Part shown: one piece after another, positions 1 through 64,000 of the stretch | How positions within the stretch are numbered: the first letter of the stretch is position 1 | Layout of the letters: each line of letters begins with the position of its first letter | Notes under the pieces: generated by a model | Database searches by the model: none | Seen by the model: the letters and a program-made list of their open reading frames with translations, nothing else | What the model was told of the DNA's origin: nothing | Assembly (NCBI GenBank): GCA_964567755.1 | Contig: CAZMNW010000020.1 | Span: 110,434-174,433, forward strand | Source: an uncultured bacterium | GTDB lineage: Bacteria > Krumholzibacteriota > Krumholzibacteriia > G020349025 | Reading direction: 5' to 3' | Length of the DNA: 64,000 bases | Translations under genes and position numbers: made by a program

Positions 1-600
1 GCTCGTTGGGCCCGGCTGCCCGGCGTAGAGGTGCTTGTGCGTCCGCAAGGAGAACACCAGGCTCAGGAGATAGGTGGCAAAGAGCACGATGGCGATCTCG
101 AGCGAAAGCTCTTTCTCGTGGGCGTTGGCATGGCCCGCCACCATGCGGTGAAAAATGGCGGGCACGACGAGACCGATGGCGGAAAGCGCCAGCAATGTGC
201 CGCCCGTGCTCGCCGCCGTGGCGTTGAAACGCAAGCGGTCGAAGCGCAAACCCCCGGCAACGATCGCGAGGCCGAGGACGAGCAGGATGTTGCCGATGAT
301 CGATCCGGTGATGGAGGCCTTGACCACTTCGGGGAGCCCGCGCTGCAGCGCCACCAGCGCGATGATGAGCTCTGCGGCGTTGCCAAAAGAGGCGTTGAGC
401 AGGCCGCCGAGCCCCGGCCCCATGCGCTCGGAGAGCGATTCCGTCGCGCGCCCCATGAGGCCTGCGAGCGGGATGATCGAGAGCGCCGAGGCCGCGAATA
501 CCAGCGGCGGGTCGGCGTGCGTAAACTCGAGCACCGCGGCCACGGGCAGGAAGACGAACATCAGCATCAGGAGTGGGATATGAAAGCGTCCGATGCGCAT
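1..600 (-). CDS. CaCA-family Ca2+/H+ (cation/proton) antiporter, N-terminal part; gene runs off the window edge
   Basis: Reverse-strand translation from ATG (complement of 598-600) gives [26 protein letters not shown]...[52 protein letters not shown], containing the GNAxELIIA and GSxxxNxLLVLG signature helices of Ca2+/H+ exchangers. No stop before position 1. Not in the ORF track because it is open at the edge. Confidence 0.85.
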
Positions 601-693
601 ACTAGGATCTCCTCGGTCTGCGGATCCCAGGGGCGAGTCTGCGATTGCGGCACCGCTGTTTCGGCCGCGATATGGTGCCCGCCGGAGGCAACC

Positions 694-1152
694 ATGCGGG
701 TGTCGATAACACGCCTCGGACCCCGGCCGCAAGCCAGGAGTCTGCGCTCCTGGGCGGTGTTCGCCCTCCTCACGGCCGCGTCCTGCAGCGCCAGCACCCG
801 CACGGAAACGAGCGATTTCGACGAGACCGGCCGCAGGGCCGACGGTTACAAGGTGAGCGCGACGATCGTCGGCAAGGACAAAGCGCAGTTGGATCGTGCC
901 CGCAGCCTCGCTCGCGAGGGCGACTATGACGGTGCAATCGCGATCGCCGAGTCGCTGCTCCAGGCCCCAGACACCGATGTCGAGCTCAAACCAGAGATCC
1001 TGCTCGTCTTGGGAGAGTTGTACGGCGCACCGCTCAATCCCGATCGGGACCTCGACGCCGCAACCCAGCTGCTACGCCAATTGCTGGCGGAGTATCCGGA
1101 CTCGAAGCAGGCAGAATCGGCGCGCCAAATCCTCGAGCCTTCCAAGCGTTGA
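694..1152 (+). CDS. small secreted/lipoprotein-like protein, possible TPR-like fold
   Basis: ATG at 694 preceded by GGAGG; N-terminus [34 protein letters not shown] looks like a signal peptide with lipobox-like cysteine. The upstream part of track ORF 31..1152 overlaps the antiporter on the other strand and is judged non-coding. Confidence 0.5.
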
Positions 1153-1380
1153 TTTTCTCGACATCCCCGTTCGATTTCGTGACGGTGGCGCACCTCGCGT
1201 TACGGCAATGATTTCGACGCTTTTCTCCGCTCGTGCGCTCATGCGGCGTTGAATTATTCGACGCCGAGATCGCGCGTCCAGCGCGCGCATGCTTGCACCG
1301 CCTGGCGCGCGTGCCGCGTAACTCGAGTCCCGCGCTGCAGTTCCTTCCTGCGCATGCGAATGCCCGATCCCGCCCCGCGC

Positions 1381-1396
1381 TGGCTCGTGTCTTGCG
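1381..1396 (+). promoter_or_regulatory. sigma-54 (-24/-12)-like promoter motif TGGCTCGTGTCTTGCG, followed by perfect palindrome GCGATG-caagt-CATCGC (1394-1410)
   Basis: GG and GC elements at the canonical 10-nt spacing (consensus TGGCAC-N5-TTGCW), about 55 bp upstream of the start of the GcvH-like/FeS/NrfD operon. A sigma-54 activator is encoded in the window. Confidence 0.3.
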
Positions 1397-1449
1397 ATGC
1401 AAGTCATCGCGGCGGTTCTTGAATCCGCCGCGGACAATCACCCGAGGAG

Positions 1450-2127
1450 GTGAGTCTTGTGACAGCGATTCTGGTCTTCTGCACCATCGCACTGTTCTTG
1501 ATCGTGGATTCGGTGCGAACACACAGACGCGGCGCGGTCGTGGCGCCGTACGTCCCGCTGCGACTCGAACCGGTGGGGGGCGATTTCCCCGTTCCGGCGG
1601 GGATCTTCGTCGGCGCCGGTCACACCTGGGCGAGGCTCGAAACCGACGGCTCGATCAAGGTCGGCGTGGACGATTTCGCCTCGCGTCTGTTGGGTCGGCT
1701 CGACCGCCTCGAGGTCGCCGCAGCGGGCGCCGAGCTCGCGCACGAGGATGCCGCCTTCGTGCTGCATCAAGGGACCAAGAGTGTCGCGTTCGCGTCGCCG
1801 CTCACCGGCACGGTGACCGACGTGAACACCACGCTCTTGCACGAACCGGAACGCCTGCGCGACGCACCCTACGACGCCGGCTGGCTGCTGCGCATCCGGC
1901 CGCACCATCTAGCGCGCGAGCTCCGGCGTCTGCGCATCGGGGACGAAGCAGAGCGATGGCTGCGGCATGAAGCTGCGCGTCTCGGCGATTTCCTCGGTCG
2001 CACACTCCCGAGCGCACCCGTCGGTGCGACGCTCCAAGACGGTGGCCTTGCCGTGACTGGAGTGATGGAGACGCTCGACGCCAACGCGTGGGAGCGTTTC
2101 GAATCCGAATTCCTTGCCGGTCGCTGA
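1450..2127 (+). CDS. membrane-anchored glycine-cleavage-H-like (lipoyl-domain) protein
   Basis: GTG start after GAGGAGG; N-terminal hydrophobic helix SLVTAILVFCTIALFLIV; core GHTWARLETDGSIKVGVDDFA...LHQGTKSVAFASPLTGTVTDVN aligns with the GcvH fold, including a Lys at the lipoyl-lysine position (TKSV vs ESVKA). Confidence 0.65.
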   Translation: MSLVTAILVFCTIALFLIVDSVRTHRRGAVVAPYVPLRLEPVGGDFPVPAGIFVGAGHTWARLETDGSIKVGVDDFASRLLGRLDRLEVAAAGAELAHEDAAFVLHQGTKSVAFASPLTGTVTDVNTTLLHEPERLRDAPYDAGWLLRIRPHHLARELRRLRIGDEAERWLRHEAARLGDFLGRTLPSAPVGATLQDGGLAVTGVMETLDANAWERFESEFLAGR

Positions 2128-2199
2128 GGTTGCAGCGACCGTGCGGTGCATAGGACACCTGCTGCGTGCAAGCGGTCGAATCAGAGGAGGAGGGCGACG

Positions 2200-2985
2200 A
2201 TGACTGCGGCGCTGCTCATCGACACCACGCGCTGCATCGGATGCAACGCTTGTGCGGATGCCTGCAAGGAAGCCAATCATCTGCCGGGGGAGGTGGAAGC
2301 CACGCTCACTGCCCGCACCTGGACGGTGGTCGAGGAGAGGGGGGACGTGTACGTCCGGCGGATGTGCATGCATTGCGAGGAGCCGTCTTGCGCTTCGGTG
2401 TGTCCAGTCGGGGCGTTGCACAAGACTCCCGAGGGACCGGTGGCGTACGAAGAGTCACGCTGCATCGGCTGCCGCTACTGCATGGTGGCCTGTCCCTTCG
2501 GCGTCCCGAAGTACGAATGGGACAAGGCGCTGCCGCGGGTGCAGAAGTGCATTGGCTGCATCGGCCGCGTGCGCGCCGGCCAGAGCACGGCGTGTGCCGC
2601 CGCCTGCCCGGCAGAGGCCACGACGTTCGGTGAGCGCGAGGAACTGCTGGCGGAAGCGCGCCGGCGGATTCGCGAGAATCCCGATTCCTATGTGCACCGC
2701 ATCTATGGGGAACGCGAAGTCGGTGGCACGAACGTGCTGGTGTTGGCGGCGGTTCCCTTCGAGCAGCTCGGGTTCCCGGCCGACCTGCCCGAGAGAGCGA
2801 TGCCGTCCTACACCTGGGAAGCACTGTCGAAGATCCCGAACGTCGTCTCGGTGGGAGGCGTCGGCTTGCTGGGGATCTGGTGGATCATCCGCCGCCGTAT
2901 GCAGCTCGAGCGCTTGGAAGACGTCGACGTCGATACCGGGTCGCTCCTGGAACGGGCCACGAGTCGAGACGGAGGCCGGTCATGA
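2200..2985 (+). CDS. 4Fe-4S ferredoxin-type iron-sulfur subunit (NrfC/PsrB/HybA/DsrO-like) with C-terminal membrane anchor
   Basis: RBS GGAGG then ATG at 2200; four Cys clusters (CIGCNACADAC, CMHCEEPSCASVCP, CIGCRYCMVACP, CIGCIGRVRAGQSTACAAACP); C-terminal hydrophobic helix VVSVGGVGLLGIWWII; no Tat/Sec signal seen. Stop overlaps the next start (ATGA). Confidence 0.85.
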   Translation: MTAALLIDTTRCIGCNACADACKEANHLPGEVEATLTARTWTVVEERGDVYVRRMCMHCEEPSCASVCPVGALHKTPEGPVAYEESRCIGCRYCMVACPFGVPKYEWDKALPRVQKCIGCIGRVRAGQSTACAAACPAEATTFGEREELLAEARRRIRENPDSYVHRIYGEREVGGTNVLVLAAVPFEQLGFPADLPERAMPSYTWEALSKIPNVVSVGGVGLLGIWWIIRRRMQLERLEDVDVDTGSLLERATSRDGGRS

Positions 2986-4172
2986 AGCCACGTATCGCTT
3001 TCCCGCGCATCACGTTCTGGAGGGGTGTGTTCGGGCTCATCGTCGCTGCCGGCCTGGTGGCGACCTGGGTGCGTTTCACCCGGGGATTGGGGGCGAGCAC
3101 GAATCTCTCCGACCAATTTCCGTGGGGACTGTGGATCGGTTTCGATGTGCTCTGTGGCGTCGGGCTGGCGGCGGGAGGCTTCGCCGTCACCGCGATGGTG
3201 CACATCTTCCACATCGAACGCTACAAGCCGATCCTGCGGCCGACGATTCTGACCGCCTTCCTCGGCTACTTGCTGGTGATCGTGGCGCTGCTCTTCGACC
3301 TCGGGCGGCCGTACCGGATCTGGCATCCGCTGGTCATGCGGAACCCGCACTCGGTAATGTTCGAGGTCGCCTGGTGCGTGATGCTCTACACCACGGTGCT
3401 GGCACTCGAGTTCAGCCCCATCGTGTTCGAGAAGCTGCGCATGCAGCGGCCCCGGCGCGTCCTGCACGCCATTTCCGTGCCGCTCGTGATCGTGGGGGTG
3501 TTGCTCTCGACGTTGCACCAATCCTCACTCGGGTCGCTGTTCTTGATCATGCCGCAGAAGTTGCACCCGCTGTGGTACACGCCGATGCTGCCGGTGTTCT
3601 TCTTCATCTCCGCGCTCGGCGTCGGCTTCGCCATGGTCATCTTCGAGTCCTATTTGAGTGGGAAGGCCTTTGGCAAACAGCTCGAGCTGTCGTTGCTCTC
3701 CGATCTGGCACGCGTCGTCGTCGTGGTGCAACTCGTCGCCCTGGTGTGGCGGCTCGAGGACCTGGCGTTCCGTGGCGCCTGGGAGCACCTCTGGGCCACG
3801 ACGTTGCCGGCCGCCGCGTTCGCCGCCGAGATGATCGTGGGTGCCATCGTTCCCATCGTGCTCTTCGCCGTGCCGCGCTGGCGCCAGAATCCGCACACCT
3901 TGTTCCTGGGCTCGGCGTGCGTCGTCTCGGGTTTCGTGCTCAATCGGCTGAACGTCGGCATCACCGGACTCGAGCTGGGCACCGGGCAACGTTACTTCCC
4001 GAGCTGGATGGAAGTCGCGGTCACCATGAGCATCGTGGCGATCGGTTTCGCGCTGTTCGGCGTCGCCTGCAGGACCTTACCGATCTTCGAATCGCCCAAG
4101 GCGCAGATCCGGCGGTTGCGTCGCGGCCGGCTGGCCACGACGCCAGCGCAACCGGCTTCAGCGCAGGCATGA
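2982..4172 (+). CDS. NrfD/PsrC-family polytopic membrane subunit (quinone-interacting)
   Basis: MKPRIAFPRITFWRGVFGLIVAAGLVATWVRF...; 8-10 predicted TM helices over about 397 aa; translationally coupled to the preceding Fe-S gene. Confidence 0.85.
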   Translation: MKPRIAFPRITFWRGVFGLIVAAGLVATWVRFTRGLGASTNLSDQFPWGLWIGFDVLCGVGLAAGGFAVTAMVHIFHIERYKPILRPTILTAFLGYLLVIVALLFDLGRPYRIWHPLVMRNPHSVMFEVAWCVMLYTTVLALEFSPIVFEKLRMQRPRRVLHAISVPLVIVGVLLSTLHQSSLGSLFLIMPQKLHPLWYTPMLPVFFFISALGVGFAMVIFESYLSGKAFGKQLELSLLSDLARVVVVVQLVALVWRLEDLAFRGAWEHLWATTLPAAAFAAEMIVGAIVPIVLFAVPRWRQNPHTLFLGSACVVSGFVLNRLNVGITGLELGTGQRYFPSWMEVAVTMSIVAIGFALFGVACRTLPIFESPKAQIRRLRRGRLATTPAQPASAQA

Positions 4173-4212
4173 GGGTCGAGTCACAGGGTCGCAAGGACCC
4201 TCGGGAGGAGCC

Positions 4213-5067
4213 ATGGATGCAATCGGGCGCAGAGAAGCAGGAATGCAGCGCGCGCGCGTCGTTCCCGAAGGCGAGGCGCCCTGCATCTGGATGTTGGCGG
4301 GTGTCTTGAGCTGTTGGATCTGCGATCTGCAGCTGGACTGTGAGCGCTGCCCTCTGGATGCGGCACTCCGACACGAGACGCGGCGTTTGCTGAAGCCGCC
4401 GGTGGATGCGGTGCTGGACCGCGCAGCCAACGCGCGGCCAGCCTCCGAGTCCGCGGCGCCGGAGAATCCGAGTCGAGAGCAAGGCGTGCATGATCTCGAG
4501 ATGCGAGATCTCCCCGCGCTCGACCCGGACGCCCTCTACTCGCGCGGCCACCTTTGGGTGCGATTCGAGGCCGATGGCAGGGCGCGCGTCGGCCTCGATG
4601 CATTCGCCGCCCGAATCGTCGGGCGGCTGCGTTGTGTTGTGCTGCCACTCGTCGGCTCACGCCTGCAGCGGGGGCGGCCTTGCACTTGGCTGGACCAACC
4701 CGGGGGAACCTTGACGTTGCTGGCACCAATCACGGGTCAGGTGTTGGAATGCAACGAGAAATTGGCTTGCGGCACTGATTTCGAGCTGCACGATTCGATG
4801 GCAGACGCGTGGCTGTTCGTGCTGCAACCTCACCGTCCACGCAAGGAGTCGGCAGCCCTGCTGCACGCCGAGACCTTTTCCGCCATGGTGCAAAGAGATG
4901 TCGAATCATGGCACCAGGCTCTGGTCCAAGCGCTCGACGTCGTGACTATGTCCGGGGGTGAAACGATGGCGGACGGGGGAGTGCCCGTGCACAGCACCAT
5001 CGAGCTCCTCGGATCGCGCGGGATGCATCGACTGGCAGCTCGATATCTGCATCCGTCTCGCGCTTGA
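4213..5067 (+). CDS. GcvH-like protein 2, Cys-rich N-terminus, lipoyl-lysine position not conserved
   Basis: RBS GGGAGGAG then ATG; YSRGHLWVRFEADGRARVGLDAFAARIVG matches the GcvH N-terminal beta-strands; the lipoyl position reads GGTLTLLAPITGQVLECN (no Lys); N-terminal CWICDLQLDCERCP. Confidence 0.55.
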   Translation: MDAIGRREAGMQRARVVPEGEAPCIWMLAGVLSCWICDLQLDCERCPLDAALRHETRRLLKPPVDAVLDRAANARPASESAAPENPSREQGVHDLEMRDLPALDPDALYSRGHLWVRFEADGRARVGLDAFAARIVGRLRCVVLPLVGSRLQRGRPCTWLDQPGGTLTLLAPITGQVLECNEKLACGTDFELHDSMADAWLFVLQPHRPRKESAALLHAETFSAMVQRDVESWHQALVQALDVVTMSGGETMADGGVPVHSTIELLGSRGMHRLAARYLHPSRA

Positions 5068-5215
5068 AGCGGCACGGCAACCTCTGGGACAAGGCGTGCG
5101 GCGAGCAAGGACAAAAGAGTCCAGCGATCGCCTGACTGACGACACCTTGCCGTAGTGAATCTAGACGGTTACATACAAAACAGGAAGACTCGATCGCCAA
5201 CCGCGGAGATGCGGC

Positions 5216-6967
5216 ATGGATGCGGACAAGCGCGATGCCAGCCAGCCGGACAGCAAGACAGGAGGAGCTGAGGCCGAGGCGGCCGGGGGCCTGTCTCCCG
5301 CTTCACAGCGGCGCTCGAGATTCTTCCATCACCTGAGTATTCGTCTCTTTTTACTCTTGTTTGGCTCCATCGTGGTGCTCTTGGCGCTCTTCACCGGGCT
5401 TGTGGTGCGTGAGCATCGCCGGCACCTCATGGCCACGGTGAGTCTGAGCGCTGGCCGCGCCAGCGACATCATCCGGCACACGACACGTGCCAGCATGCTG
5501 CGCAGCCAACGCACCGAGCTGCACGAGATCATGCAGAATCTCGGCACCCAGCCAGGGATCGACCTCGTGCGCGTCTACAACAAGCAGGGTGTCATCATGT
5601 TCTCCACCCGCGCCGACGAGCTGCGGCACCAAGTCGACCTGCAAGCCGAAGCCTGCCACCGTTGCCACGCGCAGGAATCGCCCCGTCAGGTTCTTGCGGG
5701 TGGCGATGCCGCGCGCATTTTCGCCAACGGTGACCACCGCGTCTTGGGTTGGATCAGTGCCATCCCCAACGCACCCGATTGCTTCACGGCTCCCTGTCAT
5801 GCTCATCCGCGCGAACAAACTGTTCTCGGTGTGCTCGACGTTTGGATGTCGCTCGACACACTGGATGCGCAGATGCAGGCGAGCAGCCGCCACATGAGTC
5901 TGATGGCGGTGGCGGTGGCCGCGATGGTCGCCCTGGCTTTTGCCTGGCTCATCTTGCATCTGGTGCAACGGCCCGTGGAGCGTCTGATCGGGGCCACACG
6001 CGATGTCGCGGCCGGCAACTTGGAGCACACGATCGAGCACGGCGCAGACGACGATCTCGGCGACTTGGCGCAGTCGTTCAACACGATGACGCGACGGCTG
6101 CAGCATGCGCGTGCCGAGAACCGCCATTGGGCGCAGACGCTCGAGGAGCGCGTGGCCGAAAAGACGCGTGAGCTGCAGCGTGCGCATGCGCACCTGGGGC
6201 AGATGGACCGCATGGCGTCGCTCGGCAAGCTCTCGGCCACCGTCGCGCACGAAATCAACAATCCGTTGTCGGGGATCTTGGTGTCGGCGCGGTTGGTGGA
6301 GCGCACGCTGGAGGGTGGCGATTTTTCGCCACAAAGCCAGGAGTCCATGCACCGTTCGCTGCAAATGATCGGTTCCGAATCGCGCCGTTGCGGCGAGATC
6401 GCCCGCAACCTGCTGGCGTTCGCGCGCACTGCCGCGCCGCGGACAGAATCGGTGTCGCTAACGGCGTTGCTGGCGCGCTGCCTCGAGCTGGTGCGCCATC
6501 ATCTCGAATTGGCCAACATCACGGCGCGCCAGGAGCGAAGCGGCGAGGATGATTTCGCCGACTGCTCCGCGGGCGAGATCCAGCAAGCCGTCTTGGGATT
6601 GTTGGTGAACGCGGTCGAAGCCATGCCGAGCGGAGGCATGCTCACCTTGCACCTGCGTCTCGAACCGGACGTGATCCGGATCGCGGTGCAGGACACGGGT
6701 GTGGGGATCGCCGCCGAGATCCTGCCGCGCATTTTCGAGCCCTTCTTCACCACGAAATCGGACACGAGTGGGGTCGGACTGGGACTGGCGGTAGTCTACG
6801 GCATCATGCAACGCCATGGGGGCAAGGTGGAAGTGGAATCGAAGGTGGACGCCGGCAGCACATTCACCCTGGTGTGGCCGCGCCGCGCCGCGGGGCCGGA
6901 AGTGCCGGGCCCCGGCATGTGCGGCGACTCGCGTTTGACGGAGGCCCCCGAGGAGATGCGCTCATGA
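5216..6967 (+). CDS. sensor histidine kinase (two TM helices, periplasmic domain with CxxCH motif, HAMP, HisKA, HATPase)
   Basis: TM1 FLLLFGSIVVLLALFTGLVV; periplasmic segment with EACHRCH (CxxCH) and DCFTAPCH; TM2 LMAVAVAAMVALAFAWLILHL; HAMP; H-box ATVAHEINNPL; C-terminal G-boxes (DTGVGI, GVGLGLAVVYGIM). Confidence 0.85.
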   Translation: MDADKRDASQPDSKTGGAEAEAAGGLSPASQRRSRFFHHLSIRLFLLLFGSIVVLLALFTGLVVREHRRHLMATVSLSAGRASDIIRHTTRASMLRSQRTELHEIMQNLGTQPGIDLVRVYNKQGVIMFSTRADELRHQVDLQAEACHRCHAQESPRQVLAGGDAARIFANGDHRVLGWISAIPNAPDCFTAPCHAHPREQTVLGVLDVWMSLDTLDAQMQASSRHMSLMAVAVAAMVALAFAWLILHLVQRPVERLIGATRDVAAGNLEHTIEHGADDDLGDLAQSFNTMTRRLQHARAENRHWAQTLEERVAEKTRELQRAHAHLGQMDRMASLGKLSATVAHEINNPLSGILVSARLVERTLEGGDFSPQSQESMHRSLQMIGSESRRCGEIARNLLAFARTAAPRTESVSLTALLARCLELVRHHLELANITARQERSGEDDFADCSAGEIQQAVLGLLVNAVEAMPSGGMLTLHLRLEPDVIRIAVQDTGVGIAAEILPRIFEPFFTTKSDTSGVGLGLAVVYGIMQRHGGKVEVESKVDAGSTFTLVWPRRAAGPEVPGPGMCGDSRLTEAPEEMRS

Positions 6968-8316
6968 ACCGAGCATGCGGCAAGATTCTGGTCGTGGACG
7001 ACGAGAACGCTGTGCGCGAGTCGTTGCACGAGTGGTTCGTCAAGGACGGGCACGAGGTTGCGATCGCGGCCAACGCCAAGGAAGCGCTGCAGCGGCTGCA
7101 AGAACACCCCGGAACGTGGGATGTCGTGCTGCTCGACATTAAAATGCCGGGGATGGACGGCATGGAGCTGCAGCGGCGGATTCATGCCCTCGATGCCAGC
7201 ATCGTCGTCGTCATGATCACGGCGTACGCAGCGGTCGACACGGCGGTCGCGGCGCTCAAGTCGGGTGCCTACGACTACGTTACCAAGCCCTTCGACCCCG
7301 ATCACTTGAGTGCGCTCATTCGCAAAGCTCTCCAGCATCGGCAGCTGCAACGCGAGAATGTGCGCCTGCGCGACCAGATCACCGAGCAAGAGCGCGGCGA
7401 CGAAATCATCGGCCAGAGCAAACAGATGCAAGAGACCTTCGAGCTGGTACGCGTCGTGGCCCCGACCGATTCCACGGTCATCATTCGCGGTGAAAGCGGC
7501 ACGGGCAAAGAGCTCATCGCGCGCGCCATTCACGCCCACAGCCGCAGGCGTTACTTCCCGCTGATTCCCGTCAACTGCGGCGCGTTGGCCGAGGGCATCC
7601 TGGAAAGCGAGCTCTTCGGCCACGAACGCGGCGCCTTCACCGGCGCGCACTACCGCCGCAAAGGCAAGCTCGAGATGGCCGATGGCGGCACATTGTTCCT
7701 CGATGAAATCGGCAACATCGCCATGAAGACGCAGATGGACCTGTTGCGCGTGCTCGAGACCAAGCAGTTCACGCGGCTCGGCGGCAACGAGGTCGTGAGC
7801 GTCGACTTTCGCGTCATCTGCGCCACGAACCGCAGCCTGGAACAGGCGCTGCAGACTGGCGAGTTCCTCGAAGAGCTCTATTATCGGATCAATGTGTTCG
7901 CCATCCATTTGGCGCCGCTGCGCGAGCGCAAGAGCGATGTCCCCGCGCTGGTGGAGCACTTCGTGCGCAAATTCAGCTTGGCCATGGGCAAACGTGTCGA
8001 AGGCTTGATGCCCGAGGCGTTGGACCGGCTCATGCACCATACGTGGCCGGGCAACGTGCGCGAGTTGGAGAATGCCGTCGAGCGCGCCATGGTGGTCGGC
8101 CGGCCGCCGCTGTTGCGGCTCGAAGATTTCTCGCTGCACTTCGACAATGGCTTGCACCCGGCGGAAGGCGACTCGCTCGAGGAGGTGGAGCTCGCCCACA
8201 TCCGTCACGTGTTGGAACAGCAGAACTGGAACATCACGCGCACGGCCGACGTTCTTGGCATCAATCGCGTCACCCTGTACAACAAAATCAAGAAGTTCGG
8301 TCTGCGGAAGGAATGA
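6964..8316 (+). CDS. sigma-54-dependent response regulator (NtrC family: REC + AAA+ + HTH)
   Basis: REC domain KILVVDDE...DVVLLDIKMPGMDG; AAA+ Walker A GESGTGKE; GAFTGA motif; ELFGHERGAFTGA; C-terminal HTH NITRTADVLGINRVTLYNKIKKFGL. Start overlaps the kinase stop (ATGA). Confidence 0.9.
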   Translation: MNRACGKILVVDDENAVRESLHEWFVKDGHEVAIAANAKEALQRLQEHPGTWDVVLLDIKMPGMDGMELQRRIHALDASIVVVMITAYAAVDTAVAALKSGAYDYVTKPFDPDHLSALIRKALQHRQLQRENVRLRDQITEQERGDEIIGQSKQMQETFELVRVVAPTDSTVIIRGESGTGKELIARAIHAHSRRRYFPLIPVNCGALAEGILESELFGHERGAFTGAHYRRKGKLEMADGGTLFLDEIGNIAMKTQMDLLRVLETKQFTRLGGNEVVSVDFRVICATNRSLEQALQTGEFLEELYYRINVFAIHLAPLRERKSDVPALVEHFVRKFSLAMGKRVEGLMPEALDRLMHHTWPGNVRELENAVERAMVVGRPPLLRLEDFSLHFDNGLHPAEGDSLEEVELAHIRHVLEQQNWNITRTADVLGINRVTLYNKIKKFGLRKE

Positions 8317-8317
8317 G

Positions 8318-8857
8318 ATGCAGGAGATCTGGATCCTGCCGCTCCCCGGGGCCGAGAGCGTCGAAATTGCGCGTGTCGCCTTGGAGGTCGAAGAGCAGCT
8401 GCATCGGCCGGTCGTGGTCGGCGAGGCGCGGCAGAGCGTCGATGCAGCTTACGATCCGATGCGCGACCAGTTCAATTCGCGGATTCTGCTGCAGTGGCTA
8501 GTGGAGGTGCGCCCCCGCCAGGCCGAGCGCGTTCTCGGCATCACCGGGCTCGATCTCTTCATCCCCGTCCTCACCTTCGTCTTTGGTGAGGCGCAGCTCG
8601 GCGGTTGCGCGGCCGTGGTGTCCTGGTCGCGTTTGGACAATCGTTACTACGGCTTGGGCGCGGATGCGAGCCTGCGACACGATCGCCTGGTGAAGGAAGC
8701 GATTCACGAGCTCGGTCATACTTATGGCCTGTTGCATTGTTTGGACACGCAATGTGTCATGCGCCGTTCGACCTATGTCGAGCAGATCGATCTCAAGCTG
8801 CGCCGGTTCTGCATGTCCTGCGCGCGGGCGATGCAGGTCGGGGCCACGGACAGCTGA
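8318..8857 (+). CDS. archaemetzincin-like zinc peptidase
   Basis: HELGHTYGLLHCLDTQCVMRRSTY...CMSCARA = HExxHxxGxxxC...C...CxxC zinc/cysteine pattern typical of archaemetzincins; ATG 2 bp after the regulator stop. Confidence 0.75.
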   Translation: MQEIWILPLPGAESVEIARVALEVEEQLHRPVVVGEARQSVDAAYDPMRDQFNSRILLQWLVEVRPRQAERVLGITGLDLFIPVLTFVFGEAQLGGCAAVVSWSRLDNRYYGLGADASLRHDRLVKEAIHELGHTYGLLHCLDTQCVMRRSTYVEQIDLKLRRFCMSCARAMQVGATDS

Positions 8858-9219
8858 TCCAGGCTCAAGGACCGAAATCGATGCTGCAACTCGCGGTGTT
8901 CGGCATCGCTTTCTGGTGAGTCGGCGCGCTGCCGCGGATCCAATCCACCGTCCAGAACCTCCAACTGCAGCGTGCTGCGGCGATCCCGAATATGATTGGC
9001 GAGCAGATTGCGCGCGGTTCGGAACACGTATGCGCGCGCTTTGTCGGGCTCCCGGAGCAGCGGCGCCTGCGCCACGAAACGCGTCAGCGTTTCCTGACAC
9101 AGATCCTCGGCCGCGTCGGCGTCGCGCAGCCGCCGGCGCAACCACGCCAACAACTCGGGGCGCAGGCGCTCGAGCCATACGGCGTCGTACGCGAATCTCG
9201 GGTCGTGCTCCTTGTCCAT
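8773..9219 (-). CDS. sigma-70 region-2-only ECF-like protein (possibly truncated or degenerate sigma factor)
   Basis: MDKEHDPRFAYDAVWLERLRPELLAWLRRRL...CQETLTRFVAQAP...AYVFRTARNLLANHIRDRR resembles ECF region 2; no recognisable region 4 in any frame downstream; 85-bp convergent overlap with the archaemetzincin gene end. Confidence 0.4.
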   Translation of the reverse strand: MDKEHDPRFAYDAVWLERLRPELLAWLRRRLRDADAAEDLCQETLTRFVAQAPLLREPDKARAYVFRTARNLLANHIRDRRSTLQLEVLDGGLDPRQRADSPESDAEHRELQHRFRSLSLDQLSVAPTCIARAQDMQNRRSLRSICST

Positions 9220-9283
9220 GGCCTCCGGATCCGTCCCGGAACGTCCCCGCTCCAGTTCTGAAGACACGCGAGCGAGTGAAAGG

Positions 9284-11128
9284 TTACGGAGACCGTCCCG
9301 GTGTCGGTGCCTGGAGCACGTGAGACAGACTGTCGGCAGCCGCTGACCGCCCGGTCGTTCGGTACAGGCTTCCCAGTGCACCCAAGGTCGCCGCGAGATC
9401 TGGGTGCAGGATGTCCAGCTGCTGCCGCTGAATGGCGAGCGCCTCGGCGAGCGCGGCTTCCCCATCCGCATATCGCCCCAGATCGATGAGAATCGTTCCG
9501 AGGTCGGTCAGGCTGGCTGCGACTTCAGGGCTCTGGTCGCCGAAAGTCGCACGCTGCGCATCCACCCCCATCTCGTACATGGCCCGTGCGCGATCGAGGA
9601 CACCGATCTCGCGATAACCGCGCCCGAGAGCCTGATACAGACGTCCCCCCAACTCGGGTGAGTCGATCGCCGTCCGAACGCGCTCGGCACGTTCGTCCAA
9701 GACCTGTCGAGTGAGAGTCGGGTTCTCGCGCTCGTGCTCCGAATCGGAGCCGGCAAGAATCTCGAGCACGAGGGCGCTCGCGCTGCGGGCCTTCTCAAGC
9801 GCGACCAGGGCCTCATCACGCTCTTGTCGTGCACTTCCGGCTTGCCTCGCCGTCCCGACCAGCCCGGCGCCGAAGACGAAGACGACGATCGCGACGGCGG
9901 TGATGGCCGCGCGACGGCGAGAACTCGTGCTCCCGAGGCGGTCGATGAAATTCTGCCGCCTCGGCCCCACAAGCTGGCCCGCCTGGGAACGTTCGAGATC
10001 CTCGAGTAGCGTTTGCACGGAGGGGTAGCGGTCGGCGGGATTCTTTCCCAGCGCCTTGAGCGCGATATGGTCGAGGTCTCGCACCAACTGCTTACGCCAG
10101 CCACGCTGGCGCGCAGGCGTCTCCGCTCGCGCGAGCGCCATGCTCGGGGCCACGGCTTGCGCATGAATGACCGCCCGGGAGACCTCTCCCGGCGCCGAAG
10201 CGCGCGGGCCATGCGGCCATTGGCCAGTCAACAGTTCGTAGAGTACGACCCCGAGAGAGAAGACGTCCGTGGCCGTCGTGACCGGCTCGCCGAGGATCTG
10301 TTCGGGAGCGGCGTAGTCGAGGGTGAGTCGCGGTCGAGACGAAACCGACGTTGCATGCTCGGGGTCCAGGAGCTTGGCGATGCCGAAGTCGAGGAGCTTC
10401 ACCTCTCCGTGATTGGACACGAAGATGTTGCTTGGTTTCAGATCCCGATGCACGATCAGGTTCTGGTGCGCGTACGCCACGGCACGGCAGGCCTGTTGGA
10501 ACAGGCGCAGTACGGAAGCTAGGTCCTCGCTGCGCCGCACGCAGTAGTCGGTGATCGGCTCGCCCTCCACGTACTCCATGGCGAAGTAAGGCAGACCATC
10601 CTCGGTGGTGCCTCCGTCCACGAGTCGAGCAATGTGCGGGTGATCGAGTCGAGCCACGATGCGGCGTTCCAGGACGAAGCGCGGCAAGACTTCGTCGGGG
10701 TCGAGGCTCCCCTTCATCAATTTGATCGCCACGCGTTGTTCGAACTCGCCGTCGGCGCGCTCTGCCAAGTACACCACGGCCATGCCGCCGCGACCGATCT
10801 CGCGCACGATGCGCCAGGGGCCAATCCGGTGTCCTGGCCCCACGGGTTCTGGATCGCGGCCGCCGCGTCGCGGCTCTCGTGCGCTCGTCAACGCTTCGGG
10901 AACGAGCTCCAGCGCCGGGCGCGCGAGGAAGTCCTCGGCGCGTTTGTCGGCGGCAAGCAGCTGCTTGACACGATCGCGCAGGTCCTGGTCTGTGCCACAG
11001 GCACGATCCAGGCAGCCCTCGAGCTCCGACGCCGGAAGTTCGAGAGCCTCGTCGAGCACTTGGGCGATGCGCTGCCAGCGTGCCGAGTCGACGGCGCTGA
11101 GCTCCGCTCTGAAGCGCGGAGGTCTCAT
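9284..11128 (-). CDS. Ser/Thr protein kinase with transmembrane segment and C-terminal TPR-like repeats
   Basis: Kinase subdomains: GRGGMAVVYLAE, VAIK, HRDLKPSNIF, DFGIA, APE; TM AAITAVAIVVFVFGAGLV; TPR-like C-terminus. Confidence 0.85.
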   Translation of the reverse strand: MRPPRFRAELSAVDSARWQRIAQVLDEALELPASELEGCLDRACGTDQDLRDRVKQLLAADKRAEDFLARPALELVPEALTSAREPRRGGRDPEPVGPGHRIGPWRIVREIGRGGMAVVYLAERADGEFEQRVAIKLMKGSLDPDEVLPRFVLERRIVARLDHPHIARLVDGGTTEDGLPYFAMEYVEGEPITDYCVRRSEDLASVLRLFQQACRAVAYAHQNLIVHRDLKPSNIFVSNHGEVKLLDFGIAKLLDPEHATSVSSRPRLTLDYAAPEQILGEPVTTATDVFSLGVVLYELLTGQWPHGPRASAPGEVSRAVIHAQAVAPSMALARAETPARQRGWRKQLVRDLDHIALKALGKNPADRYPSVQTLLEDLERSQAGQLVGPRRQNFIDRLGSTSSRRRAAITAVAIVVFVFGAGLVGTARQAGSARQERDEALVALEKARSASALVLEILAGSDSEHERENPTLTRQVLDERAERVRTAIDSPELGGRLYQALGRGYREIGVLDRARAMYEMGVDAQRATFGDQSPEVAASLTDLGTILIDLGRYADGEAALAEALAIQRQQLDILHPDLAATLGALGSLYRTTGRSAAADSLSHVLQAPTPGRSP

Positions 11129-11694
11129 AGTTCCTCGGTTGCGCTCAGGCTCTCGTAGAGAAGGGCGCGGGCTTTGCGCCAGTCGCGTTTCACCGTGCGT
11201 GGGGCGACATCCATGACGTCCGCGGTCTCCTCCACCGAGAGGCCGGCGAAGAAACGCAGCTCGACCACACGCGCGAGCCTCTCGTCCAACATGTACAAAC
11301 GGGCGAGCGCTTGGTCGAGGGCCAAAATTTCTTCGAGTCGGTCTTCGGAAGCCAACTGCACATCGTCGAGCGCGACGCGTGTGAGGTTCCCACCGCGTTT
11401 GTGTGCCAGGCGGCGGCGGGCGTAGTCCACCACGATCTGACGCATGGCGATGGCCACGACCGAGAAAAAGTGCCGGCGGTCGTTGAAGTCGAGCCGGCTC
11501 TGATCGAAGAGCCGGAGGAAGGCCTCGTGCACGAGAACGGTGGGACTGAGGGTTTGGGCGGAGGTGCCGACGTACAGCTTGGCGCGCGCCATGGCATGAA
11601 GCTCATCGTAGACCAGCGGCAACAGCTCGCCGAGCGCCTCGCGGCGCCCGTTGCGCAGGTCCACGAGCAGTGTCGTGATTCCGTTGTCCGGCAT
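11125..11694 (-). CDS. ECF-type RNA polymerase sigma factor (SigK/ECF-STK-associated type)
   Basis: Region 2 (LVYDELHAMARAKL...VHEAFLRLF) and region 4 (ELRFFAGLSVEETADVMDVAPRTVKRDWRKAR); 4-bp overlap with the downstream kinase gene. Confidence 0.85.
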   Translation of the reverse strand: MPDNGITTLLVDLRNGRREALGELLPLVYDELHAMARAKLYVGTSAQTLSPTVLVHEAFLRLFDQSRLDFNDRRHFFSVVAIAMRQIVVDYARRRLAHKRGGNLTRVALDDVQLASEDRLEEILALDQALARLYMLDERLARVVELRFFAGLSVEETADVMDVAPRTVKRDWRKARALLYESLSATEEL

Positions 11695-11909
11695 CGATCA
11701 CCCGTTCCCGAACCGAAGGATCGAGGCGCCGCGGATCAAGTCAGTGGTGCCGGCATTGTACTCGACGCGGAGAAGGCGAAAAAGACCAGTAGCCCTCCCC
11801 TCGGACGCCTGCGGACCCCCTGTCCCCATTCCGGTCGGTCTCGCGTTCTTCAGCATGGAATCCATCGCGCTGTGGCGTCTGGCTTCAGCGTCAACGAAGG
11901 AGGTCTTGC

Positions 11910-12551
11910 ATGTGGAGGTTCTCAGGAATCACTGGCGCATCTGGCCGTCGAGTCGGTCTCAGCGCGGTCGCCTGGGTTTCGGCGGCTACGCTCGCGGTTG
12001 CGCTCGCCACGGCCTTGGATGATGTCGCGATCGAACCGAAGGAGCTCGCCACCCCCGCGAACGATTTGAGCTGGTTCGCGATTGGCAGGAGCGGGACGGA
12101 AAGTGCGAGCGGCGGATACGTTCTCTCGGGCTCGATCGGCCAGGCCGATGCAAGCATGCAGGCAGCAGGCGGTTACGAGTTGATCGGCGGCTTCTGGGCC
12201 AATCGCGCCCTCGGGTCCGGAGCGACCGACGTCGGCCCGGGTACTGGCGAGCCAGCTGGGCAAACACTCCCGTTGCGCTTCCAGATGCACCCCATCCGCC
12301 CGAACCCGTTCAATCCCGCCACCTTGATCGATTTCGACCTCCCCGGGCCGCGGAGAGTCGTCATTCGTCTCTACAACGTGCGTGGCGAGCGCGTCTGCAA
12401 CCTGCTGGATGCGATGCGCCCGGGTGGGCGGCACAGCGTGCAGTGGCATGGCCGTGACGATCGCGGCGTTCAGGTCGGAAGCGGTGTCTACATCGTGACA
12501 ATCGAGGCAGGCGCAGATCGCGCTCGGCAGAAGCTCACGCTCCTGCGTTAG
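11910..12551 (+). CDS. small secreted protein with FlgD-Ig-like / T9SS-type-A-like C-terminal domain
   Basis: N-terminal signal-like AVAWVSAATLAVALATA; C-terminus IRPNPFNPATLIDFDLPGPRRVVIRLYNVRGERVCNLLDAMRPGGRHSVQWHGRDDRGVQVGSGVYIVTIEAG...KLTLLR. Confidence 0.6.
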   Translation: MWRFSGITGASGRRVGLSAVAWVSAATLAVALATALDDVAIEPKELATPANDLSWFAIGRSGTESASGGYVLSGSIGQADASMQAAGGYELIGGFWANRALGSGATDVGPGTGEPAGQTLPLRFQMHPIRPNPFNPATLIDFDLPGPRRVVIRLYNVRGERVCNLLDAMRPGGRHSVQWHGRDDRGVQVGSGVYIVTIEAGADRARQKLTLLR

Positions 12552-12594
12552 CGATGCCTCGTCGTTCGGCAAGAACAGCTTTTCAAACCAAGGA

Positions 12595-14001
12595 GTGCAG
12601 GAAATGAACCCCAATCGGTTTTGGTTCGGAGCAGCGGGCCTTGCCTTGGCGCTGCAGTTGCCGGTGCCACGTGTGCAGGCCCAGTTGCCGCTCGGTTCCA
12701 CCTTCACATATCAGGGTCAACTGAAGCTGAATGGCGCTCTGGTGGATGGTTCCACAGACATGATCTTCACGCTCTACGACCGGAATCCCGGTGGGAACAT
12801 CATCGGGGCCCCGGTGACGTTTCCCGATGACGGAAGAGTCATCCCACCTGTCGACGTCACCGCCGGTATCTTCAAGGTGGAACTGGACTTCGGTGTGACG
12901 AGCTTCAACGGCTCGCGCCGCTGGCTGGAGATTCAAGTGCGTCCTCACTCGATTGGCTCCTACACTCTCTTCGAGCGCCAAGAGGTGACGGTGGCGCCCT
13001 ACGCCCTGCAGACACGTGGAATCTACGTCGATGAATTCCAGCGTGTGGGCATCGGCACCACGGCGCCCGGATGGCCCCTCGATATTGCTGCGAACCAAGC
13101 AGTCGTCCGTATGGTGTCCAGTGTGAACACCTTTGGATCGGTGCTCGAGCTGCGCAACAACGCGCTGACGCCGACCTTTATCGGGGCCGTCAACTTCGTC
13201 AACAACGCGGGGGCCTTTCGCGGTCAGATCGCCTACACGCCGAACGACGAAATGCAGTTCCGAATCGGGGGAACGCAGTCGATCGATTTCCGCAGCCATG
13301 GTCTCGAGGTTACCGGAAACGGTCAGACGTTCAACAACGCGACCATGCGTGCGATCAACACTCAGCCAAACCAAGGAATCGCCGGCTACTTCGAAAGCAA
13401 CAGCAATTACTCCACCACGTTCATGCAGAACTCCGGTGCTGGAGAATTGCTTCTCCTGAAGCACAATGGTTCTGGGAGCTACATCAACGCTGTCGACGCA
13501 GACTTCAACCTCATGTTCTCGGTGGACAATGCCGGCGTTACCCGCACCCGAGTGCTGGAAATCATGGGGGGATCCGATCTTTCGGAGCGTTTCGATGTGA
13601 GCAGCGACGGGCTCATGGATCTTGCTCCGGAGCCAGGCATGGTCGTGTGCATCGACGCCGAGAACGAGGGCAATCTCGTCGTCAGCCGTGACGCCTACGA
13701 TCGCCGCGTCGCAGGCATCATCAGCGGCGCGGGCGGCGTGAGCCCCGGAATGCTGATGGGCCAAGCCGGCACCGCCGCGAGCGGCGACCAGCCCGTGGCG
13801 CTGACTGGCCGAGTCTACTGTCGCGCCACGACGGCCAATGGACCGATCACGCCCGGGGATCTGCTGACGACATCGTCCGTCGCAGGCCACGCGATGCGCG
13901 TGGAGGATCATTCACGGGCCCAGGGCGCGGTTCTCGGCAAGGCGTTGGGAGGGCTCGCGCAAGGTGACGGCCTGGTTCTCGTCCTCGTGGGGTTGCAGTG
14001 A
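12595..14001 (+). CDS. secreted tail-fiber-like / adhesin-like protein
   Basis: Signal peptide FWFGAAGLALALQLPVPRVQAQ; N-terminal STFTYQGQLKLNGALVDGSTDMIFTLYD motif typical of bacterial tail-fiber-like proteins; IYVD...VGIGTTAP; C-terminal conserved block VAGIISGAGG...VALTGRVYC...PGDLLTTSSVAGHAM. Confidence 0.6.
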   Translation: MQEMNPNRFWFGAAGLALALQLPVPRVQAQLPLGSTFTYQGQLKLNGALVDGSTDMIFTLYDRNPGGNIIGAPVTFPDDGRVIPPVDVTAGIFKVELDFGVTSFNGSRRWLEIQVRPHSIGSYTLFERQEVTVAPYALQTRGIYVDEFQRVGIGTTAPGWPLDIAANQAVVRMVSSVNTFGSVLELRNNALTPTFIGAVNFVNNAGAFRGQIAYTPNDEMQFRIGGTQSIDFRSHGLEVTGNGQTFNNATMRAINTQPNQGIAGYFESNSNYSTTFMQNSGAGELLLLKHNGSGSYINAVDADFNLMFSVDNAGVTRTRVLEIMGGSDLSERFDVSSDGLMDLAPEPGMVVCIDAENEGNLVVSRDAYDRRVAGIISGAGGVSPGMLMGQAGTAASGDQPVALTGRVYCRATTANGPITPGDLLTTSSVAGHAMRVEDHSRAQGAVLGKALGGLAQGDGLVLVLVGLQ

Positions 14002-15083
14002 TGCCCCCCCACTCCTTGTGTGCGCTCCAGGCCTTGCGGGGAGTCACGTTCGTGGTGCTGGCCGTGGCGGCGAGCGCGCTCGTGATCCTGCCGGCGAACG
14101 CCTCTCCGTACATCGAAATGCGCGTTTCGATCAAGCTCATCCGCAACCCGGTGGACGGCTCGTTGCCGCCGAATGCGACGAGCACGAACTTCGACTCGAT
14201 GTTCACCCGTGCCAACGAGCTGCTCGCATCGTACTGGCGTGGCTACCGTTTCGTGCGCTTCGAAACGATCGCGATCGGCGGCATCTGCACCCCCTGCGAC
14301 GATTCCAGCGACGGGCCGAGTTACTGGTACGACAAGGAGATCCGGGGAACGACGAAGGTCGCCTTCGACAATCTGGCGACGAACGACCCTGCTTACGCGT
14401 GGAGCGGCTCCGCAATCAACGTGTACTTCAACAGTGGCCAGGTCGGAGGCGAGTGCGCTTTCCCTCCTGGCCAGCCGATCGTCATCGACGAGGAGATCGC
14501 TTGGGAAGGCTTCGTCCTCATCCACGAGATCGGCCACTATTTCGACTTGGCGCATACGCATGATGGGTGCGACTGCGTCGATTGCCAAGCGCAATCCTGC
14601 CCAACGCAGCCGTGCGAAGGGGATGGATTCTCTGACACGCTCGCAGACCATCCCTGCTGGTCCTTGGATGATCTCGCCATGCATCATTTCCAAGGCCGGC
14701 AATACAGCCAACTTTCCCAGGGCGAGATGGATTTGGTGGATCATGTCTACTACAACGTGATGTCTTATCACGAGCCGCCGCTCCGAAACCTGGTGGAGGA
14801 CTACATGACCGAGTTGCAGGTCGACCACTGGGCGGACACTTCACGAAGACATCGCCCTCAGGTCATGACCGGGTTCACCGGCTTCGTGGACTGGCGCAAC
14901 AACGCGGCGCCATTCAGCGGCTACAGCACGGATCCGTTTGCGACGGTGGGGGCTGCGGTCGCCGCGCCGGAGGCGTTCGATATCCTGCTCATCCGCCCGG
15001 GAACCTACTCGGAGACCTTGTACTTGAACAGCCCCGTCACCTTGAGGGTGCCGACGGGTGGGAGTGCAATCATCGGCCCATGA
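13998..15083 (+). CDS. secreted zinc metalloprotease (zincin; HExxHxxDxxH variant)
   Basis: Signal-like VTFVVLAVAASALVILPANA; FVLIHEIGHYFDLAHTHDGCDC; Cys-rich region; 4-bp overlap with the upstream gene. Confidence 0.7.
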   Translation: MMPPHSLCALQALRGVTFVVLAVAASALVILPANASPYIEMRVSIKLIRNPVDGSLPPNATSTNFDSMFTRANELLASYWRGYRFVRFETIAIGGICTPCDDSSDGPSYWYDKEIRGTTKVAFDNLATNDPAYAWSGSAINVYFNSGQVGGECAFPPGQPIVIDEEIAWEGFVLIHEIGHYFDLAHTHDGCDCVDCQAQSCPTQPCEGDGFSDTLADHPCWSLDDLAMHHFQGRQYSQLSQGEMDLVDHVYYNVMSYHEPPLRNLVEDYMTELQVDHWADTSRRHRPQVMTGFTGFVDWRNNAAPFSGYSTDPFATVGAAVAAPEAFDILLIRPGTYSETLYLNSPVTLRVPTGGSAIIGP

Positions 15084-16210
15084 TGGAGGCGAGGATGAAA
15101 ACCAGGCGTGGAGCGTTGAGATCGCCGCGCACGCTGGCGCTGAACGGTTTGGCACTTTTGTTCGTGGCACCCGTGACGGCACAGGAGATCGACGTGCGGC
15201 TCTCGATCAAGTACATCCTCGGCGCGGATGGGGTGCGGCCAACGGGATTCTACGGCACCGAGCAGAACGTACGCGATGTGATCACGGCCACAAACCGCGC
15301 CATGCAGCGTTGGGGTCGAGGGTATCGATTCGTGATCACGGAGTTTCAAGACGTGACCGTGAGTGGGGCGCCGGGCTCGGCGGCTTTCTCGACGATCTCG
15401 CCGCTCGACGAAATCGGGATGCTCGAAGATGCTGCCGAGATGGATCCGGTCGGCTACCACTGGAGAACGAATGCGACCAACATTTATATCGCCGATTGCT
15501 GCGCGGCGGCCGCGGCCATTCCCGAGGACGATGTCGGGCGGGAGATCGTCTACTTCTCGGCCGACGTGAACCTGTCGTCCACCGATCCGGGCCAGAACGC
15601 GCGCCAGACCATCTGGGCGCACGAAATCGGGCACCACTTCGATCTGATTCACCCCTGGGCCGACGACCGGGTCGCGGACACCCAATCCGAGCCGACGCCG
15701 TCCCAGTGCACGGGGCCGATCCCGCCACAAGGCACCTTTCCCTGCGCGCTCGGCGGCAGCGACGAGTGCTGCTGCTCCAGCAAAGTCGCGAACCTGCTCG
15801 CCGCCGCGCAGAGCAACGGTTGGTCGCAGCAAGAGCATGACGATCTGCGCTACAACGTCATGGGCTACATGGGGGCGGTGGACTGCGCGCTGCTCGGGGA
15901 AGACGTCATTACGATCGACACCATGCGACTCACGGACGGGCAGCTCGATCGCTGGACGGATGCCAGCCGCAGACACCATGCCGACGACACGACCGGCCTG
16001 ACGCACTTCGTCGACGAGCAGGCCACTTCGCCGTTCAACGGCTACAGCGGTGACCCCTACCTCACGGTGAGCGACGGGCTCGGCGCCGCCGATTCCCTCG
16101 GCGGCGACATCGTGTTGATCCGGGCGGGAACCTATGTCGAGAACCTGATCCTCGACCACCCGGTGACGTTGCGTGCGAGTCGTGGCGCGGTGATCCTCGC
16201 GAAACCCTGA
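15080..16210 (+). CDS. secreted zinc metalloprotease, tandem paralog of 13998..15083
   Basis: TIWAHEIGHHFDLIHPWAD; shared C-terminal block (TDASRRHH...TGLTHFVD...FNGYSGDPY...IRAGTYVENL...HPVTLRA) with the upstream paralog. Confidence 0.7.
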   Translation: MMEARMKTRRGALRSPRTLALNGLALLFVAPVTAQEIDVRLSIKYILGADGVRPTGFYGTEQNVRDVITATNRAMQRWGRGYRFVITEFQDVTVSGAPGSAAFSTISPLDEIGMLEDAAEMDPVGYHWRTNATNIYIADCCAAAAAIPEDDVGREIVYFSADVNLSSTDPGQNARQTIWAHEIGHHFDLIHPWADDRVADTQSEPTPSQCTGPIPPQGTFPCALGGSDECCCSSKVANLLAAAQSNGWSQQEHDDLRYNVMGYMGAVDCALLGEDVITIDTMRLTDGQLDRWTDASRRHHADDTTGLTHFVDEQATSPFNGYSGDPYLTVSDGLGAADSLGGDIVLIRAGTYVENLILDHPVTLRASRGAVILAKP

Positions 16211-16275
16211 CGAATGGAGAAGAGCCCGACAGCCGGTGGCAAAGCTGGTACTCTCTTGCAAAGGGAACCATCCTC

Positions 16276-18987
16276 ATGCGTACGAGCGGGCGAATGTCGA
16301 AGGATCGGCGCCTCGCGGCAGTGAGACGCCGATGCGGCGGCGTTGTCTCCATGCTCTGCGTGCTCGCGTCTTGGAACAGCACTCGCGCTTGGGCGGCCCA
16401 GGGCGACGAGCATTGGTGGGACGGGTTCGCGTGGCCGGGGGCGGGGCTCGACGGCCCGGTTTCGTGCATGGCGGTACACGGTGGCGAGCTGATCATTGGC
16501 GGCCGCTTCACGCTCGCCGGCGGCGTCGCAGTCGATCATCTGGCGCGCTGGGATGGCTCGGCGTGGAGTCGGCTCGGCGATCGCGTCCTCAGCCATCTCA
16601 GCCGGGCGTACATCGGCCACATTGCGTCTTACGGGAACGAGCTGTTCGTCGCCGGGAACTTCGATCACATCGGAGACATCCCGGCCGCGAACCTCGCGGT
16701 GTGGAACGGGGTCGAGCTCCGGCCATGGGCGGTCGAGTTGCCTTCGGGCGCCAGATTGCAAACGGTCACCCAATTCGCCGTCGTCGACGGCAAGCTCTTC
16801 GTCTGCGGTTGGTTCGATCAGGACTCGACGACGTTCTATGGACTCGCGCAGTGGGACGGCATGAGCTGGACGCTCTTACCGACCTCCGAGCTCCCGATCG
16901 GCCAACAAATCTGGGCGCTCACCAGTTACGAGGGCCGGCTCGTGGTCGGTGGTGGCTTCACCAGCATTGGTGGGCAGTCCATCCGGCGAATCGCTGCATG
17001 GGACGGGAGCCGCTGGAGCCCGGTAGGAGGTGGAATCGGCAGCGACACCGACAGCGGCGAACTGGTGCTCGCGCTAACGGTGCATGACGGCAAGCTCGTG
17101 GCCGGTGGTCGGTTCCTGATGGCAGGCGGAGTTGCGGTGGACAACATCGCGCAGTGGGACGGCGCGATCTGGAAATCCGTCGCGGGGGGAATGAACGGAT
17201 CGGTGGATAGACTCGCCGAATACGATGGGAGGCTGATCGCTGCGGGGCTTTTCTCTCGCGCCGGGTCGGGCGAGGCGTATCGGATCGCGCAGTGGGATGG
17301 AGCGGCCTGGAGTCCGGTGGGCGAATGGCTCGCGGACCAGCACATATACGGCTTCGCCGTGTTCGAGAGCGAGCTTGTAGTGGGTGGCGAGTTTCGCGCT
17401 GCTGGGTCCAACGCGGCGAGCAACGTCGCAGCTTGGGACGGGAATGTCTGGCGGGCAGTGGACCCGCGGGCACGGATCTCCGGGTTGGGCCTGAACGGGA
17501 TCGTCGAGGCGTTCGCGGTTCACGGCTCGGATCTCCTGGTCGGTGGACAGTTCACCGTGGCGGGAACACTCGAGGTTGCCGCCCTAGCACGATGGGACGG
17601 GGACTCGTGGGCCTCGTTCGGCTTGCAGGCTGAGTACGTCCGGGACATCGCGGTGGATGGAGAGCGGGTGTTCGTGTCCGGATCGCTCCGTGATCCTCTG
17701 AATGGAACTGCGCACCAGATTGCGGAGTGGGATGGGAGCACGTGGCGGTTCCTTCCACCCCCGCCGATGAGCTATCTCGCGACACTCCTCCATGTGGAGG
17801 GGACACTGTACGCCGGTGGCAGGGAAGGTGTGCTGCGGTGGGATGGAACTTCCTGGCACGATCTCGGAGCGATCGTCGGGAACTGGGTCGTTGCGCTCTC
17901 GGTGTACCAAGGGAAGCTCGTCGCAGGGGGACGTTTCACCTCGATCGGAGGAGTCTCTGCGAATCGAATCGCGATCTGGGACGGAACGTCCTGGAGTCCG
18001 CTCGGAGGGGGCATGAGTGGTGTCCAGCCCTACTCCGACGCCGACATCCAAGATCTCACGGTGCTGGATGGGAAGCTGATCGCCGGCGGACATTTCTTAT
18101 TCGCAGGGAACACGCCAGCGAGCTTCATCGCCCAGTGGGACGGCAGCGACTGGAGTGCGCTCCCGGGATTGAATGACGAGGTCCATGCGGTGGCTATCCA
18201 CGAAGGTCAAGTGATCGCAGGGGGAAGGTTCGGGCCGGCAGCCGAAACGGACGCGAGTCGCATCGCGCGGTGGGATGGAGCGCGCTGGCAGGCGATGGGT
18301 TCGGGTTGCAACTGGATCCCCTACGCCTTCGCTTCCTACGACGATGACTTGTACGTCGGCGGCGGATTCACGCGCATGGGAGGCAAGGCCTCACATTACA
18401 TCGCGCGCTGGGATGACACGCCGGTTGCGCTCAGCGTGTCGGAGCTGTGGGCCGAACGAGTCGATGGGGACGTGATTGTAAGGTGGCATGCTGCGGTAGG
18501 CGTGGAGGATCTATTGGGATTCCAAGTCTACCGAGAAGTCGATGACGGCGTGCGGATGCGTGTCACGCCAACGCTCCTTCGTGGGAACAAGTTCTACGAG
18601 CACCGCGATCTCGAGGTGCCGGCTGGATCGCTGCGCTATTGGCTGGTCGCCGTCGATCGATCGGGTGCATCGACCTGGCACGGGCCGGTGGAAGTGCAAA
18701 CGCTAGGCGCAGAGACGGCGTTTCTCCGTGTCTGGCCGAACCCGTTCAGGTCGAGCACGCGAATCGATTTCGGGTTGTCCACATTGGGACCTGCGGCACT
18801 CGATGTTTACGACGTGCGAGGGCGACTTGTGACCCGCCTGATGGCACGGACGATCGGCGCCGGCCGCCATGAGCTGATGTGGGATGGACGGGAAGCCTCG
18901 TCGCGCGCAGTGGCCCCGGGAGTCTATTGGGTTCGGCTCGCGACTCCAGTGGGATTTCATTCCGCGAAGCTGATCAAATCCCAATAG
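16276..18987 (+). CDS. beta-propeller-like repeat protein (WDGxxW repeats) with FlgD-Ig-like C-terminal domain, paralog 1
   Basis: About 14 repeats of roughly 50 aa with recurring (A/I)(A/Q)xWDG(S/T)xW(S/T)xLGxG; C-terminus LRVWPNPFRSSTRIDFGLSTLGPAALDVYDVRGRLVTRLMARTIGAGRHELMWDGREASSRAVAPGVYWVRLATP...KLIKSQ. Confidence 0.75.
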   Translation: MRTSGRMSKDRRLAAVRRRCGGVVSMLCVLASWNSTRAWAAQGDEHWWDGFAWPGAGLDGPVSCMAVHGGELIIGGRFTLAGGVAVDHLARWDGSAWSRLGDRVLSHLSRAYIGHIASYGNELFVAGNFDHIGDIPAANLAVWNGVELRPWAVELPSGARLQTVTQFAVVDGKLFVCGWFDQDSTTFYGLAQWDGMSWTLLPTSELPIGQQIWALTSYEGRLVVGGGFTSIGGQSIRRIAAWDGSRWSPVGGGIGSDTDSGELVLALTVHDGKLVAGGRFLMAGGVAVDNIAQWDGAIWKSVAGGMNGSVDRLAEYDGRLIAAGLFSRAGSGEAYRIAQWDGAAWSPVGEWLADQHIYGFAVFESELVVGGEFRAAGSNAASNVAAWDGNVWRAVDPRARISGLGLNGIVEAFAVHGSDLLVGGQFTVAGTLEVAALARWDGDSWASFGLQAEYVRDIAVDGERVFVSGSLRDPLNGTAHQIAEWDGSTWRFLPPPPMSYLATLLHVEGTLYAGGREGVLRWDGTSWHDLGAIVGNWVVALSVYQGKLVAGGRFTSIGGVSANRIAIWDGTSWSPLGGGMSGVQPYSDADIQDLTVLDGKLIAGGHFLFAGNTPASFIAQWDGSDWSALPGLNDEVHAVAIHEGQVIAGGRFGPAAETDASRIARWDGARWQAMGSGCNWIPYAFASYDDDLYVGGGFTRMGGKASHYIARWDDTPVALSVSELWAERVDGDVIVRWHAAVGVEDLLGFQVYREVDDGVRMRVTPTLLRGNKFYEHRDLEVPAGSLRYWLVAVDRSGASTWHGPVEVQTLGAETAFLRVWPNPFRSSTRIDFGLSTLGPAALDVYDVRGRLVTRLMARTIGAGRHELMWDGREASSRAVAPGVYWVRLATPVGFHSAKLIKSQ

Positions 18988-19022
18988 AGCCAAGGGCGAT
19001 CTCTGCAAGCGCGATGAACTCA

Positions 19023-19103
19023 GTGCGGCCCCTCACGAGGCCCGAATGCGTTTCCTGGTTGGAGAGGTCCCGGGGGAGATGGTACCCTCCCTCAGGAATC
19101 ATC
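19023..19103 (+). promoter_or_regulatory. conserved 5-prime leader element with hairpin (GGGGGAG...CTCCCTC) preceding paralog 2
   Basis: About 80 bp nearly identical to 24486-24565 upstream of paralog 4; stem-loop ends about 14 nt before the ATG. Confidence 0.4.
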
Positions 19104-21770
19104 ATGACTTGCTACTGCCGATGGGCACGCCGCGGGCGAAACGCTGTCCAGGACGGACTGCGTACTTTGGTGTGCACGGCCACTTTTCTCCTCTTGTCGT
19201 GGAATGGCATTGAGGCTGGTGCCGTCGAAGGCGACGAGCACTGGCGGGGCGGCTTCGTTTGGCCGGGACCCGGGCTCAATGCGGCAGCCTCGGCAATGAT
19301 CGTCTACCAGGGGAAGCTCATCGTCGGCGGCGGATTCACGCTCGCCGGGGGCATCGAAGTCGGTCGCATCGCTCAATGGGACGGGACGACCTGGAGTAGT
19401 CTAGGTTCCGGAGTGACGATCTACCCAGGCCGCGCCGGGGTCCGCGCACTCACGGTCCACGGCGACACCCTCTACGCCTTCGGAACCTTCGACCATGCCG
19501 GAGGAGTTCCTGCAGCGAACTTCGCGGCCTGGGACGGAGTGCATTGGAGTCCAAGGAGCTTCGCGTTTCCTCAAGGAGTGCAACTCGTGACCCGATACCT
19601 GGTGGCTGGCTTGGATGACAAGGTCTACGTGTCGGGCGAGTTCAGACAGGGAACCGAGCTATTCCAAGGGTTGGCGGAATGGGACGGGGTGAACTCGAGG
19701 TTCCTGGCCACGGCGAATCCATCGAGGGAGCAGCTTGGTGTTTTTGCCCTCGCCGCGTATCAAGGCAAGCTCGTCGCCGGAGGACAATTCGTCACGATCG
19801 GCGGCGTTGCTGCGAAGAACATCGCCACCTGGGATGGGACGGGTTGGAGCGAGCTCGGAGGCGGCGTCGGCGGCACCGGCTCGGTCAGCAGGTTGCTGGT
19901 ATACGACGGTCGCCTCATCGTGGCGGGACAACTCACGGTGGCCGGCATTGTGAACAACATCGCGGCATGGGATGGTGTGTCGTGGCATCGGCTCGGCGCG
20001 GGAACGAACGGCTTCATCAGCAATCTCGTCGAAGTCGACGGGAAGTTGGTCGTTTCCGGCAGCTTCACGCGGGCGGGTGGAGTCGAGACCTCGCTTGCGC
20101 AGTGGGACGGTGCTGCGTGGAGCGCGGTCGAGGGCTGGCCGCTTGGAAGTACCGCAACCCGCCTCGCGGCCTTCGGTGGAGAACTCGTGGTCGCCGGGTT
20201 GGTCTTCCGTGTGGGCGATCTGGAAGCGACCTACATCGCAGCATGGGATGGAAACACATGGCGGGTCTTGGATGGACGCGACACACGAGTAGGGATGGGT
20301 CTCAATCGGGCTGCGACGAGTTTCGCCACCTACGGCGAAGACCTGTTGGTCGGCGGGCCATTCGAGTATGCGGGAAGCGTCGCCGCGAAGGGCCTCGCGC
20401 TCTGGGATGGAGTCAAGTGGAGCTCCCTCGGGCTCGATGCGGACAATGTGAACGACATCGTGGTGGATGGCGACCGGATCTTCTTGTCCGGGCAGTTCGT
20501 TGATCCTTCCAACAGTGCGCGCTATAACCTCGCCATCTGGGACGGGGGCTCGTGGCGGTACATGAACGCACCCATGGCATTCCCCAATGAGCTGATCATT
20601 CACGAAGAGAAGCTGATCGTATCCGGATCCTCCAGTATCTCAGAGTGGGATGGAAGCTTCTGGCGTTCCCTCGGACCGGTGAGCGGTGACATTTTCAGTC
20701 TCCTCCAATACGACGGCAGGCTGATCGCCTCTGGCTCTTTCATATCGATCGGGGGTGTCGAGGCCGGGAGCATCGCGCAGTGGGATGGAACGGCCTGGCA
20801 TCCCCTCGGGAGTGGGCTGGCAGACGCGAATTCGATTTCTTCACTCGAGGTTCATTCTGGGAAACTGGTCGCGGCTGTGAGATCTAACGACAACTTTCCG
20901 GCAGTATACGTGGCAGTCTGGGACGGCGAGAGTTGGACCTCTCTTCCGAGCGTGAATAATGGGATCTTTGCCTTGAAATCGCACGAAGGCGGGCTCTTCG
21001 TCGGCGGTCTCTTCACCGAGGCAGGCGGCGTGGTGGCCTCGTCCGTCGCGCGCTGGGATGGCACGAGGTGGAGCCCGATGGGATCCGGCTGCGATTGGGC
21101 GGTCCTGGGGTTTGGGTCATGGAAAGGCGAGCTCTATGTCGGCGGAGAATTCAATCTCGCCGGCGGACGATCTGCGGATGGCCTCGCACGCTGGGACGAC
21201 ACGCCGGTAGCGCTCACAGTGTCGGATCTGCAGGCGGTGCCAATCGACGACGATGTGCTCGTACGTTGGCGTACGGCTGGAGACGTGGAAGATCTTTTGG
21301 GATTCCATGTCTTCCGCGAGGTCGACGGCGGCGAGCGTGTGCGCGTCACACCAACGCTTCTACACGGGAACACGTTCTACGAGCACCGCGATCTCGACGC
21401 GCCTGCTGGATCCCTACGTTATTGGCTTGCCGCAGTCGATCGATCGGGTACATCGACCTGGTATGGACCGATGGAGGTACGGGGGGCGATCGGATCGACA
21501 GCGCTCCTCGGCAGCTGGCCGAGCCCATTCGTGTCAGGCACGCGAGTCCATTTCAGGTTGTCCACTTCGGGACCTGCGGCACTCGATGTTTACGACGTAC
21601 GAGGGCGTCTGGTGTCACGTCTGCTGCAGGAGGAGTTCCCCGCCGGAAGACACGTGGTGCAATGGGATGGCCGTGACCAGGCGGGGCGTCCGTTGTCGCC
21701 AGGCATCTATTTCATTCGGCTCGGCACGCACGACGGGGTCCTTGCACACAAGCTCACGAAGGGGCGATGA
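19104..21770 (+). CDS. beta-propeller-like repeat protein with FlgD-Ig-like C-terminal domain, paralog 2
   Basis: N-terminus MTCYCRWARRGRNAVQ...; same repeat architecture and C-terminal domain as paralog 1; stop overlaps the start of paralog 3 (ATGA). Confidence 0.8.
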   Translation: MTCYCRWARRGRNAVQDGLRTLVCTATFLLLSWNGIEAGAVEGDEHWRGGFVWPGPGLNAAASAMIVYQGKLIVGGGFTLAGGIEVGRIAQWDGTTWSSLGSGVTIYPGRAGVRALTVHGDTLYAFGTFDHAGGVPAANFAAWDGVHWSPRSFAFPQGVQLVTRYLVAGLDDKVYVSGEFRQGTELFQGLAEWDGVNSRFLATANPSREQLGVFALAAYQGKLVAGGQFVTIGGVAAKNIATWDGTGWSELGGGVGGTGSVSRLLVYDGRLIVAGQLTVAGIVNNIAAWDGVSWHRLGAGTNGFISNLVEVDGKLVVSGSFTRAGGVETSLAQWDGAAWSAVEGWPLGSTATRLAAFGGELVVAGLVFRVGDLEATYIAAWDGNTWRVLDGRDTRVGMGLNRAATSFATYGEDLLVGGPFEYAGSVAAKGLALWDGVKWSSLGLDADNVNDIVVDGDRIFLSGQFVDPSNSARYNLAIWDGGSWRYMNAPMAFPNELIIHEEKLIVSGSSSISEWDGSFWRSLGPVSGDIFSLLQYDGRLIASGSFISIGGVEAGSIAQWDGTAWHPLGSGLADANSISSLEVHSGKLVAAVRSNDNFPAVYVAVWDGESWTSLPSVNNGIFALKSHEGGLFVGGLFTEAGGVVASSVARWDGTRWSPMGSGCDWAVLGFGSWKGELYVGGEFNLAGGRSADGLARWDDTPVALTVSDLQAVPIDDDVLVRWRTAGDVEDLLGFHVFREVDGGERVRVTPTLLHGNTFYEHRDLDAPAGSLRYWLAAVDRSGTSTWYGPMEVRGAIGSTALLGSWPSPFVSGTRVHFRLSTSGPAALDVYDVRGRLVSRLLQEEFPAGRHVVQWDGRDQAGRPLSPGIYFIRLGTHDGVLAHKLTKGR

Positions 21771-24427
21771 GACTCAACTGCCGATGGGCACGCCGCGGGC
21801 GAACCACTGTCCAGGACAGACCGCGTGCGTTGGTGTGCGGCGTCATGATCGTCGCTCTTTCGCTCACCTCGAGTGGCTGGCAGGCGAGCGCTCTCGAAGG
21901 TGACGAACACTGGCGGAGCAACTTCCTTTGGCCGGGACCCGGAGTCAACGGCATTCCCTCGGCAGCGATCGTTCACGACGGGAAGCTCGTCGTCGGCGGT
22001 GCGCTCACGCTCGCGGGAGGCACCGAAGTCGGCCGCATCGCACAATGGGACGGCACGAACTGGAGCGGTCTTGGTTCCGGGATGACCTACTATCCAGGCA
22101 GCTGCTTCGTCAACGCACTCGCCATCTACCGGGACACGCTCTACGCCTACGGTAACTTCGACCGCGCCGGAGGAGTGCCTGCAACGGACTTCGCCGCCTG
22201 GGACGGAATGCAATGGACCCCTCGGGAGTTCGCATTTCCCCCCGGGGTTCAACTCGTGAACCAGTATCTGATCGCTGGCTTGGACGACAAACTCTACGTG
22301 TCGGGCACGTTCGAGCAAGGGGGCATGAGCTTCCAAGGTTTGGCGGAATGGAACGGAGCGAGCTGGAGATTCATTGCCACGGCGAGGGTGGGGGACCTTT
22401 ACATTCTTGATCTCGCCTTGTACCAGGGCAAGCTCGTTGCCGGGGGACAGTTCACGACGATCGGCGGCGTGGTTGCGAGGCATATCGCCGCATGGGATGG
22501 AATGATCTGGAGCGAGCTCGGAGGCGGGCTCGACGCGGGCTCGAATGATGTCAGCAAGCTGGTGGTGTACGAAGGCGAACTCGTCGTGGCTGGGGAATTC
22601 ACGGTGGCTGGGGTCGTCGTCAACATCGCGGCATGGGACGGTACGACTTGGAAGCGACTCGGTGCCGGAACCAACGGCTGGGTGAATAATCTCGTGGCTT
22701 TCGACGGGAAGTTGATTGCTTCCGGCGGTTTCACGCGAGCGGGAGGCGTCGAGACGTCGTTCGCACAGTGGGACGGTACAACATGGAGCGCGGTCGCGGG
22801 CTGGCCCCTCGGACAGGTCGTCCACCACTTGGTCGTCTTCGGTGGGGATCTTGTTGTGACTGGGTCTTTCCTTACCATCGGCGATCTAGAGGCGAGCTAC
22901 ATCATAGCTTGGGACGGCAACACGTGGCGTGCCTTGGATGGTCGCGGCGTGCGTGAGGGGTTGGGTCTCGATCGGGGGGCGACCAGTTTCGTTCCCTACG
23001 GCGAGGATCTTCTGGTCGGAGGGGCGTTCGAGTTTGCGGGAAGCATTGCCGCGAAGGGTCTCGCACGCTGGAATGGAGCCAAATGGAGCTCCTTCGGGCT
23101 CGAGGCGGACAACGTGAACGGGATCGCGGTGGACGGCGACCGGATCTTCGTGTGCGGGGGGTTCGTCGATCCTTCCAACGGCGCACGCTACAACGTTGCC
23201 ACCTGGGACGGGGGCTCGTGGCGATACTCCAATGCACCCCCATACTTCCTCTACGAGCTGATCATTCACGAAGGGAAGCTGGTGGTCATGGGTACTTCCG
23301 GCATCCACGAGTGGGATGGAAGCTCCTGGCGGGTTGTCGGCACGACATACGGCGGCATCTACAGTCTCTTTCAGTACGACGGCAAGCTGATCGCCTCTGG
23401 TGGTTTCACGACGATCGGGGGTGTCGAGGCCCAGAAGATCGCGCAGTGGGATGGAACGGCCTGGACTCCGCTCGGGGGTGGTTTTGCAGATGCACGGTAT
23501 GTCTCTCAGCTCGGGGTTCACGATGGGAAACTCGTCGCGGCCGTGTCTGGGGGACTTGCGCCTGCGTACGTGGCGGTGTGGGATGGCACGAGCTGGAGCT
23601 CTCTTCCGGGCATGAACGATCGAATCCTCGCATTGACATCGCACGAAGGCAGTCTCTTCGCCGGCGGTCTGTTCACCGAAGCAGGTGGCGTAGTGACCTC
23701 GCGCATCGCGCGCTGGGATGGCGTGAGCTGGAACCCAATGGGATCCGGCTGCGATTGGGCGGTCACGGGGTTTGGATCGTGGAAAGGCGTGCTCTATGTC
23801 GGCGGAGAATTCAATCTCGCCGGCGGACGCCCCGCGGATTGCCTGGCGCTTTGGGATGACACGCCGGTCGCGCTTGCGGTGTCAGACCTGCGGGCCGAAC
23901 GAGTCGATGCAGATGTGCTCGTGACATGGCGTGCGGGCGGAGACCTGGAGGATCTCGTGGGGTTCCATGTCTACCGCGAAGACGATGACGGCGTGCGGAA
24001 GCGCCTCACCTCGACGCTTCTGCATGGAAACACAGTCTACGAGCACCGCGATCTCGCCGCGCCTGCAGGATCGCTGCGCTATTGGCTGGTCGCAGTCGAC
24101 CGATCGGGTGCGTCGACCTGGCACGGACCGGTGAACGTGCAGGGGACTATCGGAACGACGGCGCTCCTCGGCATCTGGCCGAACCCGTTCGTGTCGAGCA
24201 CGCGAATCGGTTTCGAATTGTCCTCCCCGGGACCTGCGGCGCTCGATGTTTACGACGTACGCGGACGACTGGTGACCCGCCTGATGACACGGACGGTCGG
24301 CACCGGCCGCCACGAGGCGATGTGGGATGGATGCGCCTCGTCACGCGCGGTGGCGCCCGGCGTCTATTGGGTTCGGCTCGCGACGCCGACGGGATTGCAT
24401 TCCGCCAAGCTGATCAAGTCGAAATAG
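21767..24427 (+). CDS. beta-propeller-like repeat protein with FlgD-Ig-like C-terminal domain, paralog 3
   Basis: N-terminus MRLNCRWARRGRTTVQ...; same repeats; C-terminus IWPNPFVSSTRIGFELSSPGPAALDVYDVRGRLVTRLM...VYWVRLATP. Confidence 0.8.
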   Translation: MRLNCRWARRGRTTVQDRPRALVCGVMIVALSLTSSGWQASALEGDEHWRSNFLWPGPGVNGIPSAAIVHDGKLVVGGALTLAGGTEVGRIAQWDGTNWSGLGSGMTYYPGSCFVNALAIYRDTLYAYGNFDRAGGVPATDFAAWDGMQWTPREFAFPPGVQLVNQYLIAGLDDKLYVSGTFEQGGMSFQGLAEWNGASWRFIATARVGDLYILDLALYQGKLVAGGQFTTIGGVVARHIAAWDGMIWSELGGGLDAGSNDVSKLVVYEGELVVAGEFTVAGVVVNIAAWDGTTWKRLGAGTNGWVNNLVAFDGKLIASGGFTRAGGVETSFAQWDGTTWSAVAGWPLGQVVHHLVVFGGDLVVTGSFLTIGDLEASYIIAWDGNTWRALDGRGVREGLGLDRGATSFVPYGEDLLVGGAFEFAGSIAAKGLARWNGAKWSSFGLEADNVNGIAVDGDRIFVCGGFVDPSNGARYNVATWDGGSWRYSNAPPYFLYELIIHEGKLVVMGTSGIHEWDGSSWRVVGTTYGGIYSLFQYDGKLIASGGFTTIGGVEAQKIAQWDGTAWTPLGGGFADARYVSQLGVHDGKLVAAVSGGLAPAYVAVWDGTSWSSLPGMNDRILALTSHEGSLFAGGLFTEAGGVVTSRIARWDGVSWNPMGSGCDWAVTGFGSWKGVLYVGGEFNLAGGRPADCLALWDDTPVALAVSDLRAERVDADVLVTWRAGGDLEDLVGFHVYREDDDGVRKRLTSTLLHGNTVYEHRDLAAPAGSLRYWLVAVDRSGASTWHGPVNVQGTIGTTALLGIWPNPFVSSTRIGFELSSPGPAALDVYDVRGRLVTRLMTRTVGTGRHEAMWDGCASSRAVAPGVYWVRLATPTGLHSAKLIKSK

Positions 24428-24485
24428 AGCCCCGTTGTGAAGGCGCCTGCGACGAGGCGAGCCGTAAACGGACCTTGAAACCAAT

Positions 24486-24565
24486 GTGGCCCCTCTCGAG
24501 GCCCGAATGCGTTCCCTGGTTTGGAGAGGTCTCGGGGGAGATGGTAGTCTCCCTCTGGAATCATC
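24486..24565 (+). promoter_or_regulatory. conserved 5-prime leader element with hairpin GGGGGAGA-tggtag-TCTCCCTC (24534-24555) preceding paralog 4
   Basis: Near-identical to 19023-19103; 8-bp stem with one G-U wobble. Confidence 0.4.
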
Positions 24566-27236
24566 ATGACTTGCTACTGCCGATGGGCGCGCCGCTCGCG
24601 AACCGCTGTCCTGGATAGGCAGCGGGCTTTTTGCACGGCAACTCTTCTCCTCTTCTTCTTCTCGTGGAACGGCATGACGGCTGGCGCCCTCGAGGGCGAC
24701 GAGCACTGGCGGGGCCGCTTCGTTTGGCCCGGGGCCGGGTTCAATAGCGGACCCTCGACGATGATCGTCTACCAGGGGAAGCTCATCGTCGGCGGCGGTT
24801 TCACGCTTGCGGGGGGGAACCGAAGTTGGTCGCATCGCGCAATGGGACGGCATGACCTGGAGCGGCCTTAGTTCGGGGATGACGGTCTACCCGGGAAGTG
24901 CCCTAGTCAACAAACGCGCTGTCTACCGTGACACGCTCTGCGCCTCCGGCGTCTTCGATCACGCAGGTGGAGTTCCTGCAGAGAACTTTGCTGCCTGGGA
25001 TGGAGTGCAATGGAGTCCGGGGAGCTTCGCATCGACTGCCGGGGTGCAACTGGTGACTCCTCGTCTAGTGGTTGGCGTGGAGAACAATCTCTACGTGTTG
25101 GGCGGTTTCAAGCAGGGAACCACGTCCCTCGCAGGCCTGGCGGAATGGAATGGCGTGAACTGGAGATTCCTGCCCACGAAAAATCCGTCGGCAGGGACGT
25201 TTTCCATTAGTGACCTCGCCGTGTATCAGGGCAAGCTCGTCGTCGGAGGGCAATTCACCATGATCGGCGGCGTTGCCGCGAGGAACATCGCCACCTGGGA
25301 CGGGATTGGTTGGAACGAGCTCGGAGGCGGCGTCGGGGACACCGGTTACGTCAGCAAGTTGCTGGTGTACGACGGTCGCCTCATCGTGGCTGGACGATTC
25401 ACGCTGGCTGATGCCGTGAACAACATCGCAGCATGGGACGGTGTGGCATGGCATCGGCTCGGCGCGGGAACGAACGACTCCATCGGCGAGCTCGTCGAAG
25501 TCGGCGGAAATCTCATCGCTTCCGGCAGCTTCACGCGGGCGGGCGGAGTCGAGGCCTCGCTGGCCCTGTGGGACGGTGCCGCGTGGAGCGCGGTCGCCGG
25601 CTGGCCGCTTGGGCAGGACGCTTACCGCATGATCACCTTCGGTGACGAACTCGTGGTGGTCGGGTCGTTTTTCCGTATCGGCGACCTGGAAGTAGCCAAC
25701 ATCGCAGCATGGGATGGGAACACGTGGCGTGTCCTGGATGGACGCAGCATGCGAGCAGGGCTGGGTCTCGATGCGGCGCCGACCAGTTTCGTTCCCTACG
25801 GCGAGGACCTTTTAGTCCGCGGGGACTTCGAGTTTGCAGGGAACATGGCCGCGAATGGCCTCGCGCGCTGGGATGGAGCCAAATGGAGCTCCTTCGGGCT
25901 CGATGCGGACCGAGTGAGCGAACCCGTGGTGGATGGCGACCGGGTCTTCGTGTGCGGGTCGTTCGTCGATCCTTCCAATGGCGCACGCTACAACCTCGCC
26001 ACATGGGACGGGGGCTCGTGGCGATACGCGAATGCACCCATAGCATCCCCTGGTAGACTGATCATTCACGAAGGGAAGCTGGTCGTATCAGGTTTCTCCG
26101 ATATCGAAGAGTGGGATGGAAGCTCCTGGCGTTCCCTAGGACCGGTGAGCGGCAACATTTCCAGTCTCCTCCAATACGACGGCAGGCTGATCGCCTCTGG
26201 CGATTTCACGACGATCGGCGGTGTCGAGGCGCAGAACATTGCGCAGTGGGATGGAACGGCCTGGACTCCGCTCGGGAGTGGACTGGCAAACGCCCGGAAT
26301 GTCTCAGATCTCGGGGTTCACGATGGGGAACTCGTCGCGGCCGTGCTTGGGGGATTCCCGCTTGGGTACGTGGCGGTCTGGGATGGTGTGAGCTGGAGCT
26401 TTCTTCCTCGTATGAACGATCGTATTCTGGCCCTGAAATCACACGAAGGTAGTCTTTTCGCCGGCGGTCTCTTCACCGAAGCGGGCGGCGTGGTGGCGTC
26501 GCGCATCGCACGCTGGGATGGCTCGAGCTGGAACCCGATGGGATCCGGCTGCGATTGGGCGGTCATGGGGTTCGGATCGTGGAAAGGCGTGCTCTATGTC
26601 GGCGGGAACTTCAATCTCGCCGGTGGACGCCCCGCGGACTGCTTGGCGCTTTGGGACGACACCCCGGTGCCGGTCGCGGTGTCGGAACTGCGGGCCGAAC
26701 GAGTCGATGCAGATGTGCTCGTAACTTGGCGTGCGGGCGGAGACCTGGGGGATCTCGTGGGGTTCCATGTCCTCCGCGAAGGCGATGATGGCGTACGGAA
26801 GCGCCTCACGTCGACACTTCTGCATGGAAGCACAGTCTACGGGCACCGCGATCTCAGCGTGCCTGCAGGATCGCTGCGCTATTGGCTGGCGGCAGTCGAC
26901 CGATCGGGCGACTCGACCTGGTACGGGCCGGTGAACGTGCAGGGGACGATCGGAACAACAGCGCTCCTCGGCATCCGGCCGAACCCATTCGTGTCGAGCA
27001 CGCGAATCGATTTCGAGTTGTCCACCCCGGGACCTGCGGCGCTCGATGTTTACGACGTACGTGGACGACTGGTGATCCGACTGATGGCACGCACGATCGG
27101 CGCCGGCCGCCACGAGGCGATGTGGGACGGACGCGGGAGCCCGACCCATGCGGCGGCCCATGGGATCTATTTTGTTCGCCTGGCAACTCCCAAGGGATTG
27201 CTATCCATCAAGCTCATCAAGTCGCCTTCGAAGTAG
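24566..27236 (+). pseudogene. beta-propeller-like repeat protein paralog 4, disrupted by +1 frameshift in a G7 homopolymer (24814-24820)
   Basis: Track ORF 24566..24871 (MTCYCRWARRSR...FTLAGGNRSWSH) and ORF 24807..27236 (...GGTEVGRIAQWDG...) are the same gene in two frames; the junction lies at gcGGGGGGGaacc, where paralogs 2 and 3 read gcgggaggcacc (one base fewer). Confidence 0.7.
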
Positions 27237-27246
27237 TTCCGGACCG

Positions 27247-27607
27247 CCGGACCTCCGTAGATTTACGGATGGCTCTTGCTCCTGTGTGGCTCTCCCTCGC
27301 CGTCGTGCCACCGACTTGGACTTCCGCCGACCCGTATTGCCACTCGATTGCGTTTCCCTTGAGTGAGAGGTCTTGCGTGAAGGTGGTACCCTCTTGCTGG
27401 AATCAGACAAGGTTTGGTACGGGCGGATGGTGCGCCTTCGGCGCACCCATGCTCGCGATGGAACATGCGCCGTTTTGGGCTCGGTCACGCTCTTCGCCTT
27501 TTCCCCTCTCCAGAAGCGGCATGCAGGCTGAGGCTGCCGAGGGCGACGAGTCTTGGTGGGGTGGCTTCGTTTGGCTGGGGCCCAGGGTAAACGCTCACGA
27601 CGCGTGA
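27247..27607 (+). pseudogene. remnant of a fifth beta-propeller paralog (leader plus first ~60 codons only)
   Basis: 27380-27600 is homologous to the leader and N-terminal coding region of paralogs 2 and 4 (ggtaccctcttgctggaatcag...; MQAEAAEGDESWWGGFVWLGP vs AGALEGDEHWRGRFVWPGAG); homology stops at about 27600 with an in-frame TGA. Confidence 0.5.
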
Positions 27608-27645
27608 CGAGTGGATGGTCCGGAAGCTCGCGAAAGGACGAGAGA

Positions 27646-30600
27646 GTGGTGAACCAACCAGATTCTCGCCAGCGCGCGCGCGCGTTCCTTCGCATGTGCG
27701 ATCGAAGCGGGCGCGTGTGGGCGTGCGTCTATCTGTTCTTGCACATGGGCTTGCTTCTCCCCGCCACGGCTCACGCCCAGCCACCGCTCTTGAGCGCGGA
27801 TCCTGTGTGGGTCTCGCCTTCCCACGCGACTCGCGGCCTCGCTCTCGGCGACGTGGACATGGATGGCGATTTGGATCTCGTGCTCGGCAACTTCCGCGAG
27901 GCAACGACGCTGCATCTCAACCAGGGCGGGCGTTTCGATCCTGCACCGGCGTGGTCGTCACCGGTTCAGCCGACGACGAGCGTGGCGCTCGGCGACGTGA
28001 ACGGAGATGGCGCCATCGATCTCGTGTGTGGCAATGTGAATCAAAGCTCACGATTGTACCTCAACGTGGGGGGCCGGTTCGGAGATACGCACAACTGGCT
28101 TTCCGAAGGCCATGCCACAGAGGACGTCGCGCTGCTGGACGTGGAGGGCGACGGTGATCTCGATCTCATCTGCGCCAACCAAGACCGAAGCGTGCTCTAC
28201 CTGAACGAAAATGACCAACTCGGCAATGTTCCGCACTGGAATTTCCTCACCAGTGCATCGGCAACAGCATGTGGCGACTTGGATGGAGATGGGGATCTCG
28301 ACGTGGTGTTCGGCACATCTCCGAAAGCATCGTTCCATCGCAATGAAGGCGAGATTTTCTCGAGCGCCATCAACTTCTCGCAAGACCAGTCGACTTCGGG
28401 CATCGCCTTGGGAGACGTGAATGGAGATGGCGATCTCGATGTCGTCCTCGGAGGCAGCAGCACGACGACGCTCTATCTGGGCCAGGGAAGTTCCTTCAAA
28501 GTTTTCCCGGATTGGATTCTCCAAGCCCCGAACACCACGGACATTGCGCTAGGAGACGTGGACGGAGATGGAGATCCAGATCTCGTCTGCGGCCATGCTG
28601 ATCAAAGCACGAAGTTTTACCTCAATGAATCCGGGACGTTCACCAACACTCCGTCGTGGACGTCGCAAGTGCACGCGACGCAGAACATTGTGTTGGGCGA
28701 CGTGGACGGCGACGGCTGGATCGATCTCGTGTGCGGCAACGAGGATGAAGGCACGGTGCTCTATACCAATACGGCTGGACGTTTCGACGCAACCCCTGTT
28801 TGGTCGTCCTCGGAGTTCCGCACGTTCGATGTGGTGCTCGAAGACGTGGATGGGGATCACGACTTGGACGTGTTCCTCGGCAACTCTGGCCAGAGCACCA
28901 TGCTCTATCTCAACGCCGGGGGGACGCTGAGCGCTTCGCCCATCGACGTGTCGCGAGCACACTTCACGCAGGGGATCGCCGTCGGCGATGTGGATGGCGA
29001 CGGTGACCCAGATCTAGTCTGCGGCAACGGGCTCTTCGGCAACACTCTCTATCTCAATGTCGGAGGTGTGTTCGGTCCCGACCCGGTGTGGACTTCGCGG
29101 CCGCATGGAACGCTCGACGTGGCACTTGGAGATGTCGATGGGGACGGTGACTCGGACCTCGTGTGCGGCAATCCATTCCAGCCAACTGTGCTGTATCGCA
29201 ACGAAGGCGGACGCTTCGGCAGTGAACCCGCTTGGATGTCGCAACTTCACGATACCCGCAGCGTCGCGCTGGGCGACGTGGATGTCGACGGAGATCTGGA
29301 TCTAGTCTGTGGCAACATCAATCAGCGCACGACGCTCTATCGCAACGAGAACGGAATTCTCGGGACTGTGCCATTTTGGTTTTCGCAGGCGCATGCGACT
29401 GCGGACGTCGCGCTGGGCGATATCGACGGCGATCGCAGACCCGATCTTGTCTGTGCCAACACCAACCAGGAAAGCGTCGTTTATCGTAACGAGGGGGCGG
29501 GTTTCGGCGACGCTCCCCATTGGCTGTCCAAGACTCAGGCGACAGCCGCGGTCACGCTGGGCGACGTGGACGCCGACGGCAGGCTCGATCTCCTTTTCGC
29601 CAATCACGCCGAGCCGGCGACGATTTACCTCAACGGGGAGTCCGGTCTCGCGGCCGCTCCCGCATGGTCGTCACCAGTGCAAACGGCGAGCAGCATCGCC
29701 GCAGGGGACCTGGATTTGGATGGTGATCTCGACTTCCTCTGTGGAGGCAACATGCAGAGCTCGAGGTTGTACACTGGAACCTCGAGCCGTCCTTTCCGAG
29801 GCAATCCTCAGACGCCCGTACATCACTTGCCCAATCAGGATGCCGCACTGCGCTACGCGCACGTCGAGGTGCAGGGCGCGAATTGGGCTGCAGTGCGCTT
29901 GTTGGCGGTCGACCTCGAGTCGGATCCAGTGTGGATCCTGGCGGAGTATCAGTTCCGTGGCGAGCCCGAATGGCATCCTGTGGATTCGGCTGACACTTCA
30001 GGGCTTTTCGGACCGTTCGACACCTCGCCTCTCGGTGCCGCGCACGTGCTGTCATGGAAGTTGGATCGCATCCCCGTCGATCCCCGCCCGGTCGTCCTGC
30101 GGTTGAAGGCGATCTCTCACCCGCGCCGCACGGGTGAGATTCGCCACATTGGCGCTTCTCTCGTGGATGTGGGTGTGGTCGACGTGCGGCGACCGGTCAT
30201 CGCCGCATCCGTTTCCACTCTGGAGTTTTCCACCGTTACCGTGGGCGACACGGTGACGGCAATGGTCACGATCTCCAATCGTGGCAACGAGCTGCTCACG
30301 TTGAATCAGGTCGTAACTGCCTCGCCGGAGCTACGCGTCGCGCAATCTACGCCTTTCGCCATCGACCCAGCGGGACACGTCGACCTGGAGGTATTCCTCG
30401 AGCCGCTCGCTCCACGCCTCGACTGGGGAGATCTCTCGATCGAGAGCAACGACCCGTCCACGCCACTGCTCACCATCGATATCGCGACGGATGTGCGCGA
30501 CTTGTCGTTCACCGCACGGCTGCTCACAGCGACACCGGAGGTCCCCGTGGGCCAAGCGCTCACGGCCGTGCTCACGCCCGCGGCTCTGGTCCGGATCGAA

Positions 30601-32481
30601 ACCGCCGCGGTGCACTATCGCGCCGCAGGCAGCAATCTTGGTTTTGCCAGTGCGCCGCTTCTGCCTCTGGCTGGCGATTTCATCGGCGCGATTCCGAACG
30701 CAGGAATCACCGAAGGGGGGGTGGAGTACTTCTTCGAGGTAGAAAACAGCAGCGTGGTCGCAACGGAACCACGTTCCGGTGGCTATTACACCCAAGCGGT
30801 TCGAGCTCCCGAGGCCATCGCGGCCGAACCCTTGCCGAATTCGGGGGCAGAGTTCCTCGTGGGGCGTGATGTGACCGTCCAAGTCGCGCTTCCCGAAGGG
30901 ACGGAGTTCGTTCGCGGCGCCGTTCACTTTCGGCGTGGGGGCGAAGGAGACTACGCCATCGACAGCTTGCGGAGCGCGAGCCCTTTCCCGTTGGCCACGA
31001 TCGGTCAAGGTTTCGTGACCGCGCGGGGGATCGAGTTCTGGGTCGATGTACAGACGCGAACGCGCACATTGACGCAGCCGCCAATCGATCCAATGGCCAA
31101 CCCGCAAGTGGTGCAGACGCTGGTGCGGGATTTGGAAGAGCCCACGGTGCACCCAGGTCGTCGCTTCCGGCTGATTTCGGTGCCGCTCGATTTCGGCGCG
31201 GCGACGAACCGGACGCTCGAGGCCCTGTTGTCCGGTGAAAGCGAGTTCGGTCCCTACGATCCGTTCCGGTGGCGTTTATTCCGCTATCTGCCGGAGTCGA
31301 ACACCAACGAGGAGCTGTCAGCCGGCAACGTCGCGTTCCAGCTCGGGCTCGCGCGCGCGTTCTGGCTGGTGAGCCGCGACGATCACAGGATCGACACATC
31401 TCCCGTGGATGCGCTGTCGACGCCGACGGGTGCGCCGTTCCCGATCGTGCTCGGGTCGGGTTGGAACCAGATCGGCAATCCGTTCGCGTTCCCGGTTTCG
31501 TGGGAGTCGGTGCAGGTTCCAGCCGGTGTCGGGTCGCTGACGGCATTCGATCCGGGTCTTGGAACGATTGGAGACTTCGTCGATGCGTCGGGGATCCTCC
31601 AACCATTCGAGGGCTACTTCGTCCACAACAGTTCGGCGGAGCAAGAGACGTTGTGGGTACCGCCTGTGGAGTCGCCGTCTATGGTGCCGGCGAAGTCGAT
31701 GCCGCGCACGATGTCCCTGGATTCGTGGTCTGTGCGTTTGCAGGCCAGGACGCGAGTGGGGTTCGACGGAGCCAACACCTTCGGTGTAAGTGCTGCAGCA
31801 ACGGATGGTGCGGATGCATTGGATCGGGTGAAGCCGCCGCAAGTGCCGGGTCCGTGGGTGCGAGCGAATTTCGTGCTACGGAACGCAAGCCAGGAGCTTT
31901 ATCGGTCGGACGTGCGCAGCGCTGCACACGAGGGCAACTTGTGGGAGCTGGAGGTGCGCAGCGAAGCCGAATCGGAGGCGGTGACGCTAGAGCTGGTCGC
32001 TACGTCTCGATTGCCGGCTGATCTCGGCATTCGGCTGTTGGACGAGGAGCAGGGGACGACGGTGGATCTTTTGCAGCCCGGTGGTGAGCTCGGCCGCTAC
32101 ACCATCGTGGGGCGCGGGCCCGTGCATGCATACCGGTTGAAGATTCTCGCGGGCACTGCGGAATACCTGGAGACGGCCGGCGGTGCGATCGTCGAGCTTC
32201 CGGCGCGTGTGGTTCTGGATCTCGGGCCGAATCCATTCAAGGAGGCAGCGCGGATCCGATTCGGCTTGCCGCGCGCCACGCAGGCGAGTCTCTCGATCTA
32301 CGACGTGCGCGGCCAACGAGTGGCCGAGTTGCGTCGGGGAGAGAAGCTCGCTCCCGGTTACTACGTGTCGGTGTGGCATGGGACGGACACGGCGGGCCGG
32401 GAGCTCGCGAGCGGTGTGTACTTCTGCCGCATCGAGGCCAGCGCCACCACGCTCACCAAGCGCATCGTGCTCTTGAGATGA
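27646..32481 (+). CDS. giant secreted FG-GAP/VCBS-repeat protein with FlgD-Ig-like C-terminal domain, paralog A
   Basis: Start uncertain (GTG 27646 or ATG 27694); signal peptide VWACVYLFLHMGLLLPATAHAQ; 13 or more FG-GAP-type repeats (GDVDGDGDLDLVxGN...LYxN); conserved middle region; C-terminus LDLGPNPFKEAARIRFGLPRATQASLSIYDVRGQRVAEL...VYFCRIEASATTLTKRIVLLR. Confidence 0.8.
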   Translation: MVNQPDSRQRARAFLRMCDRSGRVWACVYLFLHMGLLLPATAHAQPPLLSADPVWVSPSHATRGLALGDVDMDGDLDLVLGNFREATTLHLNQGGRFDPAPAWSSPVQPTTSVALGDVNGDGAIDLVCGNVNQSSRLYLNVGGRFGDTHNWLSEGHATEDVALLDVEGDGDLDLICANQDRSVLYLNENDQLGNVPHWNFLTSASATACGDLDGDGDLDVVFGTSPKASFHRNEGEIFSSAINFSQDQSTSGIALGDVNGDGDLDVVLGGSSTTTLYLGQGSSFKVFPDWILQAPNTTDIALGDVDGDGDPDLVCGHADQSTKFYLNESGTFTNTPSWTSQVHATQNIVLGDVDGDGWIDLVCGNEDEGTVLYTNTAGRFDATPVWSSSEFRTFDVVLEDVDGDHDLDVFLGNSGQSTMLYLNAGGTLSASPIDVSRAHFTQGIAVGDVDGDGDPDLVCGNGLFGNTLYLNVGGVFGPDPVWTSRPHGTLDVALGDVDGDGDSDLVCGNPFQPTVLYRNEGGRFGSEPAWMSQLHDTRSVALGDVDVDGDLDLVCGNINQRTTLYRNENGILGTVPFWFSQAHATADVALGDIDGDRRPDLVCANTNQESVVYRNEGAGFGDAPHWLSKTQATAAVTLGDVDADGRLDLLFANHAEPATIYLNGESGLAAAPAWSSPVQTASSIAAGDLDLDGDLDFLCGGNMQSSRLYTGTSSRPFRGNPQTPVHHLPNQDAALRYAHVEVQGANWAAVRLLAVDLESDPVWILAEYQFRGEPEWHPVDSADTSGLFGPFDTSPLGAAHVLSWKLDRIPVDPRPVVLRLKAISHPRRTGEIRHIGASLVDVGVVDVRRPVIAASVSTLEFSTVTVGDTVTAMVTISNRGNELLTLNQVVTASPELRVAQSTPFAIDPAGHVDLEVFLEPLAPRLDWGDLSIESNDPSTPLLTIDIATDVRDLSFTARLLTATPEVPVGQALTAVLTPAALVRIETAAVHYRAAGSNLGFASAPLLPLAGDFIGAIPNAGITEGGVEYFFEVENSSVVATEPRSGGYYTQAVRAPEAIAAEPLPNSGAEFLVGRDVTVQVALPEGTEFVRGAVHFRRGGEGDYAIDSLRSASPFPLATIGQGFVTARGIEFWVDVQTRTRTLTQPPIDPMANPQVVQTLVRDLEEPTVHPGRRFRLISVPLDFGAATNRTLEALLSGESEFGPYDPFRWRLFRYLPESNTNEELSAGNVAFQLGLARAFWLVSRDDHRIDTSPVDALSTPTGAPFPIVLGSGWNQIGNPFAFPVSWESVQVPAGVGSLTAFDPGLGTIGDFVDASGILQPFEGYFVHNSSAEQETLWVPPVESPSMVPAKSMPRTMSLDSWSVRLQARTRVGFDGANTFGVSAAATDGADALDRVKPPQVPGPWVRANFVLRNASQELYRSDVRSAAHEGNLWELEVRSEAESEAVTLELVATSRLPADLGIRLLDEEQGTTVDLLQPGGELGRYTIVGRGPVHAYRLKILAGTAEYLETAGGAIVELPARVVLDLGPNPFKEAARIRFGLPRATQASLSIYDVRGQRVAELRRGEKLAPGYYVSVWHGTDTAGRELASGVYFCRIEASATTLTKRIVLLR

Positions 32482-32527
32482 TTCTTTTTTCGGCGAGCCC
32501 AGTCCGAAGGCCCGGACGAGGACGAAA

Positions 32528-35500
32528 ATGAAACGTTGGCAGAGCCTGTTTCCACGCCACACTTTTCAAAGCCTCTTCGTAGCGTTCTTCGTCATGGTCA
32601 CGCTGAGCCGACCGATCGGGGCGGAGGAACCCACTTTTGGTCAGACGCCCGCGTGGGCTGGCACTGTGGAGTTCACTCGCAGCGTTGCGTTCGGTGACAT
32701 GGATGGCGATGGCGACCTCGACCTCGTCCGCGGCAACGCTGACCGGCCGATGACCCTGTACCTCAACATCGGCGGCACGTTCGCTGAATCTTGGACACCG
32801 ATCGGAAACGCGGGCCACGTCGCAAGTGTCGCCTTGGGCGATATGGACGGCGATGGTGACCTCGACATCGTCGTTGGTGGGGACGGGGGGACAAGACTTT
32901 TCCATAATGCAGGACTCCAATTCGCCCGTGTATGGGCGCAAGAAGGCGAACCGACACACACCGTGGCCCTGGGCGACGTGGATAGTGATGGTGCGCTGGA
33001 CCTCGTTCGTGGCGGCACCAGCACCACCACTCTTCACCTCAACGCCGGCGGCGTCTTCACCGACACGCCCGCCTGGACCGGACCGGCCGGGATTACTTAC
33101 AGCGTTGCCCTTGGCGACGTGAACAATGACGGCGACCTCGATCTCGTCGCAGGCGGAAACCCCTCCATGCTCTACCTCAATCTCGGCGGCACCTTCGTCA
33201 ACCAGACCTTGTGGGGATCTTATGCAGAGAGTGTTGCTCTTGGTGACGTGGACGGCGATGACGATCTCGACCTGGTTTACGGCTCCGACCCGCAATCAGC
33301 GCGACTGCATCTCAACGTTGGGGGGACCTTCAACAGGGATCCAGCGTGGACGGGGCCGGCCGGCACCTCGGCGGGCAGCGTGGCACTTGCTGATGTGGAC
33401 GGCGATGGCGACCTCGACCTGGTCCGTGGGGGTGGAATGGGCTCGCAAGAGCAAAGAACAGCGCTCCATCTCAACTCCGGCGGGACATTCGTCTCCGCGC
33501 ACGCTTGGAGCGTGGCGCAGGGCTCATTGGACATCGCCCTGGGAGACGTGGATGGTGATGGGGATCTCGACCTTGCACAGACGAACGGAGGGACGGCTGC
33601 CCTTTACCTCAACGACAGCCCCAGCATTGCCTCCACACCTGCATGGAGGGGGCCGGTCGATGAAACCCAAAGCGTGGCTCTGGGCGACGTGAACAGCGAC
33701 GGCGCCCTCGATCTTGTATGTGGAAACCGGCTTCCTGGAGGTCCAGGCCCGATGCCAGCCACGCTCTACCTCAACACCGGTGGCACGTTTGCGGCCGTAC
33801 CGGCGTGGAGTGGACCTCCCGAGGAAACCCTGAGCGTGGTCCTGGGGGATGTGGACGGCGATGGCGACCTCGATCTCGTTCGAGGCAACAACAATGCAGG
33901 CACCACGCTGTACCTGAACATCGGAAGTACTTTCGCCCCCACACCGGCCTGGACGGGGCCCAGCGCGCAAACCTGGAGCGTGAGGTTGGGAGACGTGAAC
34001 GGTGACGGCGATCTCGACCTCGTCCGCGGGAACTATGATGGGGGAGTGACTTTGAATCTCAATACCGGCGGCACTTTCGCCGATACGATGAATTGGAAGA
34101 GTCCGCTCTTTGAGAGCACTCAAGGTATCGCGCTGGGCGACATCGACAGCGATCAGGACCTGGATCTCGTTGCTGGAAATTACAACCACCCATCCAGTCT
34201 GTATCTCAACTTCGGTGGGAAGTTCCGTCTGGACACCCGTTGGAGCGGACGCCACGAGTGGACCAAGAGTGTAGGGTTGGGGGACGTGGACGGCGACGGC
34301 GACCTCGACCTCGTCCGCGGAAACTACAACGTGGGCTCCACGCTTTATCTCAACGCCGCCGGCACGTTTGCGAGCACACCGGCTTGGACCGGGCCCGAGG
34401 AGGGTACCAGAAGTGTGGACCTGGGATGTAGACGGGGACGGTGACCTCGACCTCGTACAAAGCGTCACCGTGGGAGTATCGCTGTTCCTGAACACTGGGG
34501 GAACGTTTGCCGCTGAGCCCACCTGGCAAGGATTGGAGGGCAACGGCATCAGCGTTGCGCTCGGCGATGTGAACGGTGATGGAGCGCTCGACGTCGTCCG
34601 AGGAGGTCGAGATGCAATTCTTTTCTTGAACAGGAGTCCGTGGATCAAGGACGGCGCCGCGGTCACGCACCTGCCCAACAATGACGCCCATCTGCGCTGG
34701 GTCCGCGCTACCCGAGTCGACTCCACCCGCTACCAAATCTCCTTTTTCGCGGTGGATGCCGAATCCGATCCGCTCTGGCTCGTCGGCGAGTACCAACGCG
34801 AGGGAACCCCGATCTGGTACGCCATGGACATCGAGGGCTCCTCACCCCGCGCTGGCCCCTTCGAATCGTCCCCTGCTGGAATCAGGCAGGAAGTGTCATG
34901 GGACGTGACCCAGCTTCCGTTCCATCGCGGCAACATCGTGATCCGGTTGCGAGTGGTTTCCTTGCCGCGGCGTGTCGGCGTCGTCCAGTTTGTTCCCTCC
35001 TATGTCGCAAACGTGGGACTGATCACGCCCGTCAGGCCGGCGATCGCGGTCGCACCGGAGACGCTCGTTTACCCCACTTTGACCGTCGGGGATTCGGCAT
35101 TGGCGACGCTCCAAATCTCGAATCCTGGGAACCGCGATCTAGTCATCGATCAGATCGAGTCCCCACACGCGGAAGTTCACGTCGACGCCGAGCTGCCTCT
35201 CGTCGTGGCACCAGGCCAGACACTGTCCGTCGACGTCCTCCTCGCGCCCACATCGCTGATCGTGGGCCTCGATCCCGTTCGAATACATACCAACGACCCA
35301 ACGCGCCCGATGCTAGACATCCCTGTCGTCACGGATGTCCGGCCGCTTCAAGTCACGACCGATCTGGTCACGGCACTACCGGAGCTTCCACTTGGCGAGG
35401 CAACGAGTGTGATCGTGACTCCGGCGCCACAAGTACACGTGGAGAAGGGATTTCTGCACTACCGCGGTCGCGCGCCGGGCGTCGCATTCTCCGACAGCGT

Positions 35501-37340
35501 CGCCCTCGTGCCACGCGGAACTGGTTTCATCGCGCTCGTACCCGGCGAGGACGTGAGCGAAGCCGGGCTCGAGTACTACGTCCGCGTGGAGAACAGCAGC
35601 GTCTTCGCTTTCGATCCGCCGGGAGCCCCGAATTCGACATTCTTCTACCCGGTAGCAGCGCCGGCCGGGATCTCGAGCGCGGCCCAGGCCGATCCGTCGG
35701 GCAACTTCCCGATGGGTCGACCCACACCCATCGAGGTGTCCATGCCACAGGGTTCGATCTTCCAATCCGGAATCGTCTACTACCGGCCCGGCGGCGCGGC
35801 GACCTACGACAGCCTCGATCTTGCGCTCGCAGAGGTGACGCCTGGCGTTTTCTCGCCGGCGGGCACCATTCCGGGTGCGGCGGTTGGACCACGTGGCCTG
35901 GAGTATCGGGTGCGGGTGCTGACGTTGACGCGCCCATTGACGGATCCTCCTTGTTCAGACTGCAGCAACGCACGAGTCGTGCGGACGAGCGTGAGCAACC
36001 TAGAAGAAGGCCGATCGTACCCCGGCCGGCGCTTCCGCTTGGTCTCGGTGCCTGTCGATCTGGGCTCGAGCCGGACGTTGGACGCGCTGCTCACCGACGA
36101 AGGTGAGTTCGGTGCGTACGATCCGGTGCGTTGGCGGCTATTCCGCTACGTGGGTGAGACGCACACGAACGCGGAGTTCGCTTCGGGGTCGGAAGTGTTC
36201 CACGTCGAGCCGGGGCGGGCATTCTGGCTCATCAATCGGGATGGTCATCGGATCGATACATCGCCTGTGGATGCGCTGTCGACACCAACAGGTGCGCCGT
36301 TCCAAATCGTGCTCACGCCGGGCTGGAACCAGTTCGGCAATCCGTTCGCGTTCTCGGTTTCGTGGGAGTCGGTGCAGGTTTCAGCCGGTGTCGGCTCGCT
36401 CACGGCATTCGATCCGGCTCAAGGGACGATCGGAGACTTTGCCGAGGCGTCGGGGATTCTCCAACCCTTCGAGGGCTACTTCGTCCACAACAGTTCGGCG
36501 GAGCAAGAGACGTTGTGGGTGCCGCCTGTGGAATCGCCGTCCGCGGTGCCGGCGAAGTCGATGTCCCGCACGATGTCCCTGAATTCGTGGTTTGTGCGTT
36601 TGCAAGCCAGGACGCGTGAGGGATTCGACGGGGCAAACGCCTTTGGCGTGGATCCCGCTGCCGCTGACGGACGAGATCCTCTCGATCGGGATGAGCCGCC
36701 CTCGCCGCCGGGTCCGTGGGTGCGGATCGCTTTTGTGCATGGAGACGAGGAGAACGGGTATCGCCGAGACATGCGCACGGCAGGGAAGGATGGCAACATC
36801 TGGGAGCTGGAGGTGCGAAGCGAGAAGGAGTCGGAGCCGGTGACGTTGGCGCTGCTGTCGGACTCGGAGTTGCCTGCAGAGCTCGCAGTCCGTCTCGTGG
36901 ATCTGGAGCAGGGCGCGTCGCTGGATCTGCTCCGTCCCGGCGGAGAGCCGAGTCGGTACGAGATCGTGTCCTATGGACCCGACCACCCTTACCGTTTGGC
37001 GCTGCTCGCCGGCACAGAGGACTACCTGGAGAGGGAGGACGGATCGCTCGTCGAGCTGCCGACACGACTCGTGCTGGAGCACGGGTTGAATCCATTCCAC
37101 GAGGCGACGACGATTCGCTTCGGATTGCCGCGCGCGAGTGCGGTGACGCTGGCCATCTACAACGTGCGCGGTGAGCGGGTGGCGGTGTTGCGGGAGGGCG
37201 ACTTGGCGCCGGCTGGATATCACGTGTCGCTGTGGAGGGGAATGGATGGAACGGGAAGGCCCGTGGCGAGCGGCGTGTACTTCTGCCGATTGGAAGTCGG
37301 GGTGACGCAATTGACTCGTCGAATGGTTCTTCTGAGGTAG
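32528..37340 (+). pseudogene. giant FG-GAP/VCBS-repeat protein paralog B, disrupted by a frameshift near 34420-34430
   Basis: Track ORFs 32528..34444 and 34368..37340 are one gene in two frames; the junction ...SVDLGCRRGR* vs ...WTWDVDGDGDLDLV implies a 2-nt deletion within a GDVDGDGDLD repeat codon block. Confidence 0.7.
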
Positions 37341-37345
37341 ACGCC

Positions 37346-37867
37346 ATGGGTGCGCATCGAATCGCAAATGCACGCGATCGGGATGAGCAGCGGAGGCTCT
37401 ATCGGGGAATCCATGCCAAAGCGCGGCTGAACCCCGTTCGCTCGAGCGGCGGTGCGATCTTGGTCTTTGCGTTGCTGACCGTGCCGGCAAGCTTACTTGT
37501 CTTGCCGCGGCAAGTGTGGAGCCAAGTGGACTTTTTCCAACCGCCTTCCTTGATCTCGAGTCAGGACCGCAATACGCAGGGCGTCGCTCTGGGGGACGTC
37601 GATCGCGACGGCGACCTCGACCTCGTGCTCGGGAACTACAGGCAAAGCGCGACGCTCCATCTCAACTCCGCAGGGACTCTCGGTTCGATGCCGGCTTGGT
37701 CCTCCGACCTTCCGCATCGGACGACGAGCGTCGTTCTAGGAGACACTGACGGCGACGGCGATCTCGACCTCGTTTGTGAGAACTTCGCGCAGAGAACGAC
37801 GCTGTATTTGAACGAAAACGGCAGCTTCGGCGTCGAACCGGCTTGGTTTGCAGGCCGGTGCGCTTGA
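37346..37867 (+). pseudogene. internal-deletion remnant of an FG-GAP paralog (N-terminal ~165 codons joined to the extreme 3-prime end)
   Basis: N-terminal signal-like sequence and two or three FG-GAP repeats; its last ~30 nt plus the downstream spacer (gcgcttgaaatgaatcggttttttt...cgaaggcc...gaaaATG) match the 3-prime end and junction of paralog A (cgtgctcttgagatgattctttttt...cgaaggcc...gaaaATG). Confidence 0.45.
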
Positions 37868-37922
37868 AATGAATCGGTTTTTTTGTGGTGAAGCCAGTTC
37901 GAAGGCCAGGTGCGAGGCTGAA

Positions 37923-40900
37923 ATGAAGACGAGTTGTCGAATACCCCAGCACAGGTTCGCCCTCAGGGCTCCGCTCCTTGCATTGGCGATCGTCGGTTTC
38001 CACTCGTCCGCTTGGAGTCAAACGCCCCTGTCATCTGCGCCTGTGTGGTCGTCGCAGGTGCATTGGACGCGGGGTATCGCCGTCGGGGACGTGGACGGCG
38101 ACGGCGCTCTCGATCTGCTACTCGGCAACCAAAGCGAGAGCAGCACACTGTACCGCAACGTGGCGGGCATTCTCGGCGCCGACCCCGTCTGGTCCTCTCA
38201 GGTCGACAAGACGAGCAACGTGGCATTCGGTGACGTGGACGGCGATGGCGACCTCGACCTGGTGTGCGCGGAGTCGGAGGATTTCACCGGAAACAAGACG
38301 ACACTGTACCTCAACGAAAATGGAGTGCTGGCCGACACACCGGTTTGGTCGTCACGGCTCGACCAGACGCACGACGTCGCGCTCGGGGATGTGGATGGAG
38401 ATGGCGATCTCGACCTCGTCTGCGGCAACGACAGCCTGAGCACCTTGTACCGCAACGACGGCGGCAGGTTCGGGGACGATCCCGTCTGGTTTTCACAGCC
38501 CCACGAAACGTACGGCGTCGTCCTCGGAGACGTGAACGGCGACGGAGATCTCGACCTCGTCTGCGGAAACGCGGTTCAGGGCACGACGCTCTATCTCAAC
38601 GCAGAAGGTGTCTTCGGCGCGGCTCCCGTTTGGGTGTCGCAGGTGCACGGGACGTACAGCGTCGACCTTGGGGATGTGGACGGCGATGGCGATCTCGATC
38701 TGGTGGTCGGGAATGGCTTCAACCTCGTCGTACAGGGACGGACCAAAACCTTGCTCTATCGCAACGACAACGGGAGGTTCGGCGATGTGCCGGTGTGGAG
38801 TTCTGCCTCCGAAGCGTTCACCACCGCTGTCGTTCTTGGCGACGTGGACGGCGATGGCGACCTCGATCTGGTCCTCGGCAACCGCGAGGCGAGGACGGAG
38901 CTCTATCTCAACGATGGCGGCGATTTTGGCAGTGCTCCCGCTTGGTACTCACAGGATCACGAGACGCAAGATGTGGTCCTGGCGGACGTGAACGGTGACG
39001 GTGGGCTCGATCTCGTGTGCGGCAACCGGCTCCAGAGCGCGACGCTGTATCTCAACACCGGTACGAGTTTCGGTGCCACGCCCGACTGGTCGTCTCCAGT
39101 GCCCTCGACGCTGGTGACGTTGGCTGCGGCCCTCTGTGACATCGAGGGGGACTCGGACCTCGACCTGGTGCTCGGTCTGAGCCGAGGCCTCATGCTCCAT
39201 CACAACACGAACGGCAACTTCGGAGAAGCGACTGGGAGCTTCGGGTCGGGCGCGACGCGGGCCATCGCTCTCGGAGACGTGGACCAGGACGGCGACACCG
39301 ACATGGTGGTTGGCATCAAGACGGGGACCACTCTGGCGGTGCTCCTGTACGCCAACCATTCTGGTTCGTTCACCTACGTGTGGTCGTCGCTGGTCGATAC
39401 GTCGCAGTTCTACGACCCGGACGTCGCGCTCGGGGACGTGAACGCCGACGGGAGGCTCGACTTGGTGGTCGGGACTCCGAACCAGGGCGCCCTGCTCCAC
39501 CTGAACGAGGGTGGTCGTTTCAGTGACGAGCCGATCTGGTCCTCGCCAGCGCCGTACAAGTTCGCTCGCCACGTTGCATTGGGCGATGTGGATGGCGATG
39601 GATGGCTCGATCTGGTTTGTGTGCTCGGCTCAGGTCTCGGTGTCGCGGTCTTTCGCAATGATGGCATTGCGTTCGAAAACACGCCCATGTGGTCTTGGAG
39701 TGTAAGCACCGCGGTCGGGCACGTGGTGCTGGGCGACGTGAACGGTGACGGCTGGATCGATCTAGTTTGTGGCACCATTCTCGATAGTGTGACGCTTTTC
39801 ATCAACTCCGGCGGCACGTTCGCGGACAGCCCGGTTTGGGCATCCCCGACCGCCCATGAGTGGCCTCGTGTCGCCTTGGTGGACGTGAATGGGGATGGCT
39901 GGCTCGATCTCGTCGTGAGCACCAGGGAAAACAAGAACACTCTGCTGTATCTCAACGAAGGTGGCGGGTTCGGTGATGCTCCGGCTTGGCGCTCGCAATC
40001 GGCCGACACCCCTGGCATCGCTGTGGGCGACGTAGATCGAGATGGAGATCCAGACCTCGTTTGCGCCAACTACGATCAGCACACGACACTCTATCGCGGC
40101 AGGTCCAGCTACCGGTTTCTGGGCGACACCCGCGCGCCGGCGAACCAGCTGCCGAACAACGACGCCTTCGTATCGGGGACATTCATCACCGAGACGGGCG
40201 AGAATCGTTACGGGATCGGCTTCGTCGCCGCCGACATCGAAGCGGATCCGGTGTGGATCGTGGCGGATTATCAATTCCGTGGCGACCCGAGGTGGGCTCC
40301 GGTCCAGGTTCTGGGAGCGACTGGCAGGCTGGGACCGTTCGCGACCACGCCAACCGGGAACACGCATCGTTTGACCTGGGACACCTCTCGTCTTCCCGTC
40401 GACTCCCGGCCCGTCGTGCTGCGGCTGCGTGCGCTCTCGAACCCAGGCAAAGTCGGCGTCGTGCAGCGCGTCCCCAGCTACCGCTACGAGCTCGGGCCGA
40501 TCGACGTTCGGCGGCCGATGATTTCGCTATCGCGGCCCGCTCTCGATTTCCCGAGCGTCACCGTGGGGGACACTGTCGAAGCCTCGACTCGGATCGAGAA
40601 TCGTGGCAACGAAATGTTGACGATCGAACGTCTCGCGGTTCCCGCGTTCACTCGGGTTGTGGGGGAGTTGCAGACAGACATTGCGCCCGGAGACGGCGTG
40701 GATCTGCTGCTTTTCTTCGAGCCGCTCTCCGCGCTCGCCGCCGCCGAAACTCTCTGGATCGACAGCAACGATCCAGCGACGCCTCGGCTCGCCGTGCGGT
40801 TGCAGAGGGACGTGCGCGAGATCGAATTCACCGCACGTCTGCTCGCGCCCGTGCCCGAGGTTCCCGTCGGACAGGCGTTGACCGCGGTGCTGACCCCGGC

Positions 40901-42899
40901 AGCGGATGTTCGCATCGAGAAGGCCGATATTCGCTACCGGGAATCGGGGAGCGACGCAGCCTTCGTGACCCGACCCCTGCAGAAGGTCGGCGGCGACTTC
41001 ATTGGCACGATTCCGAACGAGGGTGTGACCGAGGGGGGTGTCGAGTACTACTTCTCGGTCGAAAACAGTAACGTCATCCGAACTCATCCACCTGACGGTA
41101 GCTGGCTCACCCAAGCCGTGCACGCCCCGGACGGGGTCACGTCACGCGCGTTGCAGAACTCGAGCAACGGGTTCCTCGCCGGACGCAGTGTCAGCGTCGA
41201 AGTGCGCCTGCCGGAAGGCGCGCGATTCGTCCAGGGGATGGTGCATTACCGCCGAGGCGGCGAATCCACTTTCCGGTCTGCGATGCTGCAGGGGGAACCA
41301 TCTGCTCTCGCCGCCACCATCCCGGACAGCGCTGTGACCGAGCGTGGGCTCGAGTATTGGGTCGAGGCGCAGACGCTGACGAGCATTCTCACTGACCCGG
41401 CGTCCGATCCCGCGCTCGCCCCCCACACCCTGCGTCTCACCGTGCAACGGATGGAAGAACCACTTGCGCACGCCGGTGCGGTTTACCGCATGGTCTCGAT
41501 CCCATTGGACTTCGGCGAAGGTTTCTCCGGCACGCTCGAAGCGCTCCTGGCCGAGCTGCCGGTTTTCGGTTCCTACGATCCGTTGCGCTGGCGATCGTTC
41601 CGTTGGCTTCCCGAGCGCCAATGCACTCAGGATGCGTACGCCTGCTACGTCGAGCTCGGCGACGACGAAGCGTCCATGGTGCGCCCGGGTCGCGCCTTCT
41701 GGCTGGTGACGAAGGAGTCGCATCGAGTCCAATTCCAAGTGCCGGGGCAGTCCGCCTCGACAAAGGAGCGATTCGCGGTGCAGCTTCAGCCAGGATGGAA
41801 CCAAATCGGGAACCCATTCGCTTTCCCCGTCGCATGGCAAACGATCGCAATCGATTCGTTGTCCGATGGCAGTGCCGCCAGAGTCGAGCCTCCCTGGCTA
41901 TGGATCGTGTCGGCTGACGGCCGGGGCGCGTACGAGAATGCGGCAGTGTTGGCGCCATTCGAGGGCTACTTCGTGGTCAACAACAGCCCCGAACCGGCGG
42001 CGTTGCGGATTCCAGCACTCGAGGCGGCGATGCTCGTAAGCGGAATCGCGGGCAAGGCAACTTCGGGGGCCACAGGCAGGGTTGCATCGGACTTCGACAT
42101 CGTCATCCGAGTTGACGCTGCCGGTTTTTCGGATGCGGCACACGCCGGACTCGTCGAAGAAGCCGCGCGAGGCTGGGACGCGCGCGACCGTTCGGATCCC
42201 CCTGGAGCTCCTGGCGGGGCGGTGTCCATCTACTTCCCGCACGAGGATTGGGACACCGTGGCGCATGCATTCTGCTGGGATACGCGTCCCCTCGCGTATT
42301 CGGGCGGAGTCGCCCCCACGCCGGTCCTGCTCGGAGGCGGTGAGGCATGGAGACTCGACGTCGCGCGCGCCGGGTTCGCGCCCGGAACCGAGCTCGACGC
42401 CGTACTCACAGTCGAGGGCATTGCGAACCTGCCACCGTCTCTGGATGCGGTGTTGCTGGACCATGTGCTGGGAAGCGAAATCGATCTGCGCCGCGAATCG
42501 CAGTGGCGCTTCGTGCTGGGGGACCGCGGGGTGGTCGGCGAAGCGGCCGCACGTTTCGAGCTCGTGATCGGGGATGCGGAGTTCCTTGGTTTGCATCGGG
42601 AGGCTTTGCTCGCATTGCCGCTCCGAACGCGCCTGCTGCCGAACCAGCCCAATCCATTCCACAGCGGCACCACGATTCGCTACGAGATCGCGACCGGGGC
42701 CGAGGCAGCGCTGCGCATCTACGACGTGCGCGGGCGTCTGGTGCGGACGCTCGCCCAGGGGCCGGCACGGCCGGGACGCTACGAGCTGATGTGGGATGGC
42801 ACCGACGCGCGTGCGAACGTCCTGCCGGGTGGGGTGTACTTCACGCGCCTCGAGACCCCGGGTGCAGTGCAAACGCGAAAGATCCTGTTCGTGCGATAA
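37923..42899 (+). CDS. giant secreted FG-GAP/VCBS-repeat protein with FlgD-Ig-like C-terminal domain, paralog D
   Basis: MKTSCRIPQHRFALRAPLLALAIVGFHSSAWSQ signal; more than 15 FG-GAP repeats; C-terminus LLPNQPNPFHSGTTIRYEIATGAEAALRIYDVRGRLVRTLAQGPARPGRYELMWDGTDARANVLPGGVYFTRLETP...KILFVR. Confidence 0.8.
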   Translation: MKTSCRIPQHRFALRAPLLALAIVGFHSSAWSQTPLSSAPVWSSQVHWTRGIAVGDVDGDGALDLLLGNQSESSTLYRNVAGILGADPVWSSQVDKTSNVAFGDVDGDGDLDLVCAESEDFTGNKTTLYLNENGVLADTPVWSSRLDQTHDVALGDVDGDGDLDLVCGNDSLSTLYRNDGGRFGDDPVWFSQPHETYGVVLGDVNGDGDLDLVCGNAVQGTTLYLNAEGVFGAAPVWVSQVHGTYSVDLGDVDGDGDLDLVVGNGFNLVVQGRTKTLLYRNDNGRFGDVPVWSSASEAFTTAVVLGDVDGDGDLDLVLGNREARTELYLNDGGDFGSAPAWYSQDHETQDVVLADVNGDGGLDLVCGNRLQSATLYLNTGTSFGATPDWSSPVPSTLVTLAAALCDIEGDSDLDLVLGLSRGLMLHHNTNGNFGEATGSFGSGATRAIALGDVDQDGDTDMVVGIKTGTTLAVLLYANHSGSFTYVWSSLVDTSQFYDPDVALGDVNADGRLDLVVGTPNQGALLHLNEGGRFSDEPIWSSPAPYKFARHVALGDVDGDGWLDLVCVLGSGLGVAVFRNDGIAFENTPMWSWSVSTAVGHVVLGDVNGDGWIDLVCGTILDSVTLFINSGGTFADSPVWASPTAHEWPRVALVDVNGDGWLDLVVSTRENKNTLLYLNEGGGFGDAPAWRSQSADTPGIAVGDVDRDGDPDLVCANYDQHTTLYRGRSSYRFLGDTRAPANQLPNNDAFVSGTFITETGENRYGIGFVAADIEADPVWIVADYQFRGDPRWAPVQVLGATGRLGPFATTPTGNTHRLTWDTSRLPVDSRPVVLRLRALSNPGKVGVVQRVPSYRYELGPIDVRRPMISLSRPALDFPSVTVGDTVEASTRIENRGNEMLTIERLAVPAFTRVVGELQTDIAPGDGVDLLLFFEPLSALAAAETLWIDSNDPATPRLAVRLQRDVREIEFTARLLAPVPEVPVGQALTAVLTPAADVRIEKADIRYRESGSDAAFVTRPLQKVGGDFIGTIPNEGVTEGGVEYYFSVENSNVIRTHPPDGSWLTQAVHAPDGVTSRALQNSSNGFLAGRSVSVEVRLPEGARFVQGMVHYRRGGESTFRSAMLQGEPSALAATIPDSAVTERGLEYWVEAQTLTSILTDPASDPALAPHTLRLTVQRMEEPLAHAGAVYRMVSIPLDFGEGFSGTLEALLAELPVFGSYDPLRWRSFRWLPERQCTQDAYACYVELGDDEASMVRPGRAFWLVTKESHRVQFQVPGQSASTKERFAVQLQPGWNQIGNPFAFPVAWQTIAIDSLSDGSAARVEPPWLWIVSADGRGAYENAAVLAPFEGYFVVNNSPEPAALRIPALEAAMLVSGIAGKATSGATGRVASDFDIVIRVDAAGFSDAAHAGLVEEAARGWDARDRSDPPGAPGGAVSIYFPHEDWDTVAHAFCWDTRPLAYSGGVAPTPVLLGGGEAWRLDVARAGFAPGTELDAVLTVEGIANLPPSLDAVLLDHVLGSEIDLRRESQWRFVLGDRGVVGEAAARFELVIGDAEFLGLHREALLALPLRTRLLPNQPNPFHSGTTIRYEIATGAEAALRIYDVRGRLVRTLAQGPARPGRYELMWDGTDARANVLPGGVYFTRLETPGAVQTRKILFVR

Positions 42900-42911
42900 T
42901 GCCATGAAGGA

Positions 42912-43790
42912 GTGAGCATGAAACCCAAGTTCGTCTTGCATCGGGCGCGTGCCGATTCGCCCTTTGTCTCATGGAGGGCGTGGGCGCTCGCGATCTGGTC
43001 TTTGACGATCTGCGCGCGGGGTCTGCACGCGCAGAGCCAAGAAGACTCACTGTCTGCTTCAGGGGAAGAACAACCGACGGCAGCGTCTTCTCTCGATGTC
43101 GATTCGTCCCTGGAGCAAGCGCGTGTGTTCATGACCTCCCTCGAATACGAGAAGGCAATCGCGGTTCTCGAGCCCGTGCTCGAAGAGACCCGTTTCAACC
43201 CCGATCGGTTGCGGGAGACGTATCTCCTGCTCATCGAGGCGCACGTCTATGGCGGCAACCGCAGTGCGATCGGCAGCAAGGAACAGCAGCTCTGGTACGA
43301 CGAGGCGCGCGATCTCATCCGCGAGTGCCTGGGCGTGCGCGAGCTGCGTCACACGCTGCCGGACCCGCCGGAACGTTACCCGAGCGAAATGCTCGGGCTC
43401 TTCGAGTCGGTACGGCGCGAAACCTTCGGGGCTTTCGAGATCACCCAGCTTGAGCCACGAGATGCCGAGGTGGTCTTCGACGGCGAGACACTCGTTCCCG
43501 GTGACGACGGCGTTTGGCGCGTGGCGAACGTCCCAGTGGGTGTCCGCATGCTGGTGATCCGGAAGTCGGGTTACGAGGATTTCACCGAGGATGTCGAGAT
43601 CGCGCCCGCGACGCTGGTCTCGCGCCCGTATGAGTTGCGTAAGAGAAAGGGTTTCGGGTGGTACGCGACGCGCGTCGCGGCTCCTGTCATGGTCGCCGTC
43701 GGTGTCGTGGTGGGACTGACCGCGGGTGGGTCGGAAACCCCTGCCGCGGAGGAACCCCTGCCCGTCCCGCCGTTGCCGCCCGGGAAGTAG
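42912..43790 (+). CDS. secreted PEGA-domain protein with C-terminal TM helix
   Basis: Signal-like SWRAWALAIWSLTICARGLHAQ; PEGA-like AEVVFDGETLVPGDDGVWRVANVPVGVRMLVIRKSGYEDF; C-terminal hydrophobic VAAPVMVAVGVVVGLTAGG. Confidence 0.6.
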   Translation: MSMKPKFVLHRARADSPFVSWRAWALAIWSLTICARGLHAQSQEDSLSASGEEQPTAASSLDVDSSLEQARVFMTSLEYEKAIAVLEPVLEETRFNPDRLRETYLLLIEAHVYGGNRSAIGSKEQQLWYDEARDLIRECLGVRELRHTLPDPPERYPSEMLGLFESVRRETFGAFEITQLEPRDAEVVFDGETLVPGDDGVWRVANVPVGVRMLVIRKSGYEDFTEDVEIAPATLVSRPYELRKRKGFGWYATRVAAPVMVAVGVVVGLTAGGSETPAAEEPLPVPPLPPGK

Positions 43791-43863
43791 GCATCGCTCG
43801 GCATCGCGAGTCGGTGGCGATCGGGCTGCGTGAGGGTTGCAGTGCGATGGGGCAACGTCCGGA

Positions 43864-45807
43864 TCAGTCGCGGCGGCCGCCCTGCAGGAGCCGGCGCAGC
43901 CACGGTTGCCGATCGCGAGTGGAGATCTCGGTTTCCACGAATCCCCTGAAGCAGCGCGAAAACAGCTCCGATTCCCCGTTCTGAGTTTCCAAATAATGCT
44001 TGCGACGCAGGTTCTCGCACACATGGTGCAGCGAGGCCGGGATCTTGCGTCCCTCCGCGACACGGAGTATCGCGCTGCGCTCGTGCGGATCGAAGGCATC
44101 CCACATGAAACGGTAGTGGAAGCGCGCTTCCTCGTAGAAGCGGCGCCGGATCTCGTCGAAATCGGGGTCGCCGCCATGGCCTTCCTCGAGATACTCGAGG
44201 CTGTGGCTGCAGGCGATCTGCAGGAAGAACGGGAACAGGCCCGCCATCTCCAGGATCTGACGCTCGTGAGACAGAAGCGGCCGTTGCACGTCGGCAGAGG
44301 GTACCTCTATGAGCTCGCGCGCTTCGTCGGGGCGGAGCACGCTGAGTGGCAGTGGCGTGAAGATGTTGAAGAATGGCGAGTCACGAATCTCCTGGGTATG
44401 GCAGAGCTGTTGCAGGTCACGCGCCGAAGAAGTGATGTAGGCGACATTGTAGTGATTGGCGAGATAGCGCAAGAAAGAAAAGAACTCCAAATCGAAGTTC
44501 GCATTCGTGGTGATGGCTTCGAACTCGTCCATGAGCAAGACCAAGCGCAAATCGCCGCCGTGCAAACGGTCGACCAAATCCTTGATGCCGCTCAAGTCGC
44601 GACTGCAGTCCGAGACGTCCAAGCGTCCACGTAGCTCGAGATTGGCGATGCCGAGCACCGTATTCACGAACGTATCGAGCGCCATGTTCTTTTGCTGTTG
44701 CAAATCGACGTAGACCATGATGGTCGATTCGTGGTCCTCCAGATGCTGCTCGCGGTTGCGTTTCGTGTAGATGAAATTAAGCAGCGACGATTTGCCGATC
44801 TTGCGGTCCCCGACCACCGAAACCGAACCTGGCGGTGTGGCATTCAAACGCGAGAAGATGCGGTTGACCTCTTGCTTGCGCCCGAAGAAATCCGCGGAGC
44901 TCTTGATCATGACCCGGTTCAAGTACGGATTCTTGAGCTTGGGCGCAGGGCGGGGAAGGGCCTTGGGCAAAGTCATCGTGCGGCTGGTGCTCTGCACATC
45001 CGACGAGACCAGAATCCCTTGCAGTCGCTCGGCGAGCGCCCCCGCTTCGACCGGACGCTGACCCGGCTGTTTGCGCAGACATTGATCGATCAGGCTCACC
45101 AGGGCTTCGGGCGCCTGTGGCGCGGCTTGCTGCACGGGCGGATGCGGGCGGTCGACGATGTTGTAGAGCGTGGACATGAAGTGCTCGGCCTCGAAGGGAT
45201 GCAACCCCGTCACCATCTCGTAAAGAATGACACCGAAGCTGAAAATGTCGCTGGCAGGGGTCGCTTTGTGGCCGTCGATCACCTCGGGAGCCATGTATTT
45301 GAGCGTGCCGGCGATGCCGTGACTGACGGTGACGGACATCCGGTTGATGTCGCGTGCCATGCCGAGATCCAGGATCTTGGCGCGGTCGCTGTCGTCGACC
45401 ATGACGTTGTTGGTCGACAGATCGCGGTGCACGATCTGCAAGCTGTGCAGCGCCTGGAGCCCGCGCGCGACCTGGATCAAAATGCGAAGACTGCGCTCCA
45501 GAGCCAGCGGCGGCTGCTTGGGAATGTCGCGCAGGGTGCGTCCGGGGAAATACTCCATGACCATGTAGGGGACGGACTCGTCCATGTCGTAGACCTGGAC
45601 CACGTTCTCGTGGTTCAGGCTGGCGAGACGGCGGGCCTCGGCCAAAAAGCGTTTCATCTCCTTTTCTTCGGCGATCTCGGGCTTGAGCATCTTGAGCGCG
45701 ACGCGGCGATCCAGTTTCTTGTCGTGACAGAGGTAGACCAGACCGAAAGACCCGTGGCCGAGCGTTTCGAGAACGACGTAATTGTTGCCGAAAATTTGTT
45801 CCGTCAT
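43864..45807 (-). CDS. Ser/Thr protein kinase fused to a C-terminal P-loop NTPase (AAA-like/STAND-like) domain
   Basis: Kinase motifs GHGSFGLVYL, VALK, HRDLSTNNVMV, DLGMA, APE; then NPYLNRVMIKSSADFFGRKQE...VSVVGDRKIGKSSLLNFI (Walker A) ...LVLLMDEFE (Walker B). Confidence 0.85.
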   Translation of the reverse strand: MTEQIFGNNYVVLETLGHGSFGLVYLCHDKKLDRRVALKMLKPEIAEEKEMKRFLAEARRLASLNHENVVQVYDMDESVPYMVMEYFPGRTLRDIPKQPPLALERSLRILIQVARGLQALHSLQIVHRDLSTNNVMVDDSDRAKILDLGMARDINRMSVTVSHGIAGTLKYMAPEVIDGHKATPASDIFSFGVILYEMVTGLHPFEAEHFMSTLYNIVDRPHPPVQQAAPQAPEALVSLIDQCLRKQPGQRPVEAGALAERLQGILVSSDVQSTSRTMTLPKALPRPAPKLKNPYLNRVMIKSSADFFGRKQEVNRIFSRLNATPPGSVSVVGDRKIGKSSLLNFIYTKRNREQHLEDHESTIMVYVDLQQQKNMALDTFVNTVLGIANLELRGRLDVSDCSRDLSGIKDLVDRLHGGDLRLVLLMDEFEAITTNANFDLEFFSFLRYLANHYNVAYITSSARDLQQLCHTQEIRDSPFFNIFTPLPLSVLRPDEARELIEVPSADVQRPLLSHERQILEMAGLFPFFLQIACSHSLEYLEEGHGGDPDFDEIRRRFYEEARFHYRFMWDAFDPHERSAILRVAEGRKIPASLHHVCENLRRKHYLETQNGESELFSRCFRGFVETEISTRDRQPWLRRLLQGGRRD

Positions 45808-45809
45808 GT

Positions 45810-48020
45810 CTACCCTTCCTCGCGCAGCACACGCAGCTTCTGTGCTTCCCAGACCAGCTCGAGGCGCTGGCCTGGCTGAATATCCACCGCGAGCTTGTCG
45901 CTCTTGCCGTCACGGAAAACGACTTCGATCGTATGCCGACCGGCCGAGATCTCTTGTTCCCCAGAGCTCGGCAGCTCGCCCGAGCCCACCTGACGCTCGT
46001 CGATGTAGATACGCGCTGGGCGGTCACCGCGGACGAGCAACATTCCCGCGGGCACCGAGCTCAGGCGCAGACGCAGGTGCTTGGTGGAGTGATCCACGAC
46101 CAAGGTCGTGTCCACCATGACGTACCCGGCCATCTCGGCGCGGAAGAGATGCGAGCCGAATGCGAGCGCCGCGATCACGAGCGGGGCGACACCGCGTTTC
46201 TGGCCGTCGACATGGATCTCTGCCCCGTCAGGGATGGTGACGATGTTCAGGCTCAGTGTGATGGGTTCGAGCCGGACACGGATCGCGATCGTCGTATCGG
46301 GCAGCACGCGTACCGATCGTGCCAGAGTTTGGAAGCCGTCTTGTCGCACCTCGATCGCATGCTCGATGGGGACCCCCAAGCGGGTGATTTCAGCCGTCCC
46401 GGTGCCTATCTCGTTGCCGTCGATCCAGATACGAGCCGTCGCGGGATCGGCCTCGATGCGCAGCGCACCGTGTTGGGGTTGCAAAGCCACCCGAACCGAA
46501 GCGGAATCGGTTGCAGCAACCCGGGTCACGAGCGTCGAATCGTGAAAACCGGGCGCGCTGAGCACGAAACTCACATCGCGGTTCGCAGCAACGGCACGTT
46601 CGAACCGCCCCATGGCGACCGGTTGGCCGTCGAGGAGGATTCTCGCTTCAGGCGGCTCGACGACGAGACGAAGAAAGCCGCTCCTCGAGGCCACGAGGGC
46701 GGGCGGATCGATGCCCGCCGCGTCAGCTCCGTCGTCCGCCGGTTGTGATCGTGGCCAGAGGGCCCAGCTCCCCACCACGAGACCGGCGACGCCTGCGGCC
46801 GCGAGCGCCACCCATCGGGCCCGCCGCGACGGCGGCGAACGGAACGCGAGCCCCTCTTCGTGCATCACCTGCCAGACGGAATGCATGCGCCGGATCCACA
46901 GGCGCCAGAGGTCCATGCGAAACGCGAATTCAGGCGGTCGCACGTCGCTCTTGGTCAGCAGCTCTTGCTTGAAGAGAGTTTCCAGAGCCGTGGAAATCTC
47001 GGGACGCGTGAGACGTAGAGGGTAGTTTCCATTCTTGAGCGTGATGGTGAGATGTTCGGCGCTGGCGTGGCCGCTGGCGGTCTCGATGCTTTCCGCCAAC
47101 AACGCGAGCGTCAGTTTTTGCTCTCGCTGCAGCGTGTCCCACAAGAACGTCATCTGCGGGAATGGATGCTCCACGATCATCTCGACGACCACGTCCAGGA
47201 TGGCGGCGGTGACCGTGTTCGTGCGGTCTTCGTTCAAGGCGTCGACGAGGTACTGGCACACCGCCTGAGTGAAGAAGGGGTGCCCGGCGGTGAGACGCAG
47301 GATCGATTGCACGGTGTCGTCGGCGTACGTCACCCGACCGCTCACGGGTTGCTGGATGAGACGCAGGGAATCCGCCGGTTGCAAGTAGCTGATGCGACGG
47401 TATTCGTGCGCTTTCTCGAGAATGCCCCAGTACTCTGTGCGCCGCTCTTCCAGGTGCTGCGAACCGGTGAAGATGAGGAACATCGGCAAGTTCTCCATGA
47501 GATTGGCGAGGATGAGAAGAACGTCTTTCGTGAGTACGCCGTTGTCGAGTTTGTCTTCGAACAACTCGTACTCGTCGAAGAGCAGCAGGAGCTTGCGATG
47601 CGGACAATGCTCGAGTACGGATTCGATGAAGGAGCGGAACACGGCCGAAGGATTGCCGCGGGCGAAGTCCGGGATCTCCAGACTGCGACCTTCCTCCGCG
47701 AGCTGTTCGACGACTTCCTTGGCGATGAGTGACAGGAACTCCGTTTCGTCCTCCACCGCCATGGCTTGCATGTCGATGAGAACGGGGATGAACTCGCTGC
47801 CGAGTCGTCCCTGCTGGATCTGCAGCAGGATCGAGGTCTTGCCGCTACGGCGCTCGCCGCAGAAGACCATGAGGGAGCCACGGCCGGCCTGCTTGAAACG
47901 TTTCTGCACCAGCTCGAACTCGGACTCGCGGCCGAAGAACATCTCCGGATTGCGCACGGGATTGCCGACGATGAAGGGATTCGGAGAGATGGGTACGAAC
48001 TCGGGAGGCGTCGGGCTCAT
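45810..48020 (-). CDS. P-loop NTPase (same family as the kinase-fused domain) + TM helix + tandem PEGA domains
   Basis: NPFIVGNPVRNPEMFFGRESE...LMVFCGERRSGKTSILLQI (Walker A) ...LLLLFDEYE (Walker B); TM WVALAAAGVAGLVVGSWALW; C-terminal repeated PEGA-like segments (ARILLDGQPV..., ARIWIDGNEIG..., AEIHVDGQKRG..., ARIYIDERQVG...). Starts 3 bp after the upstream kinase-NTPase stop. Confidence 0.8.
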   Translation of the reverse strand: MSPTPPEFVPISPNPFIVGNPVRNPEMFFGRESEFELVQKRFKQAGRGSLMVFCGERRSGKTSILLQIQQGRLGSEFIPVLIDMQAMAVEDETEFLSLIAKEVVEQLAEEGRSLEIPDFARGNPSAVFRSFIESVLEHCPHRKLLLLFDEYELFEDKLDNGVLTKDVLLILANLMENLPMFLIFTGSQHLEERRTEYWGILEKAHEYRRISYLQPADSLRLIQQPVSGRVTYADDTVQSILRLTAGHPFFTQAVCQYLVDALNEDRTNTVTAAILDVVVEMIVEHPFPQMTFLWDTLQREQKLTLALLAESIETASGHASAEHLTITLKNGNYPLRLTRPEISTALETLFKQELLTKSDVRPPEFAFRMDLWRLWIRRMHSVWQVMHEEGLAFRSPPSRRARWVALAAAGVAGLVVGSWALWPRSQPADDGADAAGIDPPALVASRSGFLRLVVEPPEARILLDGQPVAMGRFERAVAANRDVSFVLSAPGFHDSTLVTRVAATDSASVRVALQPQHGALRIEADPATARIWIDGNEIGTGTAEITRLGVPIEHAIEVRQDGFQTLARSVRVLPDTTIAIRVRLEPITLSLNIVTIPDGAEIHVDGQKRGVAPLVIAALAFGSHLFRAEMAGYVMVDTTLVVDHSTKHLRLRLSSVPAGMLLVRGDRPARIYIDERQVGSGELPSSGEQEISAGRHTIEVVFRDGKSDKLAVDIQPGQRLELVWEAQKLRVLREEG

Positions 48021-48364
48021 GATCCTTCTCGCGCCGGGGGAGTCGTCCGCAGAAGGTGCCGTCGTTGCCGTCGCAATGGTCCCAATACCTTATAACGTAG
48101 CACAGGACTGAAAGGGGTCCCATGCCGTGTCCAGCCTTGAGAATTGCAGGATCGCAACTCCCGTTTCGCCGCTGATGCTGAATGAGACGCCATCGATGGG
48201 GGAGCGGACGCCGGACACCAGGCACTTCCATGGCCCCTCCACGCACATTCCTACGTTCTCCATGTAGCCGATCGAGCGGTGGCCATGACCACAGGGGCGC
48301 AAGCCCTAGCGACGGTGTGGGTTGCAGGAAAAACGGTTGTCGACCGATCGTTGGAGGGCGGGCG

Positions 48365-50245
48365 ATGAAGAAGACTCTCATTTCGGCCTTTTTGGCGACG
48401 CTCGTGATCATGAGCTTCACGGCCCGGGACGCACGCAGTGCCGGTCCATCGCCGGACCGGGTTTCCGCGCTTCTGAACAGCCTGCGCCTCGATCCGGGGC
48501 GATCCTCTTCCGGCACCCTCGGGCAGCCACGTTTCGGCTACGACAAGGACGGTTGGATTCAGTATCTCGGGGCTCCTGCCGGCTACGCGTTCCCGGCTAC
48601 CTCCAGTCAGACCACGCCCGAGGTGGTTGCCCAGACTTTTCTGGACGACAATCGTGACCTCTTCGGAGTCACCACCTCCGCGGTGAAGTTCTCGGTCAAG
48701 CGCACCAAGAATCTCGAGAATCGCCGTTTTGTCCGATTCGAACAAACCTACGCCGGGATCCCTGTCTTCGCTGCCGGGATCCTCGTGCAGTTGGACACGG
48801 CGAACGGAATCCAAGCGGTTTTCAGCGACTTGCTCACGGATACTGCGCGCATCGATCGCAACGAGATTTCGCTGTCGCCAAGTCTCACCGCCGAGCAAAT
48901 CATAGATCTCGTCGGCGAGCGCCTGGAGCCTAAGACCGCGGCGATGCCGGTCGAGGTCAAGGCGCTCGGCCTCCTGCTCTTCGCCCCGCCGGTTCTGGAT
49001 CTGAAGGGCGACATCCAGCTAGTGTGGCTGGTCGAGACCCAAAGCGAAGACGTCCTTGAAGCGAACCGTCGCCTGCTCGTGGACGCCCACGATGGATCGG
49101 TCGCCCGCGATTACCCGCGCTACTACTCCCTCGATCGATTGATCCACGACGCTGGCAACATGGACCAGGATGGCCCTCTCGTGCGCGCCGAAGGCCAGGC
49201 CCCCATTGGGCTTGCCGACGCGAACCAAGCCTACGATGCTATCGGAGACACGTACTCTTTCTACTTGGAGAATCACGGACGCGTCGGAATCGGAGTTCTT
49301 CCACTTTTCCCTCCCTTTTGTGGATATCTCACCGAATGCGCGACCGTACGATACTGCGACCCTGATGACCCTTGCCCATGGCAGAATGCGCGCTGGAGTG
49401 AAGGATCTCGCCGCATGTACTTCGGCTCCGGGTGGGCAGTGGACGACGTTGTCGCCCACGAGTACACGCACGGCGTGACCGACGCAGAATCCGATCTGAT
49501 CTACGAGAACACCCCGGGGGCGATCAACGAATCTTTCTCCGATATCTGGGGTGAGTACGTCGACCTGACGAACGGGCGCGGCAACGACGCAGCCATCGTG
49601 CGTTGGGTCATTGGCGAAGACCTCGTTCGATCCCTCCGCGACATGGAGGACCCCCCTTTTCGCGGCGACCCGGATCGCTTGAGCAGCCCCTTCTATGCCC
49701 CGTCCGTGAGCAATCCGGACGATACAAACGACTTCGGCGGCGTCCACAGAAATAGCGGCGTCAGCAACAAGCTGTGCTTTCTCCTCACCGATGGCGACAC
49801 TCTCGGCTTCAACGGGCAGACTGTCTATGGCATGGGAATCCCAGTTGTGGCGGATCTTTTTTATGAGGTGAATGCAAACCTCTTCACAGGTACAGCGCCC
49901 AACTGGTTCAATTACTACCACGCTTTGCAGCAGGCGGCGATCAACCTCGGCTGGAGCGACGCCGACCAGAACAATGTCTACGCCGCTTGCCTGGCGGTCG
50001 AGATCGTCGATGTGGGGCGGACCGTCGTCGTGGATGGGAGCTCGACGTGTCCGGCGGTGATTTACAATCCAGTCTGCATCCTCGGTGCAGGTCCGTACAC
50101 CACCGTGACCGCAGGCTCGAACGCTGTGCGCCCGGGCGAAACGCTCTCGATCCGCGCCGGCAACTACGACGAGCTGGTCACGTTTGGCAAGCGCAACGTC
50201 ATCGTTCGGAGCGAGGGAGGAATCGTGCGGATCGGACCTCCATGA
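48365..50245 (+). CDS. secreted M4-family (thermolysin-like) zinc metallopeptidase with propeptide
   Basis: Signal MKKTLISAFLATLVIMSFTARDARSA; VVAHEYTHGVT (HExxH) and GAINESFSDIWGE (third zinc ligand Glu) typical of M4; RBS GGAGGG upstream. Confidence 0.85.
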   Translation: MKKTLISAFLATLVIMSFTARDARSAGPSPDRVSALLNSLRLDPGRSSSGTLGQPRFGYDKDGWIQYLGAPAGYAFPATSSQTTPEVVAQTFLDDNRDLFGVTTSAVKFSVKRTKNLENRRFVRFEQTYAGIPVFAAGILVQLDTANGIQAVFSDLLTDTARIDRNEISLSPSLTAEQIIDLVGERLEPKTAAMPVEVKALGLLLFAPPVLDLKGDIQLVWLVETQSEDVLEANRRLLVDAHDGSVARDYPRYYSLDRLIHDAGNMDQDGPLVRAEGQAPIGLADANQAYDAIGDTYSFYLENHGRVGIGVLPLFPPFCGYLTECATVRYCDPDDPCPWQNARWSEGSRRMYFGSGWAVDDVVAHEYTHGVTDAESDLIYENTPGAINESFSDIWGEYVDLTNGRGNDAAIVRWVIGEDLVRSLRDMEDPPFRGDPDRLSSPFYAPSVSNPDDTNDFGGVHRNSGVSNKLCFLLTDGDTLGFNGQTVYGMGIPVVADLFYEVNANLFTGTAPNWFNYYHALQQAAINLGWSDADQNNVYAACLAVEIVDVGRTVVVDGSSTCPAVIYNPVCILGAGPYTTVTAGSNAVRPGETLSIRAGNYDELVTFGKRNVIVRSEGGIVRIGPP

Positions 50246-50332
50246 AGGTCGGCCGGCGCGAGAACGTCCCGATCGCTTCAAGATCACGCCGCCGCGAGTG
50301 CTTGTTTCTCGTCTGAACGCCCACCCAGGGGT

Positions 50333-50380
50333 GGCCGAAGGATGGCCGCCGGCGAAGTCCGGGATCTCGAAACTGCGATC
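50333..50380. repeat. 48-bp imperfect copy (43/48 identical) of an internal segment of the NTPase-PEGA gene (47643-47690)
   Basis: ggccgaaggatGgccgcCggcgaagtccgggatctcGaAactgcgaTc vs ggccgaaggatTgccgcGggcgaagtccgggatctcCaGactgcgaCc; the copy lies in the convergent intergenic region 50246-50456. Confidence 0.6.
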
Positions 50381-50456
50381 CCGCGCAGGACCAGGACGCG
50401 CGGCCGGGTCAAGAGATGCCCCCGACGACCCGGACCGCACGCCTGGTGCCCCTCCA

Positions 50457-53400
50457 TCAGCGTTGGACGACGACTTTCTGCTTCCACGTGCGCGCTCCGA
50501 ACGAGGCACGGAAGAAGTAGACCCCCGCCGGAACGCGGGTGCCGCCATCGTCGTGGATGTCCCATTGCAACCGGTGTCGACCCGCCGGCTGCAGGCCGCG
50601 CACGAGCGTGCGCACACGCTGTCCACGGGCGTTGAAGATGGAAACCTCCACGAGGGCGCTGCTTTGGAGATCGAAGACGACGCTTGTCCACTGCGTCGCC
50701 GGATTGGGATGGATGCGCTCGATGGCGACAACGGCCGCGGGTTCGCCGGCCAGAGGCCCGAGTTTGGTGGCGGCGCCGGAGCGAACTTCGACCGCGACGG
50801 CGGCCCAGTCGCCGGTGCTCTCAAAGCTCCCGTCGAACACGGTTGACGGCGAAGTGGCGCTGCGGTCCGCGACCGCGAGGCCGGCGACGCCGCCGCCCGA
50901 GCCCTGGTGCAGCTCGATGCGCTCCGACCACCCGGGACCTGGTGTGTTGACGCGGCCGCGCATGGCGACACCCCCGAACACGGCGGATCCGCTCTGTGTC
51001 GCGAGCGTGAGCGAATACGCCGGGCCATCGATGCCGTTGCTGCAGCTCCCATCCACACCGTTGGTATTGCCGGAAACGATGCTGCCGATCGGCGTGGTCG
51101 CATGCGCGCCGGAGTAACGCGCCACAGCGATCAACGCGTTTTCTACCGGCGACGCCAAGGTGGCGCTCACGCTGCCGGGACCGGGTGTGCCGCGCGCCAT
51201 CCAGATCTCGATGCCGGTCTGGCCGCGGCCGGCGCACTGGGCGCGGACACGCGTCCACACGAGCCCCAATCCGGTGACGGCGGTCACGTTGCGAATCGGT
51301 TTGCTGGCAATGCTGGCGAGAAAGAGATCGCCTTGGGCGCCGCTCGGCGCTGCCGTGGTCGCCACGCTGGCGATGGCCGAGGACGCGCCGGACTGCACCT
51401 CGACGAAGGTGACACTGCCCGCGGTCGTGCCGCCGACGTTCAAAGTCACCGTCGTCTCGGCGCTCTGCAGGTTGCCGTCGCTGGCACGATACGTGAAGCT
51501 GTCCGCGCCGCTCCATCCGCTCGCGGGCATGTAGGTGAACGATCCATTGGATTGGAGCACCAGCGTGCCGTGATCGACGTCGTTCTGCAGCACGGCGCTC
51601 AAGCCCTCACCATCGGCGTCGCTGTCGTTGCCGAGAACACCGGGAGCCGCGACGGCGAGCGTCGCGCCCGCTTGCACGGAGTAACTTTCCGTGGCCGCTA
51701 CGGGCGCATCCGGCGCCGGCGTCACCGTGATCGTGACGACGGCGGTGTCGGAACCACCGTTGCCGTCGCTGGCGCGGTAGGTGAAGGCGTCGGTGCCGTG
51801 GAAGTTGGCCTGCGGCGTGTAGGTGAACGCACCGCTCGATTGCAGTGACAGCGTGCCGTGTGTGGGCTGCACCGTGACCTGTGCCATGAGCGGATGGTTT
51901 TCGGCATCGGTATCGTTGGCGAGAACGCCGGGTGCCGCGACTGCAAGAGTCACATCCTCGGCGACCGTGTAACCGTCGTCGACGGCCACGGGGGCGGTGT
52001 TGCCGGGCCCGGGTCCCGCCGGTAGCTGCAGCACGAGCTGCGGTTTGTTGGCGCTCTCCTTCGAGCCGTAGCGGCCGCTGTTGGACGACGTGCTCTGCAA
52101 CGCGAAGCTGTAGGTGCCGTCGCCGGTGATCGCAGAAGTGACGTCGAACTCGATCCACGTGCCGCTCGAGACACTGCCAATCGTGGTGAGCGCTGGCGCC
52201 GTGATCGCCGGCGCGTTGTTCGCGTGGATGCCGGTTTCGACCCAGGGTGTCGTCGTGCCCACGTAGTTATTCGAAACTGCATGCATCGTGCCGGCGATGG
52301 GGGTGCCATCGATGACGTAGAGCCGCAGCTTGGCGACATCGAATGTGCTCACCCCAGAGAGCGTGAACTTGAGATAACTCTTGTACGTGCTGCTGCCAGA
52401 CTTCACCCGCATCTCGGTGGCAGCGCCGAAGTTGCTGGTGGATCCGGAGCGGATATACGCATCCGCCACGGGGTTGAAGACCAAGGTCGCCGGTGTCCCG
52501 GCGCTGTCGTTGTCACGGATGGTGCCTTGTCCACGCGCGTCGGCGAGCGTGGCGTTGCTCGCGTTCGAAAGATCGACGAAGAAAGTTTCGTCAGGCTCGT
52601 CGCCGGTGTCCCCGAGCACCGGCACGGAGATCGTGCGCGACGTGGTGGAACCACTGAAGCTCAAAGTTCCCGACGAGGTGGTGTAGTCCGCGCCGGACTG
52701 GGCGGAACCGTTCGTGGTCGCGTACTGGACGCTCACCGTTTGGCCGTCGGGGTTGGCAAGCGTGACGGTGAAGACGGCGGTGACCGAGCCAGTGTCGCCT
52801 TCGTCGATGCTCGCATCCGAGATGGCGAGCGAGGGCGTCGTCGACCCGCCGCAAGGTGGACGGCTCACGGGCTGCGAGTTGTTGTCCCACGGGTTGCGCA
52901 CGAACTGAAACATGTTGGAGGCGTCGAGCGTGGCGGTGACCTGAACGGGGAGCTCCTGGCCGCCCTGCTCCACCTGCACACGCGTGACGTTGGTGGCCGA
53001 AAAGGGTTTGTCCAGCATCCAGCTGTGGCCATCGCCGTGGATGTAGAGGATCGGCTTGGCGAAGCTCTGTGCTGCCGCGTCGAACGGGCTGAAGAAGGTG
53101 GAGCGATTGCCGCCCGGGCCGGCTTGGGCGAAGACGACTGCGCCGCGCACTTGCGACGCCTGCTGTTGCAGGTGCTGGCTCACCCAGGCGGCGTCGTCTT
53201 GCATGATGCCGCTGTCATTCGAGCCGCCGACGAGGTTGATGCCGAGGAACAGCACACCCTTGTAGACGAACGAGAAGTTCTCCTGTCGCCCGCTCTGGCG
53301 CGACGTGGATGGCGAGCAGGTCCAGTTCGATTCCAGCCCCAGTAGGTACTGCACCCAGTATTGCCAGCCCTGGGAAGGACTCGAGCAGTCCGTGGTTTCG

Positions 53401-53808
53401 TTGTCCCCCGGGACGATGTAGGCGGGCACCAGCGAAGATTTCAGGATGTCACGCACGGTCCGGTAACGGTCCTCGGCGCAGCTCTCGCTGCCCGATTTGA
53501 TGTCGCCGACGTGGATGAAGAACTCCGAGGGACTGTACAGGTCGTGCTCGTCGATCTGTTGTTGGAAAGGCGCGACCTCGCTGCTGCCGTAGGGCACGTC
53601 GCCGGTGACCGAGAACGTCACCGGGCTGTTGGCGATTTGGTCGGGAGTGTTGGCATCCGCGGAGCTGCTGCTCCACGTGATTTGTGGCGCGAGCAAGCTC
53701 GCAATGGTCAGGGCGAAGATGAATGGACGAACGCAGGCTGGCTGCGGACAGCGAGAGCGTGCGCTCGAGCCATAAGTCGGAGGCACTCGGTGGTTCATGG
53801 CTGAGCTG
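50457..53808 (-). CDS. secreted multidomain protein: calcineurin-like metallophosphoesterase + Calx-beta + two cadherin-like/bacterial Ig-like domains + FlgD-Ig-like C-terminal domain
   Basis: Start uncertain (ATG 53808 or upstream to 53945); phosphoesterase motifs HVGDIKSG, VPGDNETTDC, IHGDGHSW; Calx-beta segment (SDASIDEGDTGSVTAVFTVTL...YATTNGSAQSGADYT); PVAVDDGYTVAEDVTLAVAAPGVLANDTDAENHPL repeats; C-terminus ERIHPNPATQWTSVVFDLQSSALVEVSIFNARGQRVRTLV...GVYFFRASF. Confidence 0.8.
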
Positions 53809-53945
53809 AAGCTCACCCGGCGATTAACGGGGCGCGCGATCGCGGGTCTATGTCCTGGCTTCGACCCTCCTTCCGGGGCGTTAAGGGTGCAGAAGCAGGT
53901 CCCCTTGCGGGACCTGTAAATGAGAACGAGATCATCGTGCATCAA

Positions 53946-54085
53946 TAGGTTTAGAGTGTTTCTTCAGAACTTACAAGTGAATTGTGATGTAAATAGTTCA
54001 AACTGTGTAGTTTCTATCAATTACTGTTCGTATATTCACTGTTCAAATGTTCACAAAATCGTCAAGGAGAGGCCATGCCACGCAA
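53946..54085. promoter_or_regulatory. AT-rich island in a GC-rich background with TTCAC direct repeats; divergent promoter region
   Basis: About 140 bp of clearly lower GC (aatagttcaaactgtgtagtttctatcaattactgttcgtatattcactgttcaaatgttcacaaaa) between the 5-prime end of the minus-strand phosphoesterase gene and the plus-strand genes; repeats TTCAC-N2-TTCAA-N3-TTCAC at 54055-54074. Confidence 0.35.
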
Positions 54086-54213
54086 AATCTGCGCAGTCTG
54101 TCCGTCGTCCGACGCTCCGCTGGCCGCTCGGCGCGACCCGGCGCGGCGGCCGCAGGCCACGGGCGCGCGCTGGATGCGCGGCCGATGTCTCCGGCCAACT
54201 GTTGACGAAAAAT

Positions 54214-54229
54214 GTGAAAATGCTTTCAC
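54214..54229 (+). promoter_or_regulatory. perfect palindrome GTGAAA-atgc-TTTCAC preceded by a TTGACG -35-like hexamer (54202-54207)
   Basis: Inverted repeat with 6-bp arms about 60 bp upstream of the DUF2461 gene start; resembles a dimeric regulator operator. Confidence 0.3.
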
Positions 54230-54291
54230 TTGTGCGCCGGGCGGTATCGGCTGCGCGACGGACGGCAAGTGACCAGGGTGGGGAGAGCGGG

Positions 54292-54981
54292 ATGGCAAAG
54301 CAAGCTCATTTCATCCCGGCATTGTTCGCTTTTCTGCGCGACCTGGAAGCGCACAACGAGCGCGCGTGGTTCGATGCCAACAAAGACCGCTATCTACGCG
54401 ATGTTCGCACGCCGCTGCAAGCGTTCGTCAGCGATTTTGGACCACGTTTGGCGCGAATCAGCTCGCGTTTCGTGGCCGACCCACGTCCCACGGGTGGGTC
54501 GATCTTTCGTATCCACCGCGACACGCGTTTTTCCAAGGACAAGTCTCCCTACAAGACGATGGCGGCGGCACAATTTCGCCACGAGCAGGGCAAGACCGTG
54601 CATGCCCCTGGTTTCTACTTACATCTCGAGCCGGGGCAGGTGTTCGCGGGCGCCGGGCTCTGGCACCCCGAGCGCGACAGCCTCGACAAGGTGCGTCGCG
54701 TGCTCGTCGCCCATCCAGAGCGTTGGAAGCGTATGGTGCGTGCCCCCGCGTTCCGGCGAGTGCTGACCTTGGCTGGGGACTCGTTGGCGCGCGCGCCACG
54801 GGGCTTTCCCGCCGATCACGAGCTCGCTCGTGACCTCAAGCGCACCGACTTCGTCGTCGTAGCGCAATTCTCCGAGCGCGATGCCTGTGCGTTGGGCTTC
54901 ATGAACGAGTTCGCGAAGGTGTGCCGCACGAGCGCGCCCTTCATGGAGCTACTGACGCGGGCCCTCGGCCTACGCTGGTAA
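54292..54981 (+). CDS. DUF2461 / TIGR02453-family conserved hypothetical protein
   Basis: MAKQAHFIPALFAFLRDLEAHNERAWFDANKDRYLRDVRTPLQAF...FRIHRDTRFSKDKSPYKT matches the conserved N-terminal motifs of this family as I recall them. Confidence 0.65.
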   Translation: MAKQAHFIPALFAFLRDLEAHNERAWFDANKDRYLRDVRTPLQAFVSDFGPRLARISSRFVADPRPTGGSIFRIHRDTRFSKDKSPYKTMAAAQFRHEQGKTVHAPGFYLHLEPGQVFAGAGLWHPERDSLDKVRRVLVAHPERWKRMVRAPAFRRVLTLAGDSLARAPRGFPADHELARDLKRTDFVVVAQFSERDACALGFMNEFAKVCRTSAPFMELLTRALGLRW

Positions 54982-55158
54982 GCGCTCTCATCCGACTGCG
55001 AGCACTCCTCACTGTATCCATTTTCAGCGGCCCCGGCGCGACTGGTTCCTTTGGAAACACAAACGGCCGGACCGCTGGAGCCGATCCGGAGCACGGCTCT
55101 AACTAATTATTGAATAGATACTTACACTATCCAAAGGAAAGGGGAAACTTCCCCAACC

Positions 55159-55174
55159 CGGCACGTTCCTGGCA
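55159..55174 (+). promoter_or_regulatory. sigma-54 (-24/-12)-like promoter motif CGGCACGTTCCTGGCA, preceded by palindrome GGGGAAACTTCCCC (55141-55154) and an AT-rich tract
   Basis: GG and GC at canonical spacing, about 30 bp upstream of the ImcH-like cytochrome start codon; GAGGAAGGGAG RBS follows. Confidence 0.35.
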
Positions 55175-55204
55175 GATCAGCCTGATCGAGGAAGGGAGAC
55201 CACA

Positions 55205-56623
55205 ATGCTGCGAGGTCTGGTCAACTTCATCGGGCGCGCCAGCGGAGATGCCCTCGGTCTGATCGCAATCACCCTCTTGGGTGTGACTGGGGTGACCTTC
55301 CTGGGGCTCATGGCTGTTCAGCTCACGAGCCGGGAGCTGTCGCCGTACCTCGGAATCGTCATGTATCTCGTGCTCCCGGCCGCATTCGCCACCGGGCTCG
55401 GGCTCCTCGGGCTGTCGCGCTGGCGCGTGCGGCGAGCGCAGAGGAGCGGCCGGCCGGTCCCGTGGCAGCTCGACCTGACGAACCCGGCGCATCGCGAGCG
55501 TCTCGGTGTCTTCGCCTTCGTCGCGCTGGCCAGCATCATCATCTTGGCGCTCAGCGCCTACCACGGCGTGCATTACATGGACTCGACCAGTTTTTGCGGC
55601 GAAGTGTGTCATGTGGTGATGGAACCCGAGTTCGCGGCGTATCAGAACTCGCCGCATGCACGCGTCAACTGCACGGACTGCCACATTGGGCCGGGCGCCA
55701 GCTGGTTCGTGAAGTCGAAGCTTTCCGGCTCGCGGCAACTCCTGGCGGTGGCGCTCAAGACCTACCCGCGTCCCGTGCCGGCTCCGATCGAGAATCTACG
55801 TCCGGCACGCGAAACGTGCGAGCAGTGCCACTGGCCCGCGAAGTTCCACGGCGATCGCATGAAGGTCCACCTGCGTTTCCAAGAAGACGAAGCCAATACG
55901 GCGCTCAAGACGGTTCTCCTGCTCAAGGTCGGTGGCGGCAGTCTCGAGTCGGGGTTTGCGGAAGGCATCCACTGGCACATGAACCTCGCCAATCGCATCG
56001 ACTACCGCGCCGACGAGAACCGCGAGAAGATCTACTGGATCAGGGTCGAGGACCGGGATGGCCACGTGCGCGAGTACTGGAAGGAGGATGGCCTCGAACG
56101 GCAGGCGATTCTGGCGCTGCCGGCGCGCCGGATGGATTGCATGGATTGCCACAACCGTCCCACGCACGAGTTCGACCGGCCGAGCGAAGCGCTGGACGAG
56201 GCGCTGCAGACCCGACAGATCGCTCCCGATCTGCCGTTCCTCAAGCGCGAGGGGCTCCGATTGTTGCAGTCACCGCACGCGACCAAGGCGGAGGGCGTGC
56301 AGAGCTTTGCGCCAGGGCTCGTCGACTATTACGCGCGCGAGTATCCAGAGCTCGCAGCGGCACGACGAATCGACATCGAGGCTGCCGCCGCCGTGCTGCA
56401 GTCGATCTACGCGCGCAACATCTTCCCGGCGATGAACGTGACCTGGGGTACGTACCCGAATCACATCGGACACCAGGACGACGGCGGCTGTTTCCGCTGC
56501 CATGACGAAGGACATACGACCGATGACGGGCAGACGATCAGCCAAGATTGCTCGACCTGTCACGTGCTCCTGGCTCACGAGGAGGCGGATCCAGAGGTGC
56601 TGCGGGTCCTGCGTGGCGAATAG
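55205..56623 (+). CDS. inner-membrane multiheme c-type cytochrome, NapC/NirT-superfamily, ImcH-like
   Basis: Three N-terminal TM helices, then CGEVCH...CTDCHIG (NapC/NirT-like spacing) plus CEQCH, CMDCH, CFRCH, CSTCH (six CxxCH). Confidence 0.8.
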   Translation: MLRGLVNFIGRASGDALGLIAITLLGVTGVTFLGLMAVQLTSRELSPYLGIVMYLVLPAAFATGLGLLGLSRWRVRRAQRSGRPVPWQLDLTNPAHRERLGVFAFVALASIIILALSAYHGVHYMDSTSFCGEVCHVVMEPEFAAYQNSPHARVNCTDCHIGPGASWFVKSKLSGSRQLLAVALKTYPRPVPAPIENLRPARETCEQCHWPAKFHGDRMKVHLRFQEDEANTALKTVLLLKVGGGSLESGFAEGIHWHMNLANRIDYRADENREKIYWIRVEDRDGHVREYWKEDGLERQAILALPARRMDCMDCHNRPTHEFDRPSEALDEALQTRQIAPDLPFLKREGLRLLQSPHATKAEGVQSFAPGLVDYYAREYPELAAARRIDIEAAAAVLQSIYARNIFPAMNVTWGTYPNHIGHQDDGGCFRCHDEGHTTDDGQTISQDCSTCHVLLAHEEADPEVLRVLRGE

Positions 56624-56700
56624 GGTCTGAACACTCGTGCTGTGCGAGCCTGTCGCATGACCGAGTTGTCAGCCGGAATCGCGAGGAAGGAGATCAGCGA

Positions 56701-58731
56701 ATGCGAGCCTGCCTCGTCACCCTGATCTCGATGTTGTGCATGGGCGTGCTGACCGCGAGCGGTTCACTGCGGGCGCAGGAGGCGCCTGTGACCAACGCTT
56801 GTCTCGAGTGTCATGGTACGGACGGCGTGCGCGATGCGACGCAGCCGCTCGACGGGATGAGCGTATTCCGGGGAGACTGGGAAGCCAGCGTCCATGCTGG
56901 GTTGGAATGCACGGATTGCCACACCAGTCTGCAAGCGCTGCCGCATGATGTGCCGTTGCCGCGCGCCGAGTGCTCTGCCTGCCATCCGGATGAAACACGA
57001 GCTTACGCGCAAAGCACGCACGGGCGGCTCTGGGCCGCGGGTGACAGCCTGGCGCCTTCCTGTGCCCAGTGTCACGACCCGCACGCGGTGCGCCCCTCCG
57101 ACGATCCTACGAGCGTCTTGCATCGCACCCATTTGGCCGCTGTTTGCATCGTCTGCCATGGAGATGCCAACGGGGTGGGTGCGCGTCCGACCGCCGTACC
57201 CCGACCGGCCCAAACGTACGCTCGCGGCGCGCATGCGCAAGCGATGGCTGCGGGCAACCAAAAGGCAGCGACATGCAAGGATTGTCACGATAGCCATGCG
57301 GTTCTCGGCGCCAGCGATCCGGCATCGCCGATCTACTACAGCAATGTTCCGCACACCTGCGGGCGTTGCCACGTGCAGGAATTCGAGGCTTACCACACCA
57401 GCGTGCACAGCGCCGGTGCCGAACAGGGAGCGACGGGATCACCCGTGTGCAACACCTGCCATGGCGAGCATGCGGTGGTGGATTTGGGCGAGGCCGGGCA
57501 GTCCGCCGTCGTCGCCAGCGAGACCTGCGAGAGCTGCCACCAAAGCCCGGCCTTGGCACGGCGCTACGATTTGCCGGCGGGAGCGGTGGCTTCGTACGAG
57601 GACAGCTACCATGGACGCGCGGCGCGCGGGGGGCTGGCGCGGGCTGCGGGTTGCACCAGCTGCCATGGAGTGCACCGAATCCTGGCGGCCGCGGATTCCG
57701 CCTCGTCCATTCATCCGGCAAACCTGACGGTCACGTGCCGCCGCTGCCACGAACAGGCGAGCGCGGAATTCGCCACTTCCTACGCCCATGCGCCGCGCGC
57801 CGCGTCGGCGGCCGACCGCGGCACGGCGACCGTACGCAACATCTATGGATGGCTCATCGGGATCGTCATTGGCGGAATGTTGCTGCACAATCTGGTGCTC
57901 TTCGCACACGACATGCGCCGGCGCTGGGCGCATCATCGCGCGCACGCGACGCACGTGCGGCTCGTAGGCAGCGAGCTGCGGCAACACGCGGTGCTCCTCG
58001 TCACCTTTTCGGTCTTGGTGTTCACCGGTTTCGCCTTGAAGTACGACCACACCTTCTGGGCCCGCTGGCTCGAGGCGATCGGCATGACCGAGGAGGTGCG
58101 GCGAATCGTGCACCGAGTCGCCGCGGTCGGCATGATCTTGGTGTCGATCGCGCACATGGTCTACCTGTTCGGCCGGCGCGGGCGCGAACAGCTCGGTCAC
58201 ATGACCCCGCGGATGCTCGACTTGCACGAGCTGGGGCAAAACCTGTCGTACCACTTGGGGCGGCGGTCGATGCCGCCTGCATTCTCCCGCTTCCGTTACA
58301 TCGAGAAGGCAGAGTACTGGGCACTGCTGTGGGGCACGATGGTCATGGTGGCGACGGGTCTCGTGCTCTGGTTTCCCGACCAGCTGCGGGGACCGAGTTG
58401 GCTGGTGCGCGTGGCCGAGGCGGTGCATCTCTACGAAGCCTGGCTCGCTTTCCTCGCCATCGTCGTCTGGCACTTCTTCTTCGTCATGCTGCGGCCGGGA
58501 ACCTTCCCGCTCTCCTTCACCGTCTTCACGGGCCGCATGGAACCGGAGGAGCTCGAGCACGAGCACCCCCAAGAGTTCCACGCGCTGGCACCGCGTCGCC
58601 TGCACCGGCCACCACCCGGGACACCGGAGCCGCCCGCATCGGCAGGCTCGGGCGCACCGATCGAGCCGGCCGGTGGCGACGAGACACCGCCGCTTCCGGG
58701 GGCGGACCACGAGCCGGGACCGCGATCGTGA
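56701..58731 (+). CDS. CbcL-like fusion: periplasmic multiheme cytochrome c (11 CxxCH) + C-terminal diheme cytochrome b-type membrane domain
   Basis: Signal MRACLVTLISMLCMGVLTASGSLRA; 11 CxxCH motifs; C-terminal 4-5 TM helices with conserved His (LHNLVLFAHDMRRRWAHH..., VAEAVHLYEAWLAFLAIVVWHFFF) as in HydC/FdnI-type b cytochromes. Confidence 0.85.
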   Translation: MRACLVTLISMLCMGVLTASGSLRAQEAPVTNACLECHGTDGVRDATQPLDGMSVFRGDWEASVHAGLECTDCHTSLQALPHDVPLPRAECSACHPDETRAYAQSTHGRLWAAGDSLAPSCAQCHDPHAVRPSDDPTSVLHRTHLAAVCIVCHGDANGVGARPTAVPRPAQTYARGAHAQAMAAGNQKAATCKDCHDSHAVLGASDPASPIYYSNVPHTCGRCHVQEFEAYHTSVHSAGAEQGATGSPVCNTCHGEHAVVDLGEAGQSAVVASETCESCHQSPALARRYDLPAGAVASYEDSYHGRAARGGLARAAGCTSCHGVHRILAAADSASSIHPANLTVTCRRCHEQASAEFATSYAHAPRAASAADRGTATVRNIYGWLIGIVIGGMLLHNLVLFAHDMRRRWAHHRAHATHVRLVGSELRQHAVLLVTFSVLVFTGFALKYDHTFWARWLEAIGMTEEVRRIVHRVAAVGMILVSIAHMVYLFGRRGREQLGHMTPRMLDLHELGQNLSYHLGRRSMPPAFSRFRYIEKAEYWALLWGTMVMVATGLVLWFPDQLRGPSWLVRVAEAVHLYEAWLAFLAIVVWHFFFVMLRPGTFPLSFTVFTGRMEPEELEHEHPQEFHALAPRRLHRPPPGTPEPPASAGSGAPIEPAGGDETPPLPGADHEPGPRS

Positions 58732-61517
58732 ACGCACACCGGTCGCGCATCGTCGGGCTCTGGATCGCGATGCAGATCCTCGCCTTGGCGCCGGCAGTCG
58801 GCGCAGCCCCCGTTTCGGTTTGCCTCGAATGCCATTCCGACGCCGATCTCGCCACGGAGCGTCAGGGGCAGACGGTGTCGCTGTTCGTCGACCCCGCGAT
58901 CCTGCAGCAGAGCGTGCACCGGGGGCTCGAGTGCGATGATTGCCACCTGGACGTGGATGTGGAGAACCTGCCGCATCCCGAGCGTTTGCAGCCGGTGCAC
59001 TGCGCGACTTGCCACGACGATGCGCAGGTGGATTTCGACGCCAGCATTCACGGACAAGCGCTGAACCGCAATGCACCCTTCGCGCCTTCGTGCCGCGAGT
59101 GCCACGGCACCCACGACATTCGCTCGGCCGCAGATCCGACGGCCCCGACCTACAAGATGAACGTGCCCTTCCTCTGCGGGCGCTGCCACCGGGAAGGCGC
59201 GCCCGTGTCGCGTTATTACGACATCTCGGAGCACAACATCCTGGAGAATTACAGCGAGAGCGTCCATGGGGAGGCTTTGTTCAAGAAGGGGCTCATCGTC
59301 ACGGCCACCTGCACGGACTGCCACGAGGCGCATCGGATTCTGCCACACACCAATCCGCTTGCATCCATCGCGCCGCGCAACATCGCCAAAGCCTGCATGA
59401 AGTGCCACACTCGCATCGAGCAGGTTCACGTGCAGGTGATTCGCGGCGAGTTGTGGGAGAAGCAGCCCGGCGCCATCCCGGCCTGCTCCGACTGCCACGT
59501 GCCGCACAAGGTACGCAAGGAATCGATGGAGCTGCTCCTGTCGGATCGGGATTGCATGAAGTGCCATGCCGCTTCCGACGTGCACAAGGTCGTGGACGGC
59601 GAGAGGGTCCCGCTCACCGTGAGCGTGGAGGACATTGCCACCTCGGTGCATCAGAACATCGCCTGCGTCAAGTGCCACTCCGACGTGGACCCGCGCCGCC
59701 GGCGGCCGTGCGAGACGGCGGGCGCGGCCAATTGTTCGAATTGCCACGTGCGCATGCAAGACGAATACCGTGAGAGCGGCCACGGCAAGGCCTTCGCCGC
59801 CGGCGTCAAGCAAGCACCGACGTGCACGACCTGTCACGGCACTCATCGCGTGCTCGGACACCAGGACGAGGCCGCTCCGGTCTATCGCGCCTCGGTGCCA
59901 GAGCTGTGCGGCAAGTGTCATCGTGCCAATGGCGCCGCAGGGGAAGTGGCGCAACTGTCGCAGACGACGGCGCTGGCGGACTATTCGTCCAGCGTGCATG
60001 GGCGTGCACTGACGGAGAAGGGGCTGCTGCCGAGCGCCGTCTGCATCGACTGCCACGGATCGCATCTGATTCTCGGTCACGCGGACGAGCGCTCGAGCGT
60101 CTTCAGCCGCAATGTGCCGGGAACGTGCGCCAGCTGCCATCGCGGCATCTACAAGCAGTACGCCAAGAGCATTCACTTCGGCGCGCGCAATGAAAAAGGC
60201 GAGAAGTTGCCGAACTGCACCGACTGCCACTCGGCGCACACCATCCAGCAGGTCGAGAAGGACCAGTTCATGCGCGAGGTGACCGATCAATGCGGTTCCT
60301 GCCACCGGGATCTCGCCGCGACCTATCTGGAAACGATGCATGGCAAGGCCTACCGGCTCGGCTACACGGGGTCGGCGAAGTGTTCCGACTGCCATGGAGC
60401 GCACGAGATCCTGGGCACGGACAATCCACTCTCGACCGTCGGCATGCGCCACATCGTCGACACTTGTAAACAGTGTCATGCGGACGCGACGATGCGGTTC
60501 ACCGGTTATCTCACCCATGCGACGCATCACGATCCGGTCAAGTATCCGGCGCTCTACTACACGTACTGGGCCATGACCTTGTTGCTGGTCGGAGTGTTCG
60601 GGTTTTTCGGTCTGCACACTCTGATGTGGCTGCCGCGGTCGTTCCGCGCCCTGCGCGAGCGGCGCGCCCATGCCGCCGCCGGCGAGCCACGGCACTACAT
60701 CCAGCGCTTCACCCGCATCCAGCGGCTGACGCACCTGTTCGTCATCCTGAGTTTTCTGACGCTCGCGCTCACCGGGATGATGCTCAAGTTCTCGTCCATG
60801 CCGTGGGCCGGCTTCATTGCCGGGGCGCTCGGCGGCGTGCGTGGAGCCGGCATCATTCATCGCATCGCGGCCTGCGTCACCTTCGGCTACTTCATCCTGC
60901 ACTTGGGAACCCTGCTGGCGATGAAACGCCGGCGGCGCATGAGCGTGAAGCAGCTCGTGTTCGGCGCGAACTCGCTGATGTTCAATCGGCGGGACCTGAG
61001 CGAGTTCTTGGCGACCTTGCGCTGGTTCTTCCACCGCGGGCCACGCCCGGCCTACGGCCGTTGGACGTACTGGGAGAAGTTCGACTATCTGGCGGTGTTC
61101 TGGGGCGTGGCGATCATCGGCGCCTCGGGTCTGCTGCTGTGGTTCCCCGAGTTCTTCACCCGCGTGCTCCCGGGCGCCTTGATCAATGTCGCGACGATCA
61201 TCCACAGCGACGAGGCGTTGCTCGCCGTCGGCTTCATCTTCACCATCCACTTCTTCAACACGCACCTGCGGCCCGAGGTCTTCCCGATGGACACGGTGAT
61301 TTTCACCGGTCTCGTGCCACTGGCAGAATATCGCAAGGACCGCCCGGCGGAATACGAGGCGATGAAAGCAAGTGGCGAGCTGGCCAAGCGCGTGCGCCGG
61401 CAGACGATCTCGAAGCGGGCCGAAATCATGGTCCGCATCTTCGGTTACACGTTTCTCGGCATCGGCATCGTCCTCATCGGCCTCATCCTCTATTCGGTGC
61501 TGCGCGGCTACAAGTAG
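58728..61517 (+). CDS. CbcL-like fusion paralog: about 19-heme cytochrome c domain + C-terminal cytochrome b-type membrane domain
   Basis: Start uncertain (GTG 58728 overlapping the upstream stop, or ATG 58770); about 19 CxxCH motifs; C-terminal TM helices with His ligands (THHDPVKY, IIHRIAACVTFGYFILHLG, IIHSDEALLAVGFIFTIHFFNTHL). Confidence 0.85.
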   Translation: MNAHRSRIVGLWIAMQILALAPAVGAAPVSVCLECHSDADLATERQGQTVSLFVDPAILQQSVHRGLECDDCHLDVDVENLPHPERLQPVHCATCHDDAQVDFDASIHGQALNRNAPFAPSCRECHGTHDIRSAADPTAPTYKMNVPFLCGRCHREGAPVSRYYDISEHNILENYSESVHGEALFKKGLIVTATCTDCHEAHRILPHTNPLASIAPRNIAKACMKCHTRIEQVHVQVIRGELWEKQPGAIPACSDCHVPHKVRKESMELLLSDRDCMKCHAASDVHKVVDGERVPLTVSVEDIATSVHQNIACVKCHSDVDPRRRRPCETAGAANCSNCHVRMQDEYRESGHGKAFAAGVKQAPTCTTCHGTHRVLGHQDEAAPVYRASVPELCGKCHRANGAAGEVAQLSQTTALADYSSSVHGRALTEKGLLPSAVCIDCHGSHLILGHADERSSVFSRNVPGTCASCHRGIYKQYAKSIHFGARNEKGEKLPNCTDCHSAHTIQQVEKDQFMREVTDQCGSCHRDLAATYLETMHGKAYRLGYTGSAKCSDCHGAHEILGTDNPLSTVGMRHIVDTCKQCHADATMRFTGYLTHATHHDPVKYPALYYTYWAMTLLLVGVFGFFGLHTLMWLPRSFRALRERRAHAAAGEPRHYIQRFTRIQRLTHLFVILSFLTLALTGMMLKFSSMPWAGFIAGALGGVRGAGIIHRIAACVTFGYFILHLGTLLAMKRRRRMSVKQLVFGANSLMFNRRDLSEFLATLRWFFHRGPRPAYGRWTYWEKFDYLAVFWGVAIIGASGLLLWFPEFFTRVLPGALINVATIIHSDEALLAVGFIFTIHFFNTHLRPEVFPMDTVIFTGLVPLAEYRKDRPAEYEAMKASGELAKRVRRQTISKRAEIMVRIFGYTFLGIGIVLIGLILYSVLRGYK

Positions 61518-61602
61518 TCGGGACGCGATCCTGGCGATTCGTGGTGCTCGCGCGCGTCGTTGGCACCGGGAAGGCGTCCAAGAGTTCGGGAACCGCCGCG
61601 GA

Positions 61603-63384
61603 TCAGGCAGGCAGCTTGCGGATGCGAAGAGCGAGGCCGACGAGGACGACGAGCACGAACACGAGCGACAAGGCCAAGCCGCGCCGGCGGAGTTGCAGCT
61701 CGCGCACGCCCTTCTGTGCCGCCGCGAGTGCGGCGTTGGCGTGCGCGAGTCCTTCCTCGTGCTTGCTCGCGAGATTGGCGGCTGCATCGGTGCCGCCGAA
61801 CGCGTGCACGAGCACCTGCATCTCGATCTGAGAGTCCACGGCGCGATCGAGGGCGAGGAGCGCTTCACGCACCTCGACGCCGCCGCGCCGCGCGCGCAGC
61901 AACATGCGCTCGGCTCGGGCCGTCGCGCCGGTCACCTCCTGAACGCGCTGCAGGTGGTTGCGCGCTGTGTCGAGGCCGATGGCGCCGGCGGCGAGCTTCG
62001 GTTCGGCGGCATGGCAATCGCTGCAGCGCTTCACGCGGTCGGTGACGGTGCTGCCCGTGGCCGGATCGACGAAGCTGTAGTGGATCTTGCCAATGCGGAA
62101 CTTCTCGAACAGCCGGGCAAATTCGGGCCGCAGGGGGACCGACCCTGCTTCGTCGGACATCTGCGTGTGCGTGGGCAGCTCCAACGCACGGTCCACGAGC
62201 CAGTCGAAGAGATGCTCGTCGTCGAGGCCGCGGGCTTCCGGACGCTCCAGGAGCGCCGCCAAGGTCTCGGCATAGCGGGCGCGCGTGGCCTCGGGTTCCG
62301 GGACGATGTCGGACAACAAGGACTCGTGGCAGAAAGCGCAGGGTGTCGCGGGGAGGGGGGCGAGCAACGCCACGGTTGGTCGCACGATGGAGTGATTGCC
62401 ATGGCACGTCGCGCACTCCGAGAACGAACGGAGGTTCCGTTGCGCCGCCGGCTCGCTCGTGTCGTGGCAGGCGGCGCAGCCTTCGCGACCGGCGTCCTGC
62501 AGCAGGGCATTGTGCTCGACCAGCCCCGCATGTTTGGCGCTGGCCCGAAACAATCCCGCCTCGCGACCATGGCATTGGCCGCAGACGAATGAAACATCGT
62601 CGAGCCCGGGCGGTGCGGCGCCATGATTCCCATGACAGTCATTGCACGTCGGCGCCGACAAGTCCCCCTTCTGGTGCATGGCATGGGCGTGCACGCTCTG
62701 CTGCCAGCGAGCGTACTGATCGACCGGGAGTGGCGTGCCATCGGGCTTCGAGGACCCGCGCATGTGGTTGGCGTTGCCGTGGCAGCCATTGCAGGTCTCG
62801 GCGACGCGCTTGGGGTAGACGCGGGAATCCGGCTCGCTCGGCCGGCGGATGCCGTGCACACCATGACAATCGACGCAGGTCGCCACGCGCAAGTCTCCCT
62901 CGCGCAGCCGCCGTCCATGGTGGCTGGTGGCGTACTCTTGCTCCTGGTCCACGCGCGCATCGGGTTTGAAGCGCCTCATGAAGACGGGATCGGAGTGGCA
63001 ACGGCCGCAGAAGGCCGGCACGCCGGCCCGGCCCGGTGCCCCGCGGTACGGGTTGGCCGCGTACTGCGACTGCATTGATGCTTCCATGTCGGTCGCGAGC
63101 GCCGCATCGGGGTTGCCGCCGTGACAGTCGTGGCAAGAAAGTCCAACCTGCGCGTGGACATCGGCGGCGAAGGCCTCGACGATGTCGCGCACGGTGTTGG
63201 CGTCGAAGAGATCGGTGTTGCTGTGACACGCCACGCAAGAGGTGGCCGGGAGCCGGGTGGCTGGCGTCGCTGCGGGGTTCGCCGCAGCGGGCGGATTTTC
63301 CTGTGCAGACGCAAGCGAGACCCAGCACGCGCCGAGCGCGGCGAGGGTGACTCGCGACGTTCGTTTTCGGGTGGGGAATCGCAT
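61603..63384 (-). CDS. membrane-anchored multiheme c-type cytochrome (11 CxxCH, C-terminal TM helix), CbcA-like
   Basis: Signal VTLAALGACWVSLASAQE; CVACH, CHDCH, CGRCH, CVDCH, CNGCH, CNDCH, CGQCH, CAACH, CATCH, CAFCH, CSDCH; C-terminal LALSLVFVLVVLVGLAL. Confidence 0.85.
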   Translation of the reverse strand: MRFPTRKRTSRVTLAALGACWVSLASAQENPPAAANPAATPATRLPATSCVACHSNTDLFDANTVRDIVEAFAADVHAQVGLSCHDCHGGNPDAALATDMEASMQSQYAANPYRGAPGRAGVPAFCGRCHSDPVFMRRFKPDARVDQEQEYATSHHGRRLREGDLRVATCVDCHGVHGIRRPSEPDSRVYPKRVAETCNGCHGNANHMRGSSKPDGTPLPVDQYARWQQSVHAHAMHQKGDLSAPTCNDCHGNHGAAPPGLDDVSFVCGQCHGREAGLFRASAKHAGLVEHNALLQDAGREGCAACHDTSEPAAQRNLRSFSECATCHGNHSIVRPTVALLAPLPATPCAFCHESLLSDIVPEPEATRARYAETLAALLERPEARGLDDEHLFDWLVDRALELPTHTQMSDEAGSVPLRPEFARLFEKFRIGKIHYSFVDPATGSTVTDRVKRCSDCHAAEPKLAAGAIGLDTARNHLQRVQEVTGATARAERMLLRARRGGVEVREALLALDRAVDSQIEMQVLVHAFGGTDAAANLASKHEEGLAHANAALAAAQKGVRELQLRRRGLALSLVFVLVVLVGLALRIRKLPA

Positions 63385-63394
63385 GCACTCCCTT

Positions 63395-64000
63395 TCAATC
63401 GCGGTGCATGCCGCGACCGAGAACGACGACGACGAGACCGGTGCCCAACACGACGGCCACCGGAACCCACGAACGGTAGCCCCAGGTGGTCATGCCGACG
63501 ACATAGGCCAGACCCAGCACGCCGATGGCGGTGAACAGCGGGCTTCGCCCGTCGCGGACGATGCGCCGATCGAGGAAAGGCACGAGCAGCATCCCGACCC
63601 CAGCGACGCCGAACAGCAGGATCGGAATCGCCTCGTATTCGATCCCTAAGATCTCGCCACCGGGCACCAGCTTCAGGGTCTGGAACATGAACATGAAGTA
63701 CCACTCGGGCTTGATGTTCTTGTAGGCCGGTGCGAATGGATCCGCCTTCTCGCCGAGCTCCCACGGGAACAACGCGGCAAGACTGGCTAGCGCCGCCAGC
63801 GCCAAGATCCAGCCGAAGAGGTCGCGCAGGAGAAAATCGGGCATGAACTTCATGTGGCGACTGGGCCGCGATGCGTATCGCGGCGGCACACTCATCCCGT
63901 GCACCTGCACCAGGACGACGTGCAGTCCGAGGAGGAGCAAGGTCAGCGCCGGCAGGATCGCCACGTGCCAGCCATAGAAACGCGACAGAGTGCCACCGCT
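63395..64000 (-). CDS. cytochrome b (bc-complex type) C-terminal / subunit-IV-like region; 5-prime end beyond window
   Basis: KPEWYFMFMFQTLKLVPGGEILGIEYEAIPILLFGVAGVGMLLVPFLDRR matches the PEWY quinol-site motif region of cytochrome b/PetD; the frame stays open to the window edge; ends 10 bp upstream of the 11-heme cytochrome gene. Confidence 0.6.
   Translation of the reverse strand, partial: SGGTLSRFYGWHVAILPALTLLLLGLHVVLVQVHGMSVPPRYASRPSRHMKFMPDFLLRDLFGWILALAALASLAALFPWELGEKADPFAPAYKNIKPEWYFMFMFQTLKLVPGGEILGIEYEAIPILLFGVAGVGMLLVPFLDRRIVRDGRSPLFTAIGVLGLAYVVGMTTWGYRSWVPVAVVLGTGLVVVVLGRGMHRD

Follow-up and report, generated by a model that had tools for sequence, protein, structure and literature searches.

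We found four paralogous giant genes, A, B, C and D, lying in tandem on the + strand at 27646–42899 of the 64-kb stretch of DNA analyzed here (hereafter the window). A and D are intact, and B and C are damaged. Each full copy has the same order of parts: a predicted signal peptide, 14 FG-GAP repeats, four Ig-like domains, a 360-residue module that we call X, and a C-terminal domain (CTD) assigned to type A of the T9SS (type IX secretion system). We think it probable that the array encodes T9SS-exported, surface-anchored binding proteins, each built as a head on a stalk, and that it evolves by birth and death. The host would be an uncultured bacterium of the FCB superphylum, with Candidatus Eisenbacteria as its nearest relatives.

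A previous, sequence-only reading of the locus had described three tandem giant genes. A and D are indeed large open reading frames (ORFs), but B is frameshifted and a fourth paralog, C, is present as a remnant. The long + strand ORFs lie at 27553–32481 (1,642 codons when counted from its first TTG), at 32528–34444 and 34368–37340, and at 37848–42899. The features of the array are as follows.

27646–32481, + strand: paralog A, intact; probable start GTG at 27646, with AGGA 7 nt upstream
27694, + strand: alternative ATG start of A; the longest ORF runs from TTG 27553
27694–27777, + strand: predicted Sec signal peptide of A, called by eye, with cleavage at MCDRSGRVWACVYLFLHMGLLLPATAHA/QPP
27838–29787, + strand: 14 FG-GAP repeats of A, with DxDxDG Ca-binding loops at a period of ~48 residues
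29788–31134, + strand: four Ig-like beta-sandwich domains of A; the second is putatively ASH/PapD-like (choice-of-anchor D), and 'GVEYYF' domains occur twice, as the third and fourth
31135–32220, + strand: pre-CTD module X of A, ~360 residues, all-beta, without a Pfam or NCBIfam model
32221–32478, + strand: T9SS type-A C-terminal sorting domain of A (FlgD_ig / Por_Secre_tail)
31391–31750 (A side) and 36253–36612 (B side), + strand: A–B gene-conversion tract, 360 nt, ~90% DNA identity, flanks 60–70%
32482–32527, + strand: A–B spacer, 46 nt, with a run of T, CGAAGGCC and the ribosome-binding site GAGGA; a homolog of the C–D spacer
32528–37340, + strand: paralog B, in two reading frames (32528–34444 and 34368–37340); 1,604 residues after 2 nt are restored
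from 34635, from 36003 and from 37080, + strand: middle domains, X and CTD of B, respectively
34421–34428, + strand: frameshift site of B, CTGGG/ATG, within the Ca-binding loop of the 13th FG-GAP repeat; the simplest account is that a G run lost 2 nt
37346–37867, + strand: remnant of paralog C, 173 codons, coding for a predicted signal peptide followed by two FG-GAP repeats
37868–37922, + strand: C–D spacer, 55 nt, with a run of T, CGAAGGCC and a ribosome-binding site of the GAGG type; a homolog of the A–B spacer
37923–42899, + strand: paralog D, intact; translation from ATG 37923 gives 1,658 residues
38076–40103, 40104–41453, 41454–42641 and 42642–42896, + strand: FG-GAP repeats, middle domains, X and CTD of D, respectively

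The spacers before B and D had been called homologous, and they are: 51 of 69 aligned columns are identical, and the homology extends into the final codons of the preceding coding sequence. The final ~35 nt before GTG 27646 weakly resemble both spacers, which supports the start that the sequence-only reading had given to A. A scan of the array revealed no sigma-70-type promoters or intrinsic terminators above shuffled expectation, and no Rfam family matched within 26500–44000. Translated from ATG 37923, D is identical to P0022, a database protein of 1,658 residues whose gene is on a 218-kb NCBI contig. When D and the first ORF of B were looked up as exact sequences in a contig index, neither gave a record.

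The assignment of the repeats to FG-GAP/VCBS beta-propellers was borne out by Pfam scores far above the gathering cutoffs: 330 bits for A, 282 + 39 for the two parts of B and 341 for D with PF13517 (FG-GAP_3; cutoff 26.9), and 157 for A, 139 for the first part of B and 188 for D with PF01839 (FG-GAP; cutoff 22.1). By regular-expression count, A, the reconstructed B and D each contain exactly 14 DxDxDG loops at ~48-residue spacing, in line with the earlier estimate of 13 or more repeats. The Ca-binding DxDxDGxxD loop is also present in both repeats of remnant C. Fourteen repeats per copy are consistent with two 7-bladed propellers, which the head may well form. Between A and D the repeat region retains 64% amino-acid identity while its four-fold sites are saturated (28% identical), indicating purifying selection rather than recent exchange. 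At the N-termini of A, B, C and D we read by eye hydrophobic stretches with AxA-like cleavage sites, a judgement that agrees with the signal peptides proposed earlier; a surface or secreted location, as previously suggested, is likely.

Below the head, a structure model of the middle region (pLDDT 93) predicts four ordinary Ig-like beta-sandwiches, one of them putatively ASH/PapD-like. The sequence-only reading had pointed to a possibly novel domain here; the uncurated part is instead X. A and D both have the motifs that it had listed as conserved in this region (LSFTARLL...VPVGQALTAVLTPAA...GVTEGGVEYYF); B is more diverged there.

Module X is an all-beta segment of 360 residues between the Ig stalk and the CTD (residues 1195–1556 of A). 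It had no match in Pfam even at E ≤ 5 and none in NCBIfam, and a sequence search of the PDB gave no relative besides designed Ig proteins. When 1.84 billion cluster representatives were searched exhaustively with HMMER, 9,450 homologs were recovered at E ≤ 1e-3, 2,163 of them at E ≤ 1e-30. Word-indexed searches had returned 5, 16 and 1 matches and suggested a rare family, an idea rejected on this count. The CTD follows directly: in all 158 fetched proteins, 81–103 residues (median 86) separate the end of X from the C-terminus. The heads above X are diverse, and among 36 proteins sampled they included FG-GAP, Kelch, BNR/sortilin, PQQ, Reg_prop, LRR and ASH arrays. By length, the best X matches fall most often in the class of 1,600–1,799 residues (42 of 168), which is the length of the array architecture.

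We wondered whether the propeller or X might hold a catalytic site, which would make these proteins enzymes such as polysaccharide lyases or oxidoreductases. Some FG-GAP/VCBS propellers do occur within enzymes, and Foldseek placed the modelled X and CTD weakly near the jelly-roll plus Ig region of GH2 enzymes. These GH2 matches, however, have a TM of ~0.14 and cover only N-terminal, non-catalytic beta-sandwich domains, and the other PDB matches of the model are generic, low-TM hits to beta-sandwich or jelly-roll arrays. Catalytic families gave zero matches at E ≤ 5 in X and at E ≤ 0.01 elsewhere in the proteins. We therefore regard an enzymatic function as highly improbable.

The last ~82 residues of the full copies match both FlgD_ig (PF13860) and Por_Secre_tail (PF18962). 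The sequence-only reading had called this domain FlgD-like. The FlgD_ig match at the extreme C-terminus is real, but the match to TIGR04183 identifies the domain as a T9SS-type CTD, here a type-A sorting domain. A flagellar hook-cap FlgD was ruled out: NF005176 scored 17–23 bits against a cutoff of 230, there are no flagellar genes nearby, and an Ig-like fold is all that the two have in common. PorV passes cargo with type-A CTDs of the TIGR04183 family on to the PorU/PorZ attachment complex, and the cargo is joined to anionic lipopolysaccharide (A-LPS); the T9SS is known across the FCB superphylum (PMC11205867).

In this lineage the domain might still not be a T9SS signal, in which case the proteins would take another route of export and anchoring or be released in soluble form. 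The TIGR04183 scores are just above the cutoff of 23 bits for A (26.2) and D (26.1) and below it for B (16.2). The 64-kb window contains no gene for the T9SS machinery (SprA/Sov, PorV, PorU, PorZ or GldK/L/M/N), and we found no literature linking the T9SS to Eisenbacteria or FG-GAP proteins to the T9SS. Against this, the domain is strictly C-terminal with conserved NPF...IYD/N..G motifs, its modelled fold resembles those of solved T9SS CTDs, and the family is spread over FCB phyla. We accordingly consider a role other than T9SS sorting improbable. T9SS cargo, the reading we favor, draws on the placement of the CTD, the presence of X under varied heads, the distribution over FCB phyla, the lack of a catalytic domain and the occurrence of the same CTD on at least ten other genes within the window.

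As T9SS cargo, the proteins would cross the inner membrane via Sec, after which the T9SS would recognize the CTD. A PorU-type sortase would then cleave the CTD and join the protein to A-LPS, as in the type-A cargo pathway (PMC11205867). The propellers would stick out from the outer membrane and bind some polysaccharide or protein, with the 14 Ca-binding blades, as two propellers, serving as the ligand-binding head and the Ig-like domains as the stalk. The same large, all-beta, multi-Ig proteins with Ca-binding repeats could also be secreted to build a structure or matrix, for instance a biofilm scaffold or an S-layer-like coat, in which they would associate with themselves and have no foreign ligand. 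The clustering of several paralogs with many other CTD proteins in the window would suit such a role. We saw no sign of very high expression or of lattice-forming domains, however, and an X–CTD tail under many unrelated heads is a better fit to a generic display module than to a lattice. A structural role thus seems unlikely.

Paralog B does not consist of a single ORF, as its frame changes at ~34425 within CTGGG/ATGTAGACGGGGAC. Two added bases restore ...SVDLGDVDGDGDLDLV... and the reconstructed protein has no further stop. The 990 codons 3' of the frameshift are open and conserved, the site lies in a G run, and a neighboring gene family has a +1 frameshift in a G7 run at 24811 (the window has three G/C homopolymers of 7 bases, this one included). 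These features leave the lesion ambiguous: it could be a homopolymer error, or else a very recent mutation or polymorphism. Programmed frameshifting or phase variation at the site was rejected, as there is no slippery motif and a 3-G run is all that remains. JGI metagenomes, scanned for the exact pattern of the site, gave zero matches.

The damage to C is of a different kind. Its remnant occupies the 580-nt gap between B and D and is closest to the N-terminus of A (54% identity). The 3' junction of the remnant retains the final ~15 nt of a paralog coding sequence followed by the spacer, from which we conclude that ~4.4 kb of the original gene C were deleted.

Could the array or its lesions be artefacts of assembly or sequencing? 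Both regional frameshifts lie in G runs, and B is fully open beyond its own. The DNA identity of the copies is 65–73%, though, which is too low for repeat collapse; together with the absence of any array detected by Tandem Repeats Finder, whose null result reflects repeats too diverged in DNA, this leaves assembly collapse of no concern. An independent Logan contig (SRR9952630) reproduces 31629–33421, including the A–B junction, at 100%, and ends short of the B frameshift. D is present in the public NCBI record, and the junction in C lies outside repeated sequence. We judge an artefact to be a real possibility, albeit a rather unlikely one.

The paralogs are old. A, B and D share 34–44% amino-acid identity pairwise, and their synonymous sites are saturated. 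B is 50% identical to the foreign proteins P0024 and P0028, compared to 34% to D. The copies are thus as distant from one another as from foreign homologs, and the earlier description of the array as undergoing duplication overstates how recent the events are. The visible dynamics are instead decay, by frameshift and deletion, and one tract of gene conversion. Inside that tract A and B share exact runs of up to 53 nt, and identity at four-fold sites rises to 74–87%, against ~30–40% elsewhere. Combined with the high DNA identity of the tract, these values indicate that a non-reciprocal exchange took place relatively recently inside module X. Two intact copies (A and D), a frameshifted one (B), one with much of its interior deleted (C) and a 360-nt conversion between A and B would together make up a birth-and-death array.

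The architecture is not confined to this locus. It recurs in full in dozens of metagenomic cluster representatives. For example, P0024, P0031 and P0047 (1,640–1,642 residues) and P0028 have the same order of predicted signal peptide, 14 FG-GAP repeats, four Ig-like domains, X and CTD at 35–50% identity. Proteins of this type are single-copy within the available DNA, in contrast to the four tandem copies here, so that among the loci sampled the four-copy array is particular to this lineage. We also fetched 41 proteins of ~1,545–1,725 residues that are 28–44% identical to the middle region of A, at least one of which has a Kelch rather than an FG-GAP head. In a scan of GTDB species genomes, the closest X modules came from Candidatus Eisenbacteria metagenome-assembled genomes (43–49% identity), followed by Krumholzibacteriota, Latescibacterota, KSB1, Ignavibacteria, Calditrichota, Rhodothermales and Cytophagia.

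Downstream of D lie genes for a 292-residue PEGA-like membrane protein, a Ser/Thr kinase–nSTAND2 protein and an ATPase_2–PEGA protein. The kinase–nSTAND2 and ATPase–PEGA pair adjoins giant FG-GAP genes on two unrelated contigs as well. One of them also has a counterpart of the 292-residue protein (38% identity), and the other has an unannotated gene of similar size. A more ambitious reading would make X a dedicated functional unit, hitherto unrecognized, in the T9SS cargo of environmental FCB phyla, acting for example as an anchoring or shuttling adaptor or as a lectin, and would have the propellers feed a signaling system. We consider this combination decidedly unlikely.

For general principles the locus adds little, since propeller heads on T9SS cargo are well known, as are tandem arrays of paralogs. 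It provides an annotated example of a widespread, unstudied family of 1,600-residue surface proteins in Eisenbacteria-like bacteria of soil and sediment, and it illustrates how arrays of surface-protein genes in uncultured bacteria undergo birth and death together with gene conversion. The most interesting thing to come out of it on the side is X itself, a very common, uncurated module that merits a family model and a structure.

Among known systems, the array proteins recall T9SS type-A cargo such as the gingipains of P. gingivalis and mirolase of T. forsythia, which likewise combine one or more Ig-like domains with a beta-sandwich CTD of ~80 residues and have a signal peptide, predicted in the array proteins. 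Unlike in those proteins, the passenger here is predicted to be a double FG-GAP propeller with six beta-sandwich domains rather than a protease. The host also lies outside Bacteroidota, and both secretion and anchoring to A-LPS are putative in it.

Of the solved structures, CRTAC1 (9etn) comes closest in sequence to the repeat region, with a weak match (E 2e-7) that spans only ~90 residues. CRTAC1 and other ASPIC-UnbV-type FG-GAP (VCBS) propeller proteins of bacteria and animals resemble the array proteins in their repeats. The array proteins differ in having X and a CTD; CRTAC1 has a single propeller and neither of these modules.

The alpha subunit of integrins carries an FG-GAP 7-bladed propeller on Ig-like thigh and calf legs, followed by a transmembrane helix and a cytoplasmic tail, and pairs with a beta subunit. 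Its ectodomain and the array proteins both set FG-GAP blades with DxDxDG loops on a stalk of Ig-like beta-sandwiches, and as an analogy of architecture the earlier label "integrin-like" is apt. It does not extend to membership of the family: the array proteins have 14 blades and lack the C-terminal transmembrane helix, the cytoplasmic tail and the beta-subunit partner, and in their place they end in a CTD.

The three tandem giant FG-GAP paralogs A, B and D each carry, just before the C-terminal sorting domain (CTD), an all-beta module of about 360 residues, module X, at the following window positions:

31135-32220, + strand, module X of A
36003-37079, + strand, module X of B
41454-42641, + strand, module X of D

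The position of the module is fixed, about 86 residues from the C-terminus, and in clusters built at 50% identity approximately 9,450 representatives carry it. No relatives were found in Pfam, NCBIfam or the PDB, and module X may qualify as a new curated domain family. For low-complexity, repeat-rich proteins of this FG-GAP/X type, a word-indexed protein search returned 1-16 matches where exhaustive HMMER returned thousands; with such queries, an indexed search that makes a family look rare is not to be relied on.

A conserved gene neighbourhood adjoins the giant FG-GAP genes in the window (42912-48020) and on two metagenomic contigs, L083 (3-9805) and the contig of P0035. Its members include a PEGA-like protein of about 290 residues with a C-terminal TM segment (38% identity between the window and L083), a 647-residue Ser/Thr kinase-nSTAND2 NTPase fusion and a 736-residue ATPase_2/AAA protein with PEGA domains.

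A second tandem array (16276-27607, + strand) lies immediately upstream of the FG-GAP array. It comprises four paralogs of about 880-960 residues, which combine DUF5122/Rax2-type beta-propeller repeats with a T9SS-type CTD like that of the FG-GAP paralogs:

16276-18987, + strand, copy 1
18879-21770, + strand, copy 2
21767-24427, + strand, copy 3
~24560-27236, + strand, copy 4

A fifth copy survives as a short N-terminal remnant (...AEGDESWWGGFVWLGPRVN, then a stop) that ends at 27607, just 5' of gene A. Within 24805-24820, copy 4 contains a +1 frameshift in a G7 run: its sequence here is GCGGGGGGGAACC, where copy 3 has GCGGGAGGCACC. Only two other 7-base G/C runs occur in the window. This frameshift and the one in B, also at a G run, pose the question whether homopolymer sequencing errors or real decay are behind them.

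Further genes in the window, some of them for CTD proteins, are these:

9284-11128, - strand, Ser/Thr kinase-TPR gene
11125-11694, - strand, ECF sigma factor
11910-12551, + strand, 213-residue CTD protein
48182-50245, + strand, M4 thermolysin-like metalloprotease (FTP propeptide motif, HEYTHG active-site motif)
50457-53945, - strand, 1,162-residue protein with Calx-beta, CBM96/DNRLRE, two cadherin-like/Big_9 repeats and a T9SS type-A CTD

The CTD of the 1,162-residue protein scores 34 bits against TIGR04183; a long antisense ORF overlapping its gene (49019-51103) is probably a high-GC artefact. The 213-residue protein, which adjoins the sigma factor gene and neighbours the kinase-TPR gene, appears to be barely more than a leader and a near-cutoff T9SS CTD (TIGR04183, 22.9 bits against a cutoff of 23).

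Farther along, a multihaem cytochrome cluster occupies 55205-63384. Its NapC/NirT-like protein (472 residues), a protein of 1,383 residues in which numerous CXXCH motifs are fused to a cytochrome b561-like domain, and an MtrC/MtrF-like protein (593 residues, - strand) are among its members, and the cluster suggests extracellular electron transfer.

Follow-up and report, generated by a model that had tools for sequence, protein, structure and literature searches.

Organization of the locus

The window, that is, the whole 64,000-nt stretch of DNA analysed here, has a G+C content of 63.6% and carries on its + strand two tandem arrays of genes for large secreted proteins whose C-terminus is a sorting domain of T9SS type A. 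The first array consists of the U-family paralogs, whose N- and C-termini are closely alike across all four. The second array consists of FG-GAP paralogs on the + strand in the order P1, P2, S, P3. The features used below are as follows.

16276-27236, + strand: U-family array, four tandem paralogs of ~880-900 aa with a DUF5122/Rax2-type beta-propeller and a T9SS type A sorting domain
27646-32481, + strand: P1, full-length, ~1,611 aa; the final 15 nt, with the spacer that follows, correspond to the relic at 37858-37872
32528-37340, + strand: P2, full-length paralog broken into two ORFs by a frameshift at ~34423-34425
37346-37867, + strand: S, 173 codons plus stop, from the ATG to an out-of-frame TGA
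37346-37570, + strand: leader and signal-like region of S, a charged n-region followed by a hydrophobic core within residues 36-54
37571-37855, + strand: two FG-GAP repeats of S, with intact Ca-binding loops and two predicted beta-propeller blades
37852-37858, + strand: junction of the proposed deletion; FG-GAP homology stops at ~37855 and paralog 3'-end homology starts at 37858
37858-37872, + strand: apparent relic of a lost paralog end, GTG CGC TTG AAA TGA (V R L K stop), four codons plus stop
37873-37922, + strand: spacer before P3, homologous to the P1/P2 spacer (32482-32527), with a T-run, CCAGTYCGAAGGCCMGG, and GAGG before the P3 ATG
37923-42899, + strand: P3, full-length, 1,658 aa, with a signal peptide, ~14 FG-GAP repeats, an Ig-like domain, and a T9SS type A sorting domain

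P1, P2, and P3 are built alike. A signal peptide leads into 13-15 FG-GAP repeats, after which come an Ig-like/choice-of-anchor D domain, a long stretch of conserved sequence, and the sorting domain (TIGR04183/PF18962 type A; 26.2 bits in P1 and 26.1 bits in P3, cut-off 23). Their pairwise identity is 40-48% for the proteins (40% for P2 and P3) and 51-57% for codon-aligned DNA. C-termini in the family read ...VLLR, LVLLR, and LLRIR, each followed by the stop. The leaders are of two types, short and beginning 'MK...' in P2 and P3, and long and arginine-rich in P1 and S. Directly 3' of P3 lies a gene for a PEGA-domain protein (42918-43790, + strand) and no FG-GAP gene. Past the array, a minus-strand gene (43864-45807) encodes a fusion of a Ser/Thr protein kinase with a novel STAND NTPase domain, and beside it, on the same strand, is the gene for a 736-aa protein (45810-48020). 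The opposite-strand ORFs at 37665-38021 and 36384-37490 have no Pfam match.

The 5' part of S

The stop codon of P2 is 5 nt before the ATG of S, and a GAGG Shine-Dalgarno sequence is located 8 nt 5' of this ATG, within the final codons of P2. Therefore, S may well be translated. In the leader, residues 36-50 form a hydrophobic segment with a mean Kyte-Doolittle value of 2.19, and the structural model predicts a helix at residues 36-51. The '...VWSQ' region of S is colinear with the signal-peptide ends 'AWSQ' of P3 and 'AHAQ' of P1, and no canonical AXA cleavage motif is evident in the signal-like region on inspection by eye, made without a signal-peptide predictor. At the nucleotide level, the 225-nt leader (37346-37570) has no BLASTN similarity to any paralog or to any other part of the window.

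The leader is followed by two FG-GAP repeats. Pfam scores are 63.1 bits for FG-GAP_3 (cut-off 26.9) and 37.3 bits for FG-GAP (cut-off 22.1). Both repeats contain a Ca-binding loop of the form Dx(D/N)xDGxxD, namely DVDRDGDLD (residues 84-92) and DTDGDGDLD (residues 133-141), the columns of which are invariant or nearly so in a multiple alignment (A3). Aligned with the paralogs, S is colinear with the N-terminal ~150-170 residues of P1 and of P3 and 44-47% identical to them, and BLASTP matches starting at S residues 51-58 run to residues 36-153 of P1 and 31-142 of P3. By similarity alone, the repeats of S are 50-60% identical to any paralog repeat pair, so that it is only through their colinearity with the signal peptide that they can be called the first repeats. 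The repeat DNA at 37580-37778 is 68% identical to P1 27835-28030 (E = 1.7e-13); the nucleotide identity of S to a paralog reaches at most 78% (over 88 nt), and no exact match exceeds 22 nt. The G+C content at the three codon positions of S (0.65/0.48/0.71) is paralog-like.

In the AlphaFold model of S, the leader is of low confidence and is followed by a hydrophobic helix and by two blades with pLDDT 93-97 (residues 80-170). In Foldseek searches, the blades match integrin alpha propellers over ~115 residues of targets of ~450, with rmsd of 2.3-2.8 Å and a target-normalised TM-score of ~0.19. In other words, the model superposes on about two of the seven blades, a coverage of about one fifth; a closed seven-blade beta-propeller is not formed by the two repeats. 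A T9SS C-terminal sorting domain is not detected in S with NCBIfam and Pfam, and only four terminal codons of it survive, out of frame.

A preliminary description of the locus had read the N-terminal signal and the first repeats of the family into the 173-codon ORF. The two repeats and their colinearity bear this out, while the candidate signal is a hydrophobic segment without an evident AXA site. The alignment that it proposed with the start of P1 (27646-27900) is likewise obtained for the repeat part (37580-37778) and not for the leader.

The 3' end of S and the spacer before P3

The segment 37858-37931 aligns with 32467-32535, which comprises the last five codons of P1 (stop included), the 46-nt spacer between P1 and P2, and the ATGAA of P2. 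The Smith-Waterman score of this segment against the P1/P2 junction is 47, far above the scores of 2,000 shuffles (mean 16.0, sd 2.2, maximum 27), and the next best site in the whole window scores 27. The BLASTN E-value of the match is 0.001. The correspondence with the region around 32440-32530 anticipated in the preliminary description is thus confirmed.

The relic at 37858-37872 and the end of P1 (GTG CTC TTG AGA TGA) are identical at 13 of 15 positions. With the register fixed, the relic and P1 agree at 10 of the 12 nt that precede the ancestral stop and at all three of the stop itself, whereas the ends of P2 and P3 agree with the relic at 6 of the 12 positions each. Therefore, the claim that the 3' end of the ORF and the spacer match the ends and junctions of the full-length paralogs holds for the end of P1 and the P1/P2 junction, and does not extend to the ends of P2 and P3. 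The S ORF itself takes in just 10 nt of the 3' match, and these are in a different frame, as the frame of the relic is shifted by one with respect to that of S.

The two spacers are ~75% identical, which is above the identity of the adjoining coding DNA (~50-57%), and both contain the T-run, CCAGTYCGAAGGCCMGG, and the GAGG before the ATG. The higher identity of the spacers suggests constraint on an expression signal of some kind. A 17-nt core motif of the spacer is present only at these two places. The spacers have no common fold (z = -1.5 and +0.3), no match to a terminator or a sigma-70 promoter, and no Rfam match. The spacer before P3 includes the ribosome-binding region of that gene, which is probably why it was retained.

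The junction

In S, the FG-GAP pattern '...GSFGVEPAWFAG' extends to ~37855, which puts the 5' breakpoint at the end of the second repeat (~37852-37855), and the homology to the paralog 3' end starts at 37858. Upstream of the relic stop, the identity in the fixed register is 10/12 over positions -15 to -3 and then drops to 1/6, 5/24, and 16/60, values expected at random; the true paralogs share 30-38 of 60 positions among themselves over positions -105 to -45. Past the junction, the S frame has three or four residues that are unrelated ('RCA') and then meets a TGA by chance at 37865-37867, 5 nt before the ancestral stop. S is thus a composite of a paralog 5' end of ~510 nt, an extreme paralog 3' end, and the spacer, as the preliminary description had proposed. 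The length of the missing interior, about 4.3 kb, is projected from the full-length genes as 4,356 nt with P1, 4,236 nt with P2, and 4,524 nt with P3, and the earlier figure of about 4.5 kb is in agreement with this 4.2-4.5 kb estimate.

The composite is reproduced in independent assemblies. The exact S protein is annotated on a 218,458-bp NCBI contig and is encoded on two Logan contigs. The Logan contigs come from different runs (SRR9952632 and SRR9952630), and both are 100% identical to the window from 36491 to 38264, across the end of P2, S, and the start of P3. In addition, no k-mer of at least 25 nt from 37300-37960 is repeated in the window, and the longest repeat near the junction is 22 nt, located in the DGDLDLV motif 230 nt away. 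A collapse of repeats during assembly is made unlikely by these two observations, and we regard it as a scarcely credible origin of the junction, although the sequence comes from a metagenome-assembled genome (MAG), the array is repetitive, and two frameshifts nearby, one of them in a G7 run, are possibly sequencing errors.

Relatives of S in other genomes and metagenomes

FG-GAP/VCBS proteins that are T9SS cargo (PF13517/PF01839 with TIGR04183/PF18962) occur in the FCB group, and the P1-P3-type architecture of 1,570-1,660 aa is widespread. The leader and first two blades of S are colinear with members of this size, while ~90% of their architecture is missing from S, namely 11-13 blades, the middle region, and both the Ig-like/choice-of-anchor D and the sorting domains. 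In an exhaustive phmmer search, full-length members of 1,574-1,648 aa are colinear with S, namely P0079 (S 42-171 on residues 16-143), P0083 (S 27-169 on 16-167), and P0136 (S 28-168 on 21-155), but none is an orthologue. A comparison by the C-terminal half places the nearest relatives in a MAG of an unclassified uncultured bacterium (40%) and in MAGs of Krumholzibacteriota, Latescibacterota, and Eisenbacteria (34-40%).

No close relative was found in the collections searched with the conserved C-terminal half of the family, the best tblastn segments having at most ~40% amino acid identity on genome contigs and at most ~50% on metagenome contigs. A homologous-protein search with S returned only proteins of at most 303 aa, none of which spans the leader, and the leader has no match in a metagenome scan. 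Among 116 loci of at least 8 kb, seven of which carry a large FG-GAP ORF, no short FG-GAP ORF is found beside a large one. Three candidates on long contigs for a family of short FG-GAP genes were rejected, being pieces of frameshifted long genes. On ENA contigs (L163 8001-11134 and L164 4469-8787), short FG-GAP ORFs (P0009, P0020, and P0005) lie head-to-tail with FG-GAP or FlgD_ig ORFs; these short ORFs are large family genes broken by frameshifts, probably owing to long-read assembly errors.

Origin of S

We consider it likely that S is the remnant of a fourth FG-GAP/T9SS-cargo paralog of ~1,600 residues, here called X, that lay between P2 and P3 and underwent a single illegitimate internal deletion. 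Judging from its paralogs, a full-length X would once have stood at the position of S. The deletion of ~4.2-4.5 kb would have begun with the third FG-GAP repeat and ended five codons short of the stop. What would be left of X is the translation start, the leader/signal region, and two repeats (37346 to ~37855), fused to the last four codons and the stop (37858-37872) and followed by the spacer that precedes P3. The deletion would have been non-homologous or at most microhomology-mediated, with a length that is not a multiple of three, so that the frame now runs via 'RCA' into the fortuitous TGA.

The relic is a gene end in its own frame (V-R-L-K-stop), which fits the C-terminal motif of the family and indicates that a family member once ended here. 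The ORF of S is intact, its codon-position GC resembles that of the paralogs, and its motifs are canonical, and we infer from this that the deletion was relatively recent. The leader is without nucleotide similarity to P1, P2, and P3, which argues that S is a distinct old lineage and no recent copy of an extant 5' end. Other decay and exchange at the locus, namely a second 5' relic, frameshifts in P2 and in the U-family gene U1, and a P1/P2 conversion tract, all described below, are counted in favour of a deletion remnant. One internal deletion in X is the most economical history, and S would be ordinary gene decay in a tandem, birth-and-death gene family. Other points weigh on the other side. 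Intact X is on none of the genome and metagenome contigs searched; the coding relic is just 15 nt long, and a regulatory element upstream of P2 and P3 that extends into the end of P1 could mimic it; and the undecayed look of S is also compatible with selection for function.

Gene remnants and truncated pseudogenes formed by internal deletion are known from bacterial paralog arrays, in line with the deletional bias of bacterial genomes. S resembles them in that both its ends are homologous to intact paralogs, its interior is absent, the frame is broken at the join, and other decayed copies are nearby. It differs from them in that its 173 codons are still cleanly open, a start signal is present, and the domain motifs are well preserved, for which it has been annotated as a gene, and in that its ancestor is deduced from paralogs.

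The join could instead have arisen by duplication. On this view, a segment that starts 15 nt before a P1-like stop and takes in the spacer and a P2-like gene would have been copied or inserted within the 5' part of a further paralog, in which case S would have been born truncated and no 4.5-kb deletion would have taken place here. The unit of P1 end, spacer, and P2 start is indeed homologous to the unit of relic, spacer, and P3 start, and the leader types shared by P2 with P3 and by P1 with S fit an old two-gene unit. However, a tandem event predicts that the rest of the interrupted paralog lies 3' of P3. The gene there is the PEGA-domain gene, which disfavours a simple tandem-duplication junction and makes a second event necessary. 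Moreover, P2 and P3 are only 40% identical, so that the junction would be ancient, and a functionless fragment of that age should have lost its ORF, its motifs, and its coding GC3. We therefore regard a duplication as unlikely. That the loss of the interior of X came about by homologous recombination between FG-GAP repeat units, as the preliminary description had it, is highly implausible. Each gene offers 13-15 repeats, exact matches reach 22 nt, and homologous exchange has occurred in the array (P1/P2 tract), but the 3' breakpoint lies in the final sorting-domain codons, ~2.7 kb past the last FG-GAP repeat; the two sides of the join share no similarity, with flanks at the random level of 16/60; and the join is out of frame, while a repeat-to-repeat exchange would leave an in-frame gene with fewer repeats. 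A two-step history, in which a repeat-to-repeat exchange was followed by a second deletion, would be needed to rescue this mechanism, and no sign of it is seen.

Alternatively, S might be functional now, either as a small Sec-exported two-blade FG-GAP protein under selection or as a 5' region kept for translational coupling or expression of P3. The intact ORF with its Shine-Dalgarno sequence, the intact Ca-binding loops, the blades predicted at high confidence, and the paralog-like codon-position GC are what such a gene would have. Yet two blades cannot close a seven-blade propeller, the T9SS domain is missing, the C-terminus is an out-of-frame accident, no conserved family of short proteins was found, and at 64% GC long open frames come easily; current function is thus quite improbable. 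A further possibility combines the two 5' relics and the P1/P2 tract into an actively recombining locus for surface-protein diversification, with truncated copies kept as conversion donors or for 5' ends that drive the next paralog, or with S as a functional two-blade secreted mini-protein. Silent truncated cassettes serve gene conversion in antigenic variation, as in Neisseria pilS and Borrelia vls, and usually are without the 5' end and start signals. Like them, S is truncated, lies beside full-length surface-protein genes, and belongs to an array with past gene conversion; unlike them, it retains its 5' end and start signals, and it has no high-identity tract of the kind expected of a silent donor, its best being the 78% over 88 nt and the 22-nt exact match given above. 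We give this possibility very little weight.

Expected product of S

The T9SS C-terminal domain is required for translocation across the outer membrane, and truncation of its last residues leads to periplasmic accumulation (PMC4804311; PMC8545088). Since S lacks this domain, its product, if made, would undergo Sec export but would not cross the outer membrane and could not reach the surface. With only two of seven blades, it would form no closed propeller. The product is most likely a non-functional periplasmic fragment that is probably degraded. As the remnant of X, the 173-aa 'FG-GAP/VCBS repeat protein' of this MAG would be better annotated as a gene remnant than as a small secreted protein. 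The locus as a whole, with its deletion relics, frameshifts, and conversion tract, would be an example of birth-and-death turnover of large T9SS cargo arrays in an uncultured lineage of the FCB group.

Other decay and recombination at the locus

A tract of ~360 nt is shared by P1 (31416-31775) and P2 (36278-36637) at 83-97% nucleotide identity, with an exact run of 53 nt. The flanks of the tract are 62-75% identical, the larger segment 31060-32429 is 73% identical overall to 35928-37288, and the remaining gene is ~50% identical. The pattern of identity indicates probable gene conversion.

A second 5' relic (27449-27607, + strand; homologous core ~27490-27598) lies directly upstream of P1. Its translation, ...FWARSRSSPFPLSRSGMQAEAAEGDESWWGGFVWLGPRVNAHDA followed by a stop, is a U-family N-terminus, with 77% nucleotide identity to 19206-19282 and a BLOSUM62 score of 102 (shuffles 28 ± 5.6, maximum 50). 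The relic is cut off after ~50 codons and part of the signal peptide is gone, as in a decayed fifth U-family gene.

P2 carries a frameshift at CTGGGATG (34418-34433), inside an FG-GAP DVDGDGD loop, which divides it into ORFs 32528-34444 and 34368-37340. With one G removed, P2 reads as a protein of 1,603 aa that is colinear with P1 and P3. The 638-aa product of the frameshifted gene has no record in other assemblies, and P2 could be either a real pseudogene or the result of a sequencing error. In the fourth U-family paralog, U1 (24566-27236), a frameshift is located in a run of seven G at 24811-24817, where the paralog at ~19335 has GCCGGGGGC. This frameshift may reflect a sequencing error in the homopolymer or, alternatively, on/off switching by strand slippage.

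Follow-up and report, generated by a model that had tools for sequence, protein, structure and literature searches.

A kinase-nSTAND2 gene paired with a membrane-anchored PEGA NTPase gene as a possible split STAND-type signalling switch

The nSTAND2 family was defined in a two-gene 'counter-invader' operon predicted computationally by Kaur, Iyer, Burroughs and Aravind (Kaur et al. 2021, eLife; PMC8195603). The operon is described as mobile and mostly proteobacterial, one of the two partners having eroded NTP-binding motifs and bearing HEPN or GT4 effectors and TPRs. In the classical STAND proteins (MalT, AfsR, PH0952 and cyclase-ATPase-TPR), effector, NOD and sensor lie in one cytoplasmic chain that forms homo-oligomers. 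For MalT and PH0952, it is established that an inducer turns the closed ADP form into an open ATP form, leading to a multimer that serves as an activating hub (PMC4381067, PMC6468293). The classical set used for comparison also takes in the MNS clade and the archaeal PF01637 ATPases SSO1545 and PABY2304. Two further groups are close to the locus described below. The iSTAND ternary systems have the composition vWA-MoxR-iSTAND (Kaur et al. 2020, PMC7159879), and the same study treats PEGA domains as peptidoglycan-associating. In the receptor Hanks kinases, such as PknB-PASTA and kinase-TM-PEGA proteins, the Hanks kinase is cytoplasmic and is accompanied by a cell-wall-associated domain outside the cytoplasm.

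The present locus lies in a window of 64,000 nucleotides (the whole stretch of DNA that was analysed) and comprises two genes on the minus strand, both recovered as open reading frames with translations. Gene B (45810..48020, 736 aa) is the first gene of the operon and gene A (43864..45807, 647 aa) the second; the TAG stop of B and the ATG of A are only 2 nt apart (GGG TAG AC ATG), which indicates that they are operonic. A 161-bp intergenic region (48021..48181) separates gene B from a divergent M4 peptidase gene and is presumed, from its position only, to be the putative promoter region of the B-A operon; a sigma-70 consensus scan returned no match.

Gene A encodes a soluble protein in which a Hanks-type Ser/Thr kinase is joined to an nSTAND2 NTPase. 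The kinase domain (residues 1-275; 44983..45807, minus strand) was delimited by the Pfam Pkinase match (residues 10-253, E=6e-55) and a motif alignment, and the nSTAND2 module (residues 293-642; 43882..44931, minus strand) by PF20702 (residues 326-587, E=2.6e-41, 142.2 bits against a gathering cut-off of 24), a motif table of 84 relatives and an AlphaFold model with a pLDDT of 87.4. The chain ends directly after the winged helix, and a scan of gene A for a hydrophobic helix found none. The module carries the motifs NPY, FFGRK, GDRKIGKSSLL and LLMDEFE; in the motif table, Walker A (GDRKIGKSS) and Walker B (LLMDEFE) are kept in the long A-type partners, together with an invariant SPFFNIF motif, a GxxP lid and the winged helix. 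The nSTAND2 profile of gene A also matches PDB 2fna (SSO1545, E=9e-11). With regard to the kinase, the G-loop GHGSFG, VALK, the alphaC Glu, HRDLSTNN, DLG and APE are conserved in 14 orthologs, in all of which Ser stands in place of the catalytic-loop Lys (HRDLS). The same Lys is absent from kinases of the TKL/LIMK type, which are nevertheless active; given the missing canonical residue, the kinase activity of A is only assumed.

Gene B begins with a P-loop module of its own, predicted to be a cytoplasmic NTPase with P-loop core, helical lid and winged helix (residues 1-395; 46836..48020, minus strand). In the Pfam search, its AAA_22, ATPase_2 and AAA_16 matches were all sub-threshold and PF20702 did not reach E<=0.1, so that only A is an nSTAND2 member; on profile comparison (hhalign, E=1.6e-39), the NTPase of B is a distinct family, paralogous to the A-type one. 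The module contains NPF, GNPV, FFGRE, GERRSGKTSIL and LLLFDEYE, with Walker A (GERRSGKTS) and Walker B (LLFDEYE) invariant in 36 orthologs, and a GxP motif (AGHPFF) in the helical lid. It is followed by the sole hydrophobic helix of the protein (residues 403-422; 46755..46814, minus strand; Kyte-Doolittle peak 1.85), which the AlphaFold model places at residues 399-421 and which is flanked by basic residues on its N-terminal side (RSPPSRRAR) and acidic ones on its C-terminal side. From this charge pattern, the NTPase is predicted to be cytoplasmic and the PEGA domains to lie outside. The latter form a tandem of four PEGA-type beta-sandwich domains (residues 446-736; 45813..46685, minus strand), with a PF08308 score of 71.9 bits against a gathering cut-off of 20.8, two stretches passing; the model (pLDDT 87.4) shows four beta-sandwiches within residues 447-735, at 447-512, 517-583, 588-652 and 659-735. 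They may be an extracytoplasmic sensor or anchor, and of the folded parts of B they are the least conserved, with a mean identity of 33% as against 57% for the NTPase. Full-length relatives of B fall into more than 120 clusters at 41-60% identity (taken from the best BLASTP segment, most covering at least 90% of the query), and are named Candidatus Eisenbacteria where the source names them.

The NTPase modules of A and B share 22% identity over about 340 residues (BLASTP, E=5e-10), and their profiles align over 309 columns at the hhalign E-value given above; on this evidence, the two modules are homologous, as paralogs. Both look active from their retained Walker A and B motifs, and within each protein conservation is highest in the NTPase module, which would be expected of a shared interaction core. 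An earlier note on this DNA had described two adjacent operonic genes with a common NTPase module, fused in one gene to a kinase and in the other to a TM helix and four PEGA repeats. Each of these elements was recovered, with both reading frames lying exactly where the note had placed them; the motif quoted for the module was found in both genes apart from its 'G.PV' element, which is present in B only. When compared with the STAND class as defined by Leipe et al. 2004, A and B both have the P-loop features, Walker A (GxxxxGK[ST]) and Walker B (hhhhD[DE]), and a helical lid with a GxP-type motif and a winged helix directly after the NTPase core. The C-terminal repeat sensor on the same chain (TPR, WD40, LRR or HEAT) is absent; B continues instead into the TM helix and the PEGA domains, and TPR, HEAT or PD40 are present on some B-type relatives in other phyla.

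The pair is not confined to this genome; its absence from every other genome had been named in the earlier note as a refuting outcome. Adjacency was counted for 63 B-type genes whose flanking sequence was long enough; these represent about ten phyla, the paired loci being from Eisenbacteria, Krumholzibacteriia, Latescibacterota, Calditrichota, Spirochaetota, Acidobacteriota, Cloacimonadota, Bacteroidales, Desulfobacterales and Chloroflexota. An nSTAND2 gene was found within 3 kb downstream in 51 of the 63, and within 3 kb on either side, always on the same strand, in 56; the remaining seven, including one on a complete Eisenbacteria chromosome (L009), had none within 3 kb. The adjacency is kept at 27-60% identity and recurs far above chance expectation, so the pairing is not due to chance, and the pairwise divergences of A and B are correlated (r=0.94, permutation p<=0.001, 50 pairs). 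There is a strict division of labour between the partners, with membrane and sensor-like domains on B and output domains on A: a TM helix outside the NTPase module was found in 67 of 78 B-type proteins as against 2 of 83 A-type proteins (81 soluble). PF20702 matched all 84 A-type partners, whose fused domains include Pkinase (26), Guanylate_cyc (20), Sigma54_activat (3), Trans_reg_C (3) and SpoIIE (1), the last also frequent among database relatives; in terms of output, these stand for kinase, cyclase, sigma-54 activator, OmpR-type wHTH and PP2C. A few A-type partners carry conflict-type domains, namely a caspase (L056) and EAD7 (L071). Among the matches listed for 49 B-type partners were PEGA (15), CarboxypepD_reg (7), Peripla_BP_6 (3) and Reg_prop (3), as well as HEAT, TPR and PD40. 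In one locus (L064) the domains are swapped, with a kinase fused to a B-type module, and in one protein (P0260) A-type and B-type modules are fused in a single chain. Most systems outside Eisenbacteria also contain a third, short nSTAND2 paralog, with DDF or DNF instead of DEF. Its absence at the window locus suggests that the two-gene form may work differently from the systems of other phyla.

As regards the operon of Kaur et al. 2021, the likeness lies in two adjacent STAND NTPase genes with a winged helix, a predicted hetero-multimer and the PF20702 match of A. The locus differs in that both ATPases look active, GK[ST] and DE being kept in both partners and eroded in neither; in its regulatory outputs, here kinase, cyclase, sigma-54 EBP, OmpR wHTH and PP2C; in its other partner, a predicted membrane receptor; and in its conserved Eisenbacteria chromosomal synteny, within one phylum. 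Pfam searches found no HEPN or GT4 domain in A or B, among the 25 most frequent families of the 84 A-type partners, or among the matches listed (best 25 of 65 families) for the 49 B-type partners. A mobile, sporadic distribution is disfavoured by the more than 120 clusters of B relatives, the synteny with the genes for a 292-aa protein and FG-GAP proteins, and the lack of mobility genes among the ORFs scanned in the window. The locus is hence best described, as far as its sequence goes, as a variant of the predicted nSTAND2 two-gene operon in which several defining features are wanting. The pair had previously been left without assignment to a named system; this is superseded in that A is a member of Pfam nSTAND2 and the prediction of a related operon has been published; the features named above fail here.

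Unlike the classical STAND proteins, sensor and output lie here on separate paralogous chains, of which the sensor chain is predicted to span the membrane. The receptor Hanks kinases share with this pair the cytoplasmic kinase and the extracytoplasmic, cell-wall-associated domain, but join both in one polypeptide via a TM helix, whereas here they are on two polypeptides and the proposed bridge is the paired NTPase modules; on A, the NCBIfam PknB_PASTA model reaches 263 bits against a cut-off of 450. Some iSTAND proteins are likewise membrane-acting, with PEGA, OmpA or PASTA domains after a TM segment, although their iSTAND modules lack catalytic activity and rely on partners of the vWA and MoxR types (PMC7159879). 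An iSTAND ternary system was rejected, as the Walker motifs are intact in both proteins and neither a vWA nor a MoxR gene is among the neighbours. The PADLOC anti-phage kinase systems (PD-T4-6, MADS mad6, Stk2 and MkoA) were also set aside, the match being to the kinase only, with no partner genes found among the ORFs scanned in the window.

With moderate confidence, we propose that A and B together form a heteromeric signalling switch of the STAND type that spans the membrane. The effector, nucleotide-binding oligomerisation domain and sensor, usually laid out on one chain, would here be divided between the two paralogous NTPases. B would be the receptor half, with PEGA domains outside, one TM helix and the NTPase, lid and winged helix in the cytoplasm, and A the output half, a soluble Ser/Thr kinase with the paralogous nSTAND2 module. 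The PEGA domains would sense a change, most probably one in the peptidoglycan or in the glycan layer of the envelope, and the signal would cross the TM helix and free the NTPase module of B from a closed ADP state. B with ATP could then co-oligomerise with A in a physical assembly through the paralogous modules, and the clustering of A would switch on its kinase, towards presumed substrates, by induced proximity and trans-phosphorylation; hydrolysis of the ATP would then reset the switch. No gene for a substrate, an FHA-domain protein or a phosphatase was found linked to the pair within the window. The earlier note had left the choice between transmembrane signalling and conflict-type defence; the former fits the output and sensor domain data, while the latter is unsupported here, and the pair looks like a so far uncharacterised route for passing signals across the membrane, not virus defence.

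It seems unlikely that the locus serves in phage defence or conflict as an nSTAND2 two-gene system, in which the paired NTPases would sense an invader and the kinase, as an abortive-infection effector, would phosphorylate host or phage proteins. Such a role is suggested by the family of A, defined within a predicted 'counter-invader' operon (PMC8195603), by Avs-like STAND NTPases as structural neighbours, by the caspase or EAD7 of a few relatives and by strong PADLOC kinase-model matches (mad6, E=1e-77; PD-T4-6, E=8e-75). The PADLOC search, put forward in the earlier note as a check for defence, nonetheless matched only the generic kinase domain of A (residues 3-293) and nothing in B, and the NCBIfam models MAD6 (188 bits against 460), PglW (61 against 990) and PknB all remain far below their cut-offs. 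The retention of Walker A/B in both NTPases and the lack of a HEPN/GT4 effector set the pair apart from the described system; a profile of the inactive nSTAND2, made from six published sequences, has no detectable match to A or B (hhalign probability 1.5% for the long A-type and 2.2% for B, with 96%, E=2e-9, for the short third paralog). Outputs in the family are overwhelmingly regulatory and its sensors are of extracytoplasmic ligand-binding types, Eisenbacteria-type relatives show full-length conservation and synteny with envelope genes, and no integrase, transposase or defence gene was found among the larger ORFs scanned at 5-61 kb of the window.

At a similarly low probability, the pair may be a dedicated regulator or assembly factor of the neighbouring envelope cluster of giant secreted FG-GAP/beta-propeller proteins and the 292-aa protein, controlling or monitoring the export or anchoring of surface proteins and not general environmental sensing. 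The 292-aa gene adjoins the pair in at least eight Eisenbacteria-type loci (L004, L005, L008, L010, L012, L016, L030 and, weakly, L065) and, in L001/L009, which lack gene A, it adjoins B. In the window, as in L002, L004, L008, L010 and L030, it is flanked by giant FG-GAP/FlgD_ig proteins. This synteny is limited to one phylum, however, and could be explained by vertical inheritance alone, while other phyla have the pair without FG-GAP or 292-aa neighbours and with different sensors and outputs, and scanning of the window revealed no secretion-system genes. Such a role is better regarded as one form of the signalling model than as a competitor to it. Less probable still is that A and B are independent, A being a self-oligomerising Hanks kinase with an ATPase regulatory domain and B a separate membrane ATPase, adjacent through mere co-regulation or descent from a tandem duplication. 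STAND modules usually homo-oligomerise, and some B genes have no adjacent partner; against this stand the adjacency and co-divergence across about ten phyla and the swapped and fused architectures. The complementary partition, moreover, leaves the A-type without a sensor of its own and the B-type without an output, which is hard to explain without a joint function.

Under the proposed split switch, the convergent 292-aa envelope protein gene (42912..43790, plus strand) is a candidate accessory component of the pair. Between an N-terminal signal or TM segment and a C-terminal TM helix (residues 251-274), its product has a helical region and a PEGA-like beta domain, and its homolog in L001 matches PEGA (PF08308).

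The two genes lie on the minus strand as long ORFs at exactly the positions that the earlier note had assigned to them, gene B (45810..48020, 736 aa) first and gene A (43864..45807, 647 aa) second. Only 2 nt separate the TAG stop of gene B from the ATG of gene A, so that the pair forms one operon, as had been claimed; a scan for promoter and terminator consensus sequences across 43600-48400 returned the same counts as shuffled sequences. In Pfam searches, the gene A protein presented a protein kinase domain (residues 10-253, E=6e-55) followed by an nSTAND2 domain (PF20702, residues 326-587, E=2.6e-41, 142 bits against a cut-off of 24), which bears out the proposed kinase-NTPase fusion. Its AlphaFold model (pLDDT 87.4) contains a kinase fold and a module of NTPase, lid and winged helix, separated by a disordered linker at about residues 281-290, and no hydrophobic helix was found in the protein. 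The kinase domain (44983-45807, minus strand) retains the G-loop, VALK, the alphaC Glu, the HRD Asp, the Asn and APE, with DLG in place of DFG, while 14 of 14 gene A orthologs have HRDLS-x-(N/R/K)-N as their catalytic loop, with Ser where the canonical Lys is expected. The loops HRDLSPRN and HRDLSAKN of some orthologs are reminiscent of the Tyr-kinase/TKL pattern. TKL/LIMK-type kinases with loops like HRDLS are active, and by analogy the gene A kinase is assumed to be active as well. The NTPase motifs of gene A are GDRKIGKSS, DEFE and a near-invariant SPFFNIF, and a profile of 84 A-type modules, that is, relatives of this module in other genomes, matches SSO1545 (2fna) in the PDB at E=9e-11.

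With regard to gene B, the PEGA match is clear (71.9 bits against a Pfam cut-off of 20.8), AAA_22, ATPase_2 and AAA_16 match its N-terminal P-loop module below threshold only, and the sequence has no significant relative in the PDB. A fold search, run in place of the sequence comparison, gave STAND NTPases such as Avs as structural neighbours. The AlphaFold model, computed with 36 orthologs as input (pLDDT 87.4), consists of a five-stranded P-loop core with a helical lid and a winged helix (residues 1-390), a helix (399-421) and a disordered linker that leads to four beta-sandwich domains (447-735). Hydropathy places the sole TM segment at residues 403-422. The earlier description of a TM helix with four PEGA repeats is upheld. 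This segment is flanked by RSPPSRRAR on its N-terminal side and by acidic residues on its C-terminal side, from which the positive-inside rule predicts a cytoplasmic NTPase and extracytoplasmic PEGA domains.

The NTPase modules of the two proteins share 22% identity over about 340 residues by BLASTP (E=5e-10), and a profile-profile comparison aligns them across 309 columns at E=1.6e-39. They are related yet separate families, since gene B has no PF20702 match at E<=0.1 and lacks the SPFFNIF motif; the same NTPase domain that the earlier note saw in both genes is thus homologous, but gene B falls outside PF20702. The motifs quoted in that note are all present, although G.PV is confined to gene B. 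The NTPase module is the best-conserved region of both proteins, with a mean identity of 57-58%, compared with 44% for the kinase and 33% for PEGA.

Searches with gene B gave over 120 full-length relatives at 41-60% identity, those with a source name being all Candidatus Eisenbacteria, and the B-type module, as its relatives in other genomes are called here, comprises 933 clusters at 50% identity (E<=1e-30). Scanning a single genome of each species yielded 80 loci, in which ORFs were called by a simple procedure and searched with the four domains of the window proteins. Since the genomes were drawn by pattern matching to gene B, the counts give the frequency of an A partner for B and never the converse: 63 B-type genes have 3 kb or more of DNA downstream, and 51 of them are followed within 3 kb by an A-type (nSTAND2) gene on the same strand. 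The number rises to 56 when 3 kb to each side is considered, leaving seven with no adjacent A-type partner. The pair therefore recurs in other genomes, in answer to the earlier question of its conservation, with paired loci in Eisenbacteria, Krumholzibacteriia, Latescibacterota, Calditrichota, Spirochaetota, Acidobacteriota, Cloacimonadota, Bacteroidales, Desulfobacterales and Chloroflexota. Pairwise distances between B-modules correlate with those between the adjacent A-modules (r=0.94, 50 pairs, permutation p<=0.001), and the two genes are inherited as a unit. On the complete Candidatus Eisenbacteria chromosome OY970342 (L009, the same locus as L001), gene B occupies locus positions 9983-12178 and no kinase-nSTAND2 gene was found within 10 kb of it.

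The most informative result is the division of labour between the two chains. All 84 A-type partners match nSTAND2, and their additional domains are Pkinase (26), Guanylate_cyc (20), Sigma54_activat (3), Trans_reg_C (3) and, once each, SpoIIE, caspase and EAD7, with SpoIIE fusions numerous among the database relatives. The 49 B-type proteins examined carry, among the matches listed, PEGA (15), CarboxypepD_reg (7), Peripla_BP_6 (3), Reg_prop/Y_Y_Y, HEAT, TPR, PD40 and FGE-sulfatase domains and, in one case, a kinase. Furthermore, a TM helix lies directly beside the NTPase module in 67 of 78 B-type but only 2 of 83 A-type proteins. This partition of domains and TM helices points to B-type proteins as receptors without outputs and to A-type proteins as outputs without sensors, which favours the transmembrane signalling reading of the earlier note. 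Jointly, the two types have the parts that a classical STAND protein combines as effector, NOD and sensor. A joint function also fits two further architectures: at L064 (9080-13003) the kinase resides on the B-type chain instead, and P0260 (L084 273-2528, 751 aa) fuses A-type and B-type modules in a single chain, although the latter is weak evidence because it comes from one metagenomic contig only. The caspase and the EAD7 domain are each fused to an nSTAND2 module, in L056 (1120-3132) and L071 (4363-5949), respectively.

Outside Eisenbacteria, the usual form is a triad: after the B-type gene comes an nSTAND2 paralog that is short (about 330-370 aa) and stands alone, and after it a long, output-bearing nSTAND2 gene. 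In the short paralog, Walker B reads DDF or DNF rather than DEF, so that this protein is likely hydrolysis-dead, probably binding nucleotide without hydrolysing it. Triads were seen at L018, L019, L026, L029, L031-L033, L040-L043, L048, L049, L053, L057, L058 and L060-L062. Neither a short paralog nor any further copy was found in the window, so that the Eisenbacteria version is a two-gene form, both partners of which look catalytically competent from their motifs.

STAND/NLR-type ATPases are known as single-chain cytoplasmic hubs of immunity, apoptosis and transcription control. The reading to which we lean, if by a small measure, is that the present locus is a STAND switch split over two chains. 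Its mechanism is modelled on MalT and PH0952, in which an inducer turns a closed ADP form into an open, multimerising ATP form that serves as an activating hub (PMC4381067, PMC6468293). A signal at the PEGA domains would release the gene B module, ATP-bound B and A would co-oligomerise via their paralogous modules, the clustered kinase domains would activate each other by trans-phosphorylation, and ATP hydrolysis would reset the switch. The signal sensed is likely to come from the envelope, PEGA having been treated as a peptidoglycan-associating domain by Kaur et al. 2020 (PMC7159879). More tentatively, with a chance just short of even, the loci may represent a widespread, undescribed class of 'split STAND' transmembrane receptors, in which a B-type sensor NTPase anchored in the membrane and one or two soluble, paralogous nSTAND2-type NTPases co-assemble in a nucleotide-dependent manner. 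Their interchangeable outputs would include Ser/Thr kinases, nucleotide cyclases, PP2C phosphatases, sigma-54 activators and OmpR-type DNA-binding domains.

If true, this would add a heteromeric, membrane-spanning STAND with receptor and output on separate paralogs, extending STAND logic to transmembrane sensing, and would be a counterpart to the two-component and receptor-kinase systems in Eisenbacteria, Calditrichota, Spirochaetota, Latescibacterota, Acidobacteriota, Cloacimonadota and Chloroflexota. It would also supply the signalling architecture of hundreds of family clusters in poorly studied, mostly uncultivated phyla, and its modular outputs would make it well suited to studies of how ATPase oligomerisation is coupled to different effectors.

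The closest described entity is the nSTAND2 operon of Kaur et al. 2021 (PMC8195603), presented there as a mobile two-gene unit, chiefly of Proteobacteria and of the form 'STAND+wHTH -> inactive nSTAND2+wHTH+TPR+HEPN/GT4', and predicted to be a counter-invader system that forms a toroidal hetero-multimer. Both have paired paralogs and, through gene A, the Pfam nSTAND2 family. However, the published operon has one eroded partner, HEPN/GT4 and mobility, whereas in the window neither partner is eroded, genes A and B carry no HEPN/GT4 and the locus is not mobile. A profile of the inactive nSTAND2 built from six published sequences gave no hhalign match to the A-type or B-type modules; its single match was to the short paralog that other phyla have as a third gene (96%, E=2e-9). 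WP_008322742, taken from the alignment in PMC8195603, returned nothing in a tblastn search of plasmids or, as a protein, in a homologue search at E<=1e-10; with no homologue of the published operon recovered, the comparison is with its inactive partner alone. The system has been glimpsed before, though section 15 of PMC8195603 leaves it undiscussed. Literature searches on PEGA with kinase, STAND NTPase with PEGA, and Eisenbacteria with kinase gave no description of it, and no other was found. The absence of a named system noted earlier thus holds for the organisation and not for gene A, an nSTAND2 member with a related two-gene operon already predicted by Kaur et al. 2021. A STAND-hub-like working, as proposed here, and the nSTAND2 membership of gene A link the locus to known proteins; the two-chain, membrane-spanning organisation with signalling outputs differs from what has been described.

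A defence or conflict system, the other role suggested from the sequence, seems unlikely. The nSTAND2 label of gene A, strong PADLOC kinase matches and the rare caspase and EAD7 variants favour it, but the PADLOC matches are at the domain level, to a generic kinase, with none for gene B, and NCBIfam defence models score far below their curated cut-offs, so that a defence assignment from either resource was rejected. Moreover, outputs and sensors across the family are signal-transduction types, and in Eisenbacteria the locus keeps its synteny and is not mobile. The split-receptor reading, if true, would warn against taking every nSTAND2 or kinase match for defence. The scanned window ORFs included no gene for an integrase, a transposase, restriction or any other defence function. 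Independent action of the two proteins is very improbable, being hard to reconcile with their domain partition and co-divergence. An iSTAND/MoxR-vWA ternary system, considered for its TM-PEGA versions, was discarded, as no MoxR or vWA gene lies among the neighbours and the Walker motifs are intact.

There is likewise little probability that the pair is a dedicated regulator of the adjacent envelope cluster, for which synteny speaks, within the phylum only, and which would really be a special case of the signalling model. Upstream lies a run of about 27 kb (16276-42899, plus strand, positive GC skew) encoding nine giant secreted proteins, four DUF5122/Rax2 beta-propeller and then five FG-GAP proteins, the latter of up to 1683 aa. 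Most of the nine end in FlgD_ig-like domains that may be type IX secretion sorting domains. Next comes, convergent with gene A, the gene for p292 (42912-43790, plus strand), a 292-aa envelope protein without a Pfam match. From its N-terminus, p292 consists of a signal/TM segment, a helical region, a beta domain resembling PEGA and a final TM helix (251-274). The p292 gene is kept beside the pair in at least eight Eisenbacteria-type loci, and adjoins gene B even where gene A is absent (L001/L009); FG-GAP giants flank p292 or the NTPase pair in several Eisenbacteria loci. Divergent from gene B is an M4 (thermolysin-like) metallopeptidase (48182-50245, plus strand), followed by a 1162-aa Calx-beta/CBM96/Big_9/cadherin surface protein with a FlgD_ig C-terminus (50457-53945, minus strand), neither kept beside the pair at other loci. 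A second Hanks-type Ser/Thr kinase with C-terminal TPR repeats (9284-11128, minus strand, 614 aa), unrelated to the NTPase pair, and a HAMP/HisKA/HATPase_c histidine kinase (5216-6967, plus strand) are also encoded in the window. On the M4 side lie DUF2461 and a multihaem cytochrome cluster (55205-61517, plus strand), whose NapC/NirT-like 472-aa protein and 1383-aa protein with many c7/c3/paired-CXXCH motifs suggest extracellular or periplasmic electron transfer.

Follow-up and report, generated by a model that had tools for sequence, protein, structure and literature searches.

A short stretch of an NTPase-PEGA gene recurs in a nearby intergenic spacer of an uncultured bacterium, probably as a neutral scar

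The locus described here lies in a 64-kb stretch of DNA from an uncultured bacterium (64,000 nucleotides in full; hereafter the window) and is organised around an NTPase-PEGA gene on the minus strand (45810-48020). Its 736-aa product comprises an N-terminal P-loop ATPase, a transmembrane segment and C-terminal PEGA domains; Pfam searches returned PEGA at 4e-20 and weak matches to AAA_22, ATPase_2 and AAA_16. We found 405 homologs of this protein, the closest being 60% identical, and relatives of the NTPase occur in Eisenbacteria, Krumholzibacteriia, Latescibacterota, Fibrobacteraceae, Spirochaetaceae and Chloroflexota MAGs. Directly downstream on the same strand lies a conserved operon partner, a gene for a 647-aa fusion of a Ser/Thr kinase with an nSTAND2 NTPase (43864-45807; Pfam Pkinase 6e-55, nSTAND2 3e-41). 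As called genes, the two form the same unit in three related loci (L002, L003 and L004), and in about 20 further loci, other phyla included, a second NTPase-like match follows the NTPase gene. The kinase domain matches the PADLOC kinase models mad6 and PD-T4-6, and the NTPase-PEGA protein gave no match to the PADLOC defence models. It is possible that the NTPase-PEGA/kinase-nSTAND2 unit constitutes a STAND-type signalling or conflict system. Elsewhere in the window, an ECF sigma factor gene (11125-11694, minus strand) is located directly upstream of a Ser/Thr kinase-TPR gene (9284-11128, minus strand), with a 4-bp overlap; a similar pair of a sigma-70-family factor and a kinase adjoins the NTPase-PEGA gene of L004.

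Divergently from the NTPase gene, an open reading frame on the plus strand (48182-50245) encodes an M4 thermolysin-family metallopeptidase (Pfam Peptidase_M4_C, 1e-25). The first 61 codons of this frame are rich in Arg, Gly and Ser and precede a signal-peptide-like MKKTLISAF. Position 48365 (MKKTLISAF..., 626 aa) is the likely true start, as indicated both by the homologs and by an independent call of the gene (626 aa); with this start, the M4 and NTPase genes are separated by a divergent intergenic region of about 344 bp. The idea that the M4 gene had been truncated at its C-terminal end by a breakpoint was rejected: homologs of 610-640 aa cover 95-100% of it, so the gene is intact and full length. 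The M4 gene converges on a minus-strand gene (50457-53945) for a large secreted or surface protein of 1162 aa with Pfam Calx-beta, CBM96, cadherin-like and FlgD_ig/Por_Secre_tail domains. Three very large secreted proteins with FG-GAP/VCBS-like repeats and FlgD_ig tails are encoded elsewhere in the window (27553-32481, 34368-37340 and 37848-42899), and the 144-bp FG-GAP/VCBS-like units of their genes dominate its repeat content. The region 16276-27236 holds four tandem, apparently intact paralogs of about 2.7-2.9 kb (16276-18987, 18879-21770, 21767-24427 and 24807-27236) that are 60-86% identical to one another in DNA; a DUF5122/Rax2 beta-propeller was found in all three that were scanned (the first, third and fourth), and two of these have a FlgD_ig tail. 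On the other side of the 1162-aa gene, a multihaem cytochrome cluster (55205-63964) encodes NapC/NirT-like proteins, cytochromes c7/c3, an MtrC/MtrF-like domain and cytochrome b fusions, a composition that suggests an extracellular or periplasmic electron-transfer module.

Two segments of the NTPase-M4 region are near-identical in sequence. The source segment, copy A (47643-47690, minus strand), consists of codons 111-126 of the NTPase-PEGA gene (GRSLEIPDFARGNPSA) and falls between the Walker A (GERRSGKTS) and Walker B (LLLFDEYE) motifs of the protein. The ectopic, non-coding segment, copy B (50333-50380, minus strand), lies in the 211-bp gap that separates the convergent M4 peptidase and 1162-aa surface-protein genes. 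The copies have the same orientation, and are thus direct repeats, at a spacing of 2,690 bp from start to start; they are identical at 43 of 48 nucleotides, the mismatches being at positions 12, 18, 37, 39 and 47 (T/G, G/C, C/G, G/A and C/T for copy A/copy B on the plus strand). Translated on the minus strand, copy A gives G-RSLEIPDFARGNPSA and copy B D-RSFEIPDFAGGHPSA, with the spacer copy reading DRSFEIPDFAGGHPSA where the gene copy reads GRSLEIPDFARGNPSA. Counting the mismatches and re-translating both copies upheld the coordinates, orientation, identity and translations of the original prediction. Its further claim, that the match is far beyond chance, is likewise borne out: blastn with the 211-bp intergenic sequence as query against the 64-kb window recovered a core with 42 of 46 positions identical (E = 7e-13), and the 18-mer core common to both copies, with up to three mismatches allowed, occurs twice in the window against an expectation of 0.14.

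The borders of the repeat are sharp, similarity ending abruptly on both sides. When the alignment was extended into the flanks, as had been proposed alongside the original prediction, in-register identity directly beyond 47643-47690 was 0-4 out of 10, which is the random level, and gapped local alignment of 650-bp flanks recovered the 46-bp core alone. Alignment and frame comparisons detected no DNA or protein similarity beyond the core in the flanks of copy B; amino acids 1-110 and 127-420 of the NTPase, compared with these flanks in three frames, gave Smith-Waterman scores equal to the shuffle means. The decayed NTPase reading frame that had been suspected at 50246-50456 is thus absent beyond the 16 codons of copy B. 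We also rejected an extended relic represented by a tblastn match of amino acids 58-126 to 50530-50333 (E 0.021), since this match rests on the 16-codon core and its flanks are at shuffle level.

With FG-GAP repeat units and the tandem beta-propeller paralogs set aside as explained, the A/B pair is the sole repeat in the window of at least 30 nt and at least 87% identity beyond repeated protein domains and tandem paralogs. Logan assemblies of three sequencing runs (SRR9952630, SRR9952632 and SRR15166932) match the window at 100% identity over 3.7-21.9 kb; copy B is covered by all three contigs, and the two longer ones cover copy A too. Since three runs carry the identical sequence, the arrangement of copies A and B is real and not an assembly artefact. 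For the same reason, no presence/absence polymorphism of copy B was observed among the three runs that carry the locus.

Within the 211-bp gap, the M4 stop codon is followed by 87 nt, copy B, a GC-rich hairpin (50388-50450) and the stop codon of the large gene. The hairpin is long and imperfect, is present in both the MFE and the centroid folds of both strands, and is without a U-tract on either strand; folding predictions suggest that it probably terminates transcription in both directions while belonging to a type missed by the consensus scan. The fold of the whole 211-nt spacer is not significantly more stable than those of shuffled sequences (z = -0.9 and -1.3). The right half of copy B and two adjoining bases can fold into a smaller hairpin, GGGATC...GATCCC (50357-50386), which copy A lacks (-14.0 versus -8.3 kcal/mol) and which is possibly coincidental. 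The left edge of copy B, in turn, lies within a short palindrome, CCACCC-AG-GGGTGG. No sigma-70-like promoter and no consensus terminator were called in the spacer scan, and Rfam and tRNA scans returned nothing relevant.

Comparison with homologs indicates that the copy A segment is native to the NTPase-PEGA gene: it is found in all 14 aligned homologs, yet is variable, P117 and F119 being its only invariant residues. Because the segment is native but variable in the family, the copying ran from the gene to the spacer, and it did so within this lineage. Copy B has the EIPDFA of this genome, where the closest relative (L002) has EAPDFG and L003 has APPDFE; the N-terminal domain of the L002 ortholog is 74% identical to that of the window NTPase. 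As copy B matches the version of its own genome and not those of the closest homologs, the copying took place after the split from L002. The five mismatches also imply that the copy was not made recently. Four of them are at the first or second position of a codon. The differences are mostly derived on the copy B side; among the amino-acid changes this holds at least for G110D and R121G, as judged against both the gene and the closest homolog. This pattern of substitution is the one expected of a drifting non-coding copy.

Gene order was compared across 54 related NTPase loci, and tblastn placed an M4 gene near the NTPase gene in none of them. In L002, the ortholog of the surface-protein gene (gene 1; 42% identity over 517 aa) adjoins the NTPase modules, lying directly upstream of them in the same orientation, and FlgD_ig-tailed genes also adjoin the NTPase gene in L003, L006, L011 and L015. 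These arrangements are most simply explained by insertion of the M4 gene, in this lineage, between the secreted-protein gene and the NTPase operon. Given the absence of an M4 gene from the 54 loci and the gene order of L002, copy B is situated at the far edge of a lineage-specific insertion. L002 itself contains two tandem NTPase + kinase modules (2573-6060 and 6279-10442 of that locus). The NTPase of the upstream module (505 aa) is without the PEGA region, and its DNA is 74-85% identical to that of the downstream NTPase in blocks, with amino acids 97-147 unalignable. This paralog is 60% identical to both orthologs, compared with 74% between the orthologs, and thus predates the split between the window lineage and L002; in the segment corresponding to copy A it reads PVPPALSGTSPAAA, as against RSFEIPDFAGGHPSA in copy B.

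Searching each NTPase gene against its own locus revealed no significant comparable ectopic fragment in the 54 related loci. In this self-search the window genome stands at E = 6e-13, against a background of 17-18-nt matches with E values of 0.03-0.2. One such match in L002 (17 of 18 nt) involves the same gene segment and the spacer that follows the surface-protein ortholog, and was considered as a conserved equivalent of copy B. We treated it as chance, because matches of 17-18 nt are common across all the loci and the two spacers align below shuffles, the alignment score of the window spacer against the L002 spacer being under the shuffle mean.

Taken together, these results make it probable that copy B is a neutral scar, two versions of this reading being counted together. 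A recombination scar was among the options raised in the original prediction and is the best fit to the data, given the sharp edges and the position at the junction of the lineage-specific M4 insertion. The version that we rank first, and to which we give a somewhat better than even chance, is a single short-patch templated event that left a non-functional, lineage-specific scar. Copy B has the hallmarks of a short patch in that it is 46-48 bp long, its donor lies 2.7 kb off in the same genome and its borders are abrupt. On this model, a single copying event would have carried 46-48 nt of the genome's own NTPase-PEGA gene over a distance of 2.7 kb into the spacer that follows the surface-protein gene. 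[quoted passage not shown] With the position of copy B as the basis for linking the two, the copying was plausibly part of the rearrangement by which the M4 gene came to separate the surface-protein gene from the NTPase operon. Copy B would afterwards have drifted by about five substitutions, free of coding constraint. Both the molecular mechanism and the absence of function are what we infer from this combination of features. Against the scar reading, SPDIR is very rare in the single organism where it has been measured, and the persistence of useless DNA could hint at a function.

Alternatively, this same NTPase gene might once have been duplicated over a longer part of its length, copy B being what survived later deletions on both sides. 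Such a duplicate could have been left as a truncated 5′ copy when the M4 gene arrived by homology-facilitated illegitimate recombination, or could stem from a recent tandem duplication of the module. The L002 locus lends this some appeal, since its second NTPase + kinase module occupies the position of copy B, directly downstream of the surface-protein ortholog, and copy B has the orientation expected of such a module. However, at least two extra deletions ending exactly at a 48-bp island would be needed, no similarity is left in the flanks at the DNA or protein level, and the L002 paralog, being older than the split between the two lineages, reads unlike copy B in the segment concerned. We therefore consider this origin unlikely, and the earlier suggestion of a remnant of a paralogous NTPase gene finds no positive support. 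Even less likely is that the match reflects membership of a dispersed family of repeats or sites, be it REP/MITE-like elements, recombinase att sites, a DGR pair or a shared protein-binding site. The sharp ends of the two direct repeats and the small palindrome over the left edge of copy B are what such a family might show, but a tolerant search covering 64 kb of the genome (18-mer core with up to three mismatches; blastn with word size 7) found two copies only, one of which is native coding sequence. A scan of JGI metagenomes with a 21-mer core likewise yielded no further copy, its 28 matches being unrelated EIPDFA[GR] coding sequences that do not extend. Pfam scans of 32 window ORFs detected no reverse transcriptase, integrase or transposase, no inverted repeats flank copy A or B, and the interval between the repeats is made up of the NTPase 5′ end and the M4 gene and not of a mobile element. 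Each of the specific candidates was rejected on such grounds: a REP/MITE-like element, because there are two copies in the window, copy A is native in 14 homologs and no flanking inverted repeat is present; an att duplication, because the 2.6 kb between the copies consists of the NTPase 5′ end, the divergent promoter region and the M4 gene, with no recombinase; and a DGR pair, because there is no reverse transcriptase and the mismatches show no adenine specificity, whichever strand or direction is considered. The short mobile repeat envisaged in the original prediction is accordingly rejected for the 64 kb and the metagenomes searched, and we regard this whole class of explanations as hardly credible.

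A further reading is that copy B is a functional antisense element, in which case the 3′UTR of the M4 mRNA or a small RNA would pair with codons 111-126 of the NTPase mRNA and thereby couple expression of the peptidase to that of the NTPase/kinase operon. Since copy B follows the M4 stop codon and precedes the hairpin at 50388-50450, a plus-strand M4 transcript ending at that hairpin would contain it in antisense to the NTPase mRNA. The predicted 48-nt duplex has an energy of -90 kcal/mol, compared with -32 ± 4.5 in shuffles. The fragment has, moreover, persisted long enough to acquire five substitutions. Such complementarity, however, would arise wherever part of a gene is copied to another site. 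Of the five mismatches, four (G.A, C.C, G.G and A.C) could not form wobble pairs, so nothing suggests selection for pairing. There is also nothing comparable in the 54 related loci, no promoter or consensus terminator was called, Rfam gave no match and the fold z-scores are insignificant. The regulatory repeat raised in the original prediction likewise finds no support in conservation among the related loci. We hold a functional antisense role to be very unlikely, and we are slightly more doubtful of the specific proposal that the patch has been co-opted as a 3′UTR antisense module, predicted for the M4 mRNA, acting against the mRNA of the divergent NTPase-PEGA/kinase-nSTAND2 operon. If true, the antisense patch would link protease secretion to a STAND-type signalling or conflict system, and would represent a regulator recently born from a stray gene fragment.

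As a neutral scar, copy B matters little in itself, being genomic debris of an ordinary sort from a phylum about which little is known. It is nonetheless a clean natural example, from an uncultured bacterium, of a short coding stretch copied ectopically at the edge of a gene insertion, and it helps to date and orient the M4 rearrangement.

Several known systems resemble the A/B pair in part. Similar to a DGR template/variable pair, copies A and B are near-identical short repeats of which one is coding and one lies outside; unlike such a pair, they have no reverse transcriptase nearby, their mismatches are not adenine-specific and the coding copy falls outside a C-terminal ligand-binding domain. 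Bacterial antisense RNAs encoded in 3′UTRs or acting in trans offer a parallel in the long complementarity to an mRNA that copy B would provide between a stop codon and a terminator-like hairpin. The known seeds of bacterial trans-acting antisense RNAs are much shorter, however, and the known long antisense RNAs are encoded opposite their targets, whereas the complementarity of copy B spans 48 nt and has its target 2.7 kb away. When homology-facilitated illegitimate recombination or the decay of tandem duplicates leaves part of a gene behind, the remnant usually shows graded similarity over hundreds of bases. Copy B is comparable to such remnants in deriving from a neighbouring gene and lying at the border of a lineage-specific insert, and L002 does have tandem module duplicates, but its similarity stops at 46-48 bp on both sides. 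A further analogy is with SPDIR (Harms et al. 2016), which is described as inserting patches of 3 to ~100 bp from intragenomic donors by way of microhomologies, and which was defined experimentally in fresh mutants of Acinetobacter baylyi, in which donor, recipient and microhomologies are visible (bioRxiv 10.1101/2023.11.22.568220). Unlike those mutants, copy B stems from an old event, as its five substitutions attest, and the resemblance is one of outcome only. In that outcome the two agree: copy B is a short ectopic patch from the same genome, with a size in the reported range, an unrelated insertion site, sharp borders and no mobile-element machinery.

Follow-up and report, generated by a model that had tools for sequence, protein, structure and literature searches.

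Two probable sigma-54 (-24/-12) promoters heading respiratory operons in an uncultured bacterium

The stretch of DNA analysed here, hereafter the window, comprises 64,000 nucleotides from an uncultured soil bacterium (GCA_964567755.1 CAZMNW010000020.1:110434-174433). Near its beginning, a string of plus-strand genes encodes redox proteins followed by a histidine kinase and a response regulator, as assigned by Pfam and NCBIfam (redox genes), Pfam and translation (kinase), and domain matches (regulator):

1459-2127, plus strand: membrane-anchored GcvH-like protein
about 2197-2985, plus strand: 4Fe-4S HmcB/HybA-like protein
about 2982-4172, plus strand: NrfD/HmcC-like membrane protein
4213-5067, plus strand: second GcvH-like protein
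5216-6967, plus strand: HAMP histidine kinase with two transmembrane (TM) helices
6964-8316, plus strand: NtrC-type response regulator (Response_reg receiver, AAA+ Sigma54_activat with E=2e-67, Fis-type HTH_8)

The GTG at 1459 is likely to be the true start of the first gene, given that the lengths of about 50 homologs all fall near 222 aa. None of the operon proteins reached a curated cut-off in NCBIfam. The N-terminus of the second GcvH-like protein is rich in Cys, and the protein has no evident lipoyl-lysine. Homologs of the first gene were sampled over a graded range from 92% to 48% protein identity, and the DNA of eight relatives was retrieved (among loci L161-L169). The four redox genes occur in the same order in L161, L162, and L166-L169. 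What comes next varies: the kinase and activator genes in the window, L162, and L168; an ECF sigma/zf-HC2 anti-sigma pair in L166, L167, and L169; and neither of these pairs in L161.

A preliminary description of this DNA had reported an NtrC-family activator in the window, which is borne out by the translation of 6964-8316 with its intact GAFTGA motif, Walker A motif, and receiver aspartate. Orthologs of this regulator are 450 aa long; in NCBIfam it comes closest to AtoC, NtrC, and ZraR, with every score under the equivalog cut-off, and no other sigma-54 activator is encoded in the 64 kb window. Since a regulator with an intact GAFTGA motif is a genuine sigma-54 enhancer-binding protein, we infer that the genome must use sigma-54, with rpoN lying outside the window. 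The kinase gene, preceded by a 148-nt gap with room for a separate promoter, encodes a periplasmic domain of about 165 residues, spanning approximately aa 63-226, between the two TM helices. Two motifs reside in this domain, a CXXCH at aa 147-151 (CHRCH) and a CX4CH at aa 189-195 (CFTAPCH), both of which recur unchanged in the L162 and L168 kinases; no Pfam domain covers the periplasmic region. Judged by these motifs, the kinase is a putative haem-based periplasmic sensor of redox state or of a ligand.

The second operon starts at 55205 and consists of cytochrome genes assigned by Pfam together with motif and TM counts:

55205-56623, plus strand: ImcH-like gene
56701-58731, plus strand: CbcL-type gene, 11 haem motifs and cytochrome b
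58728-61517, plus strand: CbcL-type gene, 19 haem motifs and cytochrome b

Genes 2 and 3 overlap by GTGA (58728-58731). Members of the ImcH family are characterized by three N-terminal TM segments, an adjoining atypical CX3CH motif, and 5-9 CX2CH motifs (PMC6295460). Gene 1 shares this architecture, with TM-like segments at residues 12-42, 45-71, and 97-123 (approximately), a CX3CH motif at residue 131, and five CX2CH motifs. In the CbcL/MtrH/MtoC family, a periplasmic multihaem cytochrome c is fused to a membrane di-haem cytochrome b resembling FdnI/HydC (PMC6295460); genes 2 and 3 display the same layout, 11 and 19 CXXCH motifs, respectively, being followed by Ni_hydr_CYTB/formate-DH-gamma-like TM domains. 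The operon is therefore not cbcBA-like but combines an ImcH architecture with two CbcL-type fusions. Neither a CbcB, which would be a separate di-haem cytochrome b, nor a seven-haem CbcA is encoded in it, and the activator gene is not adjacent to its promoter site. The downstream multihaem gene is conserved in the four close relatives of this operon, which were obtained by protein search (L171, 90% identity; L170, 77%; L173 from GCA_044870345.1, 76%; L172, 71%). The protein cluster of the 76% relative is named Candidatus Krumholzibacteria, which suggests that the lineage of the window is Krumholzibacteria-like. Convergent toward the end of the operon, the minus strand (61603-63964) encodes a cytochrome with 11 haems and a TM anchor at its C-terminus, together with a petB/petD-like cytochrome b whose gene runs off the window.

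Between the two operons, about 30 kb (11910-43790) are occupied by genes for very large secreted or surface proteins featuring FG-GAP repeats, DUF5122/Rax2 beta-propellers, and FlgD_ig or Por_Secre_tail C-termini. On the minus strand, 9284-11694 encodes a Ser/Thr kinase with TPR repeats adjoining an ECF sigma factor, and 43864-48020 encodes another Ser/Thr kinase, this one joined to an nSTAND2 NTPase and adjoining an AAA/PEGA-domain protein.

Each operon is preceded by a sequence that had been proposed as a sigma-54-type promoter motif:

1381-1396, plus strand: site 1, predicted sigma-54 promoter TGGCTCGTGTCTTGCG (alignment A1 and the leaders of eight relatives)
55159-55174, plus strand: site 2, predicted sigma-54 promoter CGGCACGTTCCTGGCA (alignment A2, L170-L173)

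Both strings are indeed present, and reading of the window revealed exact GG-N10-GC spacing at both (-24 GG at 1382-83 and -12 GC at 1394-95 for site 1; 55160-61 and 55172-73 for site 2). Relative to the consensus TGGCACG-N4-TTGCW, each site has two mismatches and retains both invariant dinucleotides. The two sites are non-coding, co-oriented with and located upstream of the first plus-strand gene of a transcription unit. Their distance to a redox operon is plausible, as had been claimed: from the -12 C to the start codon it amounts to 64 nt at site 1 (GTG 1459, preceded by the ribosome-binding site GAGGAGG) and 32 nt at site 2 (ATG 55205, preceded by GGAAGGGAG). Transcription would accordingly begin at about 1406-1408 and about 55184-55186, respectively.

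The preliminary description had also allowed that such motifs may arise by chance in a GC-rich genome, and as far as similarity alone is concerned this holds. Consensus matches with at most two mismatches number 12 in the window against 11.67 expected from dinucleotide shuffles, and those with at most three mismatches 108 against 109; raw consensus counts within the window were dropped as evidence for promoters since they equal chance. In a position weight matrix (PWM) with approximate frequencies after the Barrios 1999 compilation, which is indicative only, the two sites come 4th and 6th among about 128,000 positions, the remaining four of the top six being located inside coding regions. Within promoter-eligible DNA, defined as the 2,607 nt of non-coding sequence at most 200 nt upstream of a co-oriented gene, sites 1 and 2 are the sole matches of at least 11 bits (2 observed against 0.147 expected from shuffles, P=0.008), although this test was selected once the sites were already known. 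One or both motifs might therefore be chance matches in GC-rich DNA, their conservation reflecting too little divergence among relatives: window-wide counts equal the shuffle expectation, PWM matches as good or better occur inside genes, and the positional test was picked after the fact. Position and cross-species conservation argue against this reading, and it is mainly owing to the latter that the sites are regarded as more than chance. A third intergenic sigma-54-like match of 9.4 bits, TGGTCTTTGCGTTGCT (37461-37476, plus strand), sits in a 507-nt gap upstream of a gene for a 1683-aa FG-GAP protein, about 370 nt before the annotated TTG start.

The five closest site-1 leaders were combined in alignment A1. 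Here, CTGGC and CTTGCG do not vary and are separated by exactly 7 nt, the fixed-length spacer having diverged in the 63% relative (TCGTGT vs GTAGCC), and 10/16 columns of the motif are invariant compared with 15% in the flanks. All eight site-1 relatives (48-92% protein identity) carry a YGG-N9-TTGCG element 63-81 nt before the start codon. Five loci changed in the spacer retain exact spacing between GG and TTGCG:

L162: TGGCGTAGCCCTTGCG
L166: TGGTTCGAAACTTGCG
L169: CGGTTCAAGAATTGCG
L167: CGGTCCGAGATTTGCG
L168: CGGACCCATTCTTGCG

The upstream neighbour varies among the loci and may be a TPR gene, a DUF6448 gene, a divergent MarR gene (upstream of the redox module in L166 and L167), or a POR gene. 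At all loci, the promoter element is kept with or without the kinase/activator pair in cis. Presence of the promoter whatever follows the redox genes indicates that sigma-54 dependence belongs to the operon family rather than to a cis-linked regulator pair. The idea that the promoter tracks the cis-encoded activator and is lost where an ECF sigma/anti-sigma pair takes its place was rejected, since L166, L167, and L169 keep GG-N10-GC/TTGCG. Likewise, a divergent sigma-54 promoter built on the reverse-strand TTGCA at 1399-1403 was discarded for want of a GG at the required spacing. Site 1 is thus, with a high degree of confidence for a prediction of this kind, a real sigma-54 promoter.

Several further elements lie around site 1. 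The -12 box is overlapped by a palindrome, TTGC-GAT-GCAA (1392-1403), that may serve as an operator superimposed on the promoter. Its general form TTGC-N3-5-GCAA occurs in L162, L164, L165/L161, and L168 and is missing from the ECF-type loci L166, L167, and L169. The translation-initiation context GGAGGTGAGT-N3-4-(A/G)TG (window 1444-1461) is near-invariant in site-1 relatives of 48-92% identity, a conservation unusually strong for the region of a ribosome-binding site. The following element lies where the transcript is predicted to begin:

1408-1432, plus strand: GC-rich inverted repeat CGCGGCGG-N9-CCGCCGCG

This repeat is retained in closer relatives, and more distant site-1 leaders have other GC-rich inverted repeats at a similar place; RNAalifold applied to the eight site-1 5′ UTRs yielded no consensus structure.

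Farther upstream, two dyads qualify as candidate upstream activating sequences (UAS):

1148-1162, plus strand: distal UAS candidate, dyad GTTGATTTTCTCGAC, centred about -240 from the site-1 -12 C
1248-1262, plus strand: proximal UAS candidate, dyad GTTGAATTATTCGAC, inside a 23-bp palindrome (1244-1266), centred about -140

Exact matches to GTYGA-N5-TCRAC occur twice in the 64 kb against 0.47 expected, and both are located upstream of site 1, exactly 100 bp apart. With at most one mismatch, dyad density reaches 5.1/kb in the leaders versus 0.36/kb elsewhere in the same loci, a 14-fold enrichment that is inflated because the loci used for counting had in part served to derive the pattern. The agreement in position is independent for L164, L168, and L169, which were not used to define the pattern. 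The proximal dyad is found -131 to -145 from the -12 C in the window, L164, L162, L166, L168, and L169, and the distal dyad -231 to -240 in the window, L164, L162, L166, and L168. In L169 only the copy at -141 was found, the contig ending at about -257. The L161/L165 leaders have a single dyad at -74, and the L167 leader has none. For activators of the NtrC class, a pair of dyads situated over 100 bp ahead of the -24/-12 promoter is the standard arrangement. The search for NtrC-type UAS palindromes that had been suggested was thus successful for site 1, with position-conserved dyads at about -140 and -235, and for site 2 yielded conserved blocks only, as candidate sites.

In the L170-L173 leaders, the site-2 sequence CGGCACG-N-TCCTGGC shows no variation; it is found 28-35 nt ahead of the ATG and scores 11.0-11.3 bits in the PWM. 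In alignment A2, 14/16 motif columns are invariant compared with 19% in the flanks, and the 20 nt on each side of the core have diverged beyond recognition among the relatives. The upstream neighbour is a same-strand DUF2461 gene in the window and L171, a divergent NmrA gene in L170 and L173, and a divergent cytochrome gene in L172, which implies that the element travels with the cytochrome gene. Among the 173 loci fetched, the core is confined to L170-L173. It is absent from 158 distant orthologs (41-52% identity; genome and metagenome scans of 79 and then 158 loci), and the density of sigma-54-like matches upstream of these orthologs (0.27-0.34/kb vs a background of 0.21-0.22/kb) shows no enrichment. 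Control at site 2 is therefore clade-specific and not a property of the gene family. Two distant orthologs have good sigma-54-like sites of their own, L037, a gammaproteobacterial MAG (TGGTATCATGCTTGCT, at about -67), and L076, a Cytophagia MAG (TGGCATTAAAAATGCT, about -46 from the imcH-like start); these may reflect independently acquired sigma-54 control, or chance.

Phylogenetic footprinting against eight relatives at site 1 and four at site 2 thus shows both motifs behaving as functional -24/-12 promoters. That one or both are chance matches was already disfavoured and is highly improbable, given that invariant columns are concentrated in the motifs (10/16 and 14/16 against 15-19% in the flanks), that the site-1 spacer has changed in five loci with its length preserved, and that the distance to the start codon is kept despite differing upstream neighbours. 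The main surviving rival concerns site 2, where the conserved 15-mer might represent an operator or an RNA element of a long 5′ UTR, transcription starting further upstream. A candidate for such a start is offered by two blocks:

55008-55030, plus strand: conserved block 1, CTCACTGTATCCATTTTCAGCGG, about -154 from the site-2 -12 C (alignment A2)
55041-55056, plus strand: conserved block 2, CTGGTTCCTTTGGA, about -125 from the site-2 -12 C (alignment A2)

Each block is unique in the window, and both are conserved in the 71-90% relatives despite different upstream genes. Their spacing of about 21 nt would fit a Bacteroidota-type (FCB-type) -33/-7 promoter, whose consensus includes TAnnTTTG; TTCCTTTG is what we take to resemble this -7 box. 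The -12 box of site 2 departs from consensus (TGGCA, not TTGCA), and three of four spacer bases are conserved along with the -24 and -12 boxes, features that fit a protein operator equally well. Moreover, no activator gene is adjacent in L171-L173. Against these points, the 15-mer agrees with the sigma-54 consensus in six of seven bases of the extended -24 box and keeps the GG-N10-GC spacing exactly, a strength of match encountered at only about 5e-5 per window position; it is not palindromic, unlike most operators, and has no Rfam match, and the putative -7 TTTG reads TTCG in L170 and L173. An operator or UTR element consequently appears improbable, if less so than chance, and the identification of site 2 as a real sigma-54 promoter remains probable, at somewhat lower confidence than that of site 1. 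Under the sigma-54 reading, blocks 1 and 2 become candidate activator-binding sites.

No sigma-70-like promoter was found on the plus strand of either leader. Sigma-70-like matches on the minus strand of both leaders were rejected: they are built on an AT-rich dyad spacer or an AT patch, and the upstream gene is on the plus strand in the window, such that they face no gene. An Rfam scan of both leaders returned sub-threshold noise and no family match, and an IHF consensus between enhancer and promoter was not detected at one mismatch or fewer in any leader. Near site 2, inverted repeats TTCCTTTGGA/TCCAAAGGAA at 55046 and 55130 and GGGGAAACTTCCCC at 55141-55154 are not conserved even in L171 (90%) and were attributed to chance; minus-strand terminator-like predictions rest on those same hairpins and were set aside as well.

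The preliminary description had further envisaged both operons as parts of one sigma-54 regulon on the BccR model, which would place them under the kinase/NtrC-type pair at 5216-8316. In favour of this view, the pair contains the only sigma-54 activator in the window, both operons are respiratory, and they are linked, lying 47 kb apart in the window and about 7 kb apart on the ENA contig ctg4024049 of a relative (L162/L170). A shared regulon is nevertheless not supported, since the conserved upstream elements differ between the promoters. The site-1 dyad was not found upstream of site 2 in the window or in four relatives, except for a one-mismatch match at -342 in L171, and it was rejected as activator site at site 2, where block 1 shows half-site resemblance only. 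Conversely, the site-2 blocks occur nowhere else in the window. In addition, the site-1 promoter is retained in L161, L166, L167, and L169 although these loci lack the pair in cis, which makes cis-linkage a poor guide to the pairing of regulator and target. It therefore seems unlikely that a single regulon comprises both promoters.

Taken together, there is good reason to regard the two sites as working sigma-54 (RpoN) -24/-12 promoters, with a respiratory operon downstream of each. In the circuit proposed for site 1, the membrane histidine kinase would sense periplasmic redox state or a ligand through its conserved haem-c attachment motifs and phosphorylate the NtrC-type regulator. The regulator would then oligomerise on the two GTYGA-N5-TCRAC enhancers about 140 and 240 bp upstream, and its ATPase would remodel the closed sigma-54 holoenzyme complex at TGGC-N7-TTGC, with transcription starting near 1407. 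The transcript probably spans the GcvH/FeS/NrfD/GcvH2 genes and extends into the kinase and regulator genes, which would result in positive autoregulation. The site-2 promoter, 20 nt upstream of the ribosome-binding site, would drive the imcH-cbcL-cbcL-type quinol:cytochrome operon. Since the site-2 blocks differ from the site-1 dyad, we propose that its activator is another enhancer-binding protein or that a different binding mode is employed.

The two-component part of this circuit resembles NtrB/NtrC-glnAp2, AtoS/AtoC, and ZraS/ZraR in combining a kinase and an NtrC-type regulator with tandem dyads more than 100 bp upstream and a GG-N10-GC promoter. As in NtrB/NtrC-type systems, the regulator genes likely lie within the regulated unit. 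The dyad GTYGA-N5-TCRAC, however, differs from the NtrC site (TGCACC-N5-GGTGCA), no IHF site was detected, and the sensor domain of the kinase carries haem-c motifs. In the latter respect the closest parallel is provided by the Geobacter chemoreceptors GSU0582 and GSU0935, in which a periplasmic c-haem sensor domain with a CXXCH motif is located between two TM helices. The same arrangement in the present kinase would imply a covalent haem as sensing cofactor, although in this case the domain is part of a HAMP histidine kinase, has an additional CX4CH motif, and lacks a Pfam match.

In Geobacter sulfurreducens, cbcBA is transcribed from a sigma-54 promoter that requires BccR (bioRxiv 10.1101/2021.04.15.440034), as the preliminary description had correctly recounted, whereas imcH and cbcL are constitutive and unaffected by deletion of bccR (same source). 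Both systems share an activator composed of receiver, AAA+, and HTH domains, a -24/-12 promoter, and an operon for an inner-membrane quinol:cytochrome oxidoreductase, and in both a response regulator is encoded in the operon as well. They differ in their targets, which here are an ImcH-like/CbcL-type operon and a GcvH/FeS/NrfD module instead of CbcBA, in the location of the activator gene, downstream in the same gene string here and divergently upstream in the case of BccR, and in phylum, which is Krumholzibacteria-like here. In its workings the present case thus resembles the BccR circuit, to which it does not itself belong. With respect to the oxidoreductases, the ImcH-like TM/CX3CH layout and the fusions of multihaem domains to FdnI/HydC-type cytochrome b recall Geobacter ImcH and CbcL (PMC6295460). 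These proteins are encoded separately in Geobacter and in one operon under a predicted sigma-54 promoter here, and the likeness is one of architecture. Haem counts differ, Geobacter CbcL having 9 haems (PMC6295460) compared with 11 and 19 in the window.

The regulatory principle is a textbook one, and the most useful outputs of the analysis are the enhancer dyads, the kinase with its haem motifs, and the contrast with Geobacter, in which ImcH and CbcL are expressed constitutively and sigma-54 control is limited to CbcBA. Promoters of the sigma-54 class are tightly off until a specific activator fires. The two quinol-oxidising modules would therefore not be constitutive in this organism and would be deployed on a signal. 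A bolder interpretation, that the haem-sensing kinase and its NtrC partner use sigma-54 promoters to switch between quinol-oxidising modules (GcvH-HmcBC-like and ImcH/CbcL), is doubtful at present, and it is similarly tentative that the membrane-anchored GcvH-HmcBC-like complex it invokes is previously undescribed. If the switching interpretation were true, it would represent redox-potential-dependent rewiring of extracellular electron transfer, analogous to that of Geobacter yet evolved independently and acting on modules that are constitutive there. The promoter and enhancer coordinates and the candidate haem-based sensor kinase provide handles on respiration in an uncultured lineage of the FCB group, and the conserved cis-elements could be used to trace the regulon in a complete genome.
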